Part shown: positions 1 to 64,000 of the stretch, piece by piece | Numbering within the stretch: position 1 is the first letter of the stretch | Layout of the letters: each line of letters starts with the position of its first letter | Assembly (NCBI GenBank): GCA_019248075.1 | Contig: JAEHHG010000001.1 | Coordinates: 9,294 to 73,293 of the forward strand | DNA from: Candidatus Gracilibacteria bacterium S5_H10 | GTDB lineage: Bacteria; Patescibacteriota; Gracilibacteria; Absconditabacterales; Absconditicoccaceae | DNA: 64,000 nt | Reading direction: 5' to 3' | The notes under the pieces: model-generated | Database searches by the model: none | Seen by the model: only the letters and a program-made list of their open reading frames with translations | Told to the model about the DNA's origin: nothing | Translations under genes and position numbers: made by a program

Positions 1-1422
1 CATTTTGCTTTTTTTTAAGTTTAGTTCTTCAAGAAAATCTATATCGCCAATATCACCATAAATACAAGGAATTTTGTTTTTTTGTAAATGAGAGATAATC
101 CCTGGATGTTCGTCGATTACTAAAATATTTTTATGTGTTTTATTGAGTAATGTATAGATATTACTTCCAAATCTTCCATATCCAAAAAGAACAATTTCAT
201 ATCCTTTTTTATTTATTTTTTTCGTCTCTTTGTTTCGTACTCAAGGCAATATCCTTAGCACTGGTTTGAAAAAATGATAGATTTTTTCCCCATATACTAC
301 TGAATAACTTGATCCTGCAATACTAATAAGTCCTACTAAGGTGATCATAGAGAGAATTACTGGATCTTTGATATATCCTGAGCTTATTCCCATGGTAATT
401 ATCAAAAACGAAAATTCACTTATTTGTCCCAAAGATATTCATGTAAGAAAATTATTTTTTCTCGTATGTCACAAAAATCACAAAACAACCATAGTCACTA
501 TCGGTTTGATGACTAATACAAAAACAACAAATAGTATCAACGGCAATATCATCGATAGATTGCTTGCTCAAAAATTCACGTGAGATCACAGCAATACAAA
601 GAATATGACAATAAAAAAATCTCTCAATGGTTTTATTCTGCTTGTTATCTCAAATCTATATGAAGAATTTGCTAGACTTATTCATGCAACTAATGTGCCT
701 ATTTCTATTCCAAATCATAATCGATAAAATATCGCTCCGAGGATGAAACATCGTCCTATCGAAAACAAAAACAAATATTCTTGAGATTCTGCGATTTTTT
801 TTGTTATCATAGGAATAAAATATTTGCTCAGAAAATAGATTCCTATTCCCAATCATATTACTTTAGCTATCAAACTCACGATCACGATAGCTGATGATGT
901 TTGTTCTATACTTTTAAAGGTTGCCATTCCTAGCATAAAAAGCATCACGATCAAATCTTGGACAATCAATATCCCTATACTTAATCTTCCAGGTGTAGAC
1001 TCCATTTGATCTCTATCACTCAATAATTTCAACACTACGATTGTACTACTAAAGGCAAATCATATCGACAAAAATATTGATGTCATGATATCAAATCACA
1101 ATATTGTAGCGAGAAAATATCCCAATCCTCCTGTAATAAGCACTTGAAATACTCATGCAAGTGTTGCTGTTTTTCAAAGATCTTTGATTATCGTAGGATT
1201 TAATTCCATACCAACGATAAAAAGCAACAAAGCGATACCTATGTTTCAAAATGACTGAAAAGCTGTATTTGCTTGCAGTAAAGAAGGAAAACATAAACTG
1301 ATAGCGGTACCTGCAATAATATATCAGATAATCATTGGCTGTTTGAATGCTTTCATCATTCCTACACTCAAAAGCACAATTCAGATAATAACACTAAGTG
1401 AAATAAATATTTGTTCTGCCAT
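1..1422 (-). CDS. Kef-type cation:proton antiporter (CPA2) with C-terminal TrkA-N Rossmann domain; the 3' end runs off the window
   Basis: ATG at 1422. Track ORFs 853..1035 and 241..432 share one frame once UGA is read as Gly. Multi-TM sequence with LLSDRDQMESTPGRLSIGILIVQDL, typical of KefB/KefC. GYEIVLFGYGRFGSNI (GxGxxG) lies at about 1..240. Confidence 0.8.
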
Positions 1423-1697
1423 ACTATAATGACTAAATGACTAAAGAGATTCATGATTCATGATTCAAGAACTATTTAGTAATATGATTTATTAGTTCAT
1501 GCGTCGTGTATCTAGTATCTATATCCAATTATACCTATAATTGCTATATTTGTCAAATATTAGACAATTATTTGACTTATTTTTAAAATATATCACTAAT
1601 ATACTGAATCATATCGCTGAATTTCTAGATTTTCTTGATTTTTCTTATAAATTTCGTATTTTTTTGCTATCTTTTATATTATAACAAAACAATAAAA

Positions 1698-1934
1698 ATG
1701 GCAATAAAAAGCACTTTCCAAGGTAAATTTATGTATTATGAAAACATTAATGGTAAGGAGAAAAAAGTAGCGAAGGAATTTACTGATCCAAAAAAATTCA
1801 ATGAATTCGCTAAAAAGTATCCTATGCCAACATTGAGTAGTATGTTGTGACTTACTTCACCAGTCAAAAAAGCGCTTCCTACCAAAAAAACTATCAAAAA
1901 ACCAGTCAAGAATTTACCTAAAAAGAAAAAATAA
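1698..1934 (+). CDS. small Lys-rich hypothetical protein (78 aa with one UGA read-through)
   Basis: ATG at 1698 inside track ORF 1635..1850. The frame continues through UGA at 1848 to TAA at 1932 and is followed directly by a hairpin terminator. Confidence 0.4.
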
Positions 1935-1952
1935 CATCCAAATTTTTATATA

Positions 1953-1982
1953 GAAGAACGAGAGCATTTCTCGTTCTTTTTA
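1953..1982 (+). terminator. rho-independent terminator
   Basis: Stem gaacgag/ctcgttc with a 7-nt loop, followed by a T-run. Confidence 0.6.
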
Positions 1983-2314
1983 TAAAACATTGACTTTTCT
2001 CAAAAACTACAAACATTTCTACAAACAATTCTCCTATTTTTTACTTTTTTTGCCGTTTTTCTTAATTTTTTTTACTTTTTCTTAGATACTTTCATTGGCA
2101 AAAACACGTTTTTGTATATATATTGTCATAAATATATATTCTATTTTTCTATTTTTGTCAACTAGTGATACAGCAAAACCATTGAATTTTTATTAGCTTT
2201 TACTACTATCTATTGGTAAAAATACATCTAGACTCTTGGCGTATTTGCCTTGAAGTTTTTTTGTCTCTATGGAGAAGAGAAATTTACTTATTTATTTAGT
2301 TTATTCGTATATCT

Positions 2315-4945
2315 ATGAAGAACGAACAAGACAGTAAAATTATTGCTACATGAACTGTAGTACCACATTCTATCGAGGATGAAATATCTAAATCGTATAT
2401 CGAATATGCGATGTCCGTTATCGTATCTCGTGCCTTGCCTGATACAAGAGATGGATTTAAACCCGTATTGAGGAGAATTCTCTTCTGAATGTATCAGATG
2501 AATAATTTTTTCAATCAGAAACATAAAAAATCAGCGAGAATTGTCTGAGAAGTTATGGGAAAATACCATCCACACGGAGATAGTAGTATCTACGAAGCTA
2601 TGGTGCGTATGGCACAACCATGGGCTTTCAGATATCCATTGGTTGATGGACAAGGTAACTTTGGATCTATCGATGGTGATGGTGCGGCGGCTATGAGGTA
2701 TACAGAAGCGAGATTAACGAAGATAGCTGAAGAAATGCTCAATGATATAGAACAAGATACTATTGATCGAAGAGATAATTTTGATGGAAGTCTCCAAGAA
2801 CCTATTATGCTTCCTACTAAATTTCCTAATCATCTCTGTAATGGTACGATGGGTATCGCTGTAGGTATGGCAACAAACATGGCACCACATAATTTAGGTG
2901 AAGTCCTTGATGCTTCATTATTACTTTTGGAAAAAGAAGGAAAACCTCTTACAGAAAAACAAAAACTAGCAGCTGAAAAAACTCTAGCAGCACAGGAATG
3001 AAGTAATGACACAGAAAATACCGAAAGCATTTCTACTACATACAAAGTAAGTATTGATGAAATCATGGAAATCATCAAATGACCTGATTTTCCTACAGGA
3101 GGAATTATTTATGATTCAAACAATATCAAAGAAGTCTATAAAAAAGGTAAATGAGGTATTGTTATGAGAGGAAAAACACATGTAGAAGAAGATAAACATG
3201 GAAATATTATCGTTATTGATGAAATTCCTTACTTAGTGAATAAGTCTAGTTTAGTTTCAAAAATCGGTGAATTGGTAGTAGATAAAAAAATAGAAGGAAT
3301 CACTGACATGAGGGATGAATCCAGCAAAAATAAAATCAGAATTGCAATTTATCTCAAATCTGGTGTAGATGCAAATAAAATTCTCGTAGAACTTTATAAA
3401 TATACAGAATTGCAATGTGCATTTAACGTCAACAATGTATCACTTATAGAAGCCGGAAAACAACCGAGGCTTTTGAATATCAAAGACCTTTTGATGGAAT
3501 TTGTTACGTTTAGAAGATCAGTTGTCTACCGTAGATCTATATTTCAGCTTAATAAAGCAAAAGATAGATTACATATTCTCGAATGATTAAAAAAAGCTAT
3601 TGATGTCATTGATGAAGTAATTGATACTATCAAAAAATCAGATACAAAACAAGATGCAAAAGAAAATCTGATCAGCAAATTCGAATTTTCTGAAATGCAA
3701 GCAGAATATATTTTGATGATGAGATTACAATCGTTGGTTGGCTTGGAAATCAAAAAAATCGCTGATGAAATAGATGAAAAAAAGAGAATAATCGAAGAAC
3801 TTGAATCAATTATTAATGATTCAGACAAACTTGATGGAGTCATAAAAAATGAATTTGTATATATGAAAAAACAGTATGGAGACGAAAGAAGAACAGATCT
3901 TTCGCAAGATCTTAGTGTATATAATGTCTCTTGAAGCCTCAAGGCATTTATGGCAACTGCTGACAAAATAAAGGAAGATGTTATCGTCTGGATCTGAAAT
4001 GATTATAGCATTAGAATATTGTATCAGTCTAGAATTCAAGCGATACCCGAAGAAACTATGGATCTTATTTATACGCACAATCAAGATAAATTGATCGTTA
4101 TCACTGATATTGGCGAATTAGTCGTACAAAGATTGAAAGATCTCGGAAGTTTTGCTATGAAACAAAATGCAATAAATTTGAATGAATATTTCTGACTTAA
4201 GGGAAAGATTGTTTTTGCTAAGACGCTTCATTTTGATTATCATCATTTGGTATTCCTAACCAATCAAAATAGTTGTAAAAAAATAAAAAAAGAATTAGTC
4301 TTATCATTCAAAAAATTTCCGACCGTTATTATGAAACTTGCAGACAAAGAAAAAATCTTGAGTGTGGAAGCGGTAAACGATAGTGATAATATATGAATTC
4401 TCACAAAACAATGATGGATGTTGCTTTTCAAGAGCAGTGATCTGAGACCTATGGGAAAAACAGCAGGATGAGTTAAATCTATCGAACTTCAAGAAGGTGA
4501 TGAAGTAGCAAATATGTTTTTACATAAAGGTGAACCATTTATTCTTATCCATGCGAATAAAAATGGTAAATTACTTAATCTTGAAGATCTAAAAATACGA
4601 AAGAGAGCGAGAAAATGACAGGTAGTCATGACAGGAAAAGAAAATCTTGAAGGTGGAATAAGTATTATCGAATGAGCGATCAGGATCAGATTCAAAGATA
4701 GCACTATCAAAACACTCCACTCCAATGATATCCATCTTGATGAAACAGAAACACCGTTAGCAAAGATGGTTGATAAAGATATCGACGTCATTTATAGACC
4801 TCGAGAAGAAAAAGATGAAAATCTCAGATACAAAGAAGAAAGAAAAAAAGCTGAAAAAGAAGCTGAAAAAATGGAAAAAAATGTAACTGAAGCATCTGAA
4901 CAACCTGAAGAGGTCTCTGAAGACGAAGAGACTATCACTGAGTAA
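2315..4945 (+). CDS. gyrA: DNA gyrase subunit A
   Basis: Track fragments 2555, 3164 and 3695 share one frame. Motifs [20 protein letters not shown] and [37 protein letters not shown] are present. The UGA at 2546 falls on the Gly of [16 protein letters not shown]. The gene has an acidic C-terminal tail and ends at TAA 4943. Confidence 0.95.
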
Positions 4946-4972
4946 TATTTATCATTATATCGTTTTTGGATC

Positions 4973-6136
<1,164 letters not shown>

Positions 6137-6271
6137 CCGATAAACAGCTATTTATGTCATTATTTTTATAAATGTAAATCTAAATACTTTTACTAGACTA
6201 ATAAAACTTGAAAATAGGCAATTTTTGGGATAGACTTGAATATCAATGTATTTATTTTATGAATAGATAGT

Positions 6272-6892
6272 ATGCCTAGCTATATACCTGATTCACTTAT
6301 CAATGAAATAGAAGAACTCAAGGACTTGTGAAAATTTGATGAGGCTATCAAAAAGGTCAATACGATCCTTTTTAGAGATCCAAATAATGAAGATGCACTT
6401 TTGCAGGTGACAGATATTCAATATAGAAAAGGTGAAATCTGAAAAGCAGCTAAAGCTATAGACTTTCTTAATGCAAATAAAAAAAATTCTGATCCGTTGG
6501 GACTTTATATCAAAGGCGTCCTTGAAATGGAAAAAAACCATCGGATGGAAGCTAAAAAGTATCTTCAACAAGCATTAGAGCTTACCAAAGCTGAGAATCA
6601 TGAAATACTTAGATGTTACGGACTTTGTGAATATCGATATGGAAATAGAGAAAAAGGACTCAACTTCATCAAAGATGCATTTTATATCAATAATACTGAT
6701 GCAGAAGTTGTATATAATCTTATAGAGCTTTATATCCTTGAACACAAATACAAAAAAGCAAAAGACATGATCAAATATTTTTATAAACATCGCGAAAAGT
6801 TACAAACCATCGACAAAGAGATTGATTTTTATGACAAAAAGATTTCTTTGTTTGAAAAGTTTATTACTACTCAGCACATGTTCAAAAAATAA
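6272..6892 (+). CDS. TPR-repeat protein
   Basis: ATG at 6272 is in frame with track ORF 6497..6892. TPR-like helices are repeated (GKFDEAIKKVNTIL, EAKKYLQQALEL, KYKKAKDMIKYF). Confidence 0.6.
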
Positions 6893-6928
6893 TTATGCAT
6901 CAGTCATTTATCATCTTCTTCCAATACC

Positions 6929-7867
6929 ATGCTAAAAAAATCACTTACAAAAATCTTTAAAAATGATCTTTCTTCCCTACTTAAAACATCATGGAAGAAT
7001 GTATTAGGAGTAAGCATCTTCATAGGATTTTTATTATTTCTCTTAAATATCTTTTTGTGAATATCTCTTTATGCCAACCAATTTACTGGTGAACTCAAAG
7101 ATAGACTCGGTATGTATTTCTATATAAAAGAAACTACTGACGAAACTAATGATACCTATAAAAGAGTCATCACACTAAAAGATGAATTAGAAGCAAAAGG
7201 ACTAAAAGTAATGTTTTCATCTAAAGATGATGCTTTAGCATTTTTACAAAAAAAGATTCCTGATGTCGTAAATAATTTTGAAAAGTTTGGTATAGACAAT
7301 CCATTACCAGCGACATTATATGTAATGTTTGATAGTGACAGCAAGTATGAGTCCCTCAAGACTATTATCCTTGCCAATAAAGATATTATTCTCAATACCA
7401 AAGATATTGATGCATGATCGACACTTAAGCAACAAGAGAATAGAGTCCTTACTATCATAAATTTAAGTAATTTTGTTGTGGGACTTTCTTATGTAATCAT
7501 TGCTATATTATTTCTCATAATCGTTTCATTCTTATGATTCCTTTTGAAAAATATTTTTCATACCTTTCATAGAGAACTTGAAGTCAAAAAAATCTTATGA
7601 GCAACGTACAACCAGATCATCCAATGATTTGTATCTCTTACGCTAAATGTGCTCTGATTTTCATTCCTTATTTGTTTAGCATTACTTTTGTTTAGCTGAA
7701 TAACTGTCAATTTCTATATCTACTCTCTTTTTGATATAACGCTTTGGAATGTTTTTAATAATATCGCCTTGATTATCGGTATCTTTATAGGTGAAATCGT
7801 TATTGTTACTTTATTTGGATTTTGATTCTCTCATTTCTTTGCTCGTGCCTTAAACAAGAAATTATAA
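6929..7867 (+). CDS. ftsX: cell-division permease FtsX-like
   Basis: N-terminal TM segment, a periplasmic domain (track ORF 7112..7417) and three C-terminal TM segments, once four UGA codons are read as Gly; ends at TAA 7865. The partner ftsE is not adjacent. Confidence 0.75.
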
Positions 7868-7885
7868 TATTTTGATTATATTAAC

Positions 7886-7925
7886 AAAAAAAACAGACGC
7901 ACATCATCAGCCGTCTGTTTTTTTT
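7886..7925. terminator. bidirectional rho-independent terminator between ftsX and rplA
   Basis: An A-run, stem acagacg/cgtctgt, then a T-run. Confidence 0.7.
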
Positions 7926-7945
7926 ATATGTATGATATTTCATTT

Positions 7946-8620
7946 CTAATATTGTATTTGTATTCCAGGTCACATAGTAGGAGCTATATATATTTTCTTG
8001 ATCAATTTTCCTTTGACTCCAGTTGGTTTATTTTCTTCTAGTGCTTTAAGGAATGCTTTGATATTTTCCTCTATCTGTGTTTCAGTAAATGACATTCTTC
8101 CTATAGCTGCGTTTATATTTCCTGTCTTATCAAGTTTAAATTCTATCTTTCCTTTTTTGAATTCTTCTACTGCTTGTGGAATATTTGTTATTACTGTTCC
8201 TGCTTTTGGAGATGGCATAAGTCCTTTTGGTCCAAGCTGTTTTGCAACAGGTGCCAAATCTCTAATATGTTCTGGAGTAGTAAGCAATATATCAAATTCA
8301 AATTTTCCTGCTTTGATATCAGCAATCAATGTTTCAGTCCCTACGATATCTGCTCAAGCTTTTTTTGCTTCAGCTTCATCTGAAGAGAATACAGCGATTC
8401 TTTTTGTCTTTCCTGTTCCATGAGGAAGAATAGTTGTTCCTCTCATCATTTGATCATTGTACTTAGCATCAGCAAAAGTTTTTACTGCAATTTCTACTGA
8501 TCCATCAAATTTTGTATATCCAGTTTTTTTAAGCAAATCAATTGCTTCTTTGAGTGGATACGCTTTTGTAGAATCTACAATTTTAGCAGATTCGCGATAC
8601 TTTTTTCCGTGGTTTGCCAT
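7946..8620 (-). CDS. rplA: 50S ribosomal protein L1
   Basis: MANHGKKYRESAKIVD...GTGKTKRIAVFS...GPKGLMPSPKAGTV. The UGA at 7970 is read through, giving the conserved C-terminus TMGPGIQIQY; ends at TAG 7946. Confidence 0.95.
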
Positions 8621-8702
8621 TTTTTTGATAATAAATAAGTTAAAAGTGGTATAAACGCTCAAAAGAGCTCCCACATATAATGATTAGTTCATAACAAATA
8701 AA

Positions 8703-9146
8703 TTACTTTTCTACTTCTATTCACATATTTTTTGCTGTACCTGCAACAGATTTCATGATTGATTCAATATCATTTGTATTCATGTCTGTCTTTTTAAGAT
8801 TAGCAATTTCTTCCAAGTCTTTCTTTGAAAGCTTTCAGATTTTATTCTTATTTGGTTCCGCTGATCATGATTTTAGGTTAAGCTTCCAAAGAATCAAATT
8901 TGAAGTAACTGGGCTTCCGATACTAAGATCAAAAGATCTATCTGCATAAATAGTCAACGTACATTTTACTTTTACGTCTGCTCCACCAAATTGTTTCATG
9001 ATATCCATAGTTTTATCATTGAATTCTTTGATGAATTGTCCAATATTCACTCCATTTGCTCATAGCATAGGTCCAAGTGGAGGTGCTGGTTGTGCTTTTC
9101 CTGCTGGTATTTCCAGATTAAGAATGTTAGTAATTTTTCCTGCCAT
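8703..9146 (-). CDS. rplK: 50S ribosomal protein L11
   Basis: [43 protein letters not shown], with three UGA-as-Gly codons; ends at TAA 8703. Confidence 0.95.
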
Positions 9147-9155
9147 TGTTGTTTA

Positions 9156-9839
9156 TTAATCAGTAAATAAAGATTTTAAATATGTTTTAGATTTGTGATA
9201 TAGTGTATAATCTATTTGGATTAACCATATACCATCATTGAGATATATAAGCATAAGCACTCGTTGATCTTTATATTCAGGAAGATTTATGAAGACTACT
9301 TTATTTCCAAATAATTTGTTTTGGAGAATATCTTGTTCTGTAGCTAATGTATATAAATCTCCTTTGAGTGCTCTAGCTATACTTGCAAAATCGTAACTTG
9401 GCGTACCGAGATATATATATCGCGTACCGTTTTCGTCAGCTAATGCATATTGATATTTTATTCATAATTTTTCTATAATTGCTATCGATCCATAATATAC
9501 ACTCGTTCCCGAAAGCAATGTTATACCTGTAGTATTTTTTACTGTTCCTGTAAACTGAGGAATAGTTATTCATGTTGTATTCTTTGTTATTCATGTATTT
9601 GTCCATGTTTCTGTCATAGTACCTGTATTTGTTGTTTGATTGGTTGTTACTGGACGTATAGTTGCCATATCATCTCAAGTCTTGCTGAGAATCTGTATAG
9701 TAGATCATGAGTTTTCTGATTGAGGATTTTTTTTGACATCAGATCATTTTACTTGGTATCGTACGATATATACAATCATTAGCGCCAAAAAGAGTAGCAT
9801 CATCGAGAATCTGAGGATTTTTTGCTCTTTAGTATACAT
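9156..9839 (-). CDS. hypothetical membrane-anchored protein (227 aa) inserted between nusG and rplK
   Basis: I checked the frame codon by codon. It has an N-terminal TM helix (FSMMLLFLALMIVYIV) and a Thr/Asn-rich linker with TGITKNTTGIT repeats. I recognise no family. Confidence 0.5.
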
Positions 9840-9929
9840 CCAAATGATCATCAAATAAAAGCTATCTACAGAGAAGCGACAAGACTAATGGAATATTCCA
9901 CTCACCTGTCCTGTAGTATATATATATGA

Positions 9930-10520
9930 TTAACTCATGAGCTCAACTTTGTCCAAATCGATCACTACTGGAGTAAGCCTTCATAACATTTCTATATTTA
10001 CTATTGCTGTTCACTTTTCTGCATCAATATTTCTTACACTACCTTTCATTCATTTGAAGTCTCCTGTCTTTAGCAAGACAACATCACCTTCTTTGAATGG
10101 AATCTTGAGTTCCGATCTTTCTTGTGATTTTTTGATTTGTTCTACAATCTTTGTAAATTCTTCATCAGTCAATGGAATAGGGCGTGTTTCAGCTCCAACA
10201 ATCAATCTTACTCCCGGAGTGTTTCTTATAACATACCAAATTTTTTCATTCATTTTGGATTTTATAAACACATATCCAGGATAGAGTTTTTTTTGCTTGA
10301 TTATTTTTTCTCATTTTTTGAGCGAAGATTCGTTTACCATTGGAGACATATAGTCTTCTACTGTTTGTTCGAGATCTTGTTTTTTCATCCTTTCTTTCAA
10401 GTTCTCTATTACAAGTTCTTCTTGTCCGGATACAACACTTAGTACATACCATCTAAAATTATCATCTTCAATCTGTCTTTTGATTTCTCACGTATTTGTT
10501 TCTGCTTTTTGCATACTCAT
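9930..10520 (-). CDS. nusG: transcription termination/antitermination factor NusG
   Basis: WYVLSVVSGQEELV (NGN domain) and a KOW motif FKEGDVVLLKTGDFKGMKGSV; ends at TAA 9930. Confidence 0.9.
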
Positions 10521-10572
10521 ATACAGTAAAACAATAAAACGGGCAAACGCTTAACGTTTGTCGGGTAGTTTT

Positions 10573-10755
10573 TTATTGCATGATGCTATAGAATCGTTTG
10601 TAGACACCAGAAAAAACAGTATCTGTTGCAATAAAATACATTCCTGCAAATACAATAGCAACAAAAATCGCAATTGTAAGATTGATAAAATCTTTTTTGG
10701 TAGGATGCTTTAATTTTTTGACAGTTTCTAGACTATCATAGATAAATTTCATCAT
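10573..10755 (-). CDS. secE: preprotein translocase subunit SecE
   Basis: A 60-aa protein with a single C-terminal TM helix, VKKLKHPTKKDFINLTIAIFVAIVFAGMYF, in the conserved position upstream of nusG. Confidence 0.8.
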   Translation of the reverse strand: MMKFIYDSLETVKKLKHPTKKDFINLTIAIFVAIVFAGMYFIATDTVFSGVYKRFYSIMQ

Positions 10756-10927
10756 GGTCCTTTTTTTCAACAATAAAAAAAAAGTTTGGTGCCATCATAC
10801 TACTAAAGTACATCGGTTTTTCAAGGGGAAATTACTCCAAAATACTTTTAGAATATGTACTGACAAATCCCCTTCTCCAAGAGCAATATTATATACGATT
10901 TTCCTCCAGACAGGATCTGCAAAGTTA

Positions 10928-11662
10928 TTATGCTACAGCACAGACATATCTCATAGTTAATGAATGTACCTTACCAAAATCACTAGGATTTACATATGCG
11001 ACTATGTTTGCTTTTTTCTTTTGTACTTTTAGCAAATGTTGAAAAATTGTAAGCAAAGGTGTAGAAGACGATGGTTTTTGTATGATTTTTGCTAATTGTC
11101 ATTGTTCATCAGTTTTTTTGGATACTGTCGGGAAAAAAAGTTCAATATTAGTAAGTATCACAACGTTATATGTATCTGCGTGTTTGTTGATCCGATGTGT
11201 TGTTTTTTTTATTTTTGACTCTGATAGTTTATCTCCTATACTGATATGTATTATTTTATTGGTTTCTGTTATCGTACTTATAAAAGGCAATTGTTCCAAT
11301 AATGAAATATGCTCTTGTGGAGAAAATTTTGCACCTAAAGTACTAGTAAGTGTTCTTAGTTCCTCATTATTATTTTTCCATTTTTTTCCAAATATAGGGC
11401 CATACTCATTACTATCAAGCAATATATTTTTAGCATCGTATGATTGCTGTGAAATAATAACTAACTTTTTTTTGTGATTATCAAGCAAAAGATATCCAGC
11501 AGCTTGCAACAATCATGTATAAAAGTGCGGCCCTTGAGGAAGGATTGCAATAGAAAAGGTAACATCTTGAGAAGGCTGTAATGTCGGTATAAGTTCTGAT
11601 GCTCAAACTACATATCCCATCACCTGCTCTGCGAGTATTTCAGGACTTATTGTCATTGGCAT
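10928..11662 (-). CDS. hypothetical protein (244 aa)
   Basis: Track ORF 11099..11512 extends in both directions by UGA read-through. The start overlaps the upstream stop as TAATG. No family recognised. Confidence 0.45.
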
Positions 11663-12201
11663 TATTTTTTTGAAACTAAACTTTTTTTGATCTGGATAAC
11701 AAAACGATCTGCTAATCTATCACGTTTTTGCCATTCTTCTGCGCCCATAAACACTACAGACGCCATTTCTATAAAATATGCTCTAAAGATTTCATCGATA
11801 TTTTGTTTGATCATATCTATCTGCGGTTTTTCGCAATTTTTGTAAATAACGACCAAATCCATTTCTAAATCAATATTGAATCTCTTCCCGAAGTAGAATT
11901 GATCGATCATCACTTCATACGTTGTGAAAAGGTTTATCAAATCATTTTGCAGTCAGAAATAGAATACATTTTTCAATATATCATAAAATTCTGGTTTGAT
12001 TGATATTGCCCATCATTGGCCATCTTTGTTTACGGTAATTACCTTAGATTCATTCAAAGAATCCACTTGTTTTTTGATAGCAGGAAATGTTCGTTCAATC
12101 TCACTTTCAAGCGCTCTCATAGAAATACCCTGTCTCTTGAAGAGTAGGTATTTGAGAATATCCACTTTTGTTTTACTGCCGAAAAGTTTCTCGAGATTCA
12201 T
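11662..12201 (-). CDS. winged-helix (ArsR-like) domain protein with a degenerate nucleotidyltransferase-like C-terminal half
   Basis: Track ORFs 12013..12201 and 11662..11940 join through one UGA. The N-terminus KTKVDILKYLLFKRQGISMRALESEIERTFPAIKKQVDSL is wHTH-like. The C-terminal FYFGKRFNIDLEMDLVVIY resembles the G[SK]-x-D-x-D motif of minimal nucleotidyltransferases. Confidence 0.45.
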
Positions 12202-12235
12202 ACTTCAATGCTAAAGCGGCTAAAATGATGAAATG

Positions 12236-12268
12236 ATAAAAAAACCACTATCATCGATTTGATAGTGG
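12236..12268 (-). terminator. rho-independent terminator
   Basis: A 9-bp stem ccactatca/tgatagtgg followed by a T-run on the minus strand. Confidence 0.6.
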
Positions 12269-12347
12269 CTACTGTAGGGATTTTACTAGAAATTACAAGT
12301 GCAGGGGAAATATCTTATAAATTATTTCACTTCTTTGGCTCTTGAGC

Positions 12348-12563
12348 TTATTTTTTTCCGTTATACACAAGATTTATAACAGCTGCATATATACTATCCA
12401 AGGTATTTTCCTGAATATCTTCTTGTCCTTTATAATACTTTCGAAGATCTGCAAAAAAAGAAGATTTTTTACTCAAAAGCTGTAAAGTTTCTTGTACTTT
12501 TTTTAGCTTTTTTGCATGCGTCAATGAAATAAGCTCCGTTTTATTTTTTGTAGCATCAAACAT
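12348..12563 (-). CDS. hypothetical protein (71 aa)
   Basis: Intact ORF ending at TAA, with a terminator downstream. Confidence 0.4.
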   Translation of the reverse strand: MFDATKNKTELISLTHAKKLKKVQETLQLLSKKSSFFADLRKYYKGQEDIQENTLDSIYAAVINLVYNGKK

Positions 12564-12673
12564 AAGCTATGTTTACTATATAAATATATTTTTATTATAT
12601 ATAAAATAGTTATTTTGTCAATAGATAGAAATATATACTTTAGAGAGAAAAAACCAGAATCTTTTTTAAAAAT

Positions 12674-12702
12674 TTGCATTTTTTTGGTTGTCTGAGTATA
12701 AT
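12674..12702 (+). promoter_or_regulatory. sigma-70-like promoter
   Basis: TTGCAT, a 17-nt spacer and TATAAT, lying 33 nt upstream of the K+ channel ATG. Confidence 0.4.
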
Positions 12703-12734
12703 TATGTATATACTTTAGTCGTTTATCTCGCAGT

Positions 12735-13214
12735 ATGCATCCTATAAAAAAATTTCTGAATCATATGTTAGCAAACTATTCGATTTTATTTTTTTGATCT
12801 ATAATCGTATTGGTGGTTATTCTAGGAACTCTTTGTTTCCATTTTGTGGAAGAACGAGATATGTTCCATTCTTTCTATTTTACTACCGTTACCATGGCAA
12901 CAGTAGGATATGGAGATATGGCTCCGTTAACAAATTGAGGAAAAATATTGGCAATACTTTATGGATTTATGGGTGCTCCTCTCTTTATAGGCTTGACTGG
13001 AATCATCTTACAATTCAAACTTCAAAAAATAGTAAAATGAAGTATCCATGAATACCACAAAGAAATCAAAGAGACACAAAAAGAAGCTGAACAATTATGA
13101 GAAAATTTAAAACAACAACATGAAATTCAGCAAGAAACTATCAAAAAAATAGAAGAGATTTCTCCCGCCATCACAGATATCCGATGGAAAAATTTCTTCA
13201 AAAAGAAAAAATAA
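12735..13214 (+). CDS. two-TM potassium channel
   Basis: Selectivity filter TMATVGYGD flanked by two TM helices, then a coiled-coil tail; three UGA-as-Gly codons; ends at TAA 13212. Confidence 0.85.
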
Positions 13215-13219
13215 TATCT

Positions 13220-13684
13220 TTATCTAGAAGCTATATACGCCAATCATAACGCATCAGCCGCATCATTAAATTCTGGAAAATCCTTGAGATTGTATAATTT
13301 CATGATACAATTTTGCACTAATTTCTTTTCTGCTTTTCCATTTCCTGTAATAAACTTTTTAAGTTCGATGGGAGAATATTCCTTTACCGTAATATTGTTT
13401 TTTAAACATAAGGTAATAAGTATGGCTCTAATACCGTAGACAAATTCTGCGTTGTTTTGATTAAATTTCGTGAAAAAAAGTTTTTCCATACACATGGTCT
13501 GGATAGTATGTTTTTTTATGAGTTGAGAAAAATATTCATATATCTCCCTCATTCTCTCAAACTGATCTATTCTGGTCGGAGATTTTTTTTCCAATAACAA
13601 AATACCTGAATCTACAATATTGAGATCTTTTTTGATCAACGCATATCATAATTTTCTTACTCATGGATCTATTCAGAGAATCAT
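13220..13684 (-). CDS. ruvC: crossover junction endodeoxyribonuclease RuvC
   Basis: MILGIDPGVRKLGYALI, with three Gly encoded by UGA, then ...TGNGKAEKKLV...NDAADALGLAY; ends at TAA 13220. Confidence 0.9.
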
Positions 13685-13742
13685 GCACCAATAAAATACA
13701 ATATAAAAACACCTATCGAAATCCTTTCTCTCGTCTTGGCCT

Positions 13743-13869
13743 CATGCCGGTGTTATTGTTTGCAACCGGCATCCATACAAAAGTGCGTTAGTAGCATAGA
13801 TGTGGATTCCGGCTGCAATTTCTTAACGCCGGAATGATGTACATGTATGAGGATGCCGGAATGATGTCC
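13743..13869. repeat. cluster of GC-rich palindromic miniature repeats (family 1)
   Basis: catgccggt-N13-accggcat; tggattccggctgcaatttcttaacgccggaatgatgt; gatgccggaatgatgtcc. Near-identical copies occur at 42317 and 21358. Confidence 0.65.
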
Positions 13870-13876
13870 TGCATTG

Positions 13877-14659
13877 TTAAAATAGGTCTTCAGTGATTCA
13901 AGACAATATTTCGTATCCATCCTTGGTTATAAGAATAGTGTATTCTCGTTGCGCTCAGATATCTTTGTTTTTACAATATAAGTTCCAATCATTTCCTGGT
14001 CTATATCAAAAATCAGTCGAAGTTACCGCAGTTATCGGTTCAAATGCTAAAACCATTCCTGGCTGAAAAAATATTTTTTTCATTTCTGGATTTGGCGTAT
14101 TGTAAATATAGGGTTTTTCATGTATATAATTTCCTACGCCATGTCAGGTAAGTTTCCCTAATACGGAGAATCAGGCATTGGTAATTATTTGATGTACACG
14201 ATGAGAATATTCAAAAATAGCTTGTCCCGGTCCAATATTTTTGATTGATTCATCCAAAGCTTTTTTGGTGACCTTTGCCAGTGCATATCATAACGGATTT
14301 GCAGCTTCTCATCAGACGACTACAGTAATCGCTGAATCAGTCACTCCGCCATTGTAGGTAATTCCACAATCAATCTTGAGTACATCTCCATTTTTCAATA
14401 CATAATCATCAGGGATTCCATGAACGACACAATCATTTACAGATAGACAGAGATTTGCTGGAAATCATTCATATCATTTAAACGATCATTTGAGATTGTT
14501 TGTCTTGATATAGTGCTCTGCTACGAATTCGAGTTCTATAAGAGAGATACCTGCTTTTACTTTTGTATGTAGCAGACGCAAAAGCGTTGTCAGATGCTTT
14601 CATGCTATCCTGATATTTTCAATTTGTTTAGCATTTTTTATTACTATTTCCTTTTGCAT
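13877..14659 (-). CDS. map: methionine aminopeptidase type I
   Basis: [24 protein letters not shown]...DVLKIDCG...GHGVG...FEPI...EYTILIT, which covers the metal ligands; many UGA-as-Gly codons; ends at TAA 13877. Confidence 0.9.
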
Positions 14660-14719
14660 ACTTCTGAAAGATTACTATAATAAATTGGAGTTTTTATATT
14701 CAATTATCTAACAATAGCA

Positions 14720-15253
14720 ATGAAAAATATCGAAGTAGAACTTAGATCTTTTGTAGATGAAGAAAAATATAATCAGCTGATATTTTTTTTTGAGCAGAAA
14801 GCAAAGTTCCTCAAAGAAGATAATCAGATAACTCATTATTTCACTTGAGCGCATGATTTAAGGATACAAAAAAACAATTATTTTTCTAAAATATGGATGA
14901 AAAAATGAAATCTTCATGATGACTACAGAGAAGAGATAGAAATCAAATTCGACAAAGAAGATTTTGAAAAATTGCAAGGATTGTTTCTCAGTTTATGATA
15001 TGATATTGAAATCACTCGAATCAGAAAACGTTTGCAGTTTGATCGAGATAATATAGAAGTAAGCATAGATTATACTAAAGGATATGGATATATTATTGAA
15101 CTAGAGATACTTTCTACTGATTTCGAAAAAGATTCCAATCTCGAACTTTTACGTAAAAAATTTGCTGAACTCGAAATACCTATTACACCAAAAGAAGAAT
15201 TTACAAAAAAATATGAACGATATAAAACTAATCGAAAAACACTTATAGAATAA
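14720..15253 (+). CDS. CYTH-domain protein (CyaB/thiamine-triphosphatase-like)
   Basis: Starts with IEVELR (ExExK-like) and ends with GYIIELEI. Size and pattern fit a CYTH fold. Confidence 0.65.
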
Positions 15254-15276
15254 GATATTAATTTAGGAAACCGACA

Positions 15277-15708
15277 TTATTTTCAGGTAGATCACCATCA
15301 TCATTCTCCTCTTTGACTTTCTGGTAACTCACTGATTTCTTGCCATTCTACGTAATGGCATTTTTCTATAATGAATTGTGCTATTTTGTCTCATTCATTA
15401 ACAACAAAATCTTCACTTCAGAAATTGATCAAGATAATACCAATATCTCCTCTGTATCCAGAATCTATTACGCCAGCTAATACATCAATTCCATGTTTAT
15501 ACGCCAAACCTGAACGTGGAGCAATCCTTCCATAATATCCATGAGGAATTGCAGTCGATATATTAGTCTTAAATAATTTTCTTTCACCATGTTTCAATAC
15601 ATAGGATTCTGTGGAAAACAAATCATATCACGCGTCGGAAAAAGTAGCCTGCGTAGGGATTTTTGCCTTGTCGGAAAGTTTCTGGAATGGGATAGTAATT
15701 TCTGCCAT
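15277..15708 (-). CDS. dut: dUTP diphosphatase
   Basis: AGYDL...[26 protein letters not shown]...RGEGGWGSTGK. Four of the Gly in the final motif are UGA. Confidence 0.9.
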
Positions 15709-15731
15709 GAGAGAATATAAAGGAATAAATG

Positions 15732-16139
15732 TTATTCATATTTTTTCACTAATTTCTTACCAGCAGTATTAAGAAACAAAGTATTGTTTTCAACATAATC
15801 TAACAATTCTGGCGGTTGAGAGAGTCTTAATACATCAATATTCCCGTTTTTGTAGCATGTCGTATACAATCATTCCATTTTACCATGGACCCTACAGAGG
15901 ATAGGTCTTTCTTCATAAACGACACATTTGCCATCCTTATCTAGATATTCACAATACTGTATTCATTTTCCTCTAGGCGCTTCCTTGTATCATTTCTTTG
16001 CAAGCAATTCCAAAATAGCAGCAAGTTCCTGTTGAGTCATCCTAGTAGCTCCGCAACATGATTCTTTACAACCCTCGCAATTTACTTCCGGTCATTGATC
16101 GAAATATTCTCTGAGATATTGAATAGTCTTATCCATCAT
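15732..16139 (-). CDS. YkgJ-family Cys-cluster (zinc/iron-chelating) protein
   Basis: CEGCKESCCGA...CEYLDKDGKCVVYEERPILCR. Confidence 0.65.
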
Positions 16140-16300
16140 AGAGCAAGAAAACTATAAAAGGATATCGTTCCATGTATCCACTTTGATGATATTCGGATGT
16201 ATGCTGTTTTGATATTTTCTATTCCGTGGTTTAGCCAGCAGATAAACTTTGATGCAGTTCAAATATTATTTCTTATATTTATTTATCCTTTTTTGTCAAT

Positions 16301-16334
16301 AAAAAAAACTCCTTATACAGGAGTTTGTGTTTTA
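16301..16334 (-). terminator. rho-independent terminator
   Basis: Stem aaactcc/ggagttt followed by a T-run on the minus strand, directly after the stop codon at 16332. Confidence 0.6.
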
Positions 16335-16742
16335 ATCTGTACAATCCTGGCTATCCGCGGATAATACTGGAATTTCTTTGAGTAAGTAAGAAAAAAATAT
16401 TTCACTTTTTTCTCTGGGAATATATCGTATTCCTTTTACTGTGCCATCATCAAAGATAGCATATTTGCATTGGAAATCCAACTCCTCATATTCCATTTTG
16501 GAAAACGGAGTAGAAATTAACATTACTGAGAAGAAAAATGTTGAGTCAGTAAAAGTAAGTTTCGCAGATTTCACATAGCCAGCGTTTACCGTATCTATCT
16601 CACAATATACTAGGTAATAGTCGCTGAATAGCGAATGGATATATTCTATCTGTTTCTTTTCTGAAACAGAAAGATTTAAAATGTTTTGAGCTCCTGAATA
16701 TAAGCTCATAAATATCATCAGCACAAAGAATGTTTTTTTCAT
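16332..16742 (-). CDS. secreted hypothetical protein (136 aa)
   Basis: Signal-peptide-like MKKTFFVLMIFMSLYSGAQN. The ORF is intact under the standard code (no UGA) and ends at TAA. Confidence 0.5.
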   Translation of the reverse strand: MKKTFFVLMIFMSLYSGAQNILNLSVSEKKQIEYIHSLFSDYYLVYCEIDTVNAGYVKSAKLTFTDSTFFFSVMLISTPFSKMEYEELDFQCKYAIFDDGTVKGIRYIPREKSEIFFSYLLKEIPVLSADSQDCTD

Positions 16743-16836
16743 GGGCTTTTTGTTTTTTTGTTTTTTTGTTTTTCTTTTATATTTATTTACAGATATAAGT
16801 CAATCTTAAAATAATCTTAAACTTTATATGTAAATT

Positions 16837-17853
16837 TTACATGTTTCGATCCTTTTGGAATTGGGAAGAAAATTCGTTGATGATAGTCGGATCAGTGAGT
16901 AAAATTCAGATTTCTCTGTTTTTATCCAAAGAAGTAAAAGAAAGATTCATACTCCCAAGCAGTAAGATTTCGTGATCAATTAAAATCATTTTAGTATGAT
17001 TATAATATTTTGTAAACTTTCTCGCGTATTCATTTCCAAAAAAACGTATAAGTTCATCATTATCATCTGTATCCGCTACGAGTAATTTTAATTCCGGCAG
17101 CGATTTTTTCGTTTTCAAAATATTCCGGATGGCATCATCGGTGATATATTGTGTCTGGATGATAATCGATGTTTTTGCAGAGTTTAAAAGATTTTCAATC
17201 ACTCCCCTGCAATTGATATTGCAGACAACGAGATTGGGATGGATATCTTTTATACTCATTTTTTCACCATTCCGATCTTTTTCGAATATTGTCTGCAGAC
17301 TCTTCCACACTCATGAATCATAACTCTGAAAAAAATGTTCACGATTGGATGTAAATGAGCTTTTGGTCAGATTCGCAGTCTGGATAATAAATCCACTATC
17401 AATGAGATTTACTTTGGCGTGCATATATTCCGTGCCCATCTGTTTATCAGATTTGAGCTGAATATGAGTATATCAAGAAAATTCCTGACTGAGCACTTTC
17501 AAGGTATTCTGATATTGCTGATATTTATTGTCTTCGACGATAATCCTGATATTCACGTCATTTGTCGCTAATTTTTCTAAAGCAATTTTGAAGTCTTTAT
17601 GTGTAAATTCATAGGTCCACAAGTCCAATGATGTTTTTGCAGCAGAAAAAGCAGACAATTCTTTGGGCAAACTTTCTCCTGGAGAACGGAAATATATTCC
17701 TGATATATCCTGAATTTGTTCTAATTGATTGGTAATGCTTTTGGAAGATACCTTTCCTCACATAGCAGGAAATACAATCTGCACGTCCCCCAAAAAGATT
17801 CCTAGGATAAGTATAGCTGCTGCAATAATTCGTCAGAAATGTCTTTTTTCCAT
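16837..17853 (-). CDS. phospholipase D-family protein with two HKD motifs
   Basis: YMHAKVNLIDSGFIIQTANLT and NHTKMILIDHEILLLGSMNLS; an N-terminal TM helix; fragments 17473 and 16906 join through UGA codons. Confidence 0.8.
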
Positions 17854-18041
17854 CAAAAAAAATTATGTAAGTAAAATAAGATGAATTACATACATGTTTG
17901 CTGGCAACTATTTGATTTTTTGTATTTTGGGGATATAGATGGACAAATAGGCAATAGCCGAACTTTGTCTTAATTTTTGACAAATAAATTATTTTTGATA
18001 TAATAATTATATACATCCCTTTTATTTTTTCAAGGGCTCCT

Positions 18042-18641
18042 ATGACAACACAAGCACCAAAAACTCATTTAAATCTCCCTAACAGGATCGCTTATGATTC
18101 TACCATTTATACTGCGGTAGATACATATATCCAAAAACATAAGCTTGAAAGTATACGAGAGAACCTTTCTTCTACCAAACACAAGATAAGTAGAGCTAAT
18201 CCTTTGGTAAGCATGATTAGTATACTGGAAGATACCGATAGTATTTACGGTAACAATTTTGGTAAAATGAAGCAAGATCTCATATCGCTTATTCCTCATC
18301 TCAAAAAAGCAGTATCTTTCGATACATGAGCAATGAAATGAGAAATATCTAGTCATACTGATATACGAAAAGACCTTATCACGCACAATATTTCACAACA
18401 AATTAGTCTTTATGAAAATCATAGAATCAAAAATCGAAATATTGTTGAGATCTTATCGACAGAAGAAAAAAAATCTATCCGCAAAGCAAAGAAATGAACT
18501 CAACTTAGACTTCCTTTGGTTCCCTGAGATGCAGTAAAAAGTACACAACACTTTATCCAATTTCATAGAATAGATGAAAATCGTACTAGATATCTTACTA
18601 GACTCTTAGTATTCCTTCTTTTAGAAAATGAATTACAATAA
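18042..18641 (+). CDS. hypothetical protein (199 aa)
   Basis: ORF read through three UGA codons. It ends at TAA 18639, immediately followed in the same frame by the ATG of the next gene. Confidence 0.4.
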
Positions 18642-19988
18642 ATGTCACGAGTAGAAAATCTTCGCCCAAACAATATAGATAAAAAAACAACAAATCTGAA
18701 AAAATCTACCAGAGAGTCTTTATTCTGATTAAAAAAAGATATTTTATTCAATAACACACAACAACTAGAAACAGAAAACCTAAAAAAATCCACCAAAGAA
18801 TTATTATTCTGATTGAAAAAAGATATTTTATTCAATAGCAAAGAAACCATTTCTCTCGATATAGAAAAACAAAGAACATGATTTGGAACATATCTTAGAG
18901 AGCATGGTGTCGATAAGAATCTTTTCCCTAGAAAAAGCGGGATAGGAAAATTTCTCAGAACATTCAGATACTATGAAGATATCAAAACTATCTCTAAAAA
19001 AAATGATGTACCTTTCCGTTATTTTTTCTGACTTAAGATGATCGAAGGAGAAGGTGATCCTACCAACATCAATATCTCTGATGGAGGCGCATGAATATCA
19101 CAGATCCAACCAGATACGTTCAAGTGGTTTTCTTCTCAACATCTCAAAAAAAACTATAAAGTCTTTTACGATTCTCCAAAATATTCTGCATACAATTATG
19201 ATACGTTGATCAAGCAAGGGAAAAGCAGAAAAGAAGCAAATAAAATCATTGCAGACAAATTAGTACAAATAAGAAAAAACTATGGATATGATCTCAATAA
19301 GCTTATGAAACTGGATGATAGATTCAATCCCTCAATCGCTTTAGACTTTTCAGCTAAATATCTTCTTTTTTGCAAAAGCAAAGTGAATACAAAAACACTT
19401 ACTAATACATCACGAAACAAATATAAAAATGACCCTAAATATGATTTTGAATGGATGCTTGCGTTCAATGGGTATAACAAAGGACCAAAAAGCTTCGCAA
19501 AAAATTTTGAATGATCACACATTAGCAATCTCAAAAAAAGAATAGAACAATATGACCTTTATTCCAAAAGACTTACTGACTTATTGAAAGCAGGATACAG
19601 CTACGATGATATCATGACTAATATCACTATTGAAAATCCTCAACAACGGACAAAAAAAACCAAACAAAAGGAAATATCGTTTTTTAGCAAAGAAAAAAAA
19701 CACACTTCTTTTTCATCATTTGAACGTTTAATAAAAAATACAAATATTCCTCTTACCTATATTAACAATAGCAAAGATGGAAAACGAAAAGTTTATAAAT
19801 ATATCCTTCCTACCAATAATAATTTTTTTGCACCAAAAGATCTGATGCAGTTTTTTCGTATTTCAAAAATATTTTTATGAAAAACAATTCAGATTACTGA
19901 CGAAGATTGAGTGCCTTTGGCAAATCCCCTTAACTTTCCCAACAAAAAATGACAAGCTATCTATGTCAAAGAAAAAATAGCAAAATAA
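18642..19988 (+). CDS. lytic transglycosylase (SLT-domain) protein
   Basis: MIEGEGDP...GAGISQIQPDTF...NPSIALDFSAKYLLF...AFNGYNKGP matches the ES / GLMQI / AYNxG signature of SLT domains. Confidence 0.7.
18693..18838 (+). repeat. 84-bp tandem duplication inside the SLT gene
   Basis: NLKKSTRESLFGLKKDILFNN and NLKKSTKELLFGLKKDILFNS lie 28 codons apart. Confidence 0.7.
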
Positions 19989-19989
19989 T

Positions 19990-20658
19990 TTAATTTTTTA
20001 TTCCTACGACAAATTCCCCCTTGATTGGGAGTTTTTTTGTCGCGATCATTTCGATTGCTTCATCCAAAGTTCCCGTGAAATATTGTTCGAACATTTTACT
20101 GAGTTCTCTCGCGATAGCAATTTTTCCCATGAATCCATTCAATTTCAATTCTTCCAATAATTTTTCCATTCTATGAACAGATTCATAGACAAAAACAGGT
20201 ATTTCTGATTGTAGAATTTCTTTGATTTTGGTCTGTCTTCCTTTCTTTGTTGGCAAAAATCATAAATAAGTAAATTCCGATGTATCGAAGCCTGCGCCTA
20301 CGACCGCAGGAACCAGCGCATTCGCACCAGGCAAAACAGTAAAAGGAATCTGATATTCATTGCAGAGTTGAATTAATGATTTTCCTGGATCAGATAATCC
20401 TGGTGTTCCTGCTTCGGAAACCATTCCGATATCACTCACTTTCAATATCTCCACATAATGAGCCAATTGGGTATTTGACGTAAAACTAGTCAATGAAAAA
20501 AATTTTTTCTCCTTATAAGGAATATCGTACATTTGCATGAGCTTCATGGTTGTCCTGGTATCTTCGCAAATGAATATTTCAAGCGACTGCAAAAGTTTCA
20601 TTGCACGGACCGTGATATCGTCTTTGTTTCAAATAGGAGTCGGGATAAAATAGAGCAT
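19990..20658 (-). CDS. rsmI: 16S rRNA (cytidine1402-2'-O)-methyltransferase
   Basis: MLYFIPTPIGNKDDIT...EDTR...VSEAGTPGLSDPG...LPGANA. Confidence 0.9.
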
Positions 20659-20864
20659 ATTATACAAAAAAATAAATAAACCAGTTGAAATATATCTTTT
20701 TTTTTATAAATTACCAACAGATCGGTTTAGGTTAGTACGGATACGTCACAGAATATTCTGGTTGATCTACCAACACTAAAAAGGGAACCGTCATTCTGCA
20801 GGCATGACCTCCAGAAACAAAATCTGCTGATTTGAGCAGTACCCTCGCCGAGCGGGGGTTTTTT

Positions 20865-21716
20865 CTATTCTGCTATAACAAGTACTCATTTCTTTAACTG
20901 AATCAAACCTTCTTGCTGAAGACCTTTCACGATATTTTTCACTTCTTTGTGTGGGAATTCTTCTTGAACGTCTTGGACATGCAATGATCATTTTTTTACT
21001 AATTGTTTCATTATTCGTCAGCGGACTTGTCTATCAGAGCCTTCGAATTTTGATTGCTTAGATAATGATTTTATCTTGGTTTTTCTTGCGGTCAGCAATA
21101 ATGCTCATTGATCCATAAGTGCGTTGTGTCGATCACGAGACTTTCCTTTTGGAATGACTTTGAGTGCAAAAGCTTCAAGTTCTTTTGCTGTAATAGTTTC
21201 TGGTAGTTTGAACAAGAAAATCAAGACTCTCCTGATATTCGTATCGATCACCGGTACGGGTAAATTCCATGCAAATGCCATAATGGCTGCTGATGTGTAA
21301 GGGCCTATTCCTGGAAGCTTTTGTAGGGTATTTCTTAGTTGGTTGATCTGATTAGTGTGGATTCCGGCTCCAACACTTAACCCACGCAGTTCTGCGGGGC
21401 AGGCTGCCGGAATGACGTCGGAGACGATAGTTTTTGCACATTCTTGTAATCTTAGCACTCTCGAGTTGAATCATAATCCTGATCGATGACGGAGCAAATC
21501 TTGTTTTGAAGCATTCGCAAGTGATTGATAATCAGGAAAATCTTTCATTCGTTTATGAAAATAAGGAATCACCCTATCAACTTGTGTTTGCTGGAGCATT
21601 ACTTCAGAAATATGGATAGCATAAGGATTTTTTGTCTGCCTTCGAGGAAGTTTGCGGCCATTTTTTTCATATCAAGAAAGAATGCTTTGTTGTATTTTTT
21701 TGATATCTTGAGACAT
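20865..21716 (-). CDS. HhH-GPD base-excision glycosylase (MutY/Nth-like, without the Fe-S Cys cluster) with a C-terminal winged-helix-like extension
   Basis: PYAIHISEVMLQQTQV...LPGIGPYTSAAIMAFAWNLPVPVIDTNIRRVL...HNALMDQGALL. The UGA at 21105 is read through; ends at TAG 20865. Confidence 0.8.
21358..21420. repeat. family-1 palindromic repeat inserted in frame within the glycosylase CDS
   Basis: tggattccggct...ctgccggaatgacgtc has the same termini as the intergenic copies at 13803 and 42317. Its length is 63 nt (21 codons), encoding DVIPAACPAELRGLSVGAGIH. Confidence 0.6.
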
Positions 21717-21719
21717 ATG

Positions 21720-21995
21720 TTACAAAGAGAATAATAATATAATAGAAAATATAATCCGTGCACCAACGACCAATCGGAATCTTGTAAGAAATTTTCCTTT
21801 TATGGTTTTATGACGGAAAGCTTGCATTCCAAGAATAGCCCCCAATCGTCATCCAAGTGCTGTACATATTAGTAAGTTTTTTTCTGAGATTCTTCGTTTC
21901 TGAGCAGTAGCTTTGTATTTATCTACTCATCGAATCACAAAAGTGACAAGATTTATAAAAACAAGGTATCGTATAAGTAAGCTGGTTCGTGTCAT
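21720..21995 (-). CDS. DUF1294-like small membrane protein
   Basis: DKYKATAQKRRISEKNLLICTALGGRLGAILGMQAFRHKT. Confidence 0.6.
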
Positions 21996-22035
21996 ATTTT
22001 ATTCATACAAAATATAAAACAACATAAGGTCGATA

Positions 22036-24006
22036 TTATTCTCCTCTAGCCACCATTTTTATAAAGACATCACTAGGTACATTAACTGCTCCTATGGCTT
22101 TCATTTTCTTTTTTCCTTCTTTTTGTTTCGCTAATAATTTTCTTTTTCTGCTTACATCTCATCAATAACATTTTGCAAGGACGTCCTTTTTCATGGCAGA
22201 AATATTCTCTCTTGCAATCATTTTATTTCCAATTCCTGCTTGCAATGGAATAGCAAACATATGTTTTGGAATCAGTGTCTTTAATTTTTCTACTACTTCC
22301 TTTCCTAAATAATATGCTTTATCTCTATGAATAACTCGGCTCAAAGCCTCTACTTTTTCATTGTTGATATATACATCCAATTTTATCAAATCTGCTGGTT
22401 GATATTTTTTGAATTCATAATTCATCGTTGCATATCCCTTGGTCGATGATTTTAATCTATCATAAAAATCGATAATGATTTCTCCCATCGGCAATTCATA
22501 ATGCCAAACAACTCTTGTTTCATCGATATAATCCATATTGATAAGCTTACCTCTATATTCTTGACAAAGTGCCATAATATTTCCTGCATATTCTTGTGGT
22601 CAGACAACTTCTACTGCTGCAATAGGTTCTCGGATTTCATCTACCAATCATTGATCTATCATATCTGATCATGACTTCACTACTAACCAAGGAATAAGTT
22701 CTTCTTTTCTTTGAAGAGCTTCTTCATTAGTTGTATTCGATCCAAGGATCTGCTTATATAATCATGTTTTGAGTAATGTCGTGATATTTGATCAGGATTT
22801 AATTTGTTGTAAAGAAAAATTTTTGGATTTGATCAGATATATTACTGTCGGTATCGTAAAGATCGTTTCCATGTTATATTCTCTAGATAATCTTTCTTTG
22901 ACAATATCCATATGCAACATTCACAAAAATCCACAACGAAATCAGAAGCCAAGTGCTTTAGAATCTTCCAATTCATATTCAATTGCACTATCGTTGATAG
23001 ATAATTTTTCTAAGCTATCTTTGAGTTTATCATATTCCGTGGTATCGATAGGATATACTCCAGCATAGACAAATGGCTTTACTCTTTTGAATCATGGAAT
23101 AACAAAATCCTGCATCACAAGATCATTTTGTATTTTTCCTCTTTCATCTTTGATCATCGTATCTCAAATACTGATATCTCTTACCGATTTTTCTCCAGTA
23201 ACAATATATCAGATCTGTCATTCTTTAAGCATTTTGTCTGATTTATATTCTGGAGTGAAATATCCTACTTCGGTCGGAACTATATCATTTTCCGTATAGA
23301 TAAGATGAAGATTATCTCCTGCCTTTATTTCTCCATCGACTATTTTTACATATGCAAGCACTCATTTGTAGGGATCATATACTGAGTCAAAAATCAATGC
23401 TCTGGATAATCATGGTATCTGTGTTTTATCCTGTCCTACCGGCCAAAATTTTTTGCTATGAGATTTTTTGAAACTTTCTGGATCCTGAATTCTTTCTATG
23501 ATAGCATCCAATACTTTATCTACATTTTCTCATGTTTTCCCTGATACCTGAATGATCTCTGATTTATCTATTCCGATAATATTTTCTATCTCATGAGCGA
23601 CTCTTTCGGGATTTGCTGCAGGAAGATCTATTTTATTCAACACCGGAATAATAGTAAGATGTTGATCTATCGCTTGATAGAGTGTAGAAAGTGTCTGTGC
23701 TTGAATTCATTGACTTGCATCAACAAGCAAAATTGCTCACTCAGCTGCTGCAAGTGAACGAGAAACCTCATACTGAAAGTCTACGTGTCCTGGAGTATCT
23801 ATAAGATTAAATTCGTGATCTTTTCGTTGCATCCTGGCGGGCGTCAATTTTATTGTAATACCTCTTTCTTGTTCGATATCCATACGGTCGAGCATCTGTG
23901 CATGATCTATTTTTCTCACAGCTCATGTAATCTCTAGCATCCTATCTGCCAGTGTCGATTTCCCGTGATCTATATGTGCTATAATACAAAAGTTGCGTAT
24001 ATTCAT
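22036..24006 (-). CDS. lepA: elongation factor 4 (LepA)
   Basis: [20 protein letters not shown]...[18 protein letters not shown]...NKIDL...GFRCGFLGMLHM...; ends at TAA 22036. Confidence 0.95.
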
Positions 24007-24149
24007 ATCAAAAAACAACCCATGAAATGATAAAAGTGATGAAGCGATTGTATAAAATCACTTATTGAATTCAAGAAAGACTTTTGTATCTTTGACAAAA
24101 AAGCTATTTTTGAGTATCATTGTAGTATATTTATTTCTTTTGGAGTTCC

Positions 24150-25031
24150 ATGGACAACAAAGACAATAATGGCAATGTATATAAGGATGCTAGTAAAGAT
24201 CTCGTGCAAAAATTTCTCAAACAAGAATGATGCAAATCTCCAGAAACCAGTAATGTATCTTTTTTGCAACAGAAAATTTGAAAAAATATTTATTCAGATT
24301 TACATCATAACAAAGAAATTTTTGTAAAATATCTATCATCTACACTACATCACAGACCAGAAAGGCAACATCAAGACGTCCCGGGAAGATTAGAAGAAAT
24401 TGAAGATTATTATAATGCATGAAAACAAAGAGGACTATGTGTTCTTATCCAAAAAGTGCTCCAAGAATTCAAAGAAAGTATTTCTTTTGAGACGACAACA
24501 AAGCTTTATTTTCTCCTTGCAGAAAACTATCTATGACATGCTATGCGAGAAGATGCATTACATATCCTTGATAGTATCCAAGAATACGAAAAATATCTCT
24601 CAACAGAACAACAACAGAGGCTTTCATTCCTTTTTGGGGAAACATATTATTTTTTATGAAAGAATACGAGAAATAAAGAATATTTTACTCGCGCTTTGCG
24701 CTATATCATTAGTCCTATAAACAAAGAAAATCTTAATAAGATCGAATATGAGACCATGTTAAATATAGAAGCAAATATCTATTTGGAATTTGAAGATTAT
24801 CATCACTGTTTACTTACGCTCCAAGAATATTTCACTACATTTCCCAATAAAAATATTGGTAGCAATACTGAGATATTAGCCAGTATGCTATGTATACAAT
24901 GAACAGTCTATATGGAACAAAGACAATATGCTAATGCTATCAACAGTTTCAAAGCATACCTAAAATACAATCCAAATGATGAAATCACCAAACAACATAT
25001 AGCTATGTTAGCTAAAAAAAAATCTAAATAA
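24150..25031 (+). CDS. hypothetical TPR-like protein (293 aa)
   Basis: Open in frame 0 through UGA codons. The C-terminal half has TPR-like pairs (YMEQRQYANAINSFKAYLKYNPND). Confidence 0.45.
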
Positions 25032-25154
25032 TCTGACTATCCATCATCTCTTATATTTTTTTTGCACACTCCTGCTATATTCTAGCTGGAGTTTTTTTCT
25101 TTGCAAAATAATTCCAAAAGATTCCATATCTATATATCGAAATAAAACCTCTAT

Positions 25155-25514
25155 CTATAATTTGATTTTTGTTATCTTCTTGAATGATTCATTTCGTCTA
25201 TTTTCACCGATATATGCTATCGGTAATGATAATTCTTCAAGTAATCTCAGTATTTTCTTAGCTATTTTTATTTTATCGAACATCACGTAATAAGAAATAA
25301 TATCATATAATTCTATACAAAAAGCATTAAATATTTTTTTATTATTCATTCATTTTTTTACACGTTTGATTATCTGGAGAAATTTTTTGGAAATATCCTG
25401 AGACTGTTTTTTATGGAACAACGAAAAAACACTACTTTTTGTAGGAATACGATTATTTAATACTTGTAATAGTTCCATTTGTATATGCACATGTAAAACT
25501 TTTCAACCTATCAT
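25155..25514 (-). CDS. hypothetical protein; the start is uncertain (25514 or 25478)
   Basis: Track ORF 25155..25349 extends upstream through one UGA. Confidence 0.3.
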
Positions 25515-25646
25515 ATTTTCATTGTAACTTGACTATATAGTTACCAAAAAAGAAAAAAACTGACAAAACTAGGAAAAAAGTTCTGTCAGTTCTTATAATG
25601 TTTTTTATGGCCTGCTCCCGGGAGCAAAGTTTATTTTCTTTTATTT

Positions 25647-27455
25647 CTATTTTTTTTGATGCGTGAGTTTATCTATGATTGCAATATCTATATCAGAAGG
25701 ATTTAGTTTAAGATAAAAATCATAAATACTTCATTTACAAATAAGCGGAAGTTTTTTTCCTATCTCTTTTTCTATGAGCTCTATAAGCGGAATTACTATC
25801 TTTCCTAGCATATCATTTTTATTTTTTGAGTAACTGGAAACAGACAATTCTTTGTTTGCTATATCTTTTCCTATATTTTCTATCAGTATCTTGAGAATAT
25901 CTACTGTTGCTGTTTGAGAATGAAGATCTTCAGAAGTTAGTCTGCGTCCATTGATATAAATCTTATTGTTGATCATATCCAGGAGGATTCATTTTTTATA
26001 ATTTTTTATCGTAGTCTCACAATTTCCTAATCTTACTTGTCCATCTGCCATTTTGAGAATACAACTACTAGAATCCAAAAATTCTGAATATATTCATTGT
26101 CCCAGATCCTGTTCAAATTTAATTCCTTCATATTCTCCTCCATCTACCCAATTGAGATAAATCATCTTTGATCCTATAAAATCTACATTTATCTTATCTG
26201 CAGCATCAACGATTATTTTTCTGAATCATTCAAGTGGCATAGCAAAAATTAGTGATCATCACATAATTGTACTATCATTTGGTGAAACAGAGATATATTG
26301 CTGAGGTCCATGAAAATTCTCTAAAAATGATTTAATAAATTTCAAAAAATTTGTCGAGCTATTTCTTGTTACACAATCAGCTTGTCTTAATTTTCTTAAG
26401 GAATCAAGAAATTGCAACATATGTGTCTCTTCATATGCTTCAGAATAAATTTTTGACATATAATATAAGATTTTAAGACTTATCGTTCCCATAAGTTTAC
26501 CATATGTCATATCAAATTCATCTGTCTCTGGAGCAATCAGATATTTATAAAATCTCGGAATCTTATTCGGATGAAGGTTACTGAAATATTCGCCCATCAA
26601 TTTTTTTATATCAGATTTTATAGTTTTTGTTATAGTCTGATTTGCTTTATAATTATTCCCAGCTATCTGTTCGAGCAATACCGGTTTCCCTGAATAGATA
26701 ACTCCATAATCTATAGGAATATAAGGATTCTCTCTCAAACCTTTAAAGAGATGATTGAGTCTAAATCCATAACATCTTTTAATTATTTCATCTTCCGACA
26801 ATAACGATTTATCTCCATCTTCAGAAAATGAAACTATAGGATAATATCCATCAAAAAACGTAGCTAATTTTGTTGCTGTAGAGATCATTCCATAAATTGA
26901 TTTATCAAAATGCAATGCATCTACAAATATTTTATGAAAATCACTATAATGATCGTTGATCACTTCATTGATATTTTTGCCTTTGAGTTCTTGGAGCCCT
27001 TTTCCATCAATATTTCAAAATATTCTCTGAATCGCAACTGCGAGCAGAAATGCTAACAAAGAACCGAATCATAATCATACTCCCCTCGGCAATTCAGAAA
27101 GAATGTTTATTTGAATCCCTTCATGAGGCGGAAGTAATTTTCCATATTTTTTTTCCAATTCTTTGTTGATGTCAGCAAAATATGGTGCATATTCTATAGC
27201 ATTAGTTTCGATATATTGATATTCATTGATATCAAGATGATATATTTTATTTACAAAAATTCATGGTGTAGAACTTTTTGTATATCATATATACATACGC
27301 AAAGGAATCTTTTGCTTAATGGACACTCCACTATAATTATTCAAGATATCGCCTGATCGATTGATAACAAATGGAGATGAAATAACTGTTTGATTTTCTA
27401 GAAAAAATCTCTCGTATGTTTGTACATACGTCTTCTTGAGGTTTTTAGAATTCAT
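25647..27455 (-). CDS. GHMP-kinase-like domain fused to an OmpR/PhoB-type winged-helix DNA-binding domain (602 aa)
   Basis: Track ORFs 26259 and 25731 and the upstream fragments share one frame. ILSELPRGVGLGFGSLLAFLLAVA resembles GHMP motif II, and TIMGGSLIFAMP resembles motif III. The C-terminus KIYINGRRLTSEDL...ILKILIEN.GKDIANKEL...KGSIYDFYLKL fits the Trans_reg_C pattern. Confidence 0.55.
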
Positions 27456-27504
27456 CAATTGGGAGGAAAAAATAAAAAATTATAAATATTTTTTGTTTTT
27501 TTGT

Positions 27505-27534
27505 TAAAAAAAAAGCGTGAAGGAATTTTCACGC
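27505..27534 (-). terminator. rho-independent terminator
   Basis: Stem gcgtgaa/ttcacgc followed by T9 on the minus strand. Confidence 0.65.
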
Positions 27535-27700
27535 AATTTATTTTCTCATTTATGAGCGGGGTCGAAGAAATATTATGATCACATGATCAATCATTATATA
27601 GTTTTTCTTTGGAGCAAATTTTTGATATACTCATAATGAGGAATAAATAAAAACAAGTTTGCTGATTCAACGAAAACCTAAAAAATACGGCGCATTATTG

Positions 27701-27733
27701 TCGTATATATACATTATTTAACATTATTGTCAA
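27701..27733 (-). promoter_or_regulatory. strong sigma-70-like promoter
   Basis: The minus strand reads TTGACA, a 16-17 nt spacer, then TATATA. Confidence 0.45.
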
Positions 27734-27762
27734 TAGAAATTTATTATATTATTGTTTTTCTA

Positions 27763-28314
27763 TTATATCTGCGAGATAATCCATTTTATCACCTCTGGAA
27801 TATTGTCTTTGGAGACTGTTCCCTCATATTTTTGTAAAGTGGCTTTGATCTGATCTGCACTGTAGCCAAATCATTTAAGTGAAGTGACAATATTTTTGTA
27901 GAGTTTCTGATCAATATCCATTCTTTGCAAATCCTCAACGTCAAATGTCCCTCTCAGTTGGAGCACAATCTTTTTCGCTGATTTTGGTCAGATTCATGGA
28001 ATATTTTGGAAAAATTTAACGTCAACATTTTTGAGCGCTTGCTGAAGGTTCTCTTTGGGAAGCTGTGATATCTGAAATGCTGTTTTTGGTCCTACTCCGC
28101 TTACTTTGAGTAAGTTTTCAAACATCCCTTTTTGGTCTATCGTATCAAATGCATAATAGACCACGGTTTTTTTGTTATCATCAAGATATGGATACAAAAA
28201 AAATTCTCACTGATTTTGTTTGCCGATATAATGGACTTGGATACCGAAAATATCGTTATTTAATAAGGTTTCTCACCCTATATGATTAATTTTACCAACA
28301 AAATAATGAAACAT
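27763..28314 (-). CDS. ruvA: Holliday junction DNA helicase RuvA
   Basis: MFHYFVGKI...LLKVSGVGPKTAFQI...FFQNIPGIGPKSAKKIVLQL, which contains two HhH motifs. Confidence 0.85.
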
Positions 28315-28736
28315 TTTTTATATAGAATATAAAATCTTGAATTTAGAAAGTTTGCATATGCTTTATTATTACTGTTTTGCGGAGCGCTTACCACAGACAA
28401 ACTTTATTGTATTTATGATAGCATATACCAGACTGATTTGTACTTATTTATTTGTTGTTTTCAATAAGTTTTTGTGTTGATATTGGGTAATAAATTGTTA
28501 TTCTCTCTTTGTCATTGGACTATCAGTGATTATTTTTTGTTTGCTTATAACAATCAAAAAAGGACCATATCTTTGGTAAGATAGAGCCCTTTCTCATTGC
28601 TTTATACAAGCATATGGATTCACTACACATCTATATTATATATATATTATATAAAATGTCAAATATTTGAATCTCTACTATCACATATATTTAAAAACCG
28701 CTTATATCCTAGTTTTTATCATATTTTTAGTCCTCT

Positions 28737-29996
28737 ATGCAAAAACTTCAAAAACAATTACGAGATAGTTTTCAAGATGATATTGGAGAGCTCAGTAAAC
28801 CACTCCAAGAACTCTTAAAAAATGGACTGGGAACCAATACGATTAACGAAGAAGATGTTATCTCAGATGTAGATGATATGGATTTGAGCATCAAAATGAT
28901 CGAAAAATTTTATGAATTGGCGGAAAAGCTCAGCATCAAGATGATTACTATCGAAGAAGTCTTAGAAAAAGAAGCTGAAGCAGCAAAGAAAGAGACTAAA
29001 TTGGGTAAAATAGAACTTTACGACACCAAAAAAAACACTTCTGAATCACAACACAAAGATTTCATCAAACTTTACTTCAACGAAATATCTAAGATTCCTC
29101 TCCTTACTTCCGAAGAGGAAAGAGATGTTTCAAGACGTGTAAAAAAAGGCGATGATGAAGCAAAAAAAAGATTAATAGAATCCAATCTCAGATTGGTTAT
29201 TAGTATAGCAAAAAGATTTTTCTGATCGAGACTGAGTTTTTCTGATCTTATCCAAGAAGGTAATATCTGACTCATCAAAGCTATAGAAAAATTTGATCCA
29301 GACAAAGAATTTAAATTTTCTACTTATGCAACTCGATGGATCAAACAGAGTATAACAAAAGCAATCGCAGATATGACCAAACATGTAAGGATACCTGTCC
29401 ATCTGATAGATGAAATTAATTCGTATAATAAAACGTATCAACTGCTCTTCCAAAAACTTTGAAGAGAACCAACTTCAAAAGAAATATGACAAAAACTCTG
29501 ATTTCCTATCAAAAAGATCAAGAAACTGGAAGAAGTAATATTTTGAAATGTATCACTTGATAGAGAAGTCGGTGATGAAGGAAGAGACACACTCGCTGAT
29601 CTTATCGAAGATGGAAACACCCTCAGACCAGATCAATACGCCGAAAAAAATACCTTAAGAAAAAATCTCGATATGATCTTGTGAATGCTTGATGATAGAG
29701 AAGCAAAAATCGTGAAAATGAGATATGGAATCGATGGTCCGAGATATACCCTCGAACAAGTCTGAGAAGAATTTAATGTCACAAGAGAAAGAGTCAGACA
29801 AATCGAGCAAAAAGTCATCCAAAAACTCAAAGAACATGCTGGATTACAAAAAATACTTGGAATTGAGGATGATATTGCTAAACTTGAAGCCAACGAAGGA
29901 AAAAAGAAGAAAAAATGAAGAAAAATCAAAGATGATGATGATGAAGAGAATGATTACATGAGCAGGTTTGATGATGATGATTATATGGATGATTAA
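28737..29996 (+). CDS. rpoD: RNA polymerase sigma-70 factor RpoD
   Basis: LIESNLRLVISIAKR...DLIQEGNIGLIKAIEKFD...FSTYAT(CGA)WIKQ...TLEQVGEEFNVTRERVRQIEQKV; an acidic tail; ends at TAA 29994. Confidence 0.95.
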
Positions 29997-30048
29997 TTCG
30001 CAAGACAAACACTGCTATACATTTTAATTAATTTACTACTACAACAAA

Positions 30049-31950
30049 ATGGGAGATTTGAATTCAAAAGATTATGATGCGTCGCATATCAAAGTGTTGG
30101 AATGATTGGAACCAGTCAGAATGAGACCATGAATGTATATCTGATCTACTGATGCAAAAGGATTACATCATCTTGTCCAAGAAATCGTTGATAATGCAGT
30201 TGATGAAGCGTTGGCAGGATATTGTACTACCATCACTACCGCTTTGAATGAAGATGGATCAGTCACTATCCATGATAATTGAAGATGAATCCCTGTAGAC
30301 AAACACGAAAAAACAGGAAAATCTGCATTAGAGACAATATTTACTGTCTTGCATGCTGGAGGTAAATTTGATAAATGAGCATACAAGATTTCATGAGGAC
30401 TTCATGGTGTAGGAGCTTCTGTCGTTAATGCATTGAGTGAATGGCTAGAAGTAACCGTATATAAAAACGGAAAAAAATATTTCCAAAGATATGAAAGAGG
30501 AATTCCCAAATGAGAAATCCAAGAAATGGGAGAAAGCGACAAAATTGGAACAACAGTTAAATTCAAACCTGATGCAACAGTCTTTGAAACTGTGGAATTT
30601 TCTCAATCGATAGAAGTTACTAGGATGAAGCAATCTGCCTATCTTTCTCCTGGTATTACCTTCAATCTTGTAAACAAGAAAACATGATATAAACAAAGAT
30701 TTTACTATGAATGAGGTATCAAGACTCGATTAAAAAATCTTGTTGGTACGCAGCAAGCACTTTCTTCTGCACATCATTTTAAAATAGAAGGAAAGGATTG
30801 TTTAGCAGAAATAGCTTTTGAATTTGTAAATACAAGTAATGATCACATCCTCTCTTTCGTGAATAATATTCCAACCATTGATGGAGGAACTCATGTCCTT
30901 GGATTTAAATCAGCATTGTTAAATATTATCAATGAAGTAGGAAAAGAGAAAGACAAAATCAACAAAAAAATATGAGAATTCCAATATTCTGACGTAACCG
31001 ACGGATTGTATGCTATCGTCACCGTTAAGATTCCTGAACCACAATTCGAAGGACAGACCAAAGGAAAATTATGAAATAGTTATGTAAGAGGTGAAGTAGA
31101 AAAAATCGTATATGATTATCTCAAAGACTATTTTATACACCACGAAGACGAATTTGATAAAATATTTGAAAAAATTGAACTTGCCGCAAGAGCTAGATTA
31201 GCAGCAAAATTTGCTAAAGAAACTGTCTTAAGAAAAAATATATTGGCTGGATGAGTCCTTCCTGGAAAATTGGCAGATTGTGCAAGAAAAAGCAAAGAAG
31301 GAACTGAAATGTACATCGTGGAGGGAGATTCAGCGTGAGGAAGTGCAAAACAATGACGTGATAGTAATTTTCAAGCAATCCTACCATTGAGAGGTAAAAT
31401 ATTGAATACTGAACAAGCTGCTATACAAAAAATGATGGCTAACAATGAAGTCAAAGCTTTGATCACAGCTATCGGAACATGAATAAAGGATAATTTTGAC
31501 TTCGAAGGATTGAGATATGATAAGATTATCATCATGACAGATGCCGACGTCGATGGTGCACATATCAGAACATTATTACTAACATTCTTCTTTAGATTTA
31601 TGAGACCACTGATCGAACACGGTCACGTTTACGCAGCATGTCCTCCTATCTATAAGTTCTCTCAAGGAAAAAAAGAAGAATATGTTTATGAGGAAGAACA
31701 CACTCCTGATATGTATGGATTTGATAAAGAAAAAACTGAGATCCAAAGATATAAAGGTCTTGGAGAAATGAATCCAGAACAACTACGAGATACTACTATG
31801 AATCCAGAAAATAGAAGATTAAATCAAATTACTGTGGAAGATGCTGAAGAAGCAGATAGATTATTCAGAATATTGATGGGAGAAGATGTCCAATCAAGAA
31901 AACACTTCATTCTGACTCATGCAAAGACTGTAAAAGAATTGGATATTTAA
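30049..31950 (+). CDS. gyrB: DNA gyrase subunit B
   Basis: [18 protein letters not shown]...[15 protein letters not shown]...[27 protein letters not shown]...[20 protein letters not shown]. Confidence 0.95.
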
Positions 31951-31954
31951 AAGA

Positions 31955-32075
31955 AGCATTTCGAGATATGTGGTTAGTTATTTCGACCCCGCAGTACTGT
32001 ATGGGGAGAAATCAACGCTTGTATAGTTAACAAATAGCGTAGATTTTTCGGCTTCGCCTCGAAATGACTCTTAAT
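31955..32075. repeat. family-2 GC-rich hairpin repeat (copy R1)
   Basis: It shares atttcgacc, ccgcagtactg and cttcgcctc with 47335..47460, and tcgaccccgc with 27560..27575 on the opposite strand. It is flanked by a 9-bp inverted repeat catttcgag/ctcgaaatg. Confidence 0.5.
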
Positions 32076-32080
32076 ATAAT

Positions 32081-32107
32081 AAAGCACCTGAAAATAGGTG
32101 CTTTTTC
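32081..32107. terminator. bidirectional terminator between gyrB and the Elp3-like gene
   Basis: Stem agcacct/aggtgct followed by a T-run. Confidence 0.7.
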
Positions 32108-33948
32108 TATTTTAATTTCTTGACCATATACGTTCCTTCTGTCTTATATCCAAGCTTTCTGTAATATGCTCTGACTCAGATACCGGAGATAACGGAAAGC
32201 TTTTTGTATTTATGTCACTTGGAGATCTGTTCTGTTATTTCCATGAGTTGTTTACCAAATCATTTATGCTGCGTTTTAGTATTTTTTTTCAATTTTTTTT
32301 CTAATCACTCCATCTGTCCATAAACATGAAGTTCTCTAATAATAGAGGTTGATTTCCCTAATCATGGAATATTCACAGTATCCTTTTCGTTGGGCAATAA
32401 GAGTCTTGTGAAACCATAGAGATAGCCCAATTGATCTTCAAAGGAAATAAAGTATTCCACTCCTCCGCTACTCAGATATTTTCTGATGATAATATTCGCT
32501 TGTCCCTTGTCTCTTGTCCCTTTTTCTTGATGTCTGATTTCTCTACTTCTCGTATCAAGAGAAACAAAATTTCTGAATGATTTCACGTCAGGATTTTTTC
32601 CGATGATGTATGTTTGTATTTCATCATTTTTTCTCACAACTTTTTCTAGTTCGTCTTTGAGTGCTTTTTGCAAAGACATAAATAAATTATATTTTCCGTA
32701 CAATCTTTGGTAAAACTTTTTTCGCTCTCATTGATTTTTTTTCTGCTCTTGGAGTAATTGATTGTGCATCAATTGAGAAAGATTTGTTATGGTACTTCAT
32801 GCAATAATCTCATTTGCAGGAATATCGCGGATAAGTCTTTTGATTCTCGTGTATGGAGGAATAACGTCCAAGAAGGTCTGTCTGATAAGTTTTTTAATAT
32901 CATCTGTCTGAAGTGGTGTATATTTTCCTTGTTTGTATAATGTACACAATTGTGTATTGGGAATGACGGATGTAGGATAAAATTTGATTTCATCCGGTTT
33001 GAAAAATGGATCCGTATATAATTCTTTGAATGTTTCCAAATCTTTTTTAGCGTCTGATCCATATAATCATGGCATAATGTGGAGAGAAATCTTGAATCCA
33101 TATTGTCTCATTTTGTGGCACGCTTCGCGCGCTTGCTCCACTGTATGCCCTCTTTTGTTGAGTTTCAATACCTCTTCATCCAATGACTGCACTCACATCT
33201 CTATTCTCGTCACTCCGAGTTCGCGCCAAAATTGACAGTTTTTATCAGTCACATATTCTGGTCTAGTTTCTACAGTCAATCAGATGATTCTATGTTTCGC
33301 TGATTCGTTTTTTTTCAGTGCTTCAGTAAAATTTGCTGAATACTTTATTTTTTTGCTCGTATCGACAATCGCATGAGAATATTTTTTCTCGGTAGAAACC
33401 TTGATATTCTTAAAATATTCTTCGAAGGTATTGCAGGCATCATACAGTTGTTTGATGAATTTCTCCTTGTACGGTTTCGTATATACATCGAAGGTTCAGC
33501 CTAAAACTATCATCTCGATCTTATCGGTTTCATGACCGGTCAAAGTCAAAGAAAGCAATCTATTGTAGACTTGTTTGATCGGATCGAAGTGATTGAGGAA
33601 TGCTCTCATAGCGCCCGGCTCGGATTTGATGTAGCTCTTGGGCATATTCTTTTCATTGGGACAAAAAATACATTTTCCCGGACACGGAAAAGGTTTAGTC
33701 AGAACTTGCACGGAAACAATTCCAGACTGCGATCTGATTGCTCTCTTTTTCAATAATTGCTCTATTTGAGGATCTTTTGTAATTTCATTTACTTTGATCA
33801 ATTCGTAATATGCTTGCAACAACTGGATATTGGAAGGAATATCTTTTAGTTTTTTGGTTCTGGCAAAATCTCTCTTGAGACTAGTAAGTAAGTCTAGATT
33901 ACGTTTCTTCGGATTGGTTTTAACTAATTGTAAAATGATTTTTTTCAT
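32107..33948 (-). CDS. Elp3-family radical-SAM plus GNAT acetyltransferase enzyme
   Basis: CPGKCIFCPN (the radical-SAM CxxxCxxC variant found in Elp3), a long TIM-barrel-like region, and a C-terminal GNAT segment ELHVYGQ...GFGKQLME; 613 aa. Confidence 0.85.
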
Positions 33949-34087
33949 GATACTACTATATATAATCCTTTTTATTTTTCCACACGGAAAATAAGAATAT
34001 TTACTATTGAAAATTTATCTCCAACTGCTACAATTACTTTTAGCTTGAAGTAAAAAGCATTACCCTTTTATTTCATAATTTATACTC

Positions 34088-34669
34088 ATGATTACTTTAC
34101 CATTACTTCCTTATGAATTTACTGAATTAGAACCTATAATTGACGCTCAGACTGTAGAAATTCATTATACTAAACATCATCAGTGATATGTAAACAAATT
34201 AAACGAACTTATCGCTGACACAGGATTTAAGGATCGAGAATTGAAAGAAATCATCAAAACTGCTGATTGAGCTATATTCAACAATGCAGCTCAAACATGG
34301 AACCACACCTTTTACCGACAAGGACTTCAATCACCAAAAGAAAATAATGAACCAAGATGAGCGCTCTATGATGCTATTATAGCGCAACGATGAAACTTTC
34401 AGACTTTTGTAGAGACTATGACAGCAAGTGCAGTAGCAAATTTTTGATCAGGACGAACACGGTTAGTAAAAAATCCTGATAATACACTTGAAATCATCAA
34501 TACAAGCAACGCATGATGTCCGCTTACTATGGAAAAGATTCCCTTACTTACTATAGATATTCGAGAACACGCGTATTATCTCAATTATCAAAATCGCAGA
34601 ATAGAATATGTTAGCAATATCCGAAAATGTATCAATCGAGACAAAGTCTTAAAAAGGTATGGAGGATAA
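34088..34669 (+). CDS. sodB: Fe-type superoxide dismutase
   Basis: [22 protein letters not shown](CGA), NFGSG(CGA)T(CGG)LVKN and TIDI(CGA)EHAYY. From memory, this is nearly colinear with E. coli SodB. Confidence 0.95.
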
Positions 34670-34717
34670 TCACTTTATTATTTACGATGACTACCCATTA
34701 TTATTTAAGCACTTGAT

Positions 34718-35071
34718 ATGACATTAAACACTCAATACAAGAAAACGAAATGAGATGAATGAGAAAAACTTGTTGCTGAACATTATCAGAACCAATGATA
34801 TATACTTATAAAGCAGAATTATACGATCCCGTGATGAGAACTCGATCTGATTTTTCAAAAAAATAATATTCTGACTTTTGTCGAAGTAAAAGTTGTCGAT
34901 CATATAGAAGGACTTCATGACTACATCACCCAAAAAAAACTCTGACATCTCAAACGCACTATTGACCATTATTTATTCAATAATCCTACAGATTGTGAGT
35001 ATATACTTGATATTGTATTTGTGAGGAATAATTCTATATTGAGTATCCATGAAAACGTAACAAATATGTAA
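34718..35071 (+). CDS. yraN: YraN-family (UPF0102) endonuclease
   Basis: GDEGEKLVAEHYQNQGYILIKQNY..PGGELDLIFQ..NILTFVEVKV. Confidence 0.75.
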
Positions 35072-35093
35072 TTTATACCTTATACACCTCTTT

Positions 35094-36374
35094 ATGAAAA
35101 AAAGTAAATTAGTTCTTCTGTTTCTCTTATGAGCACTTTTTGGCTGATTTGTTTTTCAAATTGGTCATGAACGGAATGACTTACATCAGCCGATTATCCA
35201 GCAATGAAAACTCAACATAGATTGACTAATTTCCTCAATAAAAAATGTCGTAAATGCTGAAAATATTGGATTGGGAGGAAAAACCTATGAACGTTTTGAT
35301 ACTATATATACTATTCTGCAAAGTTCTTATGACGATGTAGATAAGCTCAATACAGGGAAAATGCTCAACAGTGCAATTAAAGCTTATGTAGATGCAATAG
35401 AAGATCCTTATACCGTATATATGGACAACGAAGAAAATTCAGGTTTTCAAGAAGAACTTAAGGGTTCTTCTGAATTTGAAGGGATCGGTGCAATAATCAG
35501 CAAAAAAGATTATTATATCCAAATCGATGAACTCATCAAATGATGACCAGCATTTACTGCATGACTTAAAATACTCGATAGAATCGTCATGATCAATACC
35601 TGATCAACAAAAGCACTCGATGTTAATGATGCTGTCAACAAAATAAGAGGTCCAAAATGAACGACCGTAATGCTTACTATAGAAAGAGTTTCAAAAGACG
35701 GTACCAAAGAAATCATCGAAAAAACGATTATGAGAGACAAGCTGATTATTCCTTCTGTTAACGGAAAGATCATTACCGGAGCAAACAATACGACAATATG
35801 ATATATCAATATATCAATCATAGGAGAAGAAACAGAAAATCTTCTCAAACAGACCTTGGATGAATTGAAAACAAAAAAAATCCAATGAATTATCATTGAT
35901 CTTAGATGAAATTGATGATGATTACTTCCTGTAGCAGTACAAGTCGTTTCGCACTTTATCCCCAAGGGGAAATTAGTAGTAAGCACAAAATATACAACAT
36001 TTGAAGATGAAAAACTCTATTCTGAATGATACGAATGATATCAAAATCTCCCTATAGTTGTATTGGTTGACGGAATGACGGCATCCGCTGGAGAAATCAT
36101 TGCTCTCGCATTGCAAGAACAAGTATGAGCACAACTCGTAGGGACACAAACATTCGGAAAATGATCTATCCAAACTATGACAGATTTTGCTGATTGAGCA
36201 TCTTTGAAATATACTGTAGGTAAACGATACACACCAAATGGAGAAAATATACATACTGTTTGAGCTACTCCTGATGTTATCATAGAATTTGATCCAGATA
36301 CATATCTCGCTGATACTACTGATAATCAACTTCAAAAAGCACAAGAAATTTTGACAAATATGATCAAAAAATAA
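35094..36374 (+). CDS. S41 carboxy-terminal processing protease
   Basis: FEGIGAII (PDZ region), IIDLRGNGGGLL, and VLVDGMTASAGEIIA...GTQTFGKGS (Ser/Lys dyad region). Confidence 0.85.
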
Positions 36375-36400
36375 ATACGATTTATATTATCTTATCTACA

Positions 36401-36733
36401 ATGAGTGTAACTATAACTCTTCAAAAGACTGATGGAACTGTAATCTCTAGCTTTTTGGCTGAAGATCATCAAAGCATTGCTCAAATGACAAAAAAACAAG
36501 GAATAAATTTTCCCATATCTTGTGGAGTTGGACTTTGCGGAATATGCAAATGCAAAATACTTGCAGGACATGAATATATCCAAATAGATAAGATTTCACT
36601 ACCTATAAAACCCCTTGAAAGAGACGAAAACTGAAATTTTACAGAAGTCTTTGCGTGTGTTTGAGGAGTAAGCTCTGAAGCAATCAAAGATACAGAACAT
36701 CACGAGATCATTCTAGAAAAAGACATAATATAG
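36401..36733 (+). CDS. 2Fe-2S ferredoxin-like protein
   Basis: SCGVGLCGICKCKI...FACVGG; ends at TAG 36731. Confidence 0.6.
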
Positions 36734-36779
36734 TAGTATTCCCAAAACATCTAAATATTTTATCTTATTATATATAGTA

Positions 36780-37340
36780 GTGCTTGCGCTTGATAAAGAG
36801 CACATAAAAAAATTGCAACAGCAAGATCAAAATGCATTCAACCAGTTTTATCTACAAACCGTTGATATGTTTTTCCGTTATATCAACGCAAATTATTTCA
36901 TCGCGAAGCAAGATGCCGAAGATATTATTTCAGATTTTTATGTAAAATTTTGGGAATGAGTGAAATCGTACAAAGAAGATAAGTCTTTCTCTGCATACTT
37001 CTGGACTATATTCAAAAATACACTTAAAGATTTTTTCAAAAAAAATTCTGACACACCATTTACGGATTTACAACAAGATGAAGAATGAGAGCTCTTTGAA
37101 GATACACTCGTAGATGATATTGATATAACCGTCCTTTTGGAGAACAACTTTAAATTCGAACAAATAGAACACGCTATGAAAAATCTCGATGACATCAGCA
37201 AAGAAGTTATTTATTTCAAATTTGTCGAAGAAAAAACATACGAGGAAATTTCCTTAATTACCTGAGTATCGAACGATCTTATCAGACAAAGGCTTTCTAG
37301 AGCGATCAAGCAACTAAAAAAACTTCTTAACATATCATAA
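36780..37340 (+). CDS. ECF-type sigma-70 family factor; the GTG start is tentative
   Basis: Region 2 (DAEDIISDFYVKFWE...SFSAYFWTIFKN) and region 4 (VIYFKFVEEKTYEEISLITGVSNDLIRQRLSRA). Confidence 0.7.
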
Positions 37341-37387
37341 ATATATTTTACTATTATATGGTATATAAAGGTCTGACCCCATTTTTG

Positions 37388-37412
37388 AGCCCCGCACTTT
37401 GTGTGGGGTTTT
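37388..37412 (+). terminator. rho-independent terminator
   Basis: Stem ccccgcac/gtgtgggg followed by TTTT. Confidence 0.7.
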
Positions 37413-37629
37413 AAAAAAACCATATATTTTTATTGTACATATTTATTCAAATGTCAACCATAAATACTTAGACCCTACCACAAAAACACGAATAATACCA
37501 GTTCTTAAGTACAATATATATTTATTACAAAAACAAGCTTTTTTCATCAATAATCTCTTGAAATACAGTTCCTATATGATAATATCTTTGTTGTACACAG
37601 TACTTTTTTATTTAGTAATTATTTGTACA

Positions 37630-37911
37630 ATGACTAAAACTGCTCTTATTGCAAGTCTAGCTGATCAATTAGGTGTTTCTAAAAAATTAGCTTCTGAATT
37701 AGTTAACTCTTTCATCGACACTGTTATTGCTGGTGTTAAAAAAACTGGTGAAGTTAGAGTTCAAGGTTTCGGAACTTTCAAAGCTTCAAAAAGAAAAGCT
37801 AGAGAAGGTGTTAATCCACAAAACCCAAGTCAAAAAATCAAGATTCCTGCTATGAAAGTAGTTACTTTCAAAGCTGGTTCTGAATTTAAAGGTGCTATCA
37901 AAAAATCTTAG
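37630..37911 (+). CDS. hup: DNA-binding protein HU
   Basis: MTKTALIASLADQLGVSKK...GFGTFKASKRKAREGVNPQNP..IKIPAMKVVTFKAG. Confidence 0.9.
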   Translation: MTKTALIASLADQLGVSKKLASELVNSFIDTVIAGVKKTGEVRVQGFGTFKASKRKAREGVNPQNPSQKIKIPAMKVVTFKAGSEFKGAIKKS

Positions 37912-37933
37912 TCTACACTATACGTAGTACTAC

Positions 37934-37961
37934 AAAAAAACCTGCTTCGGCAGGTTTTTTT
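37934..37961 (+). terminator. rho-independent terminator
   Basis: acctgc-ttcg-gcaggt followed by T7. Confidence 0.8.
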
Positions 37962-38037
37962 ATTATGTATTTTCTTTTGATTTTTCCTACTAAACTACTA
38001 TATATACTATTGTTTCTACATTTTACATTCTCTATTT

Positions 38038-38437
38038 ATGATTATGATCTGATATATTATTTTATCTGCATTAGCTGGCGGACTTATAGGATACTTTATT
38101 TTTTATCTCAGATATCAACATAAAGATACCGTAAATCAACTAAGATCTAATCTCAAAGACGCGGGAAAAGAAGTTGAATACCTCAGCAATGAACTTGATG
38201 AATACGTTCAGCAAAATGCATTATTGAAACAAAAAACTACAGAATTATTGGAAAAAAAATGATGATCTCTCTGATGTCGTAGCAGAACTCAGCAAATATT
38301 ATGTCCATCTCAAAAAAGCCGCAGAAAAAACTACAGAATTGAGCAAATATCTCCATACGCCTAATCCTAATATTGAAGAAAAAATGCAGCCTTTTCTAGA
38401 AAAAGCAAAAGAAGAAACTAACAAAACATTTTTCTAA
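38038..38437 (+). pseudogene. TM plus coiled-coil protein interrupted by a +1 frame change in an A8 run
   Basis: The N-terminal frame (ATG 38038) gives a TM helix and a coiled coil up to ELLEKK. After A8 (38252..38259) the sensible coiled-coil continuation NDDLSDVVAELSKYY...KTFF (TAA 38435) lies in the +1 frame. Confidence 0.5.
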
Positions 38438-38451
38438 TCTTACAATTTTTC

Positions 38452-39075
38452 ATGTCCTACAATCAGAAACACATTCTCATCAACGATCCAAAAACCGGTT
38501 ATAATGCCATAGCCGAACAATACGGACAACATCACAAACACCTTGATAGCTTTGACAAAGGTGTTTTTGTGAAATATCTTCCCAAACAGGAAGATATTTC
38601 GCTCATTGATTTATGATCTGGCGACGGTAGATTATATAAATTTCTTACACCATTAAAACCTGTAAAATACGTTGCCTGTGATATCGCCGAAAAACTTTTG
38701 AACAGACATCCCAACAATGCAGGCAGAGTAGAAAAAGTCGTTTGCGATCTAGAGCAGCCGCTCCCCTTCGACGATGAATCCTTCGATCTCGCAACGAGTT
38801 TTTTCGTACTCGAGCATATAGAAGATATAGAGAGTTTATTCAGCGAAGTCTATAGGATATTGAAGATGTGATGAGTATGGATCATTGGACATTTCATCCA
38901 GAGACGTGAATTTATCTGGAAAAAAGATAAAAATCAGTTTAAAATCCAATTTTTCAATCATAGAATCCAAGATCTTGAAAAGATTGCTCATGACTGCTTT
39001 TTTGATATACATCTGATTCCAATTTATGAAAATGCTTCGCTTATCGGACATCTCCTGGTTTGCAAAAAAAGCTAA
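38452..39075 (+). CDS. class I SAM-dependent methyltransferase
   Basis: LIDLGSGDGRL (motif I), ACDIAEKLL, and FDLATSFFVLEHIEDIESLFSEVYRILK. Confidence 0.8.
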
Positions 39076-39146
39076 GACTTGAAAAAACAAGCGTATTGTA
39101 TAAGGTGATAAGGAATTATCGCTTTTTTATATTTACAAAATAAATA

Positions 39147-40715
39147 ATGAAAAAATTTCTAATCACAACGCCTATCTATTATCCTAATGGCTATCCACAC
39201 ATCGGACACGCATATAGCTCGTTCATCGCTGATTTCTATGCGAGATACAAAAGACTTTTTGGATATGACGTAAAATTTTCTACCGGTAACGATGAAAACA
39301 GCCAAAAGATCGTCCAACAAGCGGAATCTGAAGGGAAAGATGTTATGGAATATCTCAATGCGATGGGCAAAAAACGAGAAGATGTCCGACAGCACCTCCA
39401 GATTTCCTATACTGATTTCATTAGGACTACTCAAGAAAACCATAAAAAGTTAGTCCAAGAAATGCTTCAGAAGTCTTATAATCACTGAGATATCTATGAA
39501 GGAGAATATAAGGGATATTATTGTATAGGATGCGAAGGATTCAAGACAGAAAAAGATTTGATCCCAAAAGATTGAGAAATGGTCTGTCCTGATCACCTCA
39601 AAAAGCCTGATCTCATCACCGAAAAGAATCGATTTTTCAAACTTTCAAAATATGAAAATCAGATAAAAAAATTCTATACTGATCATCCAGAATTTCTCGT
39701 ACCGGAGTATAGATACAATGAAATAAAATCCTTCGTCAACGGAGGTCTGATAGATTTCTCCGTCTCTAGGGAAACTAATAAATTTTGAATACCCTTACCT
39801 TTTGACCCAAGCCAAGTGACCTATGTACGATATGATGCTTTATTCAATTATGTAACTGCAAGCAAAGACGCATGATTCCGAAATGAAGACACTGAAATCG
39901 TCCATGTTCTTGGGAAAGATATCGTAAAATTTCATGGAATATTCTGGCCAGCTATGCTGATGAGCGTACAAGAAAAGTTGCCAAACAAAGAATTCATTAC
40001 TGGGTTTTTTACCGTCGACGGACAAAAGATGAGCAAATCGCTCGGCAATGTCATTGATCCCGTAAAAGTCGTAGATGACTATGATAGGGATGCTGTTATT
40101 TTCAATCTTCTCTACGATGTACCTATCGGCGCTGATGGAGATTTTTCTGTAGAGAGATTATGACATCTGTATGAAAGTATGCTCATCGGATGATGGGGAA
40201 ACCTGGTCAATAGAGTAACGAGCCTTTGCAAAAAATACGGAATCACTAGTGGAAAATTCAACAAGCAAAAATGGGAGACATTCAAAGAAGATAACGAAAG
40301 CAAGCTCCTTCATTACTTTGAAGAATGACGAGACAATGCGAAAATAGAAGAGCAATATCTTAGAAAAGCGGAGATCAAATCCTATCTCGACGACCGATAT
40401 CAATTAGTCCAAAGAGCCAACGAATATATCACGAGAGCTGAACCACGAGCTAAGTATAAAAATGATGATACGAAGAATGAAGCCATTGCTGATCTCCAAT
40501 TTCTCTTGTATATAGTCAAAAATATCGCTTTGATTTCCGCACCTATCCTCATCAATGGATTCAAAAAAATCCAAGATATTTTTGGTAACGAGGAATTTGG
40601 CAAAATCGATTCCAGCAAGAACGGCAACGAACATCAATTCAAATTAGTCTTTGATCAGGAAGATTTCACAGTGAATCTAAATCCTGCGATTATCTACAAA
40701 AAGAAAGAAGAATAA
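39147..40715 (+). CDS. metG: methionine--tRNA ligase
   Basis: TPIYYPNGYPHIGHAYS (HIGH), YV(CGA)[14 protein letters not shown] (KMSKS), and EP(CGA)AK in the anticodon-binding domain. Confidence 0.95.
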
Positions 40716-40736
40716 TTTTATTGAAATAATTATAGA

Positions 40737-40763
40737 AAGGCGATCTTTTGGTCGCTTTTTTTA
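40737..40763 (+). terminator. rho-independent terminator
   Basis: ggcgatc-tttt-ggtcgc followed by T7. Confidence 0.7.
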
Positions 40764-40898
40764 TAATACCGCATAGCTTTCTCTCCTATAATATTTCTCA
40801 GTATTTTTATTACATACAGATATTATTGCTATATCTATTTTTTTATGTATAGTAATTTATAGAAATTATTACTACATTTATTTTTTATTTGTAAAACC

Positions 40899-41297
40899 AT
40901 GGCTTTAGAAAAACAAGAACATATTGCCATAACTAACAAACCTGAATTTATACATATCATAGATAGATGCATAAAGAGTCTCGAACAAAATTTTAATTCA
41001 ACAGACTCTGAAACAGCTCGCGATATACTTATTTCAAGAATGATCAATGATATCAGATTAGGAAATACTGACGTCATGATTAGGTTGTCTGCGCTAAATA
41101 CTATATTTGAGCATAGACACTTATTCAAAAATCCCAATTCCGATCTTGTTCATATACAATACGCATATGAAGATCTTTTAAAAGAAACTACAGATGAAGC
41201 AATTAGCAAACAGATAAAAACAAACTTAAACATTTTGAAAAATGAACTCGTCACTTCCTATTTTGACCATTGGGATAGTGACCATTGGGATAGCTAA
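40899..41297 (+). CDS. hypothetical protein (132 aa)
   Basis: Intact ORF. The C-terminus ends in a perfect 15-nt tandem duplication encoding DHWDS-DHWDS. Confidence 0.45.
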   Translation: MALEKQEHIAITNKPEFIHIIDRCIKSLEQNFNSTDSETARDILISRMINDIRLGNTDVMIRLSALNTIFEHRHLFKNPNSDLVHIQYAYEDLLKETTDEAISKQIKTNLNILKNELVTSYFDHWDSDHWDS

Positions 41298-41323
41298 TAT
41301 TTTAAAGTGAAACTACCCTATCT

Positions 41324-42292
41324 TTACAATACTGCATTAAAGAAATATCATAATATCATTATCGCCAAGCCCACCACTCCAAAGAAAATGAGTAATAATT
41401 TTGTCTTCATGACTTTTTTGAGAATAAGAAATTCTGGCATAGATAAGCCAACGACGGCCATCATAAATGCTAGTCATGTGCCTAGCGGAATTCATTTTGC
41501 GATTAATGCTTGGACGATAGGAATTACGCTGGTGGCATTGGCGTACATAGGAATTCCAACTATCACGGCGATAGGGACCGCGAATGGATTGTTTTTGGTG
41601 ATGTATGCTTCAAAGAATCCCGTAGGGACGAAGCCGTGAATAGCTGCACCCACCGCCACTCAGAGCAACACATAGGGAGTGACTTTTTTGGTAATGCTCC
41701 ACGCTTCTCTGATAACTTCTTTGATTCTCTGTGAAAACAACATTTTTTTCTGGATTATTTCAACGGATATACTTGCTCTTTTGGCTTGGATAAAATCCGC
41801 GAGATATCTTTCCAATTTGAGTTTTCCGAGAAATCGTCAACCAACCATTCCCATAACTATACCACTAATCATATAGATTGCAGTGACTTTGATTCAGAAA
41901 ATTCAGAGAAACATCGCTATAGCTACTTCATTCACTAACGGCGAAGTAATGAGGAAAGCAAAGGTAACACCTAGTGGTATTCATGCTTTGAGAAACCCTA
42001 CGAATAACGGAATCGATGAACAAGTACAGAAAGGAGTGACTGCTCCGAACATGGATGCGAAAAAATATTCCAGTCAGAATAATTTATTTCTGGCTAAGAA
42101 GTTTCTGATTTTCTCTATCGGTAGATACGAGTTTAAAAGTGTCATCAGAAATGTAATCACCAGCAAGAGCAAAATAATCTTGATACTGTCATAGAGGAAA
42201 AAATTGAGCGCTTGGGCCAATTGCGTCGTAGCGTCGAGGTTGAGTACCGTGTAGGTAAACCAGTTGGTGATAGTTTCTATTCGTGTAAACAT
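41324..42292 (-). CDS. COG0701/ArsP-like permease with a CxC motif
   Basis: [43 protein letters not shown]; about 8 TM segments; the plus-strand track ORFs in this region are shadows. Confidence 0.75.
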
Positions 42293-42316
42293 TTTTGGTG
42301 TAAAGTAAAATTAGTA

Positions 42317-42353
42317 TGGATTCCGGCTGCATTTCCTTGGCGCCGGAATGAGG
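42317..42353. repeat. family-1 palindromic repeat
   Basis: tggattccggctgcatttccttggcgccggaatgagg is nearly identical to 13803..13840. Confidence 0.65.
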
Positions 42354-42363
42354 CCAAGACGAA

Positions 42364-42675
42364 TTAGTGGCATCATCCACAGCATCCGCCATCGTCTCCA
42401 CATCCTCAGTCACCACAGCACTGGTGACCTTCATGAGCAGAAATATCTTGTAAGATTTCTAGCATTTCATCTGGCTCTGGAGATCATCATGCAAGTACCA
42501 ACATATCATCGATAATCAATGCAGGCAAAGTCATAATATCGTATTCAGCGATTTCTTTTATATCTTCTATTTTTTCAATTTCGTATTCTAGCTCCAATGT
42601 TTTGGCAGCGTTTTCTACTGTTGTGTAGAGAAGTTTACATTTTGGGCATCATGTGCCCAGAATCTTTATAAGCAT
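42364..42675 (-). CDS. thioredoxin-fold small protein (redox-active disulfide protein 2-like) with a Cys/Gly-rich tail
   Basis: MLIKILGTGCPKCKLL...TLPALIIDD; the tail reads HQCCGDGGCGDDGGCCGGCH and includes UGA-as-Gly codons. Confidence 0.7.
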
Positions 42676-42698
42676 AACAAATAATTACGAATTAAAAA

Positions 42699-43919
42699 TT
42701 ATGAATTAACAATACTTTCCCTTTTTTTAGTATTTACAAATCTGAACATGATCATAATAATCACGCCGATAGCGAATGCAAACAAGAAAGTTGCCTGAGG
42801 AGAAATTTTATCTCGAAGCATTCAGAGAATATATCATCCAGGTAATGAAACTATTCAAATCGCTGTATGAAAAACGCCCAAAGCTGTTCCTTTATGCTCC
42901 CCTGCTAAATCTACGACCATTGCCCTTTCTGTTCCATCTATGATAGCAAACACGATGCCAAAAAGCACAAAAAAGAATATTACTCGTCCTATTTGTGTCA
43001 TCAATGCCAGTCATAAAGTAACCACCAAAAACAAACTATATGCTATCCAGAGTATTTTTTTTCTTCCTATACGATCAGACAATATTCCTAGAGGCGCTGA
43101 CGCAATCGTATATATCCCGTAGAATAAGACATAAAATAATATTGATCTTTCATCACTTGCGCCGACGCTTTTGGCTTTCAACAACATAAATGCATACCCA
43201 AAATTCACGAGTCCAAATAATGCTGCGACTACGATGAAGAGTTTGAGATTTTTTGGTAGCAATTTGATTGCTTTGTCCAATGATGGTATCTCTACTTTTG
43301 GTTTTACCTGCACATGTTGCCAATGATTTTCCTTTTTCATCGTCTTCGCTTCTTTCACAAACAAGATAGCCAATACCGCTATAAGTCCTGGTATAAACGC
43401 GAAGATAAATAGTTTTTCATATCACAAATATGGAAACAACACCAACGCTAACACTGCACCCAATACTGATCCTGTCCCGTCCATCGCCCTCTGGATACCG
43501 TAGGCTTTCCCCATATATTCCGGGGCGGTAGAATCTGCTACTAATGCATCTCTCGGTGCATCTCTCAATCATTTCCCTATTCTTTCGATCACTCTAAACA
43601 CGAGCACCACTGGCCATGTATGCGCCAAAGCAAACAATGGTTTAGTTATTGTAGAAAAACCATAGCCAATCAAAATAAATATTTTTCTTTTATGAAATTT
43701 ATCTGACAAATATCACGAAAATACTTTCAACAATGCAGCTGTCGTATCCGCTGCTCCTTCTACGATTCCTATCACCGTCGCTCATGAACCCAAACTCACC
43801 AAAAATAATGGTATCAAAGGGAACACCATCTGCGAACTCAAGTCCGTAAGTAATGAAACCAGACCAAGCAAAAGAACATTTCTAGAAATTCATTTGAGAA
43901 AGTATTTGAGATTTTTCAT
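42699..43919 (-). CDS. MFS transporter
   Basis: About 12 TM segments, with GYLSDKFHKRK and LSDRIGRKK (MFS motif A in both halves). Confidence 0.85.
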
Positions 43920-43937
43920 AGACACGACTCACAACTA

Positions 43938-44546
43938 TTAAAAAAGTTTTATATATTTCTTCTCTATAAGCTTCAGCACAAAATATACTATAAAGATAAT
44001 ATAATGTTGAGCATATTCTCAGAAATTTAGGAACGCAAGATGAAGTAACGCGAATATCAAAGCGATATACGCAGTGTATTGAATCAGTTTTCGATTTTTT
44101 TTGAAGAGTCTGATAGAATAATTATTGGACGTTATGTAGCCGACAAAGAGCATAAGCAATCCTATATATCCTGCTAGCAATCGAAATGTTTGCAATTGTG
44201 TCCGTAGTGAAAAATCTATTTGCATCCATTGGATAATTCGAAGTCCTGCATGTACCGCTATGATAAGAAAACTCGTAATTCCTAGTTGTCTCCTCCACTT
44301 CATTCCTCGTCTGGAAATAGTGTAGAGTATATTGAAAAATATTTTTACTATTCCGCTTCTCTTACGTGCAAGATATTTTGTCATAATCATAAATACTGGT
44401 TTTACCAACAATGTCACCCGAAGAAATGCTATCCCGATATTCGCCGTCAATCTGGGCAATTCGTGCAAGAAAAAATCATTGGGCATCACTACCGATAATA
44501 CAAGTACAGCGATAGATAGTAAAGTAATAATAATGTAATAGAGCAT
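43938..44546 (-). CDS. ferric-reductase-like transmembrane protein (YedZ/MsrQ-like)
   Basis: Six TM helices with paired His residues (IIAVHAGL, FALLHLAF). Track ORF 44019 extends through a UGA to TAA 43938. Confidence 0.45.
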
Positions 44547-44574
44547 CTGACTATTTTACATAATCATATAAAAC

Positions 44575-45828
44575 TTATATCACAGATATTTCATTTTTCC
44601 ATATATCAGATAATTGTTCCGCATTTCTAATTGTTACAAGAGATCAATCCTCTCTCACCAATATTTCTGCGATTACAGGATATGAATTATAGTTGCGAGC
44701 AGACATGCTAGCACAATATGCACCTGTTCATTCTACGACCAATATATCAGCTATTTCAGCTTTGTTAAGAAGTCTCGGACAAATTTCTTCTGAATTTCCT
44801 GGAGCAGGAGTTAAAATATCTCAACTTTCACAACAAGGACCTACAACAACATATTCCTGAGTTGCTGTTTGATCGTTTACTACAATGATTGGATGTTGTG
44901 CTCCGTATAATGTCGGTCTCAAAATATCTGGCATACCGATATCTGCTTTGATAAAATGATTTCACTGGTTTCCGGTATCTACTATATCTTCTATACATCC
45001 TACTATTGCTCCTGCATTTGCTACTAAATAACTTCCTGGCTCGATTTCTAGATGTAATTTTCTTCCTGTTTTTTCAAAAAATTGCTGAAAAGCGGTTTTT
45101 ACTTCAGCGCCAATGTCTTGTAAATCTGTAGCTTTTTCGTCTTGCATTCTCGCAACTTTAAAACCACCACCAAGATTTACTGTTGTCACATCAGGAAACT
45201 GTTCCACAAAAGATAAACTCTGCTGCGCTATTTCTTTCCAGACTTTTGGATCTGATCCTGATCCTATATGTATGTGTATTTTTTCTATGACAAGCGAATA
45301 TTTTTTAACGATTTCATGAACCTGATCTACATATTCATATCGGATTCAAAAACTAGAAGTCACTCATCACGTAGATGTTCTCTTCGTTCATCATGATCAT
45401 TTTCCTGGATTTATTCTAATAGAAAGATTGGTGTTTGGGTATTTTTTTCCATATTCTTCAAGCTGATATATACTTGTCGCATTATAGTGTATACCCAATT
45501 TCATCAATGGTCACAATTCATAACGAATTTCTTGTGTAGTAAGTTGTATTTTTTTAGGATCGATATTAGCGTTTTCCATAGCTCTATACACTTCAAAACT
45601 ACTGCTAGCATCTATATGGATTCACATTTTATCAAATAGTTTCAGAATATTTACATTGGAATTTGCTTTCATAGCATACCTTACCGTCAAGCCAAATGCA
45701 TGAGGAAAATTGAGACAATCTCTCGCCTTTTCTTTCAATATTTTTTCAGAATATACATATACAGGCAAAACATAGTTTTGTTTTATCGTATCAATTTGTT
45801 CTCTTGTCAAAAATTTTAATGTCTCCAT
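44575..45828 (-). CDS. PLP-dependent Orn/DAP/Arg decarboxylase family enzyme (LysA-like)
   Basis: TVRYAMKANSN (PLP Lys), HIHIGSGS, EPGSYLVANAG, GPCCESGD, and SSFGI(CGA). Confidence 0.8.
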
Positions 45829-45848
45829 ATATAAGTAACAAACAAATA

Positions 45849-47279
45849 TTAAAGTTTACTTATTTCATAGCTATCCTTAGTATCTTTTACCTGGAATCAT
45901 AATTCAGTAATCTTACTCCTCAATTCATCAGCCAACGCAAAATCTTTACTTTTCTTCGCTTCAACCCTCTGGTCTGCAAATGCTATAACTTCAGCTGGGA
46001 TATCAAACTTTTCTTCTACGATAGTTTCGAACAATCAGAGTTTTAGGAAATTATCTTCCAACCAAGTGATGATCGCATAGGTAGTTTCGGTTGCTGTATT
46101 CAATGCTCATTGTACCGCTGCTAATAATTTAGGTGTATTCATATTGTCGCAGATGGCTTCCATGATTTGTTGAAACAATGGATCAGATTCAAAATCTTTT
46201 TTATCTTGTATCGTCTTTTTTCATTGAAGTTTTTTTATTAAGGAATGTCTGGTATTTTTGGCAGCTTCTAATTGATCCCAAGTAAAGTTTTGGAAGTTTG
46301 AATATTGGGCCATGAAGTAGAAATATCTGAGATCGAGTGGAGAAAATCCTTTAGCTTCTATGTCTTTCAAGTTGTAAACGTTACCCAATGACTTGCTCAT
46401 TTTTCCGCCATCTACCTGCAAGAACTCATTGTGAATCCGATATTTTACTCGAGGATGAACGTCGAAACCACACTCAGATTGTGCTATTTCGTTGGGATGA
46501 TGAATCGTGATATGATCCGCTCCTCCATGATGAATATCAAACTGGTGTCATAAATATTTAGATGACATTGCACTACACTCTATATGCCAACCAGGAAATC
46601 CTCTTCCCCATGGCGAGTCTCGCTCCATCTGTCTCTTTTCGTTTTCGGGAGCAAATTTTCGTAAAGCGAAATCAGTCGGATGTTTTTTTCCTCCCATCTC
46701 CACTCTTTCTCCTGCGTTCAGATCCGCCAAACGTTTTTTGTAATTTGGTCACATAAGCTCTCCATAATTTTCTACTTTGCTCGTGTCCATATAGATTCCA
46801 TCTCATTCGACAGTATAGGTATATCATTTTTCTTCTAACGTTTTGACTAATGCTATCTGTTCCTCAATATGTTCGGTTGCTCTCGGCATCACATTGAATT
46901 CGTCTATATGCAAAAGTTTCATTCCTTCTTTGAAAATTTTCTCATATTTCTGAGCCACTTCTCGAGCGGTAATTCCTTCACGTTTCGCTCACTTTTCCAA
47001 TTTATCTTCTCCATCATCAGCATCTGAAACCAAATGTCCGACATCAGTAATATTCATCACTGCTTGTACGTTGTAGCCAAGAAGTTTTAACGTATTTCTA
47101 ATCAAGTCTGCCGTGAATGTTGCTCTATAATTCCCAATACTAGGATCTCGATAAACGGTCGGTCAGCATGAATACATTCCCACAAAATCTTTTTTAGGAC
47201 CTTTATAATTAGGATCTTCCATCAAGGGAATAAATTCTTCCTTCTGACGAGTGAGTGTGTTGTAGATATATAATTGCAT
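45849..47279 (-). CDS. cysS: cysteine--tRNA ligase
   Basis: [21 protein letters not shown](CGG)IHNEFL, and [10 protein letters not shown]. Confidence 0.95.
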
Positions 47280-47334
47280 TCAAAATATACAAAAAAATAA
47301 AGTCTTATATAGTAGTAATAAAGCTGAGAGTAAT

Positions 47335-47460
47335 TTCAAATGAAATATGCCGCAGTACTGCGGCATAATTTCGACCTTATGAAAAAACCTCGATACTTCG
47401 GTTTTTCATTGGGTCTCAATTTAAAAAAGAGGCGAAGAAAACTTCGCCTCCGTAATGTAA
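47335..47460. repeat. family-2 hairpin repeat (copy R2), including a minus-strand terminator
   Basis: A 20-bp perfect palindrome atgccgcagtactgcggcat; atttcgacc; and gaggcgaag-aaaa-cttcgcctc followed by T6 on the minus strand (47422..47451). Confidence 0.55.
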
Positions 47461-47468
47461 TAATGTTT

Positions 47469-48101
47469 TTACTGGCCCCAACCAAAGTTCATAAAACCAT
47501 TTCGTTTGTACTTGGCTTTGTGATTAGGATTTTGAGCAAACTTTAGGAAATATTCCACAAGCCTGTCGTAATACTGCCAGAAATAATCTGGATCCTCATC
47601 AGGATTGAAAACAAAAAGATGTATGATTTCATCTTCAATCCATGGAATCCTTTCTCCGGATGCCCAATCAATACCACCATTCACAACAGATTCACAATAA
47701 TTATGAAGCCGTTGCAAAGCTTTTTCTGAATAATCGGGACAAACTCTGTACAATTCAGCATTAACACCAACATCGATACGTACCCAAACAGTCTTCTGAT
47801 GTCGTGGAGAATGTTCTCTCCAGTATTCATCATAGGTACCTACAACCTGATCAATGGCGCCCGGCAATTCTTCTTGTAATACAAGCATGACTTCGTTCGC
47901 CCAATATCTGGCTAAGGAATCATACGATGATGGATCATTGGTTGATCGGTCAGCATCAATTCGATTCTCAGCTTCCACAATTTTGTTTCCGGTATTTTTC
48001 AGTATTTCTACCTTTATATACCGTGGCTGTTCATCATCTGAACAGCTTACAACAATCATCGAAATGATTGCAATCATCAAAAGAAAAGTAATTTTTTTCA
48101 T
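47469..48101 (-). CDS. lipoprotein of foreign appearance (210 aa)
   Basis: Lipobox-like MKKITFLLMIAIISMIVVSCSDDE. It is intact under the standard code, with 10 Gly codons, none of them UGA, and it is visibly richer in G+C than its neighbours. Confidence 0.7.
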   Translation of the reverse strand: MKKITFLLMIAIISMIVVSCSDDEQPRYIKVEILKNTGNKIVEAENRIDADRSTNDPSSYDSLARYWANEVMLVLQEELPGAIDQVVGTYDEYWREHSPRHQKTVWVRIDVGVNAELYRVCPDYSEKALQRLHNYCESVVNGGIDWASGERIPWIEDEIIHLFVFNPDEDPDYFWQYYDRLVEYFLKFAQNPNHKAKYKRNGFMNFGWGQ

Positions 48102-48287
48102 ATGTTTGTTTTTTATTGTGTTTTACTTTTTGGTTTCTACTGACTATCCTACTAATTTTAATAAAAAAGTCAAGTTTAATCTTTAAAAAAACCATTTTTA
48201 CGATATTCATTGATTTTTAGTGGATTTTCTGTGAATTTTCCGTATATCACACGATGAACTATTCATTTTTACTTTAGGTACTACACT

Positions 48288-50756
48288 ATGGTAAATTTTG
48301 GAATCCTCGGTAACAATTCGAGGAATCTCCTCTATATAAAAAAATTTAACGACAAAAAAGGTATTCGTCTAGCAAACAATAAGCTTCAGACGAAAGATTT
48401 TCTCGTAGAAAGAGGAATTCCGTTTGCAAAGACTTACGGAATTATTTCCAATCGTACAGAACTCTATGATTTTGATTTTGCTTATCTTCCCAAGAAAAAT
48501 TTTGTCGTGAAGCCCAATCATGGAAGCAAATGACAATGAGTCTATATTGTAAAGTATATCGAGGAACAGCATCCAGATGAAAATAATAGTAAAGAAAAAA
48601 ATATCAGTAAAAAGAAAAATACATTTCAAAAGCGATGAGAGCAATGTAAAAAAATATTTTTGAAAAAGTTTGAAGAACATCAACATCACGGCAACTACCA
48701 GATAGGAGATGAAGTACTGACTGATCAAGATTTTAGAAGACGTTTGCTAGATATCATTGATGGAAAGCATTCTATGACACTTGGTGGAGACAAAATCATT
48801 ATAGAAGAAAAACTCATCGCCGGAGAATTATTCAAAGAATTTTGTGACTATGGATTGGCTGACATTAGAGTCATCGTCTTCAATCTCGTGCCTGTCGCGA
48901 CCATGATCAGAGTACCGACAAAACAATCCTGAGGTAAAGCAAATCTCGCTCAGTGATGACTGTGATTTGGTATTGAAGTCGGAAGTGGTAAGATTACTTC
49001 CCTACTCCGAAAAAATAAAATATACAAAGTTAGATTTCCCAAAAAATTCGCTCATTTCCAAAATAAAAAACTTCCCTACTGGAATGACATTCTTTTTCTT
49101 TCTTCCAAAGTACAGTATTTTGTCAATCTCTGATATCTCGCACTTGATCGAGTAATAACCAATGAATGACCAAAACTTCTGGAGATAAATGCAAGAGCGT
49201 GATTAGAAGTACAAAAAGTAAGTGATACAAAATTGAAAAATATTTTGGATAAAATAGCTGATCTCAAAATAGTCGATCCAGAAAAATGAGTAGAAATAGC
49301 AAAAAGTTTATTCACTTCTGAAAAATCAAATCTCCTCTGACAAAATAAACTTCTTTACCTTTCTCAATATGCAAAGCTCATCATCAAAGAAAAAGAAGAA
49401 GAGGAAAAAATTGATGTTATCGTAGAAGTAGATCTGAATAAATCATGAAATTATATGTCACAAAAATTGTTTAATAAAATCAAAGAAAATAAAAGAGAAC
49501 GATATCTTGATCTCTACGAAAATGAGATTACCCTCAAAAAATCAAAATTTTCTAATCTGGAAAGTCTAGCTGATAATAAAATAATTCTTGGTAACAAAAC
49601 TGCAAGCAATTATCTTATAAAACCTATTCATAAAACTTTTGATGTCGTTGATATCGTCAATCCAAAATATATTTATCCATTGGAAACTGCAGAACTTCAT
49701 AGCATTGATCAAAGAATAGAAAAAATCAATAAAAGACTTAATCTCTCTGCAAGACTAAGACCACTAAATTATTTTAGTGAACTCGATAAATTCATCACGC
49801 TTCACGGAAAATATAATCCTATTTTCCATTATAAACGACCAAAAGAAGATAAACTGAATCAGACCAAGAACGAAATTATCAAAATCCAAGAACACCTTCT
49901 CAAGCTCAAAAGCCCGTTTACTAAGATATTTTTGGACAAACTTGAAGAACTAGAAACGAGAAGAAATCTCATTCTTGCGTATACACAACAAAATTTTGAA
50001 AATATAGCATTGTACAATAAAAAACTTTTTGGTGAGTTCGATGATGAACTTTTGAAGATAGCAAAAGAAAAGGTATTAACACTCAAGGAAGATAATCAAA
50101 AGCTTTTGTGAGAACCGTTGACTCTATCGGAAATAGAAAAAACCATAGAGAAATATCTCGCAGAAAAAAAGATTTATGGTGTAGATATTGTTTTCAGTTA
50201 TACTAATCTTTCAAGAATTTCTGTGATTATGGGAAAACAGATTAAAATAAGCATTTCCAAGCATGGAGTATTCAGAGAAAAGGAATTGCTTTCTATTTTA
50301 GCCCATGAAATCGATACTCATCTCGTCAGATATCTTAATGGACTCAAATCTGGATGGAACATTTTAAAATCAGGAACTGGATTCTATCTCAAAGATGAAG
50401 AAGGGCTCGCCATCTATAATGCCGTCAAAATACTTCCTGAAGATTATGAAAAGAATAGTTTCTATAAAAAATATTTTTTAGTCAAAGAAGCAGAAAATAT
50501 AGATTTCAAAAAACTTGTAAATATGATAGAATTTCTTTATCCTAGCTATTCAAGAGAATTCCATTTTAAAACTGCATTGAGAATCAAAAAAGGAATTATA
50601 CATACATCAATACTCCATCCAGGAACTGTTTTTATGAAAGATAAAATCTATCTAGAATGATACAAAAAAATCAAACAACTAATGGAAGATTGAAAAGAAA
50701 ATGCTAAAATATATAAATGAAAAATTAAAAGTGAAGATTTAGATTATATAATATAA
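48288..50756 (+). CDS. fusion protein: RimK-related alpha-L-glutamate-ligase-like ATP-grasp domain (N-terminal) plus DUF1704/QEGLA MATCAP-like metallo-carboxypeptidase domain (C-terminal); 822 aa
   Basis: Track ORFs 48288, 48660, 49455 and 50118 are all in frame 0 and join through UGA. ATP-grasp signatures: FVVKPNHGSKGQGV, DIRVIVFNLVPVATMIRVPTKQSGGKANLAQGG and GPKLLEINARAGLEVQ. C-terminal domain: HEIDTH (50304..50321) and DEEGLA (about 50396). Confidence 0.8.
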
Positions 50757-50757
50757 C

Positions 50758-51726
50758 ATGGCGGCAAAACTATGATTTCAACAAATTTCCAAATATTTTT
50801 TGCAAGAAGAAGCAAAAAAAAGGTGATATACTATAGAAACTATTCATGAAAATAAAAATATTTTTTTTATAAAGCACAAAACAAAAAACATCTTATTTAA
50901 ATGAATCGATGCTTGATTAACTACTAGACTTGGCAAATATTTAAGCGAAGACAAACTTTTAACCTATACATTATTACAACGTAATAATATAAACATACCA
51001 GAATGTATAGTGATACATAAAAAAAACAAGATAGATCTTACAAATATAATAAAATTATGATTTCCATTGGTAACGAAACCTCTCAATTGAAGCTTATGAA
51101 GATGAGTTGTTGTATGAATCAAGACTAAAAAAGAACTAGAAAAAGCAATTAATTATAGCTTTGGTTTTGATAAAAATATCATCATACAGAAATGCGTTGA
51201 ATGAAAAAATCTAAGAATATTAGTCATCAATCATAAGGTATTTGCGTGATTAGAATGGTCAAGACATCATATAGTATGAGATGGAAAATCCTCCATCAAA
51301 GCATTATTAGAAAAAGAAAATCTAAATTCTCGAAGATGAGAGAATATTCTTATATCCACACTTCCAAAAATCAATATCAATCAAGATTTAGAAGATTTTT
51401 TTAAAGTACAATATTGATATGCATTTACTCATCGTCCTAAAAAGGATGAAATAATTTTTCTCAAAGGAAATGGATACAATAAAGTAATAGATATTACCGA
51501 TGAAATTCCGAAAAAGATTAAAGAAAAGTGTGAACAAGCAAGTATTGTTTTTGATTTAAAGGTTACAGGGATTGATGTGATATATAATATATCATCTTCA
51601 GGGGAAATGGATTATCGAGTATTGGAAGTAAATTCTCAGCCAGGAATAAGAACACATCATCTACCCATGTGATGAAAACCGAGAAATGCGGCATGAGCTA
51701 TTTTGGATCTTTATTTTGACAAATAA
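50758..51726 (+). CDS. ATP-grasp ligase resembling the N-terminal domain of cyanophycin synthetase
   Basis: The ATG lies 1 nt after the upstream stop. FPLVTKPLNGSLGRGVVVGI...RILVINHKVFAG...VLEVNSQPGIRTHHLPMGGKPRNAAGAILDLYF. Confidence 0.7.
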
Positions 51727-51760
51727 AGCATACAATATATTTATTTTTTCACTATCATCT

Positions 51761-52714
51761 ATGGAATTCGGATCATATGCATCTAATCAAATCTATAAAT
51801 ATGCTAAATCATACGATGTAAAAGCAACTGCGATTTCTTATGCAGACAACCTTATCCTGTTGGAGCACAAAGGAAAAAAAGAATTAATAAAGCAGACAGC
51901 AACTCGTTTCACTAATCTTATCCAAGGAAGAATCTGCGACAATAAGATTTTGACAACACAATATTTAAAAAGGAATTGAATCGATAATGTACCCAACAAC
52001 ATAGTGATCAAAGATTTTGAAGAGATAAAAAAGTATAAAATAAATTATCCCGTAGTCGTCAAACCATTAAAATGACATTGATGAAAAGGGATATCTGTAT
52101 GAGTCAGGACAAAAAAAGATTTGGAATCAGCATATAAAATAGCTAAAAAAGTTTATTTTCGCGTATTGGTGGAAGAACATATAGAAGGCGATGATTATAG
52201 ATTCTTGGTGATTGATAAAAATGTCCGAATATGCAAAAGAATGCCGCCAAAAATAATGGGGAATGGAAAAAATACCATTAAAAAACTTATAGACAACGAG
52301 AACAAACTAAGGGCAAAAACAAAAATTCTCGTGAATATCAAAATTGATAATGAGCTTAAACAGCAAATAAAAAAACAAGGATATACTTTGGATAGTATTC
52401 CTGCTAAGGATGTAGAAGTAGCACTTAGAAAAAACGCCAATCTGAGTACGTGAGGTACAACTATTGACTATACAGACCAAACACATATACAAAACAAAAA
52501 ATTAGCACTCAAAATAGCCAAGATTATGGATATGAAAATCATAGCCGTAGATTTTCTCTTTAAGGATCCAACGAACCCCTATTCTAAAGAAAATGGGATA
52601 ATTATAGAGATAAATGATACACCATGAATAAGATTACACCATCCAAGAGAAAAAGAGATTGTATATAACATATGTAAACTTTTATTCCCTACTCTTAGAA
52701 AATGAAAATATTAA
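51761..52714 (+). CDS. second cyanophycin-synthetase-N-like ATP-grasp ligase
   Basis: YPVVVKPLKGHGGKGISVGV...YRFLVIDKNV...NLSTGGTTIDYTD...IIEINDTPGIRLHHP. Confidence 0.7.
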
Positions 52715-53571
52715 TAGTCCATGCTATAGAAAGACCCACACTTAATTTATTAGTACAGGCAGCCAAAAAAAGATGACATACTGTTCTTACGTGTAAAATA
52801 TCGGATATTGAAATATATGATGGAAAAATATTCTGCAACAATCAAGATATTGCATCTTTTGATATTGTACTTTTTAGAGAAATCAGAAACAATAACGAAG
52901 AAGCAAAAATGATAACAACATATCTTAATGATTATAAAAAAATCATCATAGATGAAAGAATACGTGATGGTAAATGATGAAGTAAAATAAATACTTATCT
53001 GACACTTTCTCAGGCAAAAATCCCATTCCCTAAAACGATGTTTTTTTCAACAATCAAAGGCAAAGGATATTCATTTATTTCAGAGATATTATGAACACCC
53101 TTCATAACAAAGACAATAAATGGACAACAAGGGAAATGAGTCTATTTGACAACAAGCGAAGACGAATTTGAAATACTCAAAAAAGAACATACGGAAGATA
53201 AATTTTTGTTTCAAGAATTCATACCTAATGATTGAGACATCAGAGTGTTTATAGTATGAGACAAGATATTATGATCTATCAAAAGAACAGCACAAGCATG
53301 AGAATTTAGGAATAATGTAGCATTATGATGAAGTGCAGAAACAATAGAGATATCAAAAGAAATAGCAGAAATAGCGTTGAAAGCTAGTAAAATATTATGA
53401 TTACAAATAGCATGAGCAGATGTAATCATACACAAAAATACAGGCAAACCATATATTTTGGAAGTAAATCGTTCGCCGGAATTTGAATGATTTATGGAAG
53501 CAACACATATAGACGTAGCTACCGAAATCATCTCTTTTCTTGAAAAAATATGAACACCAGAACTTACATAA
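52702..53571 (+). CDS. RimK-type alpha-L-glutamate ligase
   Basis: It overlaps the upstream gene by 13 nt. PFITKTINGQQGKGVYL...GDIRVFIVGDKILGSIKR...FRNNVALGGSAE...GADVII....GKPYILEVNRSPEFEG. Confidence 0.8.
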
Positions 53572-53607
53572 CAACATCATATAAAATATTTGCAAAATAA
53601 AAAAAAC

Positions 53608-53637
53608 AGGGTAAAATAATATTACCTCTTTTTTTTA
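53608..53637 (+). terminator. weak rho-independent terminator
   Basis: A short stem gggtaa/ttacct followed by T8. Confidence 0.4.
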
Positions 53638-53654
53638 TTAAACACCATTAGCGT

Positions 53655-55343
53655 ATGAAAAAAAATACCGATCAAAACGAATCCCTACAACAAAAAGAAT
53701 TCATGAATATCGCTAAAAAAATAGAAAATATCAAATCTAATATTGAAAAACCTATTTGAGGTATTTTACAATATACTCCAAACGGAATTAACAAAAGTTT
53801 TTTTTCTGAAAGTATAGAAAAAGTAACTCAGAGGGATATTGATAACGCGACTATTTTTCTTAATAGCTATTTACAAGAATTCAAAAGATTGGCAAAAGAA
53901 GTCCAAGAAAGTACTTTTCTCAATGATGTACAAAAAAAACTATTTATATGAACACTTAAAGCATTTGGTTTAAAAATAATACTCTTTAAATCTGCTGTGT
54001 ATATAGAAGGAGAAAAGTGATGATATGAACTCAATCCCAAAGATAAAGAACAATATCTCAGAAATATTGAAAAAATAGAAAAACTAGTCTATTGACCAAA
54101 TATATCTGAAAAAAAAGAAGAAGTAGATGTAATTATGACTTGATTAGATAGTCTCTATCAAAAAAATAAAGATAAAATCACTCTCGAAGAGCAAAAATAT
54201 TTTTCTCATTTTTTAGAAAAGTTTCCATGAAGAATATCAGAGACGAAAGAAATAGATATCGATAAAAATAAATTATGAAAACTTAACCAAGAAAATCTTG
54301 CTAAGATTTTTCAAAAAGGACTTAATATGTACAATATACAATCCAATATAGTTAAAATAAGTGATAAAATATCAGAAATTAAAGATGAAGATTGAATTCT
54401 TTATCTTCCACTACAAAATCCTAGCACCTGAGAAGGACGATTGAAAAAAGATTTGGATACTATATACGAAAAATTTTGATATAAAAACAATATATTGAAG
54501 ATAAAAATACACAAATGTGCTGCGATAGAAGTAGATATTCCTGGATATGAAATAAATATACCATCTAGCACTAATTACTATTCTGTTATCAGATCTTTGG
54601 AGCTATTATCACATGAGATTGTTACTCATGCATTTATCTGAACCAATAAAAAAAATAAATTTAATTTAGAATCTGATAGCTATCTCGAACTTCAAGAATG
54701 AATTGCTATGCTCAACGAAAAAGCAGTAACTACTGATATCAAAAACATATCTGTTGGTCCAACTATACATCATATATCAACATTTATTTGAGAAAATTAC
54801 AATATTACAGATACAAATAATATTTTACAAATATATTATAAGTTAAATGGTAAGAAAAACTTTCAAAGTTTAGCAAAAAATAGGACAGAAAGAGTTAAAA
54901 GATTTCATGCTAATGATCAGGAATGAGCCAACAGAAAAGATACAGTATATCGAAGAGGTATGGTAGATGGATTAAATTATATAAAAAACTTAGATGAAAA
55001 AAGCATAGAAGACATAGAAACACTACAAACAGATATTTTCAATTTTCATGTCGGGAAGTTAGGTAAAGAAGAGGTAAAAAATGTTCCACAACTCATAGAA
55101 TGATTTGATATTACACCGAAAAACATCATTTTACCTGCAGATATTGGAAAATTATTACTTTGGCTGTTGGAAAAAAATTCGCCAGATGGAAAATGAATCA
55201 AAATAACCAATGAAGCATTAGGGAAAAATGATATAAGATTTAAAGCATCGTTACCAGAGCAAAAATTAAATTATACACAGAAAAAATTACTCTTAGAAAT
55301 GAGAACATTCATCCAAAACAACACAGAAATAGAAAAAAAATAA
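53655..55343 (+). CDS. DUF1704/QEGLA-family (MATCAP-like) putative metallo-carboxypeptidase; 562 aa
   Basis: Open in frame 0 with many UGA-as-Gly codons. HEIVTH lies at 54612..54629 and QEGIA at 54693..54707, where the Gly of the motif is itself a UGA codon. Confidence 0.7.
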
Positions 55344-55382
55344 TACATAGTTTCGCTTGAATCCTATTGTTAAATCAGTTTA

Positions 55383-55412
55383 ATACAGACGATTTATTTG
55401 TCTGTATTTTTC
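55383..55412 (+). terminator. rho-independent terminator or attenuator
   Basis: An 8-bp stem atacagac/gtctgtat followed by a T-run, only 3 nt upstream of the next ATG. Confidence 0.55.
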
Positions 55413-55414
55413 TT

Positions 55415-56716
55415 ATGAAAAAAATCATCGCCATTATAGCATTACTTGCGGGAAGCATATTCCTTTTTACCACTACTTCAGCACAATTTACTTCCACCAC
55501 TTGTGAAGGACAAAGTCACTGCTCTGCTCCTACAAAATGAGTAAATTATAGAAATACTATTATCTATCTCTGAGAACAATGAGAAGAATTCGATCTCGGA
55601 TTTCAACAAAATTTTGATAAACAAAAAATTTTACTCCAGGAAATTTTTATCTCTGAAAATAAAAGTTTTTCTGAAGAAGAGCTATCAAATAAGATATTGG
55701 ACAATCTTGAGGAAATCAAAAAAGCAAATACGTTGATTATCAATACTGCAAATTTTGATATTCTTTTCCAATCGCTAGGAAAAATAGATGCTATAACTCC
55801 ACTTAATTTAGAATGAAAAACGATATATCTTGTAACCAATAGTAATAAATTTTTTCTCAAAAGAACCCTTGCTAAGCAAATCAAATCCATAAAAACAGAA
55901 AAAATATATACGCTATCTCAGAGTAAATTGCTCAATTTTCTTTCTACCCTTTCATTGGGAAAAATAGATAATAATGAAGACTATATAACGTCATTTTCGC
56001 TTTCATTTCATGAAACACCAAAATTTCTTATTATTTCGTATCTTGTAGATCATCTTATCTATAACTGATTTCCTATCGAGCTCATTGGCATGTTTTTATT
56101 ATTATCAATATGAGCATTGGTGATAAGTGTCCTCAGGCAAGTTGTTTGATTTTCTGTCTTTGGTATTTATATTCCGCTTTTGTTTGCACTTTCGTTGTTC
56201 ATGCTATGAGTACCATTAGGATTAACTTTATTAGCGATAGGATTGATTGCAAAAATACTTGTAAGACTTTTCACCAAAAAAATGTATCTGCTTCACAACG
56301 CCAAAACATCACTACTGGTTATGCTTTATTTTTTTATTCTCTTGCTGTTTTTGGGACTCAATACAATATTTGATCTCCCCTTTATAGATATGAATATTTT
56401 CAATAATGTATTTATCATCTTACCACTCGTCTTTGTAATCATAATCAGTGATAAAGTATTTAACGACTGATTCAAACTTTTTAGCAAAGGACGATGGGTA
56501 GCATTTATAGAATTTTTAGCTGTTTCATTCGCTGTATTCGGGCTTTTCTATCGAACTGGACTCAAACATACCTTATTGGCTTTCCCAGAACTTTTGATTC
56601 TGATCTTCTTTCTCAATATCGCTGTCGGAAGATTTACCGGACTTCAACTTCTCGAATATTTCCGTTTCATGCCATTACTAAAAAACTCCTCATGGACTGA
56701 GGAGGAAGAGGAATAA
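55415..56716 (+). CDS. signal peptide plus extracytoplasmic domain plus 7-TM module, resembling the 7TM domain that accompanies RimK-related ATP-grasp ligases; encoded C-terminus is EEEEE
   Basis: MKKIIAIIALLAGSIFLF signal sequence, about 200 aa of soluble domain, then seven hydrophobic helices (track fragments 56243 and neighbours); ends ...LLKNSSWTEEEEE, TAA 56714. Confidence 0.6.
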
Positions 56717-56837
56717 ACCATTCCAGCGTCATTCCGTTTCCTTTATTTTAACGTCATTCTCGCGAAAGCGGGAATCCATCTTGCTCTATAGCCCCAATTG
56801 GATTCCAGATCAGGTCGGGAATGACGTAATGTGGTTT
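56715..56837. mobile_element. MITE-like element, about 120 bp, with imperfect terminal inverted repeats (related to family 1)
   Basis: Left end ataaaccattccagcgtcattcc; the reverse complement of the right end is ataaaccacattacgtcattccc. An internal hairpin is acgtcattctcgcgaaagcgggaatcc. No ORF. Confidence 0.5.
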
Positions 56838-58215
56838 ATTTAAAATATCTTTTTTTCGTAGCTAACCATCGATCTGACTGTCTGGTGAGCTCTTGTTGGT
56901 CTTCAGCGTTTAAAAGGAAATGTTTGACTGCTTCTTCCAAGAAGATAGTATTCTGACTTCATTTGCAGACAATAAGAAATTCATCACCAGCTTCTTTGAG
57001 TATCTTCTGAATATGTTTTCCAGCGATATTTGCATCATAGAATTTTTCTACATTCTTCGGATCGTATCAAACCTTTTCCAGCTCATCCGCTAAATAGTCC
57101 GCCATATATTTCCCCACGAGAATCACACGATCAGCGACTTGTGAAACATATCCTGCTATCATTCTATGTTCTCTTTCGGTCAAATCACCCAGTTCTCTCA
57201 TATCTCATAGTACGAGAATAATTTTTCTGTTTGGGAACAATTGCGATTGTATATTGTGCGCCGTGTTGATAATTTTCCTGACACTGAGTGGTGAAGCATT
57301 ATAAGTAGAATCTATGATGACGCTATTCTCTATACCATGGAAAATAGAAAGTCTTCCTGGCTGTAATTGATACTTGAGTTGAAGCTGTTCATGAGAACCA
57401 TTTCTCAAGATAGGATCTTCTGGTCTAGATTCCAGCTTAGCATATTTATAGTCTAGAATTCATGCAATAGCGAGTCATACTCCTATATAGCCATAATTTG
57501 CTTTTCCGAGAATATTGGTACTGACAGCATATTTTTTTTCTTTGATCCACGTATGGAATTGTACTCAAATTCATCCTTTGAAATCGGCGAGATAGAATTG
57601 TTCATCCTTGAAATGGATATCCGCGGTGATATCATTACCTTCCGTCTGATAGGTCAGATAATCTATTTTCAATTGATCTTTGAGCTGGAGTGCATAAGCG
57701 TCGTTAGCATTGAGGAATCCTATTTCCAATGTATTTTGCAACATCTTCACTTCTTCTTTTGCTATCTCTGCGGGATTACCAAATTGCTCTGAATGGACGG
57801 AATCTATAGCCGTAAAAATACCGATATGCGGTTTTGCTATAGTCACAAGAAAGTCCATCTCCCCAGGACGATCAATCCCATATTCGAGAAGGATAATATC
57901 GTAAGGTTTGGATCAGAAAAATCTTTTTCGGATAAGTTTCAAAAGTGTTGTAATGAAATTTATGATCGTCGGTTCCCGCTTTTCTATCTGAAAAATAGAG
58001 AGCGACATCCCGAGTTCTCCGTTGAAGTTTTTGGGTGAAGTATATATTTTTTTGTTGGGAATAAATTTTTGCAATGTCTGATAAACAATCATACGGCAGG
58101 AAGTTTTTCCTACACTTCCGTTGATTCAGATAATCTGTGGATTGTGTTTGTTGATATATGCATGTGCCAACTTTCCCAGCATTTTATAATATCATCGTAA
58201 TAACTTTTTTTTCAT
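56836..58215 (-). CDS. murF: UDP-N-acetylmuramoyl-tripeptide--D-alanyl-D-alanine ligase
   Basis: GINGSVGKTS (P-loop), the Mur-ligase middle domain, and VLGDMRELGDLTEREH, which is a MurF hallmark; ends at TAA 56836. Confidence 0.8.
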
Positions 58216-58265
58216 ACAATAAAATTTTTATAGTGTAAATACGAAAAAGTTATACTGTTATATAC

Positions 58266-59525
58266 TTATTCTTCAAATGTTTTTTCCAGGATAAGCGTTA
58301 TGATTACTGCGATAGGTACAGCAAGCAATATTCAAACTATTCATAAGATCAAAGCTCATATAATCATACTAATGAAAATCACGACAGGATTCACTCCAAG
58401 CGTTTTATTCATCAATAATGGAATCAATACATTATTTTCCAATCGTTGTAATAAGAATACTACACCGACGACAATCAATGCTCAATATATTCAAAAGTTG
58501 AGAAATGCAACCAATGCAGCTGATAATCATCCAACAAATGGTCAAATATATGGAATAAATTCTGTCATTGCTACAATAGCAGCAAGCGCTCATTTCTGAG
58601 GAAGATCAATACCAAAAATTGCTAATATCCACAATGCAGCATACATTGCAACTCCCATAATAATACAAAGCAAAAGCTGTGATTTTAATCGAATACCAAG
58701 TTTTTTATAAATCCTTTCGAGTTTCATGTAGACAAATTTATATTTTTTTTCTCCCCCAAGTCTTGCGATAAATTTCATCACTGAGTCTTTTTGAATAGAA
58801 AACAATACAGAAAGTGTTAATACAATAGACGTCTGAGTAATAAAGCTAAAGAACGTACCGACTGCTGTCACTGCCATCGTACCGATATTTTTTGCATACG
58901 TTGTTCCTATACTTACTATTTGAGAAATGTTTTGTTGTAACTGTGTTTGTACACCAGCTACTACACCAGGATTGCTAAACGAATCCAAAAGACCAGTCTT
59001 TAAACTTCATGGTAACCATCTAATATCTTGAATAACTCCAATCAATGATTTTGTGGTCAAAATATCTTGAAAACTAGCGATATTGTTGATACATATCGTA
59101 ATGATATCAGAGATCAGATTCAGAACAAATGGGATGATAAATACCATAGCTCATAAAAATGCAACGATCATAAGCAAATATGCTAACGCAATAGTTATCC
59201 CTCTGTATGGGATTTTTTTATGGAAAAAATCTATAATAGCTTCCATAGCAAGCGAAATGACATATGCCATGAAAATAAGATAGATAATGTTCAATGATTT
59301 ATAGACCAATAATCAGATAAAAATAATCAATATTCCAAATATCCAAAATTTCATAAACATTCTATTGGTGAACACAAAAGGAGCGACAGAAGTCTTTTCT
59401 TGTTTTTTTTGTTCATCAAGTTTCTTCTCCAGTTTTTCCAATTCCAAAAGCTGTTTTTTGTTGTCAGACTTTATAGACTTAAAAAACTCAGATCCGCTTT
59501 TTATGATTTTTTGAATAATGGTCAT
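58266..59525 (-). CDS. AI-2E family (PerM/YhhT) transporter; the start is alternatively at 59678
   Basis: Eight TM segments, with the typical C-terminal EFIPYIGPFVGG...ENNVLIPLLMNKTLGVNPVV. Confidence 0.8.
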
Positions 59526-59577
59526 ACTATTGGGACTAAATGAGTAAAAAGTTTTTTGTGTATATATTTTGCATATT

Positions 59578-59940
59578 CTATATTTTTTTTTGTTCCAGCT
59601 TATCGGCAAATCATTTTCGTGCTTGTTCAAATTCTTTTTGTATATAGACAATTGTATCTTTTTTTGAAAAATTTGCAATTTTTTGGATTATTTCTCAGAC
59701 ACGAACCTTAGACACTACAATGAATACTTTATAAAACACATCATTGATAGGCATTTTTATCAGATTATGCTTTTGGATGTCCTGCATAATAGCTCTTTTG
59801 ACCATATGCCTCATCACAGCCTTTTTGGACAATTTTATGGTAACATGAGAAGAAATTTGATTGTATTTGATACCTGGATATTGCCTGATATAAAAAAAGC
59901 CAAACAATCCCTGGCTAAGATATTGCCTTTTTCTTGTCAT
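59578..59940 (-). CDS. rnpA: RNase P protein component
   Basis: KLSKKAVMRHMVKRAIMQ matches the KK.AV.RN..KR RnpA motif. The UGA at 59695 is read through to TAG 59578, giving 120 aa. Confidence 0.65.
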
Positions 59941-60025
59941 AAATAAGACATCCTTTCATGTCAAACGATGTTTTTTTGCTAACACGATACACTATCATTA
60001 GATAAAAACTTTGTATATTTACCAC

Positions 60026-60523
60026 CTATTGAGAAGATATATCAATATTTCTGAATTTCATTACGCTTCATTTCACAATATCATTTTTACTTGCCATTCC
60101 TGCAGCGATTTCCAAAACGTATGTTGATCATGTTTGTGGAGTATATATAGTACAAGGATCTGTTATGCAAGGCTGTGCATTTACTACTTGGACCACAGTA
60201 AAATTATCATCAATCCATACAATATCCAAAGGAATGAGTGTGTTTTTCATCCAGAAACTATGAAGTTCTGCTCCTGAAAAGACAAATAACATACCATATT
60301 CTTCATCCAAAGTTTCACGGAACATAAGTCATTGTTGTCTTTCCGCTGGCGTACGAGCCAATTCTACCGTAAAACATGATGTTTCACTGCATACTTTTGG
60401 TGTGATTGTATTTATTTCGTAAAAATAATTATTTACGATAATATACAAAATAAATACGAACGGAAGGTAAATCACGATCCATATCCAGGGATTTCTTTTA
60501 AAAAAATTTCATTTGTTTTTCAT
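60026..60523 (-). CDS. DUF192-domain protein
   Basis: TM anchor; ELARTPAERQQGLMFRETLDEEYGMLFVF....SFWMKNTLIPLDIVWID....YVLEIAAG. Confidence 0.75.
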
Positions 60524-60626
60524 ATTCAATTAGGTATATACGTTAAACGGTTACAAGAGACAAATTAGTATCTTTGTTTCTTACTATTTTTTATCTTCTA
60601 TTTTTTATCTTCTATCTTTTTTCATT

Positions 60627-61256
60627 ATGAAACGCTTATTAAAATATCTTGTTATTGTTTTTGTTGCGCTTATCTGTGTATATGGTTTTTGGCTACGGTT
60701 GCAATATAAATGAGCTACTGTCATCAAAAAGACCACTTCATCTATCATGACTGAGTTAGCAAAAGTAGAAAAACTTGAAACAGTTACTAAAACATTCACG
60801 ACAACTATAGAAGGAGAACAAAATCTTTCTTATCTGATTCCTGACATTGGTGCAGACGAAATCATCAGCAGTGCATTATTCAGAGATACACTTTCATTGG
60901 ACGTAGAATGAATAGTAAACGCAGGATATATTATCGCTAATCTGACTACCTGAGATATTGTCGTCTCTCGTGATGGAACGGTTAGTATTACACTCGGAGA
61001 ACCTGAAATATTTTGAGTCACGCTTACCGGAACAAGTAAAGCAGTAAAACTCGGTATAACAACACAAAATGAAATAGACATGGAAAATATGTTAAGAGAA
61101 AAGGCTCGTGATCTCATTTGGCAAGAAGCGCTCAGCGGAGATATCCTCAAAGAAGCAAAAAACAATGCGCAAAACGTTCTACAAACACTATTACTCAATG
61201 CTAATATCCAAATCAAAGAGGTAATTATCAAAGGAACAGGCGATTTACAACAATAA
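60627..61256 (+). CDS. DUF4230-like membrane-anchored protein
   Basis: TM anchor followed by the pattern KVEKLETVTKTFTTTIEGEQ...VNAGYIIANLT... Confidence 0.55.
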
Positions 61257-61419
61257 GTCTATTTTCATTTGAAATTAGTATCTGGATTCGTATATAATAG
61301 ACCGCACATTTTTTGTGTATTGCTCAATTATTTGATTATAGATCAAAAAATAATGGAGTCAAAAAAACAGTTATTATATCAACAATCCCCTTATTTTTAA
61401 TCATTTAAGCATAATAAAA

Positions 61420-62070
61420 ATGCCAAGAAGAAAAGTAGAAAACAAGACAATAGAAGTCATCCTTTTACAAAACGACAAACATCTCGGAGAAAAATTTGAG
61501 ATTGTAAGAGTAAAGCCTATTTTTGCTAGAAATATTTTGTTACCACAAAATATCGCTGTTTTAGCTGATCCTGACAACAAAAATAAATTTGCTCAAAAAA
61601 TGGCAGCAGCAGAAACTGATAGACAAAAGAAAGCTTCTGGTCTAGAAGATCTTTTTGCTAAGCTTAATGCTGATGGAGGTATTGTCCTTGTCAGAAAAGC
61701 TAACGCTGATGGAACATTGTACGCAAAAGTAGATGAAAACGATATCGTAGCAAAAATCAAAGAAACATATACTGTTGCTTTAGAACCTCATTACTTAAAA
61801 CTCAAAAAGAAAATAACTGCTCTTGGAAACTTTACTATACCATTCTTATATAAAGAACTCAAAAAAGATATTGCAATAAAAGTAGAACAAGATCCTGAAG
61901 AAGCAGAAAAGATAGCTAAGCACAAGAATGCAAAGATTGCTAAAGCAACTCCAGATGAAGAAGTAAAAGTAAAGAAAACAAGAGAAGAAGTTATGGCTGA
62001 AAAAGAAGCTGCAAGATTAGCTAAGAGAGAAGAAACAATCAAGAGACTCAAAGAAAAGTTTAAGGATTAA
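61420..62070 (+). CDS. rplI: 50S ribosomal protein L9 with a Lys/Glu-rich C-terminal extension
   Basis: IEVILLQNDKHLGEKFEIVRVKPIFARNILLPQNIAV. Confidence 0.9.
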   Translation: MPRRKVENKTIEVILLQNDKHLGEKFEIVRVKPIFARNILLPQNIAVLADPDNKNKFAQKMAAAETDRQKKASGLEDLFAKLNADGGIVLVRKANADGTLYAKVDENDIVAKIKETYTVALEPHYLKLKKKITALGNFTIPFLYKELKKDIAIKVEQDPEEAEKIAKHKNAKIAKATPDEEVKVKKTREEVMAEKEAARLAKREETIKRLKEKFKD

Positions 62071-62193
62071 ACTTTTCGATAAAATGATAAATGGCCTTTT
62101 GCCGATAAAATGATAAAATTTATCGCGAAGCATTTATCGACAAAGTCATATTGAAGCATAACCATGCTTATCATATCCCGCAATCCTGCGGGA

Positions 62194-62222
62194 TAAAAAA
62201 ACTCGCCTAGGCGAGTTTTTTT
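62194..62222 (+). terminator. rho-independent terminator
   Basis: actcgcc-ta-ggcgagt followed by T7. Confidence 0.75.
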
Positions 62223-62285
62223 ATTACCAGTGGACTTCGGGACCGAATTTCCTATAAAACTACTATTTATTTGTCATGAAAAAAT

Positions 62286-63842
62286 ATGCTATTTGAATTG
62301 CAGTCCAACTATAAACCAGCCGGAGATCAAATCAAAGCGATTGAGGAGATCAAGAAGCTTTTTGAAAGTGGAAAAAATAAGGCTACCTTGCTCTGAGCTA
62401 CGGGTACGGGAAAGACCTTTACCATGGCGAATATGATCCAGCATCTTCAGAAACCGACGCTTATCATTTCCCACAATAAGACCTTGGCTGCACAGCTTGC
62501 GACAGAATTCAAATATTTTTTTCCTAACAATGCTGTACATTATTTCGTTTCGTACTTTGATTACTATCAGCCAGAAAGCTATCTTCCTACGCAGTGAGTA
62601 TATATAGAAAAAGAAGCTACTATTAATCAGGAAATAGAGATGTATAGACTTGCAACCATGGCTTCGCTCTTGAGTAGAAACGATGTAATTGTTGTTGCAT
62701 CAGCTTCATCACTCTACGGTCTGGGACAAAAAAGATTTTTCCAAGAAAACTGTCTGCAATTTGAAGTAGGGAAGCAATATGATTTTAAAGCACTCAAAAA
62801 GCAACTCCTCCATATGCAATATAAACCTATTGTTGCCAAGATAGAACATGGAATGTTTGAATTCAAATGAGATATTCTGGATATATTTTCCAGTACAGAA
62901 AAATTTGTATACAGATTACATTTCAACGAAGAAATACTTGAATTGATCGAATTCAAAGATTCATTGACCTTTGAACACAAAGAAAATAAAAATAAAGTTA
63001 CCCTTTGGCCAGCAACACAATTTTTGCAAGACGTCTCTGATATAGATACTATCTTGGAACAAATGAACGCTGAAAAAGAGCTCAGAGTAAAAGAGTTTGA
63101 AAAACAATGAATGTTGGTAGAAGCCGAAAGAATCAAGAAAAGAGTGGAATATGATATCAGAATGATCAAGGAAACAGGATTCGTTAATGGTATCGAGAAC
63201 TACTCTCTCTACTTTGATAATAGACTTCCTGGTGAACCACCTAACACGATTTTCGATTATTTCCCCGATGATTTCTTATTGATCGTCGATGAATCACATA
63301 TGACATTACCACAGCTCAGAGCTATGCCTGGAGGTGATAGATCAAGAAAAGCAAATCTGATAAAATACGGTTTCAGACTCCCTTCAGCGGTCGATCATAG
63401 ACCATTGAGATTCGAAGAATTGGAAGGAATTTTGGGACGAAAGGATTTGAAAGATATAGAATTGGATCAAGCGTTTGATATCAGTTCAAATGTGTCGAAT
63501 ACGCACGTAGAAATTTTCAATGCGTATAAAAAAATGAAAACAGCGCGTGGAGAAAATCAGTTAATCACGTTGGTAAAAAAACATAAAAAAGATACCAAAT
63601 CTATCTTTCTCTCAGCGACTCCCGCTGAATACGAATTGAAATTATCCGACAAAATAGTCGAGCAAATCATCAGACCGACAGGACTTTTGGATCCAATCAC
63701 CTATGTATATCCAAAGTCTGGAGATTACGATTCACTGATTTTAAGTATGGAAACCTTGATGAAGAAAAAACCACATCTGAAAGAATTTATGGATGGTTAT
63801 AGCCTAAAAGATGGTGTGGAAGAGGTTTTTAGCAATGAGTAA
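62286..63842 (+). CDS. uvrB: excinuclease ABC subunit B, N-terminal two-thirds only; it ends at TAA 63840, before the helicase C-terminal domain
   Basis: [11 protein letters not shown]...[15 protein letters not shown]...[11 protein letters not shown]...[37 protein letters not shown]...[10 protein letters not shown]...[10 protein letters not shown]. Confidence 0.85.
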
Positions 63843-63869
63843 TTTTATATCTTATTATCTGGCAAGTAT

Positions 63870-64000
63870 ATGATCAACAATATCGATATACCATCACCTG
63901 AAGAAAAAAACCAGAAGCTCAATATTGCCGATATTGAACTTTCTGCCGTTCTTGATACGGATGAATCATATGATATGGCGCTCAAAAACATCGACAAAGT
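63870..64000 (+). CDS. start of an ORF of unknown function, in the same frame as uvrB; runs off the window
   Basis: ATG at 63870; MINNIDIPSPEEKNQKLNIADIELSAVLDTDESYDMALKNIDK; not UvrB-like. Confidence 0.25.
   Translation, partial: MINNIDIPSPEEKNQKLNIADIELSAVLDTDESYDMALKNIDK

Follow-up and report, generated by a model that had tools for sequence, protein, structure and literature searches.

Between the genes ruvC and map of the DNA analysed here, a spacer contains several short palindromes that differ from their surroundings in composition, which raises the question of what kind of element they represent and which gene belongs to them. In the following, "the window" is the whole stretch of DNA that was analysed (64 kb), and G000 is the genome from which it stems, a draft of 952 kb in 258 contigs that is 74% complete. 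A preliminary description of the window had characterized the palindromes as dispersed, GC-rich and hairpin-forming repeats of the REP or MITE kind and had suggested a RAYT/IS200-like transposase as a possible partner. All repeat pieces quoted there are present, at identical coordinates or within 1–2 nt of them, and the contrast in G+C content is real (about 50% in a unit versus 32% locally).

The genes around the repeats depend on the choice of the genetic code. An annotation with translation table 11 was discarded, because it gives no ORF longer than 251 aa in the 64-kb window, while UGA as a sense codon restores a dense gene map. UGA is found at the invariant Gly of the GyrA motif GKYHPHGD, and CGA at conserved Trp positions of MutY (LPWRQ and HxWSG, in the region of 21647 and 21488), where some congeners have TGG. 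The CGA codons of MutY fit the reassignment of CGA/CGG to Trp predicted for Absconditabacteria. Taken together, UGA=Gly and CGA=Trp indicate a CPR genome of the Absconditabacteria/SR1 type. The earlier notion of a small, streamlined genome is thus coherent under table 25 (UGA=Gly) only.

Structure, distribution and turnover of the hairpin units

The window contains six full, oriented hairpin units and two half-units. A unit begins with an unpaired 5′ head, followed by an 8-bp stem with AT start, the two arms of which are separated by a loop, and ends in a CCA tail; the stem occurs in the variants ATTCCGGC, ATTCCCGC or ATTCCCGA. The intergenic spacer that raised the question (13685..13876) is flanked by ruvC (13220..13684) and map (13877..14659), both on the minus strand under table 25, and holds two units and a half-unit at 13740..13865. 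The two units form a doublet with the heads pointing outward. Its left member, a variant-stem unit on the plus strand (13740..13775), has a CCTC head, the stem ATGCCGGT/ACCGGCAT, a 13-nt loop, and a CCA tail. The right member is a type I unit on the minus strand (13803..13839) with a CATC head, the stem ATTCCGGC/GCCGGAAT, a loop of 14 nt that is unpaired in the MFE fold, and a CCA tail. The half-unit (13852..13865) lies on the same strand 14 nt upstream of the type I unit and consists of the 5′ arm TCATTCCGGC followed by ATC.

Another type I unit on the minus strand (42316..42352; CCTC head, CCA tail) is flanked by two genes of the same strand. An I-long unit, i.e. a type I unit whose loop encloses a further hairpin, with a core of 57 nt, is located on the minus strand at 21357..21417, in frame within mutY. 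The second doublet of the window has convergent genes around it and also has its heads outward. It is composed of a type II unit on the plus strand (56752..56778; CGTC head, stem ATTCTCGC/GCGGGAAT, GAAA loop, CCA tail) as left member and a type III unit on the minus strand (56799..56826; CGTC head, stem ATTCCCGA with one mismatch, 5-nt loop, CCA tail) as right member. The type II unit is the CGTC-1/dRS3/NTS form, and 13 nt upstream of it lies the second half-unit, which begins with GTCATTCCG (56728..56740, plus strand).

Folding as single-stranded DNA was compared with that of shuffled sequences. The claim that all copies form hairpins holds for four of the six units, i.e. 13740..13775 (−8.0 kcal/mol, z = −3.0), 13803..13839 (−7.6 kcal/mol, z = −3.2), 42316..42352 (−10.1 kcal/mol, z = −2.6), and the type II unit (z = −2.5). 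It holds less well for the I-long copy in mutY (z = −1.5) and for the type III unit, which has the weakest fold of the six (z = −0.5) and is therefore a decaying copy.

Under table 25, mutY extends from 20865 to 21716 on the minus strand, and the I-long unit adds 21 residues in frame. The copy reads DVIPAACPAELRGLSVGAGIH, in agreement with an earlier remark about pseudo-peptides encoded by the repeats. In an alignment of 29 sequences, the 28 orthologues all lack the insert, and the length of this loop differs by as much as 37 residues within the genus, the shortest orthologues having 37 fewer. Located between the HhH motifs, the loop is a hot spot of insertions throughout the genus; in other genomes it carries inserts of the "VGANTIRL" and "KFQIQNS" types, which resemble other palindromic or low-complexity repeat families.

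For a census of the whole genome, a generic detector was applied that requires an 8-bp stem with AT start and allows at most one mismatch, with the reversed, uncomplemented genome as control. A stem criterion of 10 nt was too strict, because it misses the type I units. The detector found 29 units in the 952-kb draft genome and none in the control, and a strict pattern gave 14 matches versus 0. That 29 of 29 units have the 8-bp stem with AT start and no more than one mismatch follows from the detector criterion, under which the reversed genome yields 0. All detected units have xxTC ahead of the stem and CC behind it. The heads are CGTC (15 units), CCTC (7), CATC (3), TGTC (1), or others (3), and the CCA tail is present in 26 of 29 units. 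Type I, with the stem ATTCCGGC and a loop of 13–18 nt, has about 15 copies, and the I-long form, with a loop of about 41 nt, has five, i.e. the mutY copy and four others. Together they account for about two thirds of all copies. Type II has the loop GAAA and type III a loop of 5 nt; other variants are single or rare.

About ten plus/minus doublets with the heads outward were found in G000, their members being 12–60 nt apart, and a lone 5′ arm on the same strand precedes six or seven units. The pattern of half-unit plus full unit recurs at contigs C19 (10807), C180 and C217 (3068), at 56728 of the window, and in many congeners. The lone arm, TCATTCC[C/G]G, is situated 8–25 nt upstream of the full unit, and sometimes two or three arms follow one another; such arms occur at many sites in G006, G010, and G011. 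Some of them resemble a unit that has lost its loop and the larger part of its 3′ arm by deletion (arm + ATCC).

Based on a crude table-25 gene call, 24 of the 29 units are intergenic, and the mutY copy is the only confident intragenic one. The spacers of these units are unidirectional in 17, convergent in 3, and divergent in 4 cases, compared with a background of 60/16/24% of the intergenic bases. In spacers between genes of the same strand, nine units are oriented with and eight against transcription. A preference for convergent or unidirectional spacers, or for one transcriptional orientation, was therefore rejected, as neither exceeds the background. Searches of the window with Rfam at gathering thresholds and with a tRNA scan gave no matches.

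Units nested in the loops of other units were observed in congeners (G011:C11:14317-14373, G023:C2:42418-42463, G023:C3:19379-19435, and G003:C42:8245-8372), where type I loops also hold assorted further small palindromes. Units seem to land preferentially in hairpin loops. In G003, three units moreover follow one another in tandem, with a period of 48 nt.

Comparison of the orthologous map-ruvC spacers showed that units are gained and lost at orthologous sites among congeners. In seven congeners the spacer has a length of 10–38 bp and contains no unit. Five genomes (G000, G014, G006, G001, G010) have units only, mostly as doublets and otherwise as a same-strand pair or singly, and two (G009, G017) have a full cassette of hairpin, ssnA gene, and hairpin. 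The spacer of G014 has the same three-piece architecture as that of the window. Its variant-stem unit differs from the window unit 13740..13775 by 1 mismatch in 33, although the adjoining Map proteins are only 82% identical, suggesting that the units are constrained or homogenised, or that the site was hit twice. A second near-identical match to this unit is present within G000, in a doublet at C217:8636-8668. The map-ruvC doublet of the window could stem from a cassette by loss of ssnA, or could have moved as a pair of repeats alone. The spacers of a further five genomes (L162, L165, L169, L173, and L176 of G019, G020, G007, G024, and G044, respectively) are 470–505 bp long and contain neither an ATTCC-stem unit nor a detectable ssn homologue.

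The GIY-YIG nuclease gene ssnA as the probable partner of the repeats

The search for a partner gene began with the most repeat-dense regions of three congeners, G003, G006, and G013. Their densest clusters represent one syntenic locus with comEC, a gene of 94–97 aa, and a pyruvyl-transferase-like gene. The product of the small gene has a GIY-YIG domain (PF01541, E = 9e-16). The Ssn protein of the genus is 53% identical over 90 aa to a homologue of 94 aa from N. gonorrhoeae (E = 6e-35).

The Ssn nuclease and its NTS/SRM hairpins have been reported by Chenal et al. (2025, Nat Commun 16:2388; PMC11893778). That report states that SsnA of N. meningitidis (94 aa, cd10448) binds the NTS hairpin solely as single-stranded DNA, that NTS is a longer, oriented form of dRS3, and that the enzyme nicks the strand at a distance of a few nucleotides from the hairpin, on its upstream side; binding and cleavage are strand-specific, and neither dsDNA nor RNA is a substrate. 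According to the same authors, mutation of Y6, Y17 or E64 abolished cleavage, the system reduces transformation by NTS-bearing DNA, and motifs are present near 71% of the ssnA homologues, on both sides in 42%. The idea that the pairing of GIY-YIG gene and repeat constitutes a new REPtron for CGTC REPs was therefore abandoned, as the pairing had been published in PMC11893778, and the present analysis is an independent re-derivation, not a discovery. Y6, Y17, and E64 are invariant in 19 Ssn sequences of the genus.

All 13 close ssnA copies (clade 1, 94–98 aa) have ATTCC-stem units at a distance of 0–110 bp from the gene, 3–75 bp in most cases. Units are present on both sides of the gene in nine of the 13 copies, and seven have a strict heads-outward bracket. 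Around the distant (clade-2) GIY-YIG genes, ATTCC-stem units are lacking up to a distance of 1.5 kb; these genes have hairpin variants of their own at the corresponding positions, with ATTGC, ATCCT or ATTTC stems. The initial impression that clade-2 genes lack repeats was thus an artefact of searching for ATTCC stems only. Within clade 1, five proteins of the "KD/KY" kind are flanked by type I units only, and seven of the "NN" kind mostly by types II, III, and IV, so that Ssn sub-clades apparently match unit types.

The locus comEC-ssnA-pyruvyl transferase houses nine of the 13 close copies. In G003 (L043:2190-4271), G006 (L044:4186-6231), and G013 (L045:2283-4061), comEC is open under table 25 and contains 2–6 in-frame hairpin units at positions that differ between the genomes, with ssnA directly adjoining. 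In G003, the locus is also adjoined by a gene of 113 aa with a DUF559 domain (Vsr-like endonuclease fold; L043:1601-1942).

Matches to the strict pattern occur in 21 of the 30 genomes of the genus (G000 and 20 of its 29 congeners), with 0–33 per genome and none in any control. Close ssnA genes were found in 11 of the 16 genomes with at least four units versus 0 of the 14 with three or fewer (raw genome counts that ignore kinship). The five repeat-rich genomes in which clade-1 ssnA was not detected are all fragmented assemblies, and G000 is one of them. Its assembly (74% complete, 258 contigs) yielded no clade-1 ssnA and no comEC, the apparent comEC matches being repeat-encoded peptides only. 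The assignment of an enzyme to the ATTCC-stem units of G000 is thus derived from the congeners.

The sole ssn gene of G000 belongs to clade 2 and is split between two contig ends (C1:76069-76203 and C225:3505-3654), which makes C1 and C225 neighbours. ATTGC-stem hairpins enclose the gene on both sides, the upstream one about 26 nt from the ATG and the other directly behind the stop codon. In five congeners (G006, G007, G013, G014, G043), a hairpin-bracketed clade-2 ssn gene follows directly after mutY. At this place, a short way downstream of the mutY stop codon (20865), the window has a 19-nt palindrome (GTCATGCC..AGAATGAC; 20800..20820, minus strand), which may be the scar of a lost ssn cassette.

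For comparison with other lineages, 185,579 species genomes were scanned with the alignment of the protein, and 80 loci from many phyla were obtained. A CGTC hairpin is present within 200 bp of the gene in 48 of the 80 loci. The hairpin density is 3.3 per kb within this distance and 0.19 per kb further out, i.e. 17-fold lower. A bracket of a left plus-strand and a right minus-strand hairpin exists at 24 of the 80 loci, in contrast to 0 in the reversed-sequence control. The pairing of ssnA with the repeats is thus tight and specific, in the genus as well as across phyla. Proximity to comEC was rejected as a general trait, because comEC is nearby at only one of the 80 loci from other lineages, which is that of a close relative.

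Proposed function and alternative explanations

We conclude that the units are probably Ssn recognition hairpins of the CGTC-tagged REP/SRM (NTS) class. When DNA becomes single-stranded, e.g. during replication, repair or DNA uptake, a unit would fold into a hairpin. The recognition site would comprise the hairpin, the head, and the C after the stem, and the enzyme would be the single-domain GIY-YIG nuclease Ssn of about 94 aa. By analogy with the work on Neisseria, the SR1 enzyme is predicted to bind and cut these hairpins and to act on single-stranded DNA such as incoming DNA. The ssnA gene of the genus resides between two heads-outward units, mostly at the fixed comEC-ssnA-pyruvyl transferase locus. 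From there, units would have spread to the spaces between genes, where they often form heads-outward doublets, and now and then in frame to tolerant protein loops, as in mutY here and in comEC of congeners.

The preliminary description had suggested a RAYT as a possible partner. Small palindromes, inverted doublets, and a mostly intergenic location are indeed REPIN-like, and 15 of the 30 genomes of the genus contain Y1_Tnp genes. However, G000 has no match to Y1_Tnp (PF01797), and in the genus Y1 genes occur at equal frequency in repeat-rich genomes (8 of 16) and in repeat-poor ones (7 of 14), with none above the cut-off in the genomes that have the most repeats (G003, G011, G001). In addition, the head is CGTC and not GTAG, and no RAYT flanked by CGTC repeats was found in PMC3733652. 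The gene that travels with the units is that of the GIY-YIG nuclease Ssn, and we consider classical REP/REPIN elements moved by an IS200/IS605-type Y1 transposase to be very improbable. An equally slim likelihood is assigned to MITEs, i.e. internally deleted DDE or IS110-type insertion sequences that are moved in trans. Units are short, dispersed, and variably present at orthologous sites, as MITEs would be, but at 24–57 nt they are well under MITE size, no target-site duplication is apparent at the window copies, G000 has no IS110 DEDD transposase (PF01548), and the only gene found to be bracketed by units is that of the GIY-YIG nuclease. A full-length IS with units as its ends was not found in eight repeat-dense regions of three congeners. 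From the alternative "REP or MITE", the first part can thus be kept, the units having every mark of the CGTC-tagged REP superfamily; a MITE in the strict sense (IS-derived, with TIRs and target-site duplication) is not supported.

The hairpins could also be signals at the RNA level, i.e. terminators or stabilisers of mRNA 3′ ends, with a secondary link to Ssn. Most copies lie between genes, often 10–60 nt from a gene end, and 3′-UTR effects of E. coli REPs have been reported (10.64898/2026.03.23.713779). Nevertheless, the hairpins are not followed by a T-run, the spacer classes track the background, the orientation relative to transcription is unbiased, some copies lie within coding sequences, and the window has no Rfam match. 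Furthermore, SsnA is inactive on RNA (PMC11893778). Such a role as the main function therefore appears improbable, albeit less so than the two kinds of transposition. Artefacts of assembly or binning, such as collapsed contaminant reads from a repeat-rich proteobacterium, might be suspected, as Proteobacteria commonly have the same hairpin sequence and the MAG is fragmented (258 contigs). The units are, however, located inside contigs amid genes that depend on UGA=Gly, with copies on 11 such contigs, and one of them is in frame in such a gene. The architecture of the map-ruvC doublet is matched at the orthologous site of the independent genome G014, and the family is present in 20 of 29 congeners. 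The likelihood of an artefact is thus practically negligible.

If the units are Ssn recognition hairpins, the system of the genus might moreover be wired into DNA uptake, with the enzyme processing incoming single strands at the hairpins. The position of nine of 13 close ssnA genes beside comEC, the gene of the single-strand DNA import channel, and the three comEC genes with 2–6 in-frame units point in this direction, but we regard this extension as speculative and rather unlikely. Such strand processing would serve nucleotide salvage or limit recombination, and the type I unit and the Ssn sub-clade that it always brackets would form a new pair of enzyme and site specificity.

The assignment to the Ssn/SRM system links the repeats of a recoded CPR genome of about 1 Mb to a system with a known enzyme, and explains the spurious "VIPA/WIPA" peptides and some of the contig breaks of such MAGs. 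Patescibacteria are thereby added to the lineages with an Ssn/SRM pairing. The genus represents a compact natural experiment, with 30 species genomes, each with 0 to 33 matches to the strict pattern, at least two nuclease clades with hairpin variants of their own, and orthologous spacers that are empty, contain units only, or contain the whole cassette. The question of how the hairpins are copied, and of any role of Ssn in it, thus becomes more accessible to comparative genomics and simple biochemistry. The type I unit and the matching Ssn sub-clade could also bring a new specificity to the toolbox of nucleases for single-stranded DNA.

Comparison with known repeat systems

The units are a new example of a known and widespread class of elements and not a new kind of element. 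The class was described by Di Nocera, De Gregorio and Rocco (2013, BMC Genomics 14:522; PMC3733652) as CGTC-tagged REPs with the families CGTC-1 and CGTC-2. This superfamily has a CGTC, TGTC or CCTC head, a stem of 8–9 bp with AT start, a loop of 4–5 nt, and a CCA tail. It includes dRS3 of Neisseria and RPE-6/RPE-4 of Rickettsia as well as some exceptions with other loops; no associated transposase or partner was reported. The units described here share the heads, the 8-bp stem with AT start, the CCA tail, the inverted dimers, the lack of association with RAYTs, and the mostly intergenic location with occasional in-frame copies in DNA-repair genes. Type II, with its 4-nt loop, fits CGTC-1, and type III, with its 5-nt loop, fits CGTC-2. 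In contrast, the loops of type I (13–18 nt) and I-long (about 41 nt) exceed the 4–5 nt of the superfamily, the doublets are heads-outward, and the phylum is new.

Housekeeping proteins that tolerate a palindromic repeat in frame in one of their surface loops, like MutY here and ComEC in congeners, are also known from the Rickettsia palindromic elements. RPE-1, however, is about 100–150 bp long and has a different sequence, and G000 has only one confident in-frame copy. The REPIN-RAYT systems of Pseudomonas and Enterobacteria have inverted hairpin doublets and one nuclease gene that is inherited vertically, mostly sits at a single locus, and has the repeats on both sides. This is a likeness of arrangement; the enzyme described here is of the GIY-YIG and not of the HUH/Y1 type, and the head is CGTC and not GTAG.

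The closest similarity is to the NTS/SRM-SsnA system described in PMC11893778. The CGTC head, the ATTCC(C/G)G stem, the C after the stem, and the orientation are common to both, as are the architecture hairpin-ssnA-hairpin, a single-domain nuclease of about 94 aa that retains Y6, Y17, and E64, and separate nuclease clades with separate hairpin variants. Types II and III conform to the NTS consensus given there, with GTC ahead of the palindrome and C directly behind it. To our knowledge, the host phylum is not among the four that were used there to refine the motif. The copy number is about 29 in G000, with 0–33 strict matches in congeners, compared to hundreds in Neisseria. Cutting by Ssn is a prediction from homology in the genus. 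Several features are modestly new, i.e. the CPR host with UGA=Gly and CGA=Trp, the apparent match of Ssn sub-clades and unit types, and the long-loop type I unit, which is the main type here and in whose loop of 13–18 nt a second hairpin or further small hairpins are often found. The same holds for the position of ssnA beside comEC, which is fixed in the genus and not in other lineages, and which distinguishes this system from the known NTS/SRM-SsnA pair.

What the first reader, a model, noticed from the sequence alone, without database searches (positions are those of the whole stretch)
21358..21420. Palindromic repeat inserted in frame inside the HhH-GPD glycosylase gene
This repeat has the same termini as the intergenic family-1 copies. 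It is 63 nt (21 codons) long and sits within the CDS. It adds DVIPAACPAELRGLSVGAGIH just upstream of the helix-hairpin-helix LPGIGPYT, where homologues have a short (G)G.(F/V)P linker. The reading frame is preserved. This mirrors the Rickettsia palindromic elements that colonise protein-coding genes without destroying them.
Basis: partly seen in the sequence, partly recalled or inferred. Interest (0 to 1): 0.7.

Follow-up and report, generated by a model that had tools for sequence, protein, structure and literature searches.

The report
Palindromic repeat inside a DNA-repair gene
A 63-base GC-rich hairpin repeat of a known, widespread class (CGTC-tagged REP) sits in frame inside an intact MutY-type DNA-repair gene of an uncultured SR1 bacterium, adding a 21-residue floppy loop; this is a new example of a known kind of selfish DNA that genes tolerate.

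Summary
They are 62% GC in a 37% GC gene.

A model built from 58 intergenic copies matches 21351-21421 at 51.8 bits (E 3e-10). Three strong and two weak copies lie elsewhere in the window.

The genome uses code 25 (TGA = Gly), so it is an Absconditabacteria/SR1 genome. The host gene, 20865-21716 (-), is an intact clusterless MutYX-type adenine glycosylase. It keeps every family-invariant residue.

Positional orthologues of the basic form have no insert here. No orthologue from another organism shares this sequence.

In the AlphaFold model the insert is a low-confidence loop between two confident helices, just before the helix-hairpin-helix motif.

On the gene strand the element reads CGTC-ATTCCGGC...GCCGGAAT-CCA. 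That is the published CGTC-tagged REP class, which includes Neisseria dRS3 and Rickettsia RPE-4 and RPE-6 and is known to occur inside repair genes. Its loop is much longer than the published 4-5 nt.

The same loop is an indel hot spot: about half of 114 homologues carry other inserts there, including heptanucleotide arrays and a GTAG-tagged hairpin.

Verdict: real and correctly read, and a new member of a known kind.

The parts
21351..21421 (+). Full repeat element as delimited by the family covariance model. The model's orientation is the + strand; the host gene is on the - strand.
   Evidence: Model R1 matches over its full length (positions 1-47) at 51.8 bits, E 3.2e-10. It aligns with the long-form copies L155, L167 and L161.
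21357..21419 (-). The 21 in-frame codons D100-H120 (DVIPAACPAELRGLSVGAGIH) that the element contributes to the glycosylase.
   Evidence: Coordinates and translation. Absent from basic-form orthologues. pLDDT is about 51-53 and falls below 50 at residues 112-116.
21361..21368 (+). Left arm of the outer stem, ATTCCGGC. It is preceded by TGG at 21358-21360, which is the CCA tail on the gene strand.
   Evidence: Across 101 distinct copies the stem is 98.7% paired, and 3 of its 8 pairs show compensatory changes.
21381..21399 (+). Inner hairpin CCCACGCAGTTCTGCGGGG, found only in long-form copies. GCAGGCT follows it.
   Evidence: RNA and DNA folds. L155, L167 and L161 have the same architecture with different, self-complementary inner sequences.
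21406..21417 (+). Right arm GCCGGAAT (21406-21413) followed by GACG (21414-21417), which is the CGTC tag on the gene strand.
   Evidence: The tag is defined in PMC3733652.
20865..21716 (-). Host gene: a clusterless MutYX-type adenine DNA glycosylase of 283 aa under code 25. It is intact.
   Evidence: Pfam HhH-GPD, E 6.6e-16. Best PDB sequence hit 8uuc_A, E 9e-32. Foldseek best match 8uuc_A, TM 0.71. All invariant columns are retained. Synteny LepA - glycosylase - rsmI is conserved.
13736..13843 (.). Intergenic inverted dimer of the same family: 13736-13782 (-), a compensated-stem variant ATGCCGGT/ACCGGCAT, and 13796-13843 (+). A partial right end follows at 13853-13868. The dimer lies between the map and ruvC genes.
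   Evidence: 58.2 and 60.3 bits. Sequence.
42310..42357 (+). Intergenic single copy, about 10 nt downstream of the stop codon of the thioredoxin-like gene 42364-42675 (-).
   Evidence: 58.8 bits. Sequence. Gene positions.
56748..56830 (.). Diverged inverted dimer between convergent genes. It includes CGTCATTCTCGC-GAAA-GCGGGAATCCA, the canonical form with a 4-nt loop.
   Evidence: 18.8 and 17.2 bits, E 0.014 and 0.036. Sequence.

Best explanation
The segment is one copy of a dispersed, non-coding, hairpin-forming repeat of the CGTC-tagged REP class. On the gene strand it reads CGTC + ATTCCGGC ... GCCGGAAT + CCA. This copy is the long-loop form with a nested inner hairpin.

It landed inside the coding sequence of a MutYX-type adenine glycosylase, in the surface linker between the helix ending at residue 99 and the helix that leads into the helix-hairpin-helix motif.

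The insertion survived for three reasons. Its length is a multiple of three. The GC-rich element has no TAA or TAG in that frame, and TGA is Gly in this organism. That linker also tolerates extra residues, because about half of the SR1 orthologues carry some other insert there.

The result is a 21-residue, probably disordered loop on an otherwise intact and probably functional repair enzyme. The insertion is most likely neutral or nearly so.

Shown: family membership, absence from orthologues, an intact gene, and a low-confidence loop in the model.

Inferred: the insertion event and its mechanism (no transposase is known for CGTC REPs), retained enzyme activity, and neutrality.
For: Family membership:
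- The covariance model matches at 51.8 bits, E 3e-10.
- The termini are shared with window copies A and B.
- The architecture matches the long-form copies L155, L167 and L161 from SR1-like metagenome contigs.
- There are 103 model matches in 443 kb of SR1-like DNA. The stem is 98.7% paired, 3 of 8 pairs show compensatory changes, and no shuffle out of 500 reached the observed covariation score.

Class:
- The CGTC tag, the 8-bp stem beginning with AT and the CCA tail match the published definition. dRS3, RPE-4 and RPE-6 belong to the same class, and intragenic copies are reported mainly in replication and repair genes (PMC3733652).

Insertion:
- GC content is 62% against 36.6% for the rest of the gene.
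- The positional orthologue L243 (P0015) and 48 other homologues have the 20-residue basic linker.
- Only P0001 shares the insert. It is the same protein read with TGA = Trp, from a contig 99.96% identical to the window.

Intact gene:
- One Pfam HhH-GPD match spans residues 36-189.
- All 70-odd invariant columns are retained, including E38, D158, the HhH residues and the 8-oxoG-recognition pair Q221/R229 (PMC12631127).

Loop:
- In the AlphaFold model residues 100-120 have pLDDT of about 51-53, between helices 84-99 and 121-132 with block means of 83-89.

Tolerance of the site:
- The region after residue 101 is the dominant indel site of the family. The linker is 25-55 residues long in about 52 of 108 measured homologues.
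Against: - No empty-site allele of this same species was found, so the insertion is inferred from orthologues no closer than 76% identical.
- The closest relatives carry other inserts at the same place. The element could therefore have replaced an older insert rather than entered a basic-form gene.
- Expression and activity of the protein are untested.
- The published CGTC class has loops of 4-5 nt. This copy has 37 nt between its arms.
- The fold energy of the 91-nt context is only modestly better than shuffles (z -1.96 as RNA, z -2.47 as DNA), as expected for a GC-rich segment.
- Read support could not be checked.
Confidence: 0.8

Rival explanations
1. The insertion has a function. The REP, or its peptide or mRNA hairpin, changes the activity or expression of the repair enzyme, for example by lowering MutYX output and raising the mutation rate. 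The loop would then be a selected variation site rather than merely a tolerant one.
For: - Published intragenic REPs are concentrated in replication and repair genes. They are often the only REP-tagged coding sequence in a species, and the authors speculate about mutator effects (PMC3733652).
- This is the only convincing intragenic copy among about 100 surveyed.
- The same loop carries a GTAG-tagged hairpin in L244 and heptanucleotide arrays in L241, L242 and L245.
- The mRNA hairpin is predicted at -27.8 kcal/mol.
Against: - Nothing here measures activity or expression.
- A tolerant surface loop combined with a steady supply of insertions explains the same pattern.
- All catalytic and recognition residues are intact.
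- No frameshifted alleles were seen. Length differences within 90% clusters were 2-4 residues, and the short members are probably gene calls cut at TGA.
Confidence: 0.1
2. The gene is a pseudogene, or is becoming one. The insert is tolerated because the gene no longer matters.
For: SR1 genomes are reduced and often lose repair genes (general knowledge). The insert lies next to the DNA-binding HhH motif.
Against: - The 283-codon frame is open under code 25.
- Every invariant residue of 56 aligned homologues is retained.
- The model is confident outside the insert, with mean pLDDT 81.
- Gene order is conserved.
- Many orthologues with other inserts in this loop are equally intact.
Confidence: 0.05
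3. The segment arose locally, by loop expansion, slippage or convergence, and is not a copy of a dispersed element.
For: Other orthologues expanded this loop with local heptanucleotide tandem arrays.
Against: - GC content is 62% in a 37% GC gene.
- The termini are 11 and 13 nt and identical to dispersed copies. The interior prefix CAACACTTAAC is shared with copies in other genomes.
- The model match has E 3e-10.
- No tandem structure is present.
Confidence: 0.03
4. The segment is an assembly or binning artefact that joined repeat-containing reads into the gene.
For: Short repeats can cause misjoins in metagenome assemblies, and read support could not be inspected.
Against: - The same sequence occurs in an NCBI assembly (GCA_014155695.1, contig JAAEKB010000351.1) that is 99.96% identical over 4577 nt.
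- The collection records the protein on two contigs.
- A misjoin that preserved the frame and both flanks of a conserved gene is unlikely.
Confidence: 0.02

Closest known systems
CGTC-tagged REPs (Di Nocera, De Gregorio and Rocco 2013, BMC Genomics 14:522; PMC3733652)
   Same: - A CGTC tetranucleotide at one end.
- An 8-bp stem that begins with A-T pairs.
- A 3-nt CCA tail at the other end.
- Many copies, mostly extragenic and often just downstream of genes.
- Inverted dimers are common.
- Occasional intragenic copies, notably in DNA repair genes.
   Different: - Published loops are 4-5 nt. The SR1 family has 14-15 nt, or 37 nt with a nested hairpin as in this copy. Only the weak copy at 56748-56785 has a 4-nt loop.
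- The class was described in five phyla, none of them in the Candidate Phyla Radiation (the group of ultra-small uncultured bacteria to which SR1 belongs).
- MutY-type genes are not named among the targets in the passages read.
Rickettsia palindromic elements (RPE), especially RPE-4 and RPE-6
   Same: They are palindromic repeats found in frame inside housekeeping genes without destroying them. RPE-4 and RPE-6 were assigned to the CGTC class.
   Different: - RPE-1 type elements are about 100-150 bp.
- Nearly half of R. conorii RPEs from three families lie inside ORFs (PMC10969869). Here I found 1 intragenic copy in about 100.
- The host phylum and genetic code differ.
Neisseria dRS3 / NIME repeats
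   Same: The terminal inverted repeat is ATTCC...GGAAT, flanked by the tag and the tail. dRS3 is classed as CGTC-1. A variant ATTCCCGC/GCGGGAAT coexists in SR1-like contigs, in 21 of 101 distinct copies.
   Different: - dRS3 is a 20-bp unit, ATTCCC-N8-GGGAAT, arranged in large arrays with RS spacers.
- It serves as an integration site for filamentous prophages.
- No arrays or prophage links were seen here.
GTAG-tagged REPs / REPINs mobilised by RAYT transposases
   Same: They are short GC-rich extragenic palindromes, often in inverted dimers, and can occur inside genes. A GTAG-tagged hairpin occupies the same loop in orthologue L244.
   Different: The window element has a CGTC tag, not GTAG. 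The literature reports no dedicated transposase for CGTC REPs, and I did not search for one here.
Clusterless MutYX adenine glycosylase (PDB 8UUC; PMC12631127)
   Same: - The host protein lacks the four Cys ligands of the iron-sulfur cluster.
- It has the X-type C-terminal domain with the Gln/Arg 8-oxoG recognition pair (Q221, R229).
- It keeps the catalytic Glu and Asp.
   Different: It has 21 extra residues before the HhH motif. Sequence identity to 8UUC is only about 30%.

Membership tests
CGTC-tagged REP | CGTC (or TGTC/CCTC) tetranucleotide at one end of the palindrome | tested here: met
   The gene strand reads GA-CGTC-ATTCCGGC; on the + strand this is GACG at 21414-21417. Copy B has the CCTC variant. 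In the genome scan the unspecified base after GAATGA was C in 117 of 124 matches.
CGTC-tagged REP | Stem of 8-9 bp whose first two pairs are A-T | tested here: met
   ATTCCGGC/GCCGGAAT is 8 bp. It is 98.7% paired over 101 distinct copies, with compensatory changes at 3 pairs.
CGTC-tagged REP | Unpaired 3-nt tail close to CCA at the untagged end | tested here: met
   GGAAT-CCA on the gene strand; TGG at 21358-21360 on the + strand. TGG is invariant in alignment A3.
CGTC-tagged REP | Loop of 4-5 nt | tested here: not met
   There are 37 nt between the arms in this copy and 14-15 nt in short SR1 copies. Only 56748-56785 has a 4-nt GAAA loop. I therefore treat this as a long-loop variant of the class.
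CGTC-tagged REP | Multi-copy, mainly extragenic, frequently in inverted dimers | tested here: met
   There are 103 matches in 443 kb, with more than 25 adjacent (-)(+) pairs whose tail ends face each other. Nearly all are intergenic. Whether this orientation is what the paper calls 'HH' was not established.
CGTC-tagged REP | No dedicated transposase next to the repeats | not tested
   The proteins of the window and the loci were not screened for HUH/Y1 or other transposases.
Rickettsia palindromic elements (RPE) | Repeat family of Rickettsia genomes, about 100-150 bp for the classic RPE-1 type | tested here: not met
   The host is an SR1 bacterium using code 25. The element is 63-71 nt.
Rickettsia palindromic elements (RPE) | Frequent in-frame insertion into unrelated ORFs | tested here: not met
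   There is one in-frame copy, this one. No other convincing intragenic copy was found among about 100, judging the spanning ORFs by eye.
Rickettsia palindromic elements (RPE) | Inserted peptide lies on the protein surface and is compatible with the fold | tested here: inconclusive
   AlphaFold places residues 100-120 as a low-confidence loop between confident helices.
MITE | Terminal inverted repeats plus a target-site duplication | tested here: not met
   No direct repeat flanks the element (GATTAGTG ... TCGGAGAC). The conserved 5' flank TTAGTA has no matching 3' copy in alignment A3.
GTAG REP / REPIN-RAYT | GTAG tetranucleotide head and a cognate RAYT gene | tested here: not met
   There is no GTAG at either end of this element. 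I did not search for a RAYT.
MutYX (clusterless MutY) | HhH-GPD catalytic domain without the Cys-X6-Cys-X2-Cys-X5-Cys cluster motif | tested here: met
   Pfam HhH-GPD. There is no Cys in ...HNALMDQGALLLTARKTKIK.... The best sequence and fold match is 8uuc_A.
MutYX (clusterless MutY) | 8-oxoG recognition Gln and Arg in the C-terminal X domain; catalytic Glu and Asp | tested here: met
   QSKFEGSDRQ aligns with QSTFEGSRRQ of 8uuc. Q221, R229, E38 and D158 are invariant in 56 homologues. The residues are defined in PMC12631127.
MutYX (clusterless MutY) | Adenine glycosylase activity on OG:A | not testable with these tools
   This needs a biochemical assay.

The most novel reading that the evidence does not exclude
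The linker before the helix-hairpin-helix motif of SR1 MutYX genes may be a contingency site. REP hairpins of two classes and heptanucleotide tandem arrays, whose unit length is not a multiple of three, would repeatedly enter, expand and contract there. That would switch or tune the anti-mutator enzyme and give these tiny-genome bacteria a heritable, reversible mutator state.
Probability: 0.06. Interest if true: 0.8.

Novelty: new member of a known kind. Interest (0 to 1): 0.4.

Why it matters
- It extends the CGTC-tagged REP class to the Candidate Phyla Radiation and to a genome that reads TGA as glycine. In such a genome a GC-rich repeat has even fewer stop codons, so it enters genes in frame more easily.
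- It adds a base-excision repair glycosylase to the published list of replication and repair genes that carry REPs.
- It shows that one particular surface linker of the MutYX fold accepts 5-35 extra residues of very different sequence. That is useful for protein engineering and for aligning these enzymes.
- The scans also suggest that the CGTC outer stem, enclosing lineage-specific inner hairpins, occurs in many more phyla than the five described. That raises the question of what keeps it constant.

Tried and rejected
- **Genome-contig scan:** It did not return the source genome, and only L025 was from Absconditabacterales. I first took the hits for chance matches. They proved to be real relatives, because the unspecified flanking bases are conserved.
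- **Rfam:** A permissive-threshold search of eight loci that carry the element gave only chance microRNA hits.
- **Literature string searches:** Searches for the stem sequence and for peptides such as VIPAKAGIQ found nothing relevant.
- **Other in-frame copies:** Every spanning ORF among the metagenome copies looked spurious, or the real gene started after the element.
- **Shared neighbouring protein:** The recurrent 'protein clusters' next to the 48-nt form were translations of the repeat itself.
- **L244 hairpin:** I looked for other copies of GGGCGAAT...ATTCGCC in the loci held and found none. Its status as a dispersed repeat rests only on its GTAG tag and palindrome.
- **Gene tree:** The neighbour-joining tree of orthologues was too poorly resolved to order the gains and losses of insert types.
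- **Heptamer slippage:** Cluster members showed no tract-length series that would indicate slippage.
- **Structure prediction:** I used P0001 instead, which is the same protein with six Gly positions read as Trp.

Full report
**1. The observation**

The window is AT-rich, about 32% GC. Under the standard bacterial code its genes are broken at TGA. If only TAA and TAG are treated as stops, long ORFs appear.

In LepA (22036-24120, minus strand), 13 of 17 aligned TGA positions face glycine of T. thermophilus EF4, and none faces tryptophan. The genome therefore uses code 25. Sources name the best homologues 'candidate division SR1' or Absconditabacterales.

Read this way, 20865-21716 (-) is a 283-codon gene. 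The segment is 62% GC against 36.6% for the rest of the gene.

**2. It is a copy of a dispersed repeat**

The termini TGGATTCCGGCTsCA ... GCCGGAATGA recur at 13804-13842 and 42318-42353. ATTCCGGC occurs 9 times against 0.66 expected.

From 58 non-redundant short copies in AT-rich contigs I built a covariance model. On the window with filters off it finds:

- 13796-13843 (+), 60 bits
- 42310-42357 (+), 59 bits
- 13736-13782 (-), 58 bits; a variant with compensated stem changes, ATGCCGGT/ACCGGCAT
- 21361-21418 (+), 32.8 bits, E 3.6e-6, with a 25-nt insertion in the loop
- a weak diverged dimer at 56748-56830

With default filters the copy in the gene scores 51.8 bits (E 3.2e-10) over 21351-21421.

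The extra 25 nt are not peculiar to this copy. L155, L167 and L161 from SR1-like contigs have the same prefix (...CAAyrCTTAAC), then a self-complementary inner hairpin of different sequence, then a short linker and the right arm.

Over 101 distinct copies the 8-bp stem is 98.7% paired, and three pairs show compensatory double changes. No shuffle out of 500 reached the observed covariation score.

**3. It is an insertion relative to orthologues**

The protein has 7413 homologues at E ≤ 1e-10. I fetched five orthologues (L241-L245). All lie in the same gene order, LepA - (DUF1294) - glycosylase - rsmI, so they are positional orthologues.

- Between the conserved 'RLQxCA' and 'LPGIGPY', 49 of 108 measured homologues have 20 residues. 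The window protein has 39.
- L243 (P0015) reads ...LVTTYNSQVPKDRIELQKLPGIGPY with no insert.
- Solved MutYX and MutY structures also have a short GG-x-(L/V)-P linker there.
- Only P0001 carries the same 21 residues. It is the same protein translated with TGA = Trp, from an NCBI contig 99.96% identical to the window.

No independent lineage shares the segment.

**4. The host gene is intact**

- Pfam HhH-GPD matches as one stretch, residues 36-189.
- The best sequence and fold match is 8UUC, the clusterless 'MutYX' of Eggerthella.
- The protein has no cluster cysteines.
- It keeps the catalytic Glu38 and Asp158, the HhH residues, and Q221/R229. The last two correspond to the 8-oxoG-recognition Gln201/Arg209 of MutYX.
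- The window protein shares all 70-odd invariant columns of a 56-sequence alignment.
- The AlphaFold model has mean pLDDT 81. Helices 84-99 and 121-132 are confident. Residues 100-120 score about 51-53, below 50 at 112-116, with almost no secondary structure. This is a floppy loop just upstream of the HhH motif.

I could not obtain coordinates to measure the distance from this loop to the DNA.

**5. What class of element it is**

On the gene strand the element reads GA-CGTC-ATTCCGGC ... GCCGGAAT-CCA-CACTAA. Di Nocera et al. (PMC3733652) define CGTC-tagged REPs by four features:

- a CGTC (or TGTC/CCTC) tag
- an 8-9 bp stem whose first pairs are A-T
- a 4-5 nt loop
- a CCA-like tail

Three of the four are met. 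The loop is much longer here.

The same paper assigns Neisseria dRS3 (ATTCCC-N8-GGGAAT) and R. conorii RPE-6 and RPE-4 to this class. It reports no dedicated transposase. It finds that intragenic REPs lie mostly in replication and repair genes, often as the only REP-tagged coding sequence of a species.

The window case fits that pattern. Among about 100 further copies in SR1-like contigs, I found none convincingly inside a real gene. Many sit 4-17 nt after a stop codon. More than 25 form adjacent inverted dimers with their tail ends facing each other.

**6. The loop is a hot spot**

The region after residue 101 is by far the main indel site of the family. About half of the homologues carry 5-35 extra residues there, of several unrelated kinds. 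At the DNA level:

- L245 has heptanucleotide arrays: AATTGAA x4.9 and TTAAAAA x4.3.
- L242 has TTTCAAA x5.3.
- L241 has AAATTTC x2.7.
- L244 has GTAG-GGGCGAAT-ACC-ATTCGCC, read as VGANTIRL. This has the form of a GTAG-tagged REP. The peptide recurs in about eight homologues.

A neighbour-joining tree did not resolve the order of these events. The simplest reading is a structurally tolerant linker that filters a steady supply of insertions and slippage products. A selected role in tuning a mutation-avoidance enzyme is not excluded, but nothing here supports it directly.

**7. A wider distribution**

The genome scan specified only GGATTCCGGC ... GCCGGAATGA. The base before the match was T in 116 of 124 matches and the base after was C in 117 of 124. 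These are therefore relatives, not chance hits. They come from:

- Dehalococcoidia
- Desulfobacterota
- Alpha- and Betaproteobacteria
- Planctomycetota
- Omnitrophota
- Nomurabacteria
- other groups

Each has its own inner hairpin. A GGGrCAGGCT motif before the right arm is shared by this copy and several of them. Rfam has no matching family.

**8. Verdict**

The element belongs to a described class, and intragenic REPs in repair genes are a described phenomenon. This is therefore a new member of a known kind.

It has three features worth noting: a new phylum and genetic code, a new target gene, and an insertion-prone loop shared by two REP classes and by heptamer arrays.

Noticed in passing
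whole window; e.g. LepA 22036-24120 (-): The genome reads TGA as glycine (code 25). 13 of 17 aligned TGA codons in LepA face Gly of EF4 and none faces Trp. Public protein sets translate many of these genes with TGA = Trp or cut them at TGA.
   Followed up: yes
L244 6302-6330 (orthologous glycosylase of GCA_026397475.1): A different GC-rich hairpin, GTAG-GGGCGAAT-ACC-ATTCGCC (peptide VGANTIRL), lies in frame at the same loop. It has the form of a GTAG-tagged REP. About eight homologues share the peptide. No other copy was found in the loci held.
   Followed up: partly
L245 6285-6355; L242 6301-6337; L241 3792-3810: Orthologues carry heptanucleotide tandem arrays (AATTGAA, TTAAAAA, TTTCAAA, AAATTTC; 2.7-5.3 copies) inside the same loop-coding region. 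The unit length is not a multiple of three, so a change of one unit would shift the frame of a mutation-avoidance gene.
   Followed up: partly
L001-L119 (genome scan) and L121-L240 (metagenome scan): The outer stem with its tag and tail (T-GGATTCCGGC ... GCCGGAATGA-C) occurs in contigs of 29-73% GC from many phyla. It encloses lineage-specific inner hairpins, for example a 48-nt form with a covarying CCCGCA/TGCGGG stem. The published CGTC class covered only five phyla and 4-5 nt loops.
   Followed up: partly
window 13736-13868: A REP cluster lies between the map and ruvC genes: an inverted dimer whose left member has both stem changes compensated (ATGCCGGT/ACCGGCAT), plus a third, partial right end. 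L147 holds the homologous dimer from a related organism.
   Followed up: yes
window 56720-56830: A diverged inverted dimer lies between convergent genes. One member has the canonical 4-nt loop (CGTCATTCTCGC-GAAA-GCGGGAATCCA), like dRS3. A further fragment, GCGTCATTCC, lies just upstream.
   Followed up: partly
L245 6880-6950: In a relative, a REP dimer of the ATTCCCGC-GAAA-GCGGGAAT type sits about 35 nt downstream of the orthologous glycosylase gene. The neighbourhood of this gene therefore attracts the family in more than one lineage.
   Followed up: no
window 20821-20862: Two adjacent GC-rich hairpins (CTGCTGATTTGAGCAG and CCCTCGCCGAGCGGGGG, followed by a T run) lie between the glycosylase stop codon and rsmI. 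They look like a terminator and do not belong to the CGTC family.
   Followed up: no
window 18685-18845: A tandem direct repeat of 77 nt (two copies, 83% identical, 84 nt apart) lies inside the ORF 18642-19988 (+). That ORF corresponds to the SLT-domain gene of the orthologous loci.
   Followed up: no
L242 6956-7243: A small free-standing GIY-YIG ORF is inserted between the glycosylase and rsmI in one relative. It is absent from the window and from L243-L245.
   Followed up: no
L233 8906-9102: Three copies of the family lie in the same orientation within 200 nt, as a small cluster. This is unlike the usual inverted dimers.
   Followed up: no

Follow-up and report, generated by a model that had tools for sequence, protein, structure and literature searches.

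Introduction

Sense-to-sense codon reassignments are very rare in free-standing bacterial genomes, and Trp codons that lie in two codon boxes are unusual. The closest described system is the code of the Absconditabacteria (SR1), for which a reassignment to Trp of the codons CGA and CGG was predicted using Codetta (Shulgina & Eddy, eLife 2021; PMC8629427). This code has since been restated (PMC13092985; 2026 preprint 10.64898/2026.05.03.722492), and the latter source counts seven distinct bacterial code reassignments in all. Experimental or peptide confirmation of Trp at CGA or CGG was not found in the literature searched.

Other bacterial systems resemble this code in part. CGG means Trp in Anaerococcus and in the RFN20 Bacilli (Onthovivens), which is likewise the transfer to Trp of an Arg codon from the CGN box, at low GC and with a Trp-type tRNA-CCG (PMC8629427; PMC13092985). 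In those lineages CGG alone has changed, since they lack tRNA-UCG and use tRNA-Arg(ICG) to read CGA, and CGG is very rare (<6 per 10,000), whereas CGA and CGG make up about half of the Trp codons in the DNA analyzed here. In Enterosoma (CAG-288 Bacilli), AGG encodes Met. This is also a bacterial sense-to-sense reassignment of an Arg codon, which rebounded to a major codon and for which a change of tRNA identity is likewise the proposed route, but codon, amino acid and phylum differ from our case.

We analyzed a 64-kb stretch of DNA, referred to below as the window, for which an earlier note made from the letters alone had proposed that CGA and CGG are read as Trp. The best explanation of our data is that the window belongs to an Absconditabacteria (SR1) bacterium in which three codons depart from the standard code, with UGA meaning Gly and both CGA and CGG meaning Trp, a reading to which we assign a probability of about 0.93. 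The code change is real and strongly supported, but it has been known since 2021. The earlier note gave the prediction of Shulgina and Eddy correctly as to the two codons and their new meaning; it confined the prediction to a clade within the Absconditabacterales, whereas the prediction was made for the whole Absconditabacteria/SR1 group (10 Absconditabacterales genomes). Its view of the window as direct gene-level evidence has to be qualified: conserved positions of single-copy genes and tRNA genes had already been examined (PMC8629427), and the window is therefore one more confirmation rather than the first evidence of this kind.

Results

The GC content of the window is 0.325 overall, compared with 0.29-0.38 in the published Absconditabacteria genomes, and varies between 0.28 and 0.37 along the sequence in 4-kb windows. 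When TGA is read as a sense codon and only TAA and TAG as stops, the window contains 66 open reading frames (ORFs) at a coding density of 90%, and its coding is this dense only under that reading of TGA. The 66 ORFs contain 449 in-frame TGA codons. AGA dominates among the Arg codons with 402 occurrences, and the combination of low GC and AGA-dominated Arg usage that characterizes the Absconditabacteria code is found here. As to taxonomy, a profile search with the superoxide dismutase (SOD) of the window was performed, and gave 120 nearest proteins, all of them conceptual translations; those that bear a name are labelled 'candidate division SR1', 'Candidatus Absconditabacterales', 'Absconditicoccaceae' and 'Absconditabacteria'. 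These names point indirectly to a placement in the Absconditabacterales/SR1, i.e., in the same clade as the published code.

The SOD gene offers the densest set of informative codons. It occupies positions 34088..34669 on the plus strand and encodes an Fe/Mn enzyme of 193 codons that matches Escherichia coli SodB (1isa) with an E value of 1e-57. The ORF contains eight CGA or CGG codons (CGR) and six in-frame TGA codons, the latter located on conserved Gly. By comparison with solved Fe-SODs, six of the eight CGR codons are on invariant Trp, one is on a position held by Phe or Trp, and one is on a variable position. The six are those that the earlier note had named, with correct coordinates, and they correspond to Trp in SodB and in other Fe-SODs of the PDB, in five of five PDB alignments. 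CGA at aa 77 (34316..34318) represents the invariant Trp of FYW, where relatives have CGA (six), TGG (two), CGG (one) or TTT (one). The GSG-W-T-W-L motif is encoded as CGA (aa 123)-ACA-CGG (aa 125) at 34454..34462, with CGA starting at 34454 and CGG at 34460; in relatives, the first of these positions is CGA in seven cases, TGG in two and CGG in one, and the second is TGG in nine and TGT in one. The Trp of D(V/I)-W-EHAYY, here D-I-W-EHAYY, is CGA at aa 159 (34562..34564; TGG in six relatives and CGA in four). Finally, the C-terminal W....W pair at 34622..34639 consists of CGA at aa 179 (34622; TGG in nine relatives, TTT in one) and CGA at aa 184 (34637; TGG in five, CGG in three, CGA in two).

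The two remaining CGA codons of the gene were absent from the earlier list. That at aa 101 (34388..34390) corresponds to Phe in the E. coli enzyme and to Trp in 9twc and 4l2a, and among the 120 nearest database homologues this column holds 'R' in 101 entries, W in 11 and F in 8. The other, at aa 50 (34235..34237), lies at a position that is variable in the PDB alignments and uninformative (K 49, R 18, W 12 and L 10 among homologues).

CGR codons were found at Trp positions of unrelated genes as well. In RpoD, CGA at aa 200 (29334..29336, plus strand) faces the first Trp of the E. coli region 2 motif A-T-W-W-I and is followed by TGG, the stretch A-T-CGA-TGG being aligned with W-W as had been reported. 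In MetRS, CGA codons are present at aa 228 in the motif YV-W-(F/Y)DA (39828..39830, plus strand; YV-CGA-YDA in the window) and at aa 434 in the P-W of the anticodon domain (40446..40448, plus strand). Both had been listed in the earlier note, and both are Trp in the enzymes of Aquifex (2csx) and Staphylococcus aureus (7wpi); the former is also Trp in E. coli, and at the latter a low-identity tblastn alignment with E. coli misplaced the P-W codon onto Val. A third CGA of the same gene, at aa 81 (39387..39389, plus strand), is again Trp in 2csx and 7wpi. CysRS contributes three codons that face E. coli Trp on the minus strand, namely, the previously reported CGG at aa 310 in Y-W-(I/M)-H (46437..46439; Y-CGG-IH in the window) and, within 46620..46661, CGA at aa 249 (46620..46622) and at aa 236 (46659..46661). 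Trp is also the E. coli residue opposite CGA at aa 163 of diaminopimelate decarboxylase (LysA; 45340..45342, minus strand), at aa 78 and aa 25 of a MutY-like glycosylase (21483..21485 and 21642..21644, within 21483..21644 on the minus strand) and at aa 580 of GyrB (31786..31788, plus strand).

Control codons in these genes kept the meanings that the earlier note had given them. The conserved Arg of Q-G-R-D in GyrB is CGT (31357..31359, plus strand), and the Gly codon before it is TGA; the conserved Arg residues of RLVISIAKR in RpoD are AGA (29190 and 29214). The Trp of P-G-W-H-I-E-C in CysRS is TGG (46587..46589, minus strand), and TGG decodes as Trp against E. coli.

We then decoded the window against E. 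coli K-12, using 16 regions of that genome that carry orthologues of window genes. By tblastn, 20 window ORFs were aligned over 6,585 codons; CGA and CGG were entered as X to keep any assumed meaning of these codons from biasing the alignment. Trp was the E. coli residue at 15 of the 41 aligned CGR codons and Arg at 2. AGA, AGG, CGT and CGC (n = 212) faced Trp in no case and Arg in 116, and TGG (n = 28) faced Trp in 8 cases and Arg in none. CGR differed from the four other Arg codons both in its occurrence on Trp (Fisher test, P = 1e-13) and in that on Arg (P = 5e-10) and was indistinguishable from TGG with respect to Trp (P = 0.6); no preference of such positions for CGA over UGG was seen in the window (15/41 versus 8/28). 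The two CGA codons opposite Arg, at LepA aa 497 and GyrA aa 830, represent the chance level, given that 5.6% of the E. coli residues in the alignments are Arg.

For a decoding of the whole codon table, the alignment was repeated 62 times, with each codon masked in turn, and scored with likelihoods derived from BLOSUM62. The table 25 meaning was returned for 58 of the 62 codons, including Arg for CGU, CGC, AGA and AGG and Trp for UGG. CGA was decoded as Trp (n = 37), with a likelihood 10^25 times that of Arg and 10^10 times that of Tyr, the runner-up. CGG was also decoded as Trp, 10^4 over Arg, although with n = 2 only (SOD aa 125 and CysRS aa 310, both on E. coli Trp). TGA was returned as Gly (n = 143; log10 likelihood ratio, 63), and Gly was the E. 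coli residue at 102 of 161 aligned TGA codons. The other deviations were noise, i.e., TGC (n = 5) and ATA, for which Val and Ile were separated by 0.9 log units.

These results bear on three ways in which CGR codons could come to lie on Trp columns without being Trp codons in the DNA. If CGA and CGG were still Arg codons, the conserved Trp residues would truly have been replaced by Arg in many proteins. Nothing but the standard table speaks for this reading, the R found in database entries of the clade being a product of translation with table 4 or 25. Six invariant Trp positions of one small enzyme, and further ones in unrelated enzymes, would all have to be Arg, and CGA and CGG alone, but never the dominant AGA, would have to be placed on Trp columns (0/212 for the Arg-class codons). 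As only CGA and CGG are found there, and as in close relatives these codons alternate with TGG, and never with AGA or CGT (see below), we regard true replacement as excluded for practical purposes.

A second possibility, to which we attach an equally slight probability, is that the codons are standard in DNA and that the mRNA is edited from C to U at their first position. A single such change would indeed turn CGG into UGG. The same change in CGA, the majority codon (98 versus 18 CGG), would however yield UGA, which is Gly in this code, and CGA columns hold Trp or aromatic residues rather than Gly. Moreover, the published clade genomes have tRNAs with UCG and CCG anticodons that were judged consistent with Trp (PMC8629427).

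The third possibility, that CGA and CGG specify another aromatic residue, Tyr or Phe, is the least probable of all. It could draw on nine further CGR codons that are opposite Phe or Tyr in E. coli (9 of 39 aligned CGA codons), but TGG spreads in like manner onto Phe, Tyr and Leu, and Trp is ahead of Tyr by the factor of 10^10 given above. In addition, relatives swap CGR chiefly with TGG, while TAT is a minor partner and TTC a rare one, as described next.

For codon exchange, we turned to 43 related loci of SR1 (412 kb in all), which had been collected by way of SOD homologues and by a scan for NusG; a scan of contigs for SOD motifs provided at least three relatives among the matches listed (L017, L019 and L035). 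Window genes were compared codon by codon with their orthologues, with the eight codons of interest masked. At 27 of the 40 CGA sites, some relative had TGG, and at one, an Arg-class codon (AGA, AGG, CGT or CGC). The CGG sites, few in number (n = 8), had TGG in some relative in six cases and an Arg-class codon in none, which gives 33/48 and 1/48 for the pooled CGR sites. Reciprocally, 23 of the 35 TGG sites had CGA or CGG in some relative and one had an Arg-class codon, and TGG or CGR occurred in any relative at only 1 of the 260 Arg-class sites. Among the 337 pairs in which a CGR codon of the window was aligned with a codon of a relative, CGA or CGG was kept in 131 and replaced by TGG in 111 and by TAT in 17. 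The exchange counts thus define CGA, CGG and TGG as one synonymous class, cleanly set apart from the four codons that are still Arg. TGA, for its part, exchanges with GGN among relatives. Two CGA codons of GyrA, at aa 830 and aa 762, where E. coli has Arg or Lys, have TGG or CGA in relatives.

The lone Arg-class site with TGG or CGR in a relative is located in the poorly conserved N terminus of the ORF at 9156..9851. A chimeric or contaminated window was also considered and dropped, as the CGR-Trp signal is spread between 2.7 kb and 47 kb in the comparison with E. coli and over 0-38 kb in that with relatives.

The decoding against E. coli, the codon exchange with relatives, and codon usage all agree on Trp for CGA and CGG. 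The 66 ORFs contain 98 CGA, 18 CGG and 87 TGG codons, next to 402 AGA, 67 CGT, 62 AGG and 24 CGC. If TGG were its only codon, Trp would make up 0.45% of residues; counting CGR as well, it makes up 1.05%. The CGG/CGA ratio of 0.18 resembles those of AGG/AGA (0.15), GGG/GGA (0.15) and GAG/GAA (0.17), and the CGG/TGG ratio of 0.21 resembles that of the Leu pair CTG/TTG (0.24), which also differs at the first position. These matching ratios imply that the three Trp codons occur in the proportions that mutational bias gives to any synonymous set. At least one CGA or CGG is present in 43 of the 66 ORFs and in 38 of the 49 that are 150 aa or longer, in line with the earlier claim that the reassignment alters most of the proteins encoded here.

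CGR makes up 57% of the Trp codons in the window and about 0.45-0.55 of them in most related loci. The published genomes span about 16% to 61%, with GCA_002791215.1 at the top (PMC8629427), and the window is thus at the advanced end of this range but inside it. CGA occurs 51 times per 10,000 codons when all ORFs are counted and 59 times in the regions aligned with E. coli, compared with 13-37 in the published genomes as counted over Pfam-aligned positions, and CGA slightly exceeds TGG in the window (98 versus 87). The idea that CGA usage lies meaningfully above that of all published genomes was nonetheless dropped, since published values for the CGR share reach 61%, so that the 57% seen here is inside their range, and since it is typical of the related loci.

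The sequences leave Arg with CGU, CGC, AGA and AGG and provide Trp with three codons spread over two boxes, and they show a complete reassignment without a residual Arg signal. Codon usage further indicates a completed and long-established change, after which CGR would have fully rebounded as Trp codons in this sub-clade. The main competitor of a complete change is ambiguous decoding, in which CGA and CGG are mostly Trp but sometimes Arg owing to a residual or competing tRNA-Arg, i.e., a reassignment still unfinished. A mistranslation rate, including a minor Arg fraction, is beyond the reach of sequence comparison, and Shulgina and Eddy state that experiments alone can rule ambiguity out; their table also contains one Absconditabacterales genome in which CGG was inferred as Arg and several in which its meaning was left uninferred (PMC8629427). 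In the window, however, Arg at 2 of 41 CGR codons is the chance level, and relatives place an Arg-class codon at 1 of 48 CGR sites. CGR codons are found on catalytically and structurally invariant Trp of SOD, MetRS, CysRS and RpoD, at which Arg would do harm, and they constitute about half of the Trp codons in the window and its relatives, a usage hard to sustain under appreciable misreading. We therefore consider ambiguous decoding improbable, although less so than the three alternatives discussed above.

Discussion

The code of the window agrees with the published Absconditabacteria code (PMC8629427) in the meanings of all three changed codons and in the unchanged Arg codons CGU, CGC, AGA and AGG. 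The evidence is also of the same kind, reassigned codons at conserved Trp positions, and we see no qualitative difference between the two. What the window contributes is an independent confirmation at the level of codon substitution, which leaves existing knowledge unchanged.

The tRNAs that read CGR were sought in the same DNA. No tRNA gene was detected in the 64-kb window with ARAGORN and Rfam, and none with ARAGORN in the SOD-linked loci of relatives or in 35 NusG-linked metagenome loci; the total for the 43 related SR1 loci (412 kb) was likewise zero, while ARAGORN did detect 20 tRNAs in the non-SR1 loci, so that the program itself worked. NusG had been chosen as an anchor because tRNA-Trp is often located ahead of secE-nusG, but in the window no tRNA gene is present upstream of secE. 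The region is a 64-kb syntenic block that is devoid of tRNA genes in this clade.

TrpRS normally uses the anticodon CCA as a major determinant. An enzyme that charges tRNAs with UCG and CCG anticodons must consequently have a relaxed or altered anticodon recognition. According to the published presence/absence data, the clade has tRNAs with anticodons GCG, UCG, CCG and CCA and lacks ACG (PMC8629427). Under the rule of the same paper, a Trp-type tRNA has G73 and no A20; tRNA-UCG and tRNA-CCG were classed as such, and the clade tRNAs were reported to be consistent with the reassignment. Given the code, we consider the following tRNA and charging step, adopted from that inventory, quite probable. 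A tRNA whose anticodon is UCG would read CGA and CGG, supplemented by tRNA-CCG. Both tRNAs would have lost A20, the ArgRS determinant, and carry G73, a TrpRS determinant, so that TrpRS may charge them. One UCG anticodon would read CGA as well as CGG, which can account for the joint change of the two codons, and CGU and CGC would be left to tRNA-Arg(GCG), as inosine wobble would call for a tRNA-ACG, which the lineage lacks. As for the route, low GC may first have made CGR codons rare, as in codon capture, and single-base synonymous steps from TGG to CGG and on to CGA may then have repopulated them.

A broader reading combines several elements: the reassignment would be old and finished, TrpRS would be largely blind to the anticodon or accompanied by a second, specialised TrpRS, and the spread of CGR would possibly have been favoured as a protection against misreading. 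We hold this combination to be unlikely as a whole. Were the old and finished state real, it would contrast with the 'early stage' described in 2021, and CGA would be the most used Trp codon. One TrpRS would then charge tRNAs with anticodons CCA, UCG and CCG, which share only C35. The spread of CGR might move Trp off UGG, a codon that could be misread by the UGA-reading tRNA-Gly(UCA).

The practical consequences concern translation, as no standard table fits this code. NCBI table 25 (the SR1 and Gracilibacteria code) shares with the window UGA as Gly and TAA and TAG as sole stops, but it keeps CGA and CGG as Arg, an assignment that fails in the window on the decoding against E. coli, the Fisher tests and the exchange among relatives. 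Tables 25 and 4 give Arg at over half of the Trp positions, and with table 25 about 0.6% of the window residues are mistranslated. The error falls on the most conserved and functionally critical residues, affects 43 of the 66 ORFs, and is carried by public entries of the clade. It degrades homology searches, structure prediction and the matching of metaproteomic peptides across the whole group, and a 2023 study of Absconditabacteria phages used table 25 only for gene prediction. The window is thus a reminder that public translations of genomes of this clade are systematically wrong.

The 120 nearest SODs illustrate this. Their invariant Trp columns hold almost exclusively W or R, e.g., 73 W and 47 R at aa 71 and 81 R, 38 W and 1 L at aa 77, and their Gly columns hold G or W. 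The R in Trp columns of clade entries results from translation with table 4 or 25, and the W in Gly columns from the use of table 4 for many entries. In a handful of the most distant matches, the seven invariant Trp columns all hold Trp and aa 101 is Phe, as in ordinary SODs. The SOD of the window is itself represented by a public entry (P0121), translated with TGA as Trp and CGR as Arg, in which 14 of the 193 residues are wrong.

Database translations and classification of related sequences

The public translations of proteins from this clade are systematically wrong, as seen for P0001, for P0121, the entry identical to the superoxide dismutase (SOD) of the window, and for 120 SOD homologues, the nearest database proteins in a profile search. 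Many of these entries were generated with translation table 4, in which TGA is read as Trp, and all of them have Arg at CGA and CGG (CGR) codons. In P0121, 14 of the 193 residues are erroneous, including six invariant Trp residues and six TGA positions, five of which correspond to Gly in Escherichia coli SodB. In the retrieved passages of a 2023 study on Absconditabacteria phages (PMC10746230), the CGR reassignment is not mentioned, and the word "arginine" does not occur anywhere in the text of that study.

One of the related loci, L017 (CAZBQE010000003.1), carries the GenBank title "uncultured Candidatus Peribacteria bacterium." Its GyrB and RpoD proteins share approximately 90% amino acid identity with those of the window, TGA is a sense codon, and CGA and TGG are exchanged as they are in SR1 relatives. 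The contig has probably been misclassified as Peribacteria.

Searches for tRNA genes and the secE-nusG region

No tRNA gene was detected in the 64-kb window by using ARAGORN and Rfam, nor did any Rfam family reach its gathering score there. ARAGORN also returned no tRNA from the 412 kb of related SR1 loci (L017, L019, L035, and L097 to L136), a large part of which is syntenic with the window. In bacteria, the tRNA-Trp gene is often located upstream of secE. Here, secE (approximately 60 codons, minus strand) lies directly upstream of nusG, in a gap of the ORF list (10521 to 10927) that results from the 70-codon threshold of that list, and the approximately 140 bases upstream of it contain no tRNA. 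The nusG and rplK genes are separated by an inserted, uncharacterized ORF that codes for 231 residues (9156 to 9851), and rplA is not followed by rplJ and rplL.

Doubtful ORFs and additional genes of the window

The mechanical ORF list includes four short ORFs (21682 to 22017, 27398 to 27634, 28358 to 28579, and 36382 to 36750) that overlap or adjoin better-supported genes and are probably not true genes. As a result, the codon totals for the set of 66 ORFs include a slight contamination; the alignment-based codon tests are unaffected.

The uvrB ORF (62286 to 63842, plus strand; 518 codons) ends shortly beyond a conserved 10-residue motif, so that the helicase and UVR domains found at the C terminus of the 673-residue E. 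coli UvrB are missing. No continuation was found in any frame of the 158 bases remaining before the window ends at 64000, and the short ORF could mean that the gene is split, truncated, or interrupted by an insertion.

The window also harbors a tandem cluster of peptide-modification-type genes (48288 to 56716, plus strand). The first, starting at 48288, codes for an 822-residue protein in which an ATP-grasp domain of the sugar-transfer type (PF14397) is fused to a MATCAP-like metallopeptidase domain (PF08014). It is followed by three RimK-like ATP-grasp genes (50758 to 53571), a gene for a second MATCAP-like protein (53655 to 55343), and lastly one whose 7TM product belongs to the "inactive transglutaminase-fused" type (PF14402; 55415 to 56716), all on the plus strand.

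Follow-up and report, generated by a model that had tools for sequence, protein, structure and literature searches.

Codon reassignment is thought to cover every gene of a genome and to act as a genetic barrier between that genome and its neighbours. Hypervariable surface proteins, such as those of capsule, O-antigen and pilin-type loci, are exchanged by flanking homologous recombination, and we know of no locus of this type that differs in genetic code from its own genome. Agrobacterium T-DNA, for its part, carries genes that are inherited by the bacterium and adapted to the expression signals of the host cell where their product acts, its transfer machinery, borders and eukaryotic signals being well defined.

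In Absconditabacteria, UGA is read as Gly and CGA and CGG are read as Trp (Shulgina and Eddy 2021; PMC8629427). Phages that are free of TGA and compatible with code 11 have been predicted to infect Gracilibacteria and Absconditabacteria (Liu et al. 2023, mBio; PMC10746230), and stop-codon-recoded phages, as that paper presents the work it cites on them, have genes without in-frame recoded stops that are readable before the code switch. As for surface lipoproteins, the lipoprotein export signal (LES) has been defined as K-(D/E)2 in C. canimorsus (Lauber et al. 2016; PMC5080379). Our literature search found no description of standard-code genes inside Absconditabacterial chromosomes. Here, we analyse a lipoprotein gene that appears to be of this kind, in a window that is the whole stretch of 64,000 nucleotides studied, taken from Candidatus Gracilibacteria bacterium S5_H10 (assembly GCA_019248075.1).

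The gene and its surroundings

The features of the locus are as follows, in window coordinates.

45849..47279, minus strand: cysS (cysteinyl-tRNA synthetase), downstream neighbour and native-code control, with 11 UGA-Gly codons and CGA/CGG at Trp positions; its conserved start MQLYIYNTL is at 47279
47343..47370, minus strand: perfect palindrome ATGCCGCAGTACTGCGGCAT, specific to the window
47367..47421, minus strand: second, long hairpin, on the cysS side of the terminator and conserved in L001, L010 and L006
47428..47451, minus strand: rho-independent terminator, GGAGGCGAAG-TTTT-CTTCGCCTC and then a T run, from the sequence
47469..48101, minus strand: lipoprotein CDS, 210 codons and a TAA stop, from the ORF and codon-aware alignments
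47502-47504, 47709-47711 and 47802-47804, minus strand: CGA/CGG codons of R200, R131 and R100
47946-47948, 47961-47963 and 48021-48023, minus strand: CGA/CGG codons of R52, R47 and R27
48030..48041, minus strand: S21-D22-D23-E24, LES-like motif directly after the putatively lipidated Cys, by comparison with PMC5080379
48042..48101, minus strand: signal peptide and lipobox (MKKITFLLMIAIISMIVVS-C20), from the sequence and the family alignment
48102..48145, minus strand: A-rich 5' leader without Shine-Dalgarno, from the sequence
48146..48173, minus strand: predicted promoter of sigma-70 type, TTGACT-16 nt-TAGGAT, from cross-locus conservation
48288..50756, plus strand: ATP-grasp/MATCAP fusion gene, divergent upstream neighbour and second native-code control

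The window gene encodes a predicted lipoprotein of the Lgt/LspA substrate type. Its N-terminus is MKKITFLLMIAIISMIVVSC followed by SDDE, with MKK, a hydrophobic stretch and VVS ahead of Cys20, a residue that is invariant in the 37-sequence family alignment, and one family member has a match to Pfam LPAM_1. An acidic motif of the K-(D/E)2 or S-D-D type, at +2 to +6 after the Cys, is present in the window protein (C-SDDE) as well as in the family, whose consensus after the lipobox is C-x-K-(D/E)-E, with K at +3 in 34 of 36 sequences (94%) and D/E at +4 and +5 in 81% and 64%, respectively. Few features of the family, whose mean column identity is 26%, are as well conserved as this consensus, which matches the LES of C. 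canimorsus (PMC5080379), the match covering a short motif only. The sequence-only reading of this DNA had likened the N-terminus to a Bacteroidota-style lipoprotein signal, and the resemblance to the Bacteroidota export signal is borne out; native lipoproteins of these genomes differ, with LLAGC followed by G-S/T.

Weak database matches were confined to the N-termini of Bacteroidota lipoproteins, namely DUF4971/4972 and Tannerella potempins. Searches with the window protein and 37 family members against Pfam, PHROGs and PADLOC returned no real family, the weak matches being to signal regions, and a PDB sequence-profile search gave only weak signal-peptide matches, again to Tannerella potempins. 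When AlphaFold was run on the standard-code translations, the prediction rose from poor with 8 sequences (pLDDT 59) to a confident fold with 37 (pLDDT 86), in which the mature domain is predicted to be all-helical; Foldseek found no match to this fold in PDB or BFVD at E <= 0.001.

Upstream of the gene, TTGACT-16-TAnnnT is kept in all alleles examined (that of the window, L001-L007, L010, L011 and L020) and is built like the native cysS promoter. Because matches to the sigma-70 consensus in the region are not enriched over shuffles (83 vs 92.5), our statements on the promoter rest on this cross-locus conservation. The last 30 nt of the leader are 73% A in the window, and leader A content averages 66% in the family against 33% in 92 native genes (P = 8.5e-10). 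Bacteroidetes mRNAs naturally do without a Shine-Dalgarno sequence (PMC6847099); as a discriminator, its absence was rejected, since native genes do without it too (1 of 48 has one).

The gene had also been described as bracketed by a hairpin array: three hairpins do lie on its 3' side, but the upstream side has no counterpart, and no direct or inverted repeats flank the gene. Hairpins equivalent to the terminator are found 3' of every allele, and Rfam assigned no family to the hairpin region, with sub-threshold sRNA matches only. Searches for signatures of mobility found no bracketing repeats and no integrase in any locus, the neighbours being cysS and the ATP-grasp gene; likewise, no phage genes lie nearby, these neighbours being housekeeping, and neither the window nor 22 related loci hold a tRNA gene. 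An integron-type cassette (attC) was considered and does not fit: the gene has its own conserved promoter, its 3' hairpins are a terminator and lineage-specific elements, and all loci are free of integrase.

Codons of the window gene and its family

Our recount of the window ORF agrees with the sequence-only reading that its 10 Gly codons are all GGN, with no UGA, and that it holds 4 CGA and 2 CGG codons. It lowers the number of UGG codons from nine to seven and, from about 15 to 13, the Trp residues that would result if CGA/CGG were Trp; the share of UGA among the Gly codons of neighbouring genes, put at roughly half, comes to about 37% in native genes. Within the window, UGA accounts for 11 of 35 Gly codons in cysS and 17 of 47 in the ATP-grasp gene, and its share at the conserved Gly columns of these native controls is 37-38%. 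Taken alone, the window gene, with 0 of 10 UGA, gives P ~0.01, which is marginal among 63 ORFs, so that the statistical strength comes from the orthologues. As for composition, the gene is indeed higher in G+C than the window (0.384 vs 0.325), but it is not the highest, as 41324-42292 reaches 0.395. Its surplus G+C stems from amino-acid content and from the choice of Arg, Gly and Trp codons; as its GC3 at ordinary codons (0.284) is close to that of native genes in the window (0.271), the gene is compositionally native.

The 17 distinct alleles of the family, with 4,208 codons in all, contain 234 GGN codons and a single UGA, which sits exactly at a natural stop position (...LEIPAY-TGA, vs ...LEIPAY-TAA in the close homologue L094) of the L020-type gene, where read-through would add a tail of 20 residues; TGA serves as a stop in this one allele only. 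At conserved Gly columns, UGA occurs in 0 of 87 family codons, against 174 of 473 in cysS (P = 5e-16) and 124 of 324 in the ATP-grasp gene. The Trp columns of the family are always UGG, and its CGA and CGG codons fall in Arg/Lys columns, where their partners are 53 Arg codons and no UGG; in the native controls, the partners of CGR codons are 68 UGG and 1 Arg codon for cysS, and 26 and 5 for the ATP-grasp gene. The contrast between the family and cysS (P = 4e-34) comes from cells that are phylogenetically non-independent, and it is nonetheless absolute. A single locus illustrates it: in L091, the native cysS has 12 CGR codons and no TGG, and the family gene has 5 TGG and one CGA. Third-base usage of CGN codons in the family matches that of other fourfold boxes (P = 0.52), and R52, which is CGA in the window allele, is at least 90% conserved across the 37 family members. 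This codon-column evidence upholds the central claim of the sequence-only reading, namely that the gene is written in the standard code amid neighbours in which UGA is Gly and CGA/CGG are Trp. No further gene with such a signature was seen in the 64-kb window and about 150 kb of Absconditabacteria-type related loci.

Avoidance of UGA is also observed in native ribosomal and HU genes, with UGA at 2 of 33 Gly codons in L1, HU and L9. Because native highly expressed genes avoid it too, this avoidance alone could reflect translational selection, and one may imagine that the lipoprotein gene is ordinarily translated by its own bacterium, that very high expression keeps it from using UGA and CGR for Trp, and that its CGA and CGG codons are read as Trp and tolerated. 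A near-consensus promoter, a strong terminator and the near absence of UGA from L1, HU and L9 would fit such a gene. However, native highly expressed genes use AGA for Arg, with no CGR and a GC3 of 0.15-0.20, whereas the family uses all six Arg-box codons, and CGR makes up 24% of the Arg codons in family-wide invariant Arg columns, exactly as in variable ones. Moreover, CGR never alternates with TGG in the family, though CGG to TGG is a single transition and natively synonymous, and under native decoding, Trp would replace Arg at some conserved positions, distributed at random and differing from allele to allele, despite a dN/dS below ~0.1. Ordinary native translation is thus strongly disfavoured, and we regard it as quite improbable.

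Residency and exchange at a fixed locus

Homologues of the gene occur only in related, Absconditabacteria-type genomes in which UGA is Gly and CGA/CGG are Trp, and in all 20+ contexts they occupy the same site, between the divergent ATP-grasp/MATCAP gene and cysS, even when family members share only ~25% identity. An HMM search of 1.84 billion representative proteins recovered only 32 family members, of which every one with a readable context lies at this locus in a recoded genome (the DNA of the P0005 allele type was taken from the GTDB locus L006, where the gene encodes the same N-terminus; L006 and L010-L020 come from lake and sediment metagenomes). Searches for homologues came up empty for standard-code, phage and plasmid contexts alike, with no match by tblastn in INPHARED or PLSDB or in two scans of IMG/VR.

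These results bear directly on the proposal that the gene was recently acquired from a host or prey bacterium. The standard-code signature, the LES-like signal and the somewhat higher G+C are what a single, un-ameliorated acquisition from a standard-code donor of Bacteroidota type would leave behind. But homologues with the same codon features are present in many recoded relatives, at the same site, an outcome that the sequence-only reading had itself listed as refuting it; synteny at the locus extends over the clade, to members with no more than ~25% identity; synonymous codons have a native composition; searches of standard-code, phage and plasmid contexts gave no donor homologue; and absence from the site is confined to some relatives with empty sites, the gene being present there across the clade. 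The proposal does not survive these observations, and we give a recent transfer next to no weight. Its other form, a chimeric contig, is ruled out, as the same junctions recur in more than 20 independent assemblies.

How the gene mutates is informative in this regard. At all but the reassigned codons, the pooled RSCU of 15 alleles is equal to the RSCU of 39,685 native codons, and GC3 at ordinary codons tracks that of the resident genome (Spearman 0.73, 13 loci); since ordinary-codon usage is native and follows each resident genome, the gene evolves in place. Between alleles, pN is 0.18-0.30 and pS is 0.75-0.93, that is, saturated, and dN/dS is below ~0.1; a pN of ~0.2 with saturated pS indicates purifying selection in the standard-code reading. 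In cysS, pS between the same genomes is 0.51-0.56. As judged from codons and alignments, these comparisons show an old resident of the Absconditabacteria-type lineage, which mutates with the resident genome's own bias and which purifying selection holds in the standard code, with UGA never Gly, Trp only UGG, and CGA/CGG as Arg.

At the same time, the alleles are exchanged like cassettes between near-identical genomes. Between L001 and L010, the flanks are 87-100% identical and the gene body is unalignable, with sharp cassette boundaries; three sites (L013, L025 and L030) are empty; and the promoter, the start of the signal peptide and the terminator belong to the conserved flanks. Alignment across genomes hence shows a hypervariable, cassette-like gene for a predicted surface lipoprotein, at a fixed position between ATP-grasp/MATCAP and cysS. 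It marks a putative surface determinant that changes hands rapidly and that probably has a central part in how Absconditabacteria interact with their hosts.

Such exchange could also mean that alleles enter this hot spot repeatedly from an unsampled standard-code pool, each copy having arrived too recently to be adapted to the code of its new genome. Candidates for the pool are AT-rich, code-11-compatible phages or an unsampled host lineage. Repeated import would account for the sharp cassette boundaries of L001/L010, for the empty sites and for a synonymous divergence that is saturated in the lipoprotein gene when that of cysS is not, and TGA-free phages of these hosts do exist (PMC10746230). 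Against it, the 1.84 billion proteins yield just 32 members, whose readable contexts are all this recoded locus; INPHARED, IMG/VR and PLSDB hold no match; at ordinary codons, the gene has native usage, which correlates with that of its resident genome; the conserved flanks include the promoter, the start of the signal peptide and the terminator; and a phage pool would only shift the puzzle of CGR decoding to the phages. We consider recurrent import unlikely.

Where the protein may be made, and comparison with known systems

From purifying selection in the standard-code reading, we infer a second translation apparatus: a fitness-relevant protein would be made where UGA is not Gly and CGA/CGG are Arg, and not by the usual apparatus of the bacterium. 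How or whether the gene is correctly expressed, as the sequence-only reading had asked, is the right question. Our preferred answer, that of an old resident gene kept in the standard code whose product would be made by another apparatus, that of a host, is one we hold tentatively, at somewhat less than an even chance. The producer would be a standard-code cell, probably the host, an identification made with low-to-moderate confidence.

In its most specific form, this preferred answer would have the host or prey cell provide the second apparatus: the episymbiont would deliver the mRNA or DNA of the gene to its host, which would translate it, lipidate the product at Cys20 and, through the Bacteroidota-type K-(D/E)2 signal, place it on the host's own surface. 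The displayed lipoprotein would act as a strain-specific marker of attachment or occupancy, a role that would explain the rapid turnover of alleles. Such trans-cellular expression, with host ribosomes translating the gene and the host displaying a strain-variable lipoprotein specified by its parasite, is possible but doubtful: Absconditabacteria are not known to have any means of passing nucleic acids to their hosts, and none was found here, with neither transfer machinery nor borders at the locus. The LES-like motif, the weak Bacteroidota matches and the A-rich leader without Shine-Dalgarno are pointers to a host of Bacteroidota type; the known hosts of Absconditabacteria are Gammaproteobacteria, not Bacteroidota. 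Bacteroidota promoters are of the TTTG/TAnnTTTG type, whereas the gene is preceded by TTGACT-16-TAnnnT and all its contexts are recoded CPR-type genomes. As this promoter is of sigma-70 type, like that of cysS, and not of Bacteroidota type, it suggests that transcription takes place inside the episymbiont, which counts against expression at the DNA level in a Bacteroidota host.

A second decoding state might instead arise within the Absconditabacterium itself, if the gene were translated there but its protein came out right only under a decoding shift imposed by a standard-code-compatible phage. The phage would bring a tRNA-Arg for CGA/CGG, and perhaps RF2, and the gene would be an infection-triggered lipoprotein for exclusion or abortive infection. 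TGA-free, code-11-compatible phages are predicted to infect Absconditabacteria and Gracilibacteria (PMC10746230), the promoter is of native type, and the locus resembles an arms race, with presence and absence (L013, L025 and L030 being empty) and allele swaps between near-identical genomes. Nonetheless, there is no match to a PADLOC defence family or a PHROG, phage genes are absent nearby, and no such phage tRNA-Arg or RF2 was found documented in the literature examined; a strong constitutive promoter would also have uninfected cells continually make a mistranslated protein, and the conserved LES-like motif would be left unexplained. A sensor or defence function of this sort appears rather improbable.

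One gene that resists two reassignments throughout the history of a clade, under the resident mutation bias, is at odds with the view that reassignment is genome-wide. What it implies would in any case be new, be it gene-specific decoding, an unseen pool of donors or a second decoding context visible to selection (for instance in a host cell or under a phage-induced shift). Inferring the code gene by gene could find the effector genes of uncultivated recoded symbionts that are expressed in, or for, other cells.

Among known systems, Agrobacterium T-DNA offers an analogy that is functional and hypothetical, as the lipoprotein gene has a native-like promoter and neither machinery nor borders were found. 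With LES lipoproteins of Bacteroidota, the family shares the signal peptide, the lipobox Cys and K-(D/E)2 at +3 to +5, and C-SDDE of the window protein matches the SDD(D/F)(D/E) type of B. fragilis and F. johnsoniae (PMC5080379); the difference is that the gene lies in a recoded genome of CPR type and that its export is predicted from sequence. Like capsule, O-antigen and pilin-type loci, the locus is fixed, with conserved flanks, empty sites and alleles that are unalignable in near-identical genomes and older than the splits between genomes.

Further parallels come from phages. In stop-codon-recoded phages, too, the decoding state for which a gene is written differs within the genome, and the codons of a gene tell which translation context reads it; that change, however, is from stop to sense, in standard-code hosts, whereas here a single gene of a cellular genome has stayed in the ancestral code, and the reassignments include one from sense to sense. 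The code-11-compatible phages have no in-frame TGA although their hosts read UGA as Gly, a feature that holds for the window gene and its family, a TGA that ends a gene is in both cases backed by another stop downstream, and the reason proposed is compatibility with a standard-code cell (PMC10746230). These are whole phage genomes, however, and not one chromosomal gene at a fixed housekeeping locus; the prophages of that study are all code-25, and the reassignment of CGA/CGG to Trp was not considered there. Because it uses CGA and CGG as Arg, the lipoprotein gene is positively standard, and not merely code-neutral.

Resident code and codon content of the window gene

The genome around the lipoprotein gene really does decode UGA as Gly and CGA/CGG (CGR) as Trp, in agreement with the Absconditabacterial code of Shulgina and Eddy 2021 (PMC8629427). 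In the cysS genes of 16 related genomes, aligned codon by codon, the columns with CGA/CGG comprised 100 CGR, 68 UGG, and only 1 Arg codon, and UGA amounted to 174/473 (37%) in conserved Gly columns; the universally conserved PGWHIEC Trp, encoded by UGG in the window, is CGA in the related contig L001. The codon-aligned ATP-grasp gene, on the other flank, has 26 UGG vs 5 Arg as partners of CGR and UGA at 38% of conserved Gly columns. The locus and some presumed highly expressed native genes are as follows:

45849-47366, minus strand: cysS (longest ORF), 11 UGA and 24 GGN codons
47469..48101, minus strand: lipoprotein ORF, 210 codons, TAA stop
48288-50756, plus strand: ATP-grasp/MATCAP fusion, 17 UGA and 30 GGN codons
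7946-8620, 37576-37911 and 61420-62070: L1, HU and L9, respectively

The longest cysS ORF extends too far 5', over a palindrome (47343-47370); the conserved start (MQLYIYNTL) lies at 47279, with a conserved GACTTTATTTTTTT motif and a TTGAAA-16-TAnnnT promoter ahead of it. The native L1, HU, and L9 genes are nearly UGA-free (2/33 Gly codons vs ~37% genome-wide), contain no CGA/CGG and have very low GC3 (0.15-0.20), which suggests translational selection against reassigned codons. Among relatives, the more distant, GC-richer L091 lineage (0.39) seems to have shifted Trp coding almost wholly to CGR in native genes (12 CGA/CGG and 0 UGG in cysS, 2817-4400; 4 CGA and 0 UGG in the MATCAP gene, 491-1648), and in the flanking genes of a very AT-rich lineage (L094:69-4763, GC 0.27) most Gly codons are UGA (57/84, 68%). 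One member of a pair of odd ORFs (L006:8244-8516 and L019:2286-2645), with 23 UGA and 9 UGG in 90 codons, is probably an antisense or low-complexity artefact; its counterpart consists of Ser-rich tandem repeats.

With ORFs called across the whole window with UGA as sense (63 ORFs), the lipoprotein gene was found to hold 10 GGN and 0 UGA, together with 7 UGG, 4 CGA, 2 CGG, 1 CGT, 3 AGA, and 2 AGG. These counts confirm what the sequence-only reading had reported for Gly and CGA/CGG, and correct its nine UGG to seven. Since the chance of 0/10 UGA (P ~0.01) is unremarkable for 63 ORFs and L1, HU, and L9 are also nearly UGA-free, the window gene taken alone is only suggestive of the standard code. 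A small secreted-looking ORF (16332-16742, MKKTFFVLMIFMSLYSGAQN...) likewise has 0 UGA, among only 4 Gly codons, too few to judge.

Synteny and codons of the lipoprotein family

A word-indexed protein search with the lipoprotein returned 7 homologues (50-69% identity, all metagenomic). Only 32 family members emerged when 1.84 billion representative proteins were searched exhaustively by HMM, some of them at ~25% identity. Loci were read from these homologues (L001-L005; L006, a GTDB species representative; L007 from P0036; L008/L009 from P0013; L090-L093 from P0045; L094/L095 from P0032) and, against a possible protein-database bias to UGA-free ORFs, were also fetched through cysS with UGA called as sense, which added L010, L011/12, L014, L015, L017, and L020. 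In every member with a readable contig, the gene diverges from the ATP-grasp/MATCAP gene and lies upstream of cysS, between flanking genes rich in UGA-Gly. At empty sites (L013, 3786-3919; L025/26, L025:4157-4501; L030, 4342-4501), the ATP-grasp gene and cysS adjoin, 130-340 bp apart, with the cysS promoter region kept; other cysS-fetched lineages carry different genes upstream of cysS. The lipoprotein gene is thus an old inhabitant of this syntenic site, present in some members of the clade and missing from others, and not a recent arrival. A recent transfer from a standard-code organism, possibly a host or prey bacterium, as first proposed, is refuted by these syntenic homologues with the same codon features in related recoded genomes, and a chimeric contig is excluded by junctions common to more than 20 independent assemblies. 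Beside the locus, the ATP-grasp/MATCAP fusion is followed by several RimK-like ATP-grasp genes (48288-53571), a cluster kept in many relatives and possibly a peptide-ligase system. Two contigs only (L001:1165-1503, L010:2936-3274) bear a 112-aa native-code ORF (MKEILSN...) between the lipoprotein gene and cysS.

Codon counts over 17 distinct alleles (4,208 codons) show a family that keeps to the standard code, a robust observation: 234 GGN and 1 UGA, with 112 UGG, 43 CGA/CGG, 54 CGY, and 80 AGR. Counting alignment cells rather than independent events, its invariant Gly columns mix GGT, GGA, GGG, and GGC with UGA at 0/87, vs 174/473 in cysS (Fisher P = 5e-16), and its CGA/CGG columns are Arg or Arg/Lys (partners 53 Arg, 31 Lys, 0 UGG), vs 68 UGG and 1 Arg in cysS (P = 4e-34). 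Invariant Trp columns are UGG in all alleles. Third-base usage in the CGN box (A.26, C.18, G.19, T.36) is like that of the other fourfold boxes (A.32, C.19, G.15, T.35; chi-square P = 0.52), and the CGA/CGG share of Arg codons is 24% both in the two Arg columns conserved throughout the family and elsewhere; R52, the best-conserved arginine, is CGA in the window allele. These contrasts are all-or-none and are seen in ~210-aa and ~290-aa allele types alike. They also hold within lineages: the L091 family gene has 5 UGG and 1 CGA vs 12 CGR and 0 UGG in its native cysS, and the L094 one 0/16 UGA among Gly codons vs 68% in flanking genes. The sole UGA of all alleles, L020 codon 279, falls exactly at the family's natural C-terminus (...GEYFLEIPAY|TGA, vs ...IYYLEIPAY|TAA in the close homologue L094), and the resident code would append a 20-residue tail; this one case is suggestive of a stop codon.

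We see no way to fit such columns, in a resident gene that evolves in place under purifying selection, to ordinary translation in this genome: conserved Arg positions would become Trp at random, in a different subset for each allele, and CGR would drift to UGG, which it never does. Translational selection against reassigned codons can account for the avoidance of UGA but cannot explain CGR read as Arg, and it predicts the AGA-only, low-GC3 usage of L1, HU, and L9, from which the family differs.

Evolution in place and expression signals

For every ordinary amino acid, the synonymous codon choice of 15 pooled alleles nearly coincides with that of 39,685 native codons from flanking genes; the only departures are at Gly/UGA, Trp, and the Arg box. 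Ordinary-codon GC3 follows the resident genome over 13 loci (0.20-0.39 vs 0.16-0.45; Spearman 0.73, P = 0.005) and in the window is 0.284 vs 0.271 for native genes. The higher G+C noticed beforehand is real (0.384 vs 0.325 for the window, though at least one ORF exceeds it) but, given this native-like usage, reflects amino-acid content and code-related codons, not foreign composition. The gene evolves in place, inside the resident genome. Recurrent import of alleles from a standard-code donor pool conflicts with this usage, and the required pool is absent from the largest searches available.

Nei-Gojobori estimates (pN 0.18-0.30, pS 0.75-0.93, saturated) show that the standard-code reading is under strong purifying selection; given the saturation of synonymous sites under this genome's mutation bias, GGA->UGA and CGG->UGG must have arisen often and been purged. 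Between the window and L001 or L011, pS is 0.51-0.56 in cysS and saturated in the lipoprotein gene. In the near-identical genomes L001 (1-1700) and L010 (1560-3480), at the site equivalent to window 47469-48290, flanks are 87-100% identical and the alleles (213 vs 289 aa) are unalignable, with break points at the start codon/signal peptide and just past the terminator, and L014 and L015 repeat the pattern. The locus is a hypervariable cassette swapped by recombination in conserved flanks, and its alleles predate the genome splits.

The signals around the gene include:

48173..48146, minus strand: lipoprotein promoter, TTGACT-16-TAnnnT
47367-47421, between terminator and cysS promoter: long hairpin of ~55 nt (GACCCAATGAAAAACC...GGTTTTTTCATAAGGTC), conserved also in the downstream intergenic regions of L001, L010, and L006

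This near-consensus sigma-70 promoter is common to all alleles and, since native cysS shares its architecture (TTGAAA-16-TAnnnT, kept also at empty sites), the resident RNA polymerase probably transcribes the gene. The leader that follows (~45-55 nt) is 66% A in its last 30 nt vs 33% in 92 native genes (P = 8.5e-10), just 1% of which reach 60%; upstream regions compared showed no Shine-Dalgarno sequences in either family or native genes. A strong terminator follows each allele, and in the window two further hairpins separate it from cysS (fold z = -6.9), a region without match in an Rfam search. The suspected hairpin array is therefore present on the terminator-to-cysS side and does not bracket the gene, nothing comparable being found upstream.

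Export motif, candidate explanations, and known systems

The protein carries a signal peptide and a lipobox whose Cys is invariant, and a lipoprotein N-terminus occurs in every member of at least 200 residues among the matches listed. In a family of just 26% mean column identity, few features are as well conserved as the motif that follows the Cys (K at +3 in 94%, D/E at +4 in 81%, D/E at +5 in 64%). It is exactly the K-(D/E)2 signal by which lipoproteins of Bacteroidota are exported to the surface (Lauber et al. 2016, PMC5080379), and C-SDDE of the window allele fits the B. fragilis and F. johnsoniae type (PMC5080379), which bears out the Bacteroidota-style N-terminus first noticed in the sequence. 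Native lipoproteins of the same genomes, in a small sample, have LLAGC|G-S/T instead. The mature domain has no relative in Pfam, PHROG, PADLOC, PDB, or BFVD; AlphaFold, given standard-code translations, yields a confident all-helical model (pLDDT 86, pTM 0.79).

The gene is shown to be resident, evolving in place, and under purifying selection in the standard code. Because we cannot square this with ordinary resident translation, and translational selection and import fall short, we infer that what selection acts on is made by a translation system using the standard code. Most economically, though speculatively and in our view rather improbably, that system would belong to the host of this bacterium, presumably an episymbiont; the export signal of Bacteroidota type and the atypical leader both point there. 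Against this step, we know of no route for transfer from bacterium to host, known Absconditabacterial hosts are Gammaproteobacteria, and the promoter looks native. Alternatively, the gene could be a code-shift sensor, read inside the bacterium itself while a code-11-compatible phage infects it; such phages have been reported (Liu et al. 2023, PMC10746230).

We rate the kind of phenomenon as new; no description of such a gene turned up in full-text searches on Absconditabacteria, Gracilibacteria, or recoded genomes. The nearest known cases are the TGA-free phages of Gracilibacteria and Absconditabacteria (PMC10746230), code heterogeneity inside recoded phages and, by functional analogy only, T-DNA genes. 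None of the three is, like the lipoprotein gene, carried on the chromosome of a cell and still written in the ancestral code despite two reassignments, of which one is sense-to-sense.

What the first reader, a model, noticed from the sequence alone, without database searches (positions are those of the whole stretch)
48288..56716. Cluster of four ATP-grasp ligase domains, two MATCAP-like (DUF1704/QEGLA) carboxypeptidase domains and a 7TM protein: a candidate peptide-tail ligation and trimming system
Six co-directional genes make up the cluster. (A) 48288..50756 is a RimK-related alpha-L-glutamate-ligase-like ATP-grasp domain fused to a DUF1704 domain with HExxH and DEEGLA. (B) 50758..51726 and (C) 51761..52714 are two paralogous ATP-grasp ligases resembling the N-terminal module of cyanophycin synthetase. 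(D) 52702..53571 is a canonical RimK-type ligase. (E) 53655..55343 is a second, free-standing DUF1704 protein (HEIVTH, QEGIA). (F) 55415..56716 is a secreted domain plus a 7TM module. A/B are separated by 1 nt and C/D overlap by 13 nt, which indicates translational coupling. ATP-grasp ligases of this type add amino acids to carboxylates: RimK extends the C-terminus of ribosomal protein S6 with Glu, TTL adds Tyr to tubulin, and CphA builds Asp-Arg polymer. The DUF1704 family includes the eukaryotic tubulin detyrosinase MATCAP, which is a C-terminal carboxypeptidase. Pairing several writers with two erasers and a membrane module suggests a reversible C-terminal amino-acid tailing cycle, or synthesis and processing of a non-ribosomal poly-amino-acid at the membrane. 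Simpler ATP-grasp + 7TM + protease cassettes are known from comparative genomics. I am not aware of a characterised system with this composition, and certainly not in a reduced episymbiont-type genome, where devoting about 8.4 kb to it implies importance.
Basis: partly seen in the sequence, partly recalled or inferred. Interest (0 to 1): 0.9.

Follow-up and report, generated by a model that had tools for sequence, protein, structure and literature searches.

The report
Ligase–peptidase cluster with Glu-tailed membrane protein
A candidate-phylum (Absconditabacteria) genome carries four amino-acid ligases, two MATCAP-type carboxypeptidases and a 7-helix membrane protein whose cytoplasmic end is always a run of glutamates, which suggests (untested) a bacterial system that lengthens and trims a protein tail, much as eukaryotes edit tubulin tails.

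Summary
The system is not isolated. The fusion A (RloC-like ATP-grasp + MATCAP-type metallopeptidase) and the 7TM protein F form a conserved core pair across Absconditabacteria, Gracilibacteria and Peregrinibacteria: 219 species-level genomes encode A, and F lies next to A in 45 of 62 informative loci. The genes between A and F (here B, C, D and E) are a variable cassette of 0-4 extra ligases and up to a few peptidases. A's ligase half and F's 7TM module are homologues of Pseudomonas RloC and RloB, a 2025 genetically studied system whose substrate is unknown; here a cytoplasmic MATCAP-type peptidase replaces the secreted retropepsin. New finding: 82% of 239 F-family proteins end in at least two glutamates (about 0.3% expected), and the tail is predicted to be cytoplasmic. 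Three proteobacterial RloB proteins lack it. My best inference (about 45%) is that F's tail is the acceptor that the ligases extend and the MATCAP domains trim. This is a new variant of a known kind, and the tail hypothesis is directly testable.

The parts
48288..50756 (+). Gene A (822 aa): fusion of an RloC/RimK-related ATP-grasp ligase with a MATCAP-type Zn carboxypeptidase. It is the conserved core enzyme of the system.
   Evidence: 587 homologues share the same two-domain architecture. All catalytic residues are invariant in a 13-sequence alignment.
48321..49274 (+). A, ATP-grasp ligase domain (residues 12-329), with K75 in VVKPNHGSKGQGV, D287, and E299/N301 in LLEINARAG.
   Evidence: PF14397 at 2.5e-42 and TIGR02291 at 2e-51. 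27% identity to Aeromonas RloC over the full length, E=3e-34.
49707..50750 (+). A, MATCAP/DUF1704 metallopeptidase domain (residues 474-821). HEIDTH lies at 50304-50321 and DEEGLA at 50394-50411.
   Evidence: PF08014 at 4.8e-16. Direct phmmer hit to human MATCAP 7z5g at E=1.2e-12, with HExxH and EEGLA aligned.
50758..51726 (+). Gene B (322 aa): stand-alone ATP-grasp ligase resembling the G domain of cyanophycin synthetase. Accessory.
   Evidence: TIGR02068 at 1.8e-58 over model positions 164-472. 30% identical to C. A 79%-identical orthologue is seen only in L008.
51761..52714 (+). Gene C (317 aa): second CphA G-domain-like ATP-grasp ligase. Accessory.
   Evidence: TIGR02068 at 4.2e-77. Best PDB match is cyanophycin synthase 7wac residues 198-485, E=2.8e-46.
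52702..53571 (+). Gene D (289 aa): RimK-family alpha-L-glutamate ligase. Accessory. It overlaps C by 13 nt.
   Evidence: TIGR00768 at 169.5 bits, above the 143.4 cut-off. Best PDB matches are Pseudomonas RimK 7qyr (E=1.1e-32) and E. coli RimK 4iwx.
53655..55343 (+). Gene E (562 aa): divergent free-standing MATCAP-family metallopeptidase with an N-terminal helical region of about 290 aa. HEIVTH lies at 54612-54629 and LQEGIA at 54690-54707. Accessory.
   Evidence: PF08014 at 30.9 bits against a cut-off of 27. HExxH and the Glu are conserved in 15 of 16 homologues. hhalign against the A family gives probability 76% and E=2.3e-5. There is no PDB sequence hit and Foldseek was inconclusive.
55415..56716 (+). 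Gene F (433 aa): signal peptide, an external alpha/beta domain of about 190 aa, a 7TM_transglut module and a cytoplasmic tail. It is the conserved core partner of A.
   Evidence: PF14402 at 8.7e-10. 25% identity to the 7TM module of Aeromonas RloB, E=2e-7. F lies next to A in 45 of 62 informative loci. AF2 model. Topology.
56060..56629 (+). F, seven-transmembrane module (residues about 216-405).
   Evidence: Pfam match to residues 226-421. Hydropathy and the positive-inside rule. Helices in the AF2 model.
56627..56713 (+). F, cytoplasmic C-terminal segment: the conserved helix GRFTGLQLLEYFRF, a short variable linker, and the terminal EEEEE (56699-56713), followed by the TAA stop at 56714-56716. 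Proposed acceptor or docking tail.
   Evidence: DNA read directly. Every complete F orthologue but one (L062, aberrant C-terminus) in the fetched loci ends in EE to EEEEEEE. 197 of 239 family members end in at least 2 Glu, against 0.27% expected.

Best explanation
The cluster is a CPR-lineage version of the RloB/RloC type of membrane-associated peptide-ligase system, and it has two layers.

Shown. The conserved core is the 7TM protein F plus the bifunctional enzyme A. A joins an RloC/RimK-related ATP-grasp ligase to a MATCAP-type zinc carboxypeptidase. In this genome three further ATP-grasp ligases lie between A and F (B and C of the cyanophycin-synthetase G-domain type, D of the RimK type), together with a second MATCAP-family peptidase (E). 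These four genes belong to a cassette that differs from genome to genome. All five enzymes lack signal peptides and have intact active-site motifs. Every ligase family represented here is known to add an amino acid to the C-terminal carboxylate of a peptide. MATCAP removes a C-terminal residue next to a -Glu-Glu end.

Inferred. The acceptor is F's own cytoplasmic C-terminus, which is genome-encoded as a run of 2-7 glutamates. A's ligase domain would extend this tail with ATP, most likely with alpha-linked Glu, as RimK does on the -EE end of ribosomal protein S6. B, C and D would add further or different residues. The MATCAP domains of A and E would trim the additions back to the encoded -EE(E) state. 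The tail's length or composition would then set the activity of the 7TM protein, which looks like a receptor or conduit because its extracellular domain varies between lineages. A possible link to envelope or osmotic homeostasis comes from the Rlo phenotypes in Pseudomonas.
For: Domains and motifs.

Core pair: A-type fusions occur in 219 species-representative genomes from Absconditabacteria, Gracilibacteria and Peregrinibacteria. F lies within 9 kb downstream of A, or directly upstream of it, in 45 of 62 informative loci, and in 20 of those nothing lies between them. The F and A genes overlap by 1 nt in L085, and F overlaps the ligase gene by 1 nt in L084.

Homology to Rlo: A's N-half against RloC gives E=3e-34, and F's 7TM module against RloB gives E=2e-7. 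In Pseudomonas, rloB and rloC deletions are epistatic to loss of the poly-Glu-cleaving RloA proteases.

Tail: all but one of the complete F orthologues in the fetched loci end in oligo-Glu, while the linker before the run varies. 197 of 239 family members end in at least 2 Glu, against 0.27% expected, and the run is always at the extreme terminus. The tail is predicted to be cytoplasmic.

Contrast: three distinct proteobacterial RloB-type proteins, whose partner peptidase is a secreted retropepsin, have no Glu tail.

No peptide gene or other acidic-tailed protein lies in the cluster.

Established knowledge: RimK extends the -EE end of S6, the CphA G domain extends the polymer's C-terminus, and MATCAP cleaves the residue after -GEE on alpha-tubulin.
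Against: There are no biochemical data for any member. About 9% of F-family proteins carry Lys/Arg-rich tails, and one of these (L084) still sits beside ATPgrasp_ST and MATCAP genes, so an acidic tail is not obligatory. RimK-type enzymes can also make free poly-alpha-Glu, and the Pseudomonas RloA protease is periplasmic, which argues for an exported product in that system. In some genomes A and F are unlinked, for example Vampirococcus. MATCAP/QEGLA homologues in Sinorhizobium sit next to a glutathione-synthetase-like ligase with no 7TM partner, so the family can also act on small peptides. The proteobacterial control has only three sequences. The tail could be a tether rather than a substrate.
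Confidence: 0.45

Rival explanations
1. Free poly-amino-acid or oligopeptide synthesis with export or turnover. The ATP-grasp ligases build a soluble product in the cytoplasm (poly-alpha-Glu or a mixed Glu/Asp-type peptide). F conducts or anchors it at the membrane. The MATCAP-type peptidases degrade it or control its length. F's Glu tail acts only as a primer mimic, tether or autoregulatory element. It would resemble the C-terminal pentapeptide of chemoreceptors, which docks CheR and CheB.
For: RimK makes free poly-alpha-Glu, and the periplasmic RloA cleaves runs of at least 8 Glu, which implies an extracytoplasmic poly-Glu-like product in the homologous Pseudomonas system. Proteobacterial RloB works without a Glu tail. 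Lys-tailed F variants exist. The strain-variable ligase cassette resembles loci for variable surface polymers. The QEGLA protein is induced at low salinity in Photobacterium, and Rlo is needed for hypo-osmotic tolerance, which fits Glu/poly-Glu osmolyte buffering.
Against: A mere docking patch would not need to sit strictly at the terminus, and the variable run length (2-7 Glu) is unexplained. MATCAP-type enzymes are carboxypeptidases that act on protein tails. There is no recognisable transporter fold or export ATPase. F's 7TM module has no demonstrated channel function.
Confidence: 0.3
2. The ligases act on other cytoplasmic acceptors, and the clustering with F is regulatory or incidental. 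For example, D may be an ordinary RimK that glutamylates ribosomal protein S6, while B and C make a small di- or tripeptide metabolite of the glutathione or N-acetylglutaminylglutamine type. The MATCAP-type proteins would then be general peptide-recycling carboxypeptidases.
For: D passes the RimK-family cut-off and is closest to authentic RimK structures. B and C also match GshAB and the NAGGN synthetase (TIGR03103) strongly. In Sinorhizobium, MATCAP/QEGLA pairs with a GshB-like ligase and no membrane protein. B-E are accessory and variable.
Against: This does not explain the A-F linkage conserved across three lineages, the ligase-peptidase fusion, or the conserved terminal Glu run on F. The tight packing (1-nt gap, 13-nt overlap) argues for one functional unit. 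S6 of this genome could not be examined because it is not in the window.
Confidence: 0.15
3. Cyanophycin-like storage polymer synthesis by a split cyanophycin synthetase.
For: B and C best match the CphA1 G domain. The related RAAC1 locus carries a Mur-ligase-like gene between the RimK-like gene and F, which recalls the CphA M domain.
Against: The TIGR02068 scores (198 and 260 bits) are far below the 850-bit cut-off. The window cluster has no CphA N domain, no M (Mur-ligase) domain and no cyanophycinase. The only Mur ligase nearby is a MurF-like gene on the opposite strand, conserved at 83-89% identity next to F in relatives.
Confidence: 0.05

Closest known systems
RloABC operon of Pseudomonas aeruginosa (mBio 2025, PMC12239564), equivalent to the ATP-grasp + 7TM/inactive-transglutaminase + aspartic peptidase cassette that I recall, from memory only, was first predicted by Iyer et al. 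2009 (not readable here)
   Same: A's N-half is a full-length homologue of RloC (27% identity, E=3e-34; PF14397 and a TIGR02291-related match). F's 7TM module is homologous to that of RloB (PF14402; E=2e-7). The ligase, the membrane protein and a peptidase are genetically linked. The biochemical substrate is unknown in both systems.
   Different: The peptidase here is a cytoplasmic MATCAP-type zinc carboxypeptidase fused to the ligase, not a secreted retropepsin. F's external domain is a Rossmann-like alpha/beta domain, not an inactive transglutaminase. F carries a conserved terminal oligo-Glu run that is absent from the three proteobacterial RloB proteins examined. Up to four extra ligases and extra peptidases are inserted between the core genes.
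RimK/RimB modification of ribosomal protein S6 (E. coli, Pseudomonas)
   Same: An ATP-grasp ligase adds alpha-linked Glu to a genome-encoded -Glu-Glu C-terminus, and a dedicated peptidase removes the additions. D is a RimK-family member by curated cut-off.
   Different: The proposed acceptor is a 7TM membrane protein rather than S6. The eraser is a metallocarboxypeptidase rather than the retropepsin RimB. Several ligases of different subfamilies are present.
Tubulin tyrosination/detyrosination and glutamylation cycle (TTL/TTLL ATP-grasp ligases; the MATCAP, VASH and CCP peptidases)
   Same: An acidic C-terminal tail ends in -EE, ATP-grasp ligases act as writers, and a MATCAP-family gluzincin acts as eraser. 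A's peptidase domain aligns to human MATCAP with the catalytic motifs conserved (E=1.2e-12).
   Different: The ligases belong to the RimK, RloC and CphA-G subfamilies, not TTL. The substrate is a membrane protein. Nothing has been shown biochemically. The resemblance is in how the system would work, not in membership.
Cyanophycin synthetase CphA1 (G domain)
   Same: B and C align to the ATP-grasp G domain, which extends the polymer's C-terminal carboxylate (E=2.8e-46 for C).
   Different: B and C lack the N and M domains, and their scores are far below the family cut-off. No cyanophycinase is present.

Membership tests
RimK family alpha-L-glutamate ligase (TIGR00768), gene D | Whole-protein HMM score above the curated cut-off | tested here: met
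   169.5 bits against a cut-off of 143.4, with the full-length model matched (positions 1-274 of 276).
RimK family alpha-L-glutamate ligase (TIGR00768), gene D | Intact ATP-grasp nucleotide- and Mg-binding motifs, and closest structures being RimK | tested here: met
   ITKTINGQQGKGV and ILEVN are present. Best PDB hits are RimK 7qyr, 7qys, 5zct and 4iwx.
RimK family alpha-L-glutamate ligase (TIGR00768), gene D | Adds alpha-Glu to a C-terminal Glu (on S6 or poly-Glu) | not testable with these tools
   Needs an enzyme assay.
Cyanophycin synthetase CphA1 (TIGR02068), genes B and C | Whole-protein HMM score above the curated cut-off | tested here: not met
   198 and 260 bits against a cut-off of 850.
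Cyanophycin synthetase CphA1 (TIGR02068), genes B and C | Three-domain N-G-M architecture, with a Mur-ligase-like M domain | tested here: not met
   Only model positions ~161-473 (the G domain) are covered, and the proteins are 317-322 aa.
MATCAP / DUF1704 (PF08014), A C-half | Pfam gathering score, plus a gluzincin HExxH and a downstream EEGLA glutamate | tested here: met
   59.1 bits against a cut-off of 27. H673, E674, H678 and D703-E705 are invariant in 13 homologues. They align to the same motifs in human MATCAP 7z5g, E=1.2e-12.
MATCAP / DUF1704 (PF08014), gene E | Pfam gathering score, plus HExxH and a downstream Glu | tested here: met
   30.9 bits against a cut-off of 27. HEIxTH and the E of LQEGIA are conserved in 15 of 16 homologues. 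hhalign against the A family gives probability 76% and E=2.3e-5.
MATCAP / DUF1704 (PF08014), gene E | Fold similarity to a solved MATCAP structure | tested here: inconclusive
   The AF2 model has pLDDT 77. Foldseek against the PDB gave no hit with E<=0.001, only weak ACE-type gluzincin matches. There was no phmmer hit to the PDB.
MATCAP / DUF1704 (PF08014), A C-half and E | C-terminal Tyr/Phe carboxypeptidase activity on an acidic tail | not testable with these tools
   Needs an enzyme assay.
QEGLA equivalog (TIGR02421) and rimK_rel_E_lig equivalog (TIGR02291), gene A | Score above the curated equivalog cut-off | tested here: not met
   72.3 bits against 338.65, and 174.9 bits against 314.2. 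A is related to both families but is not an equivalog of either.
RloABC-type cassette (ATP-grasp + 7TM_transglut + peptidase) | An RloC-like ATP-grasp (PF14397) genetically linked to a PF14402 7TM protein | tested here: met
   PF14397 at 145 bits and PF14402 at 38.9 bits, both above their cut-offs. Pairwise homology to Aeromonas RloC and RloB. Linkage in 45 of 62 loci.
RloABC-type cassette (ATP-grasp + 7TM_transglut + peptidase) | Inactive transglutaminase ectodomain on the 7TM protein | tested here: not met
   No Pfam hit for F residues 24-215. The AF2 model shows alternating beta/alpha units, and Foldseek finds only generic Rossmann-, CheY- and PBP-like folds.
RloABC-type cassette (ATP-grasp + 7TM_transglut + peptidase) | Secreted retropepsin-like (RloA/RimB-type) peptidase | tested here: not met
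   No such gene lies in 48288-56716 or its flanks. The peptidases present are MATCAP-type and lack signal peptides.
Known anti-phage defence systems (PADLOC) | Any component matching a defence-system model | tested here: not met
   No hits for the six proteins.

The most novel reading that the evidence does not exclude
This would be a bacterial 'tail code'. The genome-encoded oligo-glutamate C-terminus of a 7TM receptor-like protein would be reversibly extended and trimmed by a fused writer-eraser enzyme (an RloC-type ATP-grasp joined to a MATCAP-type carboxypeptidase). Strain-variable extra ligases would write different residues. It would be a prokaryotic counterpart, and a possible evolutionary source, of the tubulin tyrosination/glutamylation cycle. 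It would also be the first case of regulated C-terminal amino-acid tailing of a membrane protein.
Probability: 0.35. Interest if true: 0.9.

Novelty: new variant of a known kind. Interest (0 to 1): 0.7.

Why it matters
1. The substrate of RloB/RloC-type systems is an open question. [quoted passage not shown] The CPR variant offers a concrete, testable acceptor: the partner's own Glu tail.

2. MATCAP was only recently identified as a tubulin detyrosinase. Here its bacterial relatives are fused to, or clustered with, ATP-grasp ligases and paired with a protein ending in -EE. That would place the writer/eraser/acidic-tail logic of the tubulin code in bacteria.

3. The core is retained across hundreds of reduced episymbiont genomes, and its accessory ligase set varies between strains. 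This suggests an important and diversifying envelope or host-interaction function in lineages that are almost impossible to study genetically.

Tried and rejected
- Foldseek searches of the full-length AF2 models of E and F against the PDB gave no significant matches. For E I relied on profile-profile comparison instead.
- The promoter/terminator scan was at or below the shuffle expectation and says nothing about operon structure.
- No tRNA or Rfam element lies in the window.
- Iyer et al. 2009 (PMC3268129) could not be read, so what I say about that paper rests on memory.
I used database orthologues instead.
- I tried to enlarge the proteobacterial RloB sample. The plasmid collection and the metagenome scan yielded only three distinct sequences.
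- The listing of cluster members gave almost no organism names for distant F relatives.
- I rejected a defence-system reading because PADLOC gave no hits.
- I rejected bona fide cyanophycin synthetase because the scores and architecture fail.
- I considered that the Glu tail might be a window-specific accident. Two other window proteins (MetRS and an AI-2E transporter) also end in EE. I rejected this because of the family-wide conservation.

Full report
OBSERVATION. Under the standard bacterial code the region breaks into short ORFs.

The genetic code was checked independently. TGA falls at conserved glycines. An example is GSKgQgV in A's ATP-grasp motif, which aligns to GSGGKG in Aeromonas RloC. 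Four of the six CGA codons in the neighbouring cysteinyl-tRNA synthetase align to tryptophan in solved CysS structures. The CGA/CGG-to-Trp change is documented for Absconditabacterales (PMC13092985). The flanks are housekeeping genes: LysA, CysS, MurF, an AI-2E transporter, L9, UvrB and MetRS.

A carries PF14397 and TIGR02291 followed by PF08014 MATCAP. B and C match the G-domain part of cyanophycin synthetase. D is a RimK-family ligase above the curated cut-off. E is a weak but above-threshold MATCAP-family hit. F carries PF14402 7TM_transglut. All four ATP-grasp domains keep the lysine/glycine-rich loop and the D...E-x-N magnesium ligands, and both peptidases keep HExxH plus the downstream glutamate. 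The 1-nt A/B gap and the 13-nt C/D overlap follow from the coordinates.

WHAT IS CONSERVED AND WHAT IS NOT. The fusion protein A has 587 detectable homologues, and nearly all of the 120 listed share its two-domain architecture. A pattern scan of one genome per species found 219 loci encoding it, in Absconditabacteria/SR1 (including RAAC1_SR1_1 and Vampirococcus lugosii), Gracilibacteria and, at about 30% identity, Peregrinibacteria. I searched the 80 fetched loci with the window's proteins under code 25.
- 62 loci had enough flanking sequence. In 45 of them an F orthologue lies within 9 kb downstream of A or directly upstream of it.
- In 20 of those 45, nothing lies between A and F.
- The other 25 hold one to four extra ligases and up to a few extra peptidase hits.

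The extra genes are only 25-40% identical to B-E, or belong to other families. These include ATP-grasp_4 and ATP-grasp_3 proteins, a 366-aa HECTH protein with no Pfam match, a YdjC-like protein, and a Mur-ligase-like gene in RAAC1. Only one species representative (L008) keeps the window's full B-C-D-E set at 64-79% identity. The chromosomal site is stable: the convergent MurF gene is 83-89% identical beside F in close relatives. The system is therefore a conserved core (A and F) with a strain-variable accessory cassette. The window lies at the complex end of that range.

RELATION TO KNOWN SYSTEMS. A's N-half aligns over its full length to RloC of an Aeromonas rloABC-type operon (27% identity, E=3e-34). 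F's 7TM module aligns to RloB (25%, E=2e-7). In P. aeruginosa, RloA proteases are secreted retropepsins that cleave runs of at least eight glutamates. Deleting rloB or rloC suppresses the osmotic, biofilm and antibiotic defects of protease-less mutants. The substrate is unknown, and the paper does not discuss the RloB C-terminus.

A's C-half aligns directly to human MATCAP (PDB 7z5g, E=1.2e-12), with HEIDTH opposite HEIGTH and EEGLA opposite EEGLA. E gave no sequence hit to the PDB, and Foldseek on its AF2 model (pLDDT 77) was inconclusive. A profile-profile comparison links the E family to A's peptidase domain (probability 76%, E=2.3e-5), with the catalytic motifs aligned. C is closest to the CphA1 G domain (7wac, E=2.8e-46), and D is closest to Pseudomonas and E. 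coli RimK.

F's external domain is not a transglutaminase. Its AF2 model (pLDDT 71) shows alternating beta/alpha units, and Foldseek finds only generic Rossmann-, CheY- and PBP-like folds. Longer F orthologues carry PKD or Y_Y_Y-type domains instead. MATCAP/QEGLA homologues outside the CPR also sit beside ATP-grasp ligases: on Sinorhizobium pSymB one is followed by a glutathione-synthetase-like ligase, with no 7TM partner. No PADLOC defence model matches. I found no paper linking MATCAP-family proteins to bacterial ATP-grasp ligases, or these systems to Absconditabacteria.

THE NEW OBSERVATION. F ends ...NSSWTEEEEE, followed by TAA; I read this directly from the DNA. All but one of the complete F orthologues in the fetched loci, from Absconditabacteria to Peregrinibacteria, end in two to seven glutamates (the exception, L062, has an aberrant C-terminus). 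The eight to ten residues before the run vary.

An exhaustive profile search found 1,294 family representatives. I examined 239 sequences with an intact C-terminal region.
- 197 (82%) end in at least two Glu, where composition predicts 0.27%.
- 9 end in one Glu.
- 21 have Lys/Arg-rich tails.
- 12 have other endings.

The topology is a signal peptide, an external domain and seven TM segments. The Lys/Arg-rich loops after TM3 and TM5 and the GRFTGLQLLEYFRF segment all fall on the same side, which puts the tail in the cytoplasm. None of the five enzymes has a signal peptide.

Three distinct proteobacterial RloB-type proteins have no Glu tail. They end ...LAKARS...GATPGKDK and ...NADTDGH, and their partner peptidase is a secreted retropepsin. 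A standard-code lineage with a ...EDSQE tail again has F overlapping an A-type fusion by 1 nt. Of three Lys-tailed F proteins, one neighbours separate ATPgrasp_ST and MATCAP genes, and two have no adjacent partner.

MECHANISM. Shown: the gene content, the intact active sites, the homology to RloB/RloC and to MATCAP, the conserved A-F linkage, the variable cassette, and the conserved terminal Glu run.

Inferred: all the ligase families present extend C-terminal carboxylates of peptides. RimK acts on the -EE end of S6, the CphA G domain acts on the polymer end, and GshB-type enzymes act on a dipeptide. MATCAP removes the residue following -GEE of alpha-tubulin. The only cluster-encoded protein with a matching end is F. 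The most economical model is therefore that F's cytoplasmic oligo-Glu tail is the acceptor. A's ligase half, and B, C and D where present, would extend it. The MATCAP domains of A and E would trim it back to the encoded state. I put about 45% on this.

The main rival (about 30%) is that the ligases make a free poly-amino acid, which F exports or anchors, and that the tail acts as a tether or primer mimic. The periplasmic location of RloA in Pseudomonas and the tail-less RloB proteins favour this for the proteobacterial system. Lesser rivals are that B-D serve unrelated acceptors such as S6 or small peptides (about 15%), or that the cluster makes a cyanophycin-like polymer (about 5%; the family cut-offs and architecture are not met).

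VERDICT. It is not categorically new. It is a new variant of the RloBC / RimK-RimB kind of ligase-peptidase system. It differs in having a fused cytoplasmic MATCAP-type eraser, a different ectodomain, a strain-variable set of extra writers, and a conserved oligo-Glu terminus on the membrane partner that I did not find described in the literature available here. The tail hypothesis makes the unknown substrate of these systems directly testable, and it ties bacterial MATCAP relatives to an acidic-tail logic like that of tubulin. Interest 0.7.

Noticed in passing
window 48288-50756 and 55367-56716 (public proteins P0001 and P0121): The deposited protein for gene A differs from my translation only at the 17 TGA codons (given as Trp) and the 5 CGA codons (given as Arg). 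The public record therefore used code 4. This places Trp in the conserved GSxGxG ATP-grasp loop, where homologues have Gly. Code 25 plus CGA=Trp fits better.
   Followed up: yes
window 55382-55408 (+), between E and F: An 11-bp stem-loop followed by TTTCTT lies immediately upstream of F's ATG. It could be a terminator or attenuator separating E from F, or a translational control element. The scan as a whole was not above the shuffle expectation.
   Followed up: no
window 48000-56000 against the flanks: The cluster has lower G+C (0.28-0.31) than the adjacent 2-kb blocks (0.36-0.38) and a strong positive AT skew (0.14-0.24). This fits a cassette that is exchanged or evolves differently from the housekeeping flanks.
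   Followed up: no
L005 12916-14016, L011 14686-15786, L042 10840-11937: A recurring protein of about 366 aa in the variable cassette of other genomes carries HECTH and NEGAA motifs. It looks like another gluzincin-type peptidase but has no Pfam match.
   Followed up: partly
window 58266-59678 (-) and 39147-40715 (+): Two other window proteins end in -EE: an AI-2E family transporter (...EKTFEE), two genes downstream of F, and MetRS (...KKKEE). I did not test whether these ends are conserved or could also be ligase acceptors.
   Followed up: no
window 47469-48101 (-): Directly upstream of A, on the opposite strand, lies a 210-aa predicted lipoprotein (signal peptide plus a VVSC lipobox). It becomes notably Trp-rich once CGA is read as Trp, and it has no Pfam match.
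   Followed up: partly
L084 8001-12037; L086; L087: About 9% of F-family proteins end in Lys/Arg-rich tails instead of Glu. In L084 the ligase and the MATCAP peptidase are separate genes next to such an F. In L086 and L087 no partner is adjacent. This may mark a sub-family with different chemistry.
   Followed up: partly
L090 4349-8150 (Sinorhizobium meliloti pSymB): A three-gene group occurs without any 7TM gene: an ORF that I judged by eye to be N-formylglutamate-amidohydrolase-like (not searched against Pfam), a 660-aa QEGLA/MATCAP protein, and a glutathione-synthetase-like ATP-grasp. It suggests an older soluble ligase-peptidase pairing. Separately, the QEGLA protein of Photobacterium is induced 27-fold at low salinity (PMC10308900).
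   Followed up: partly
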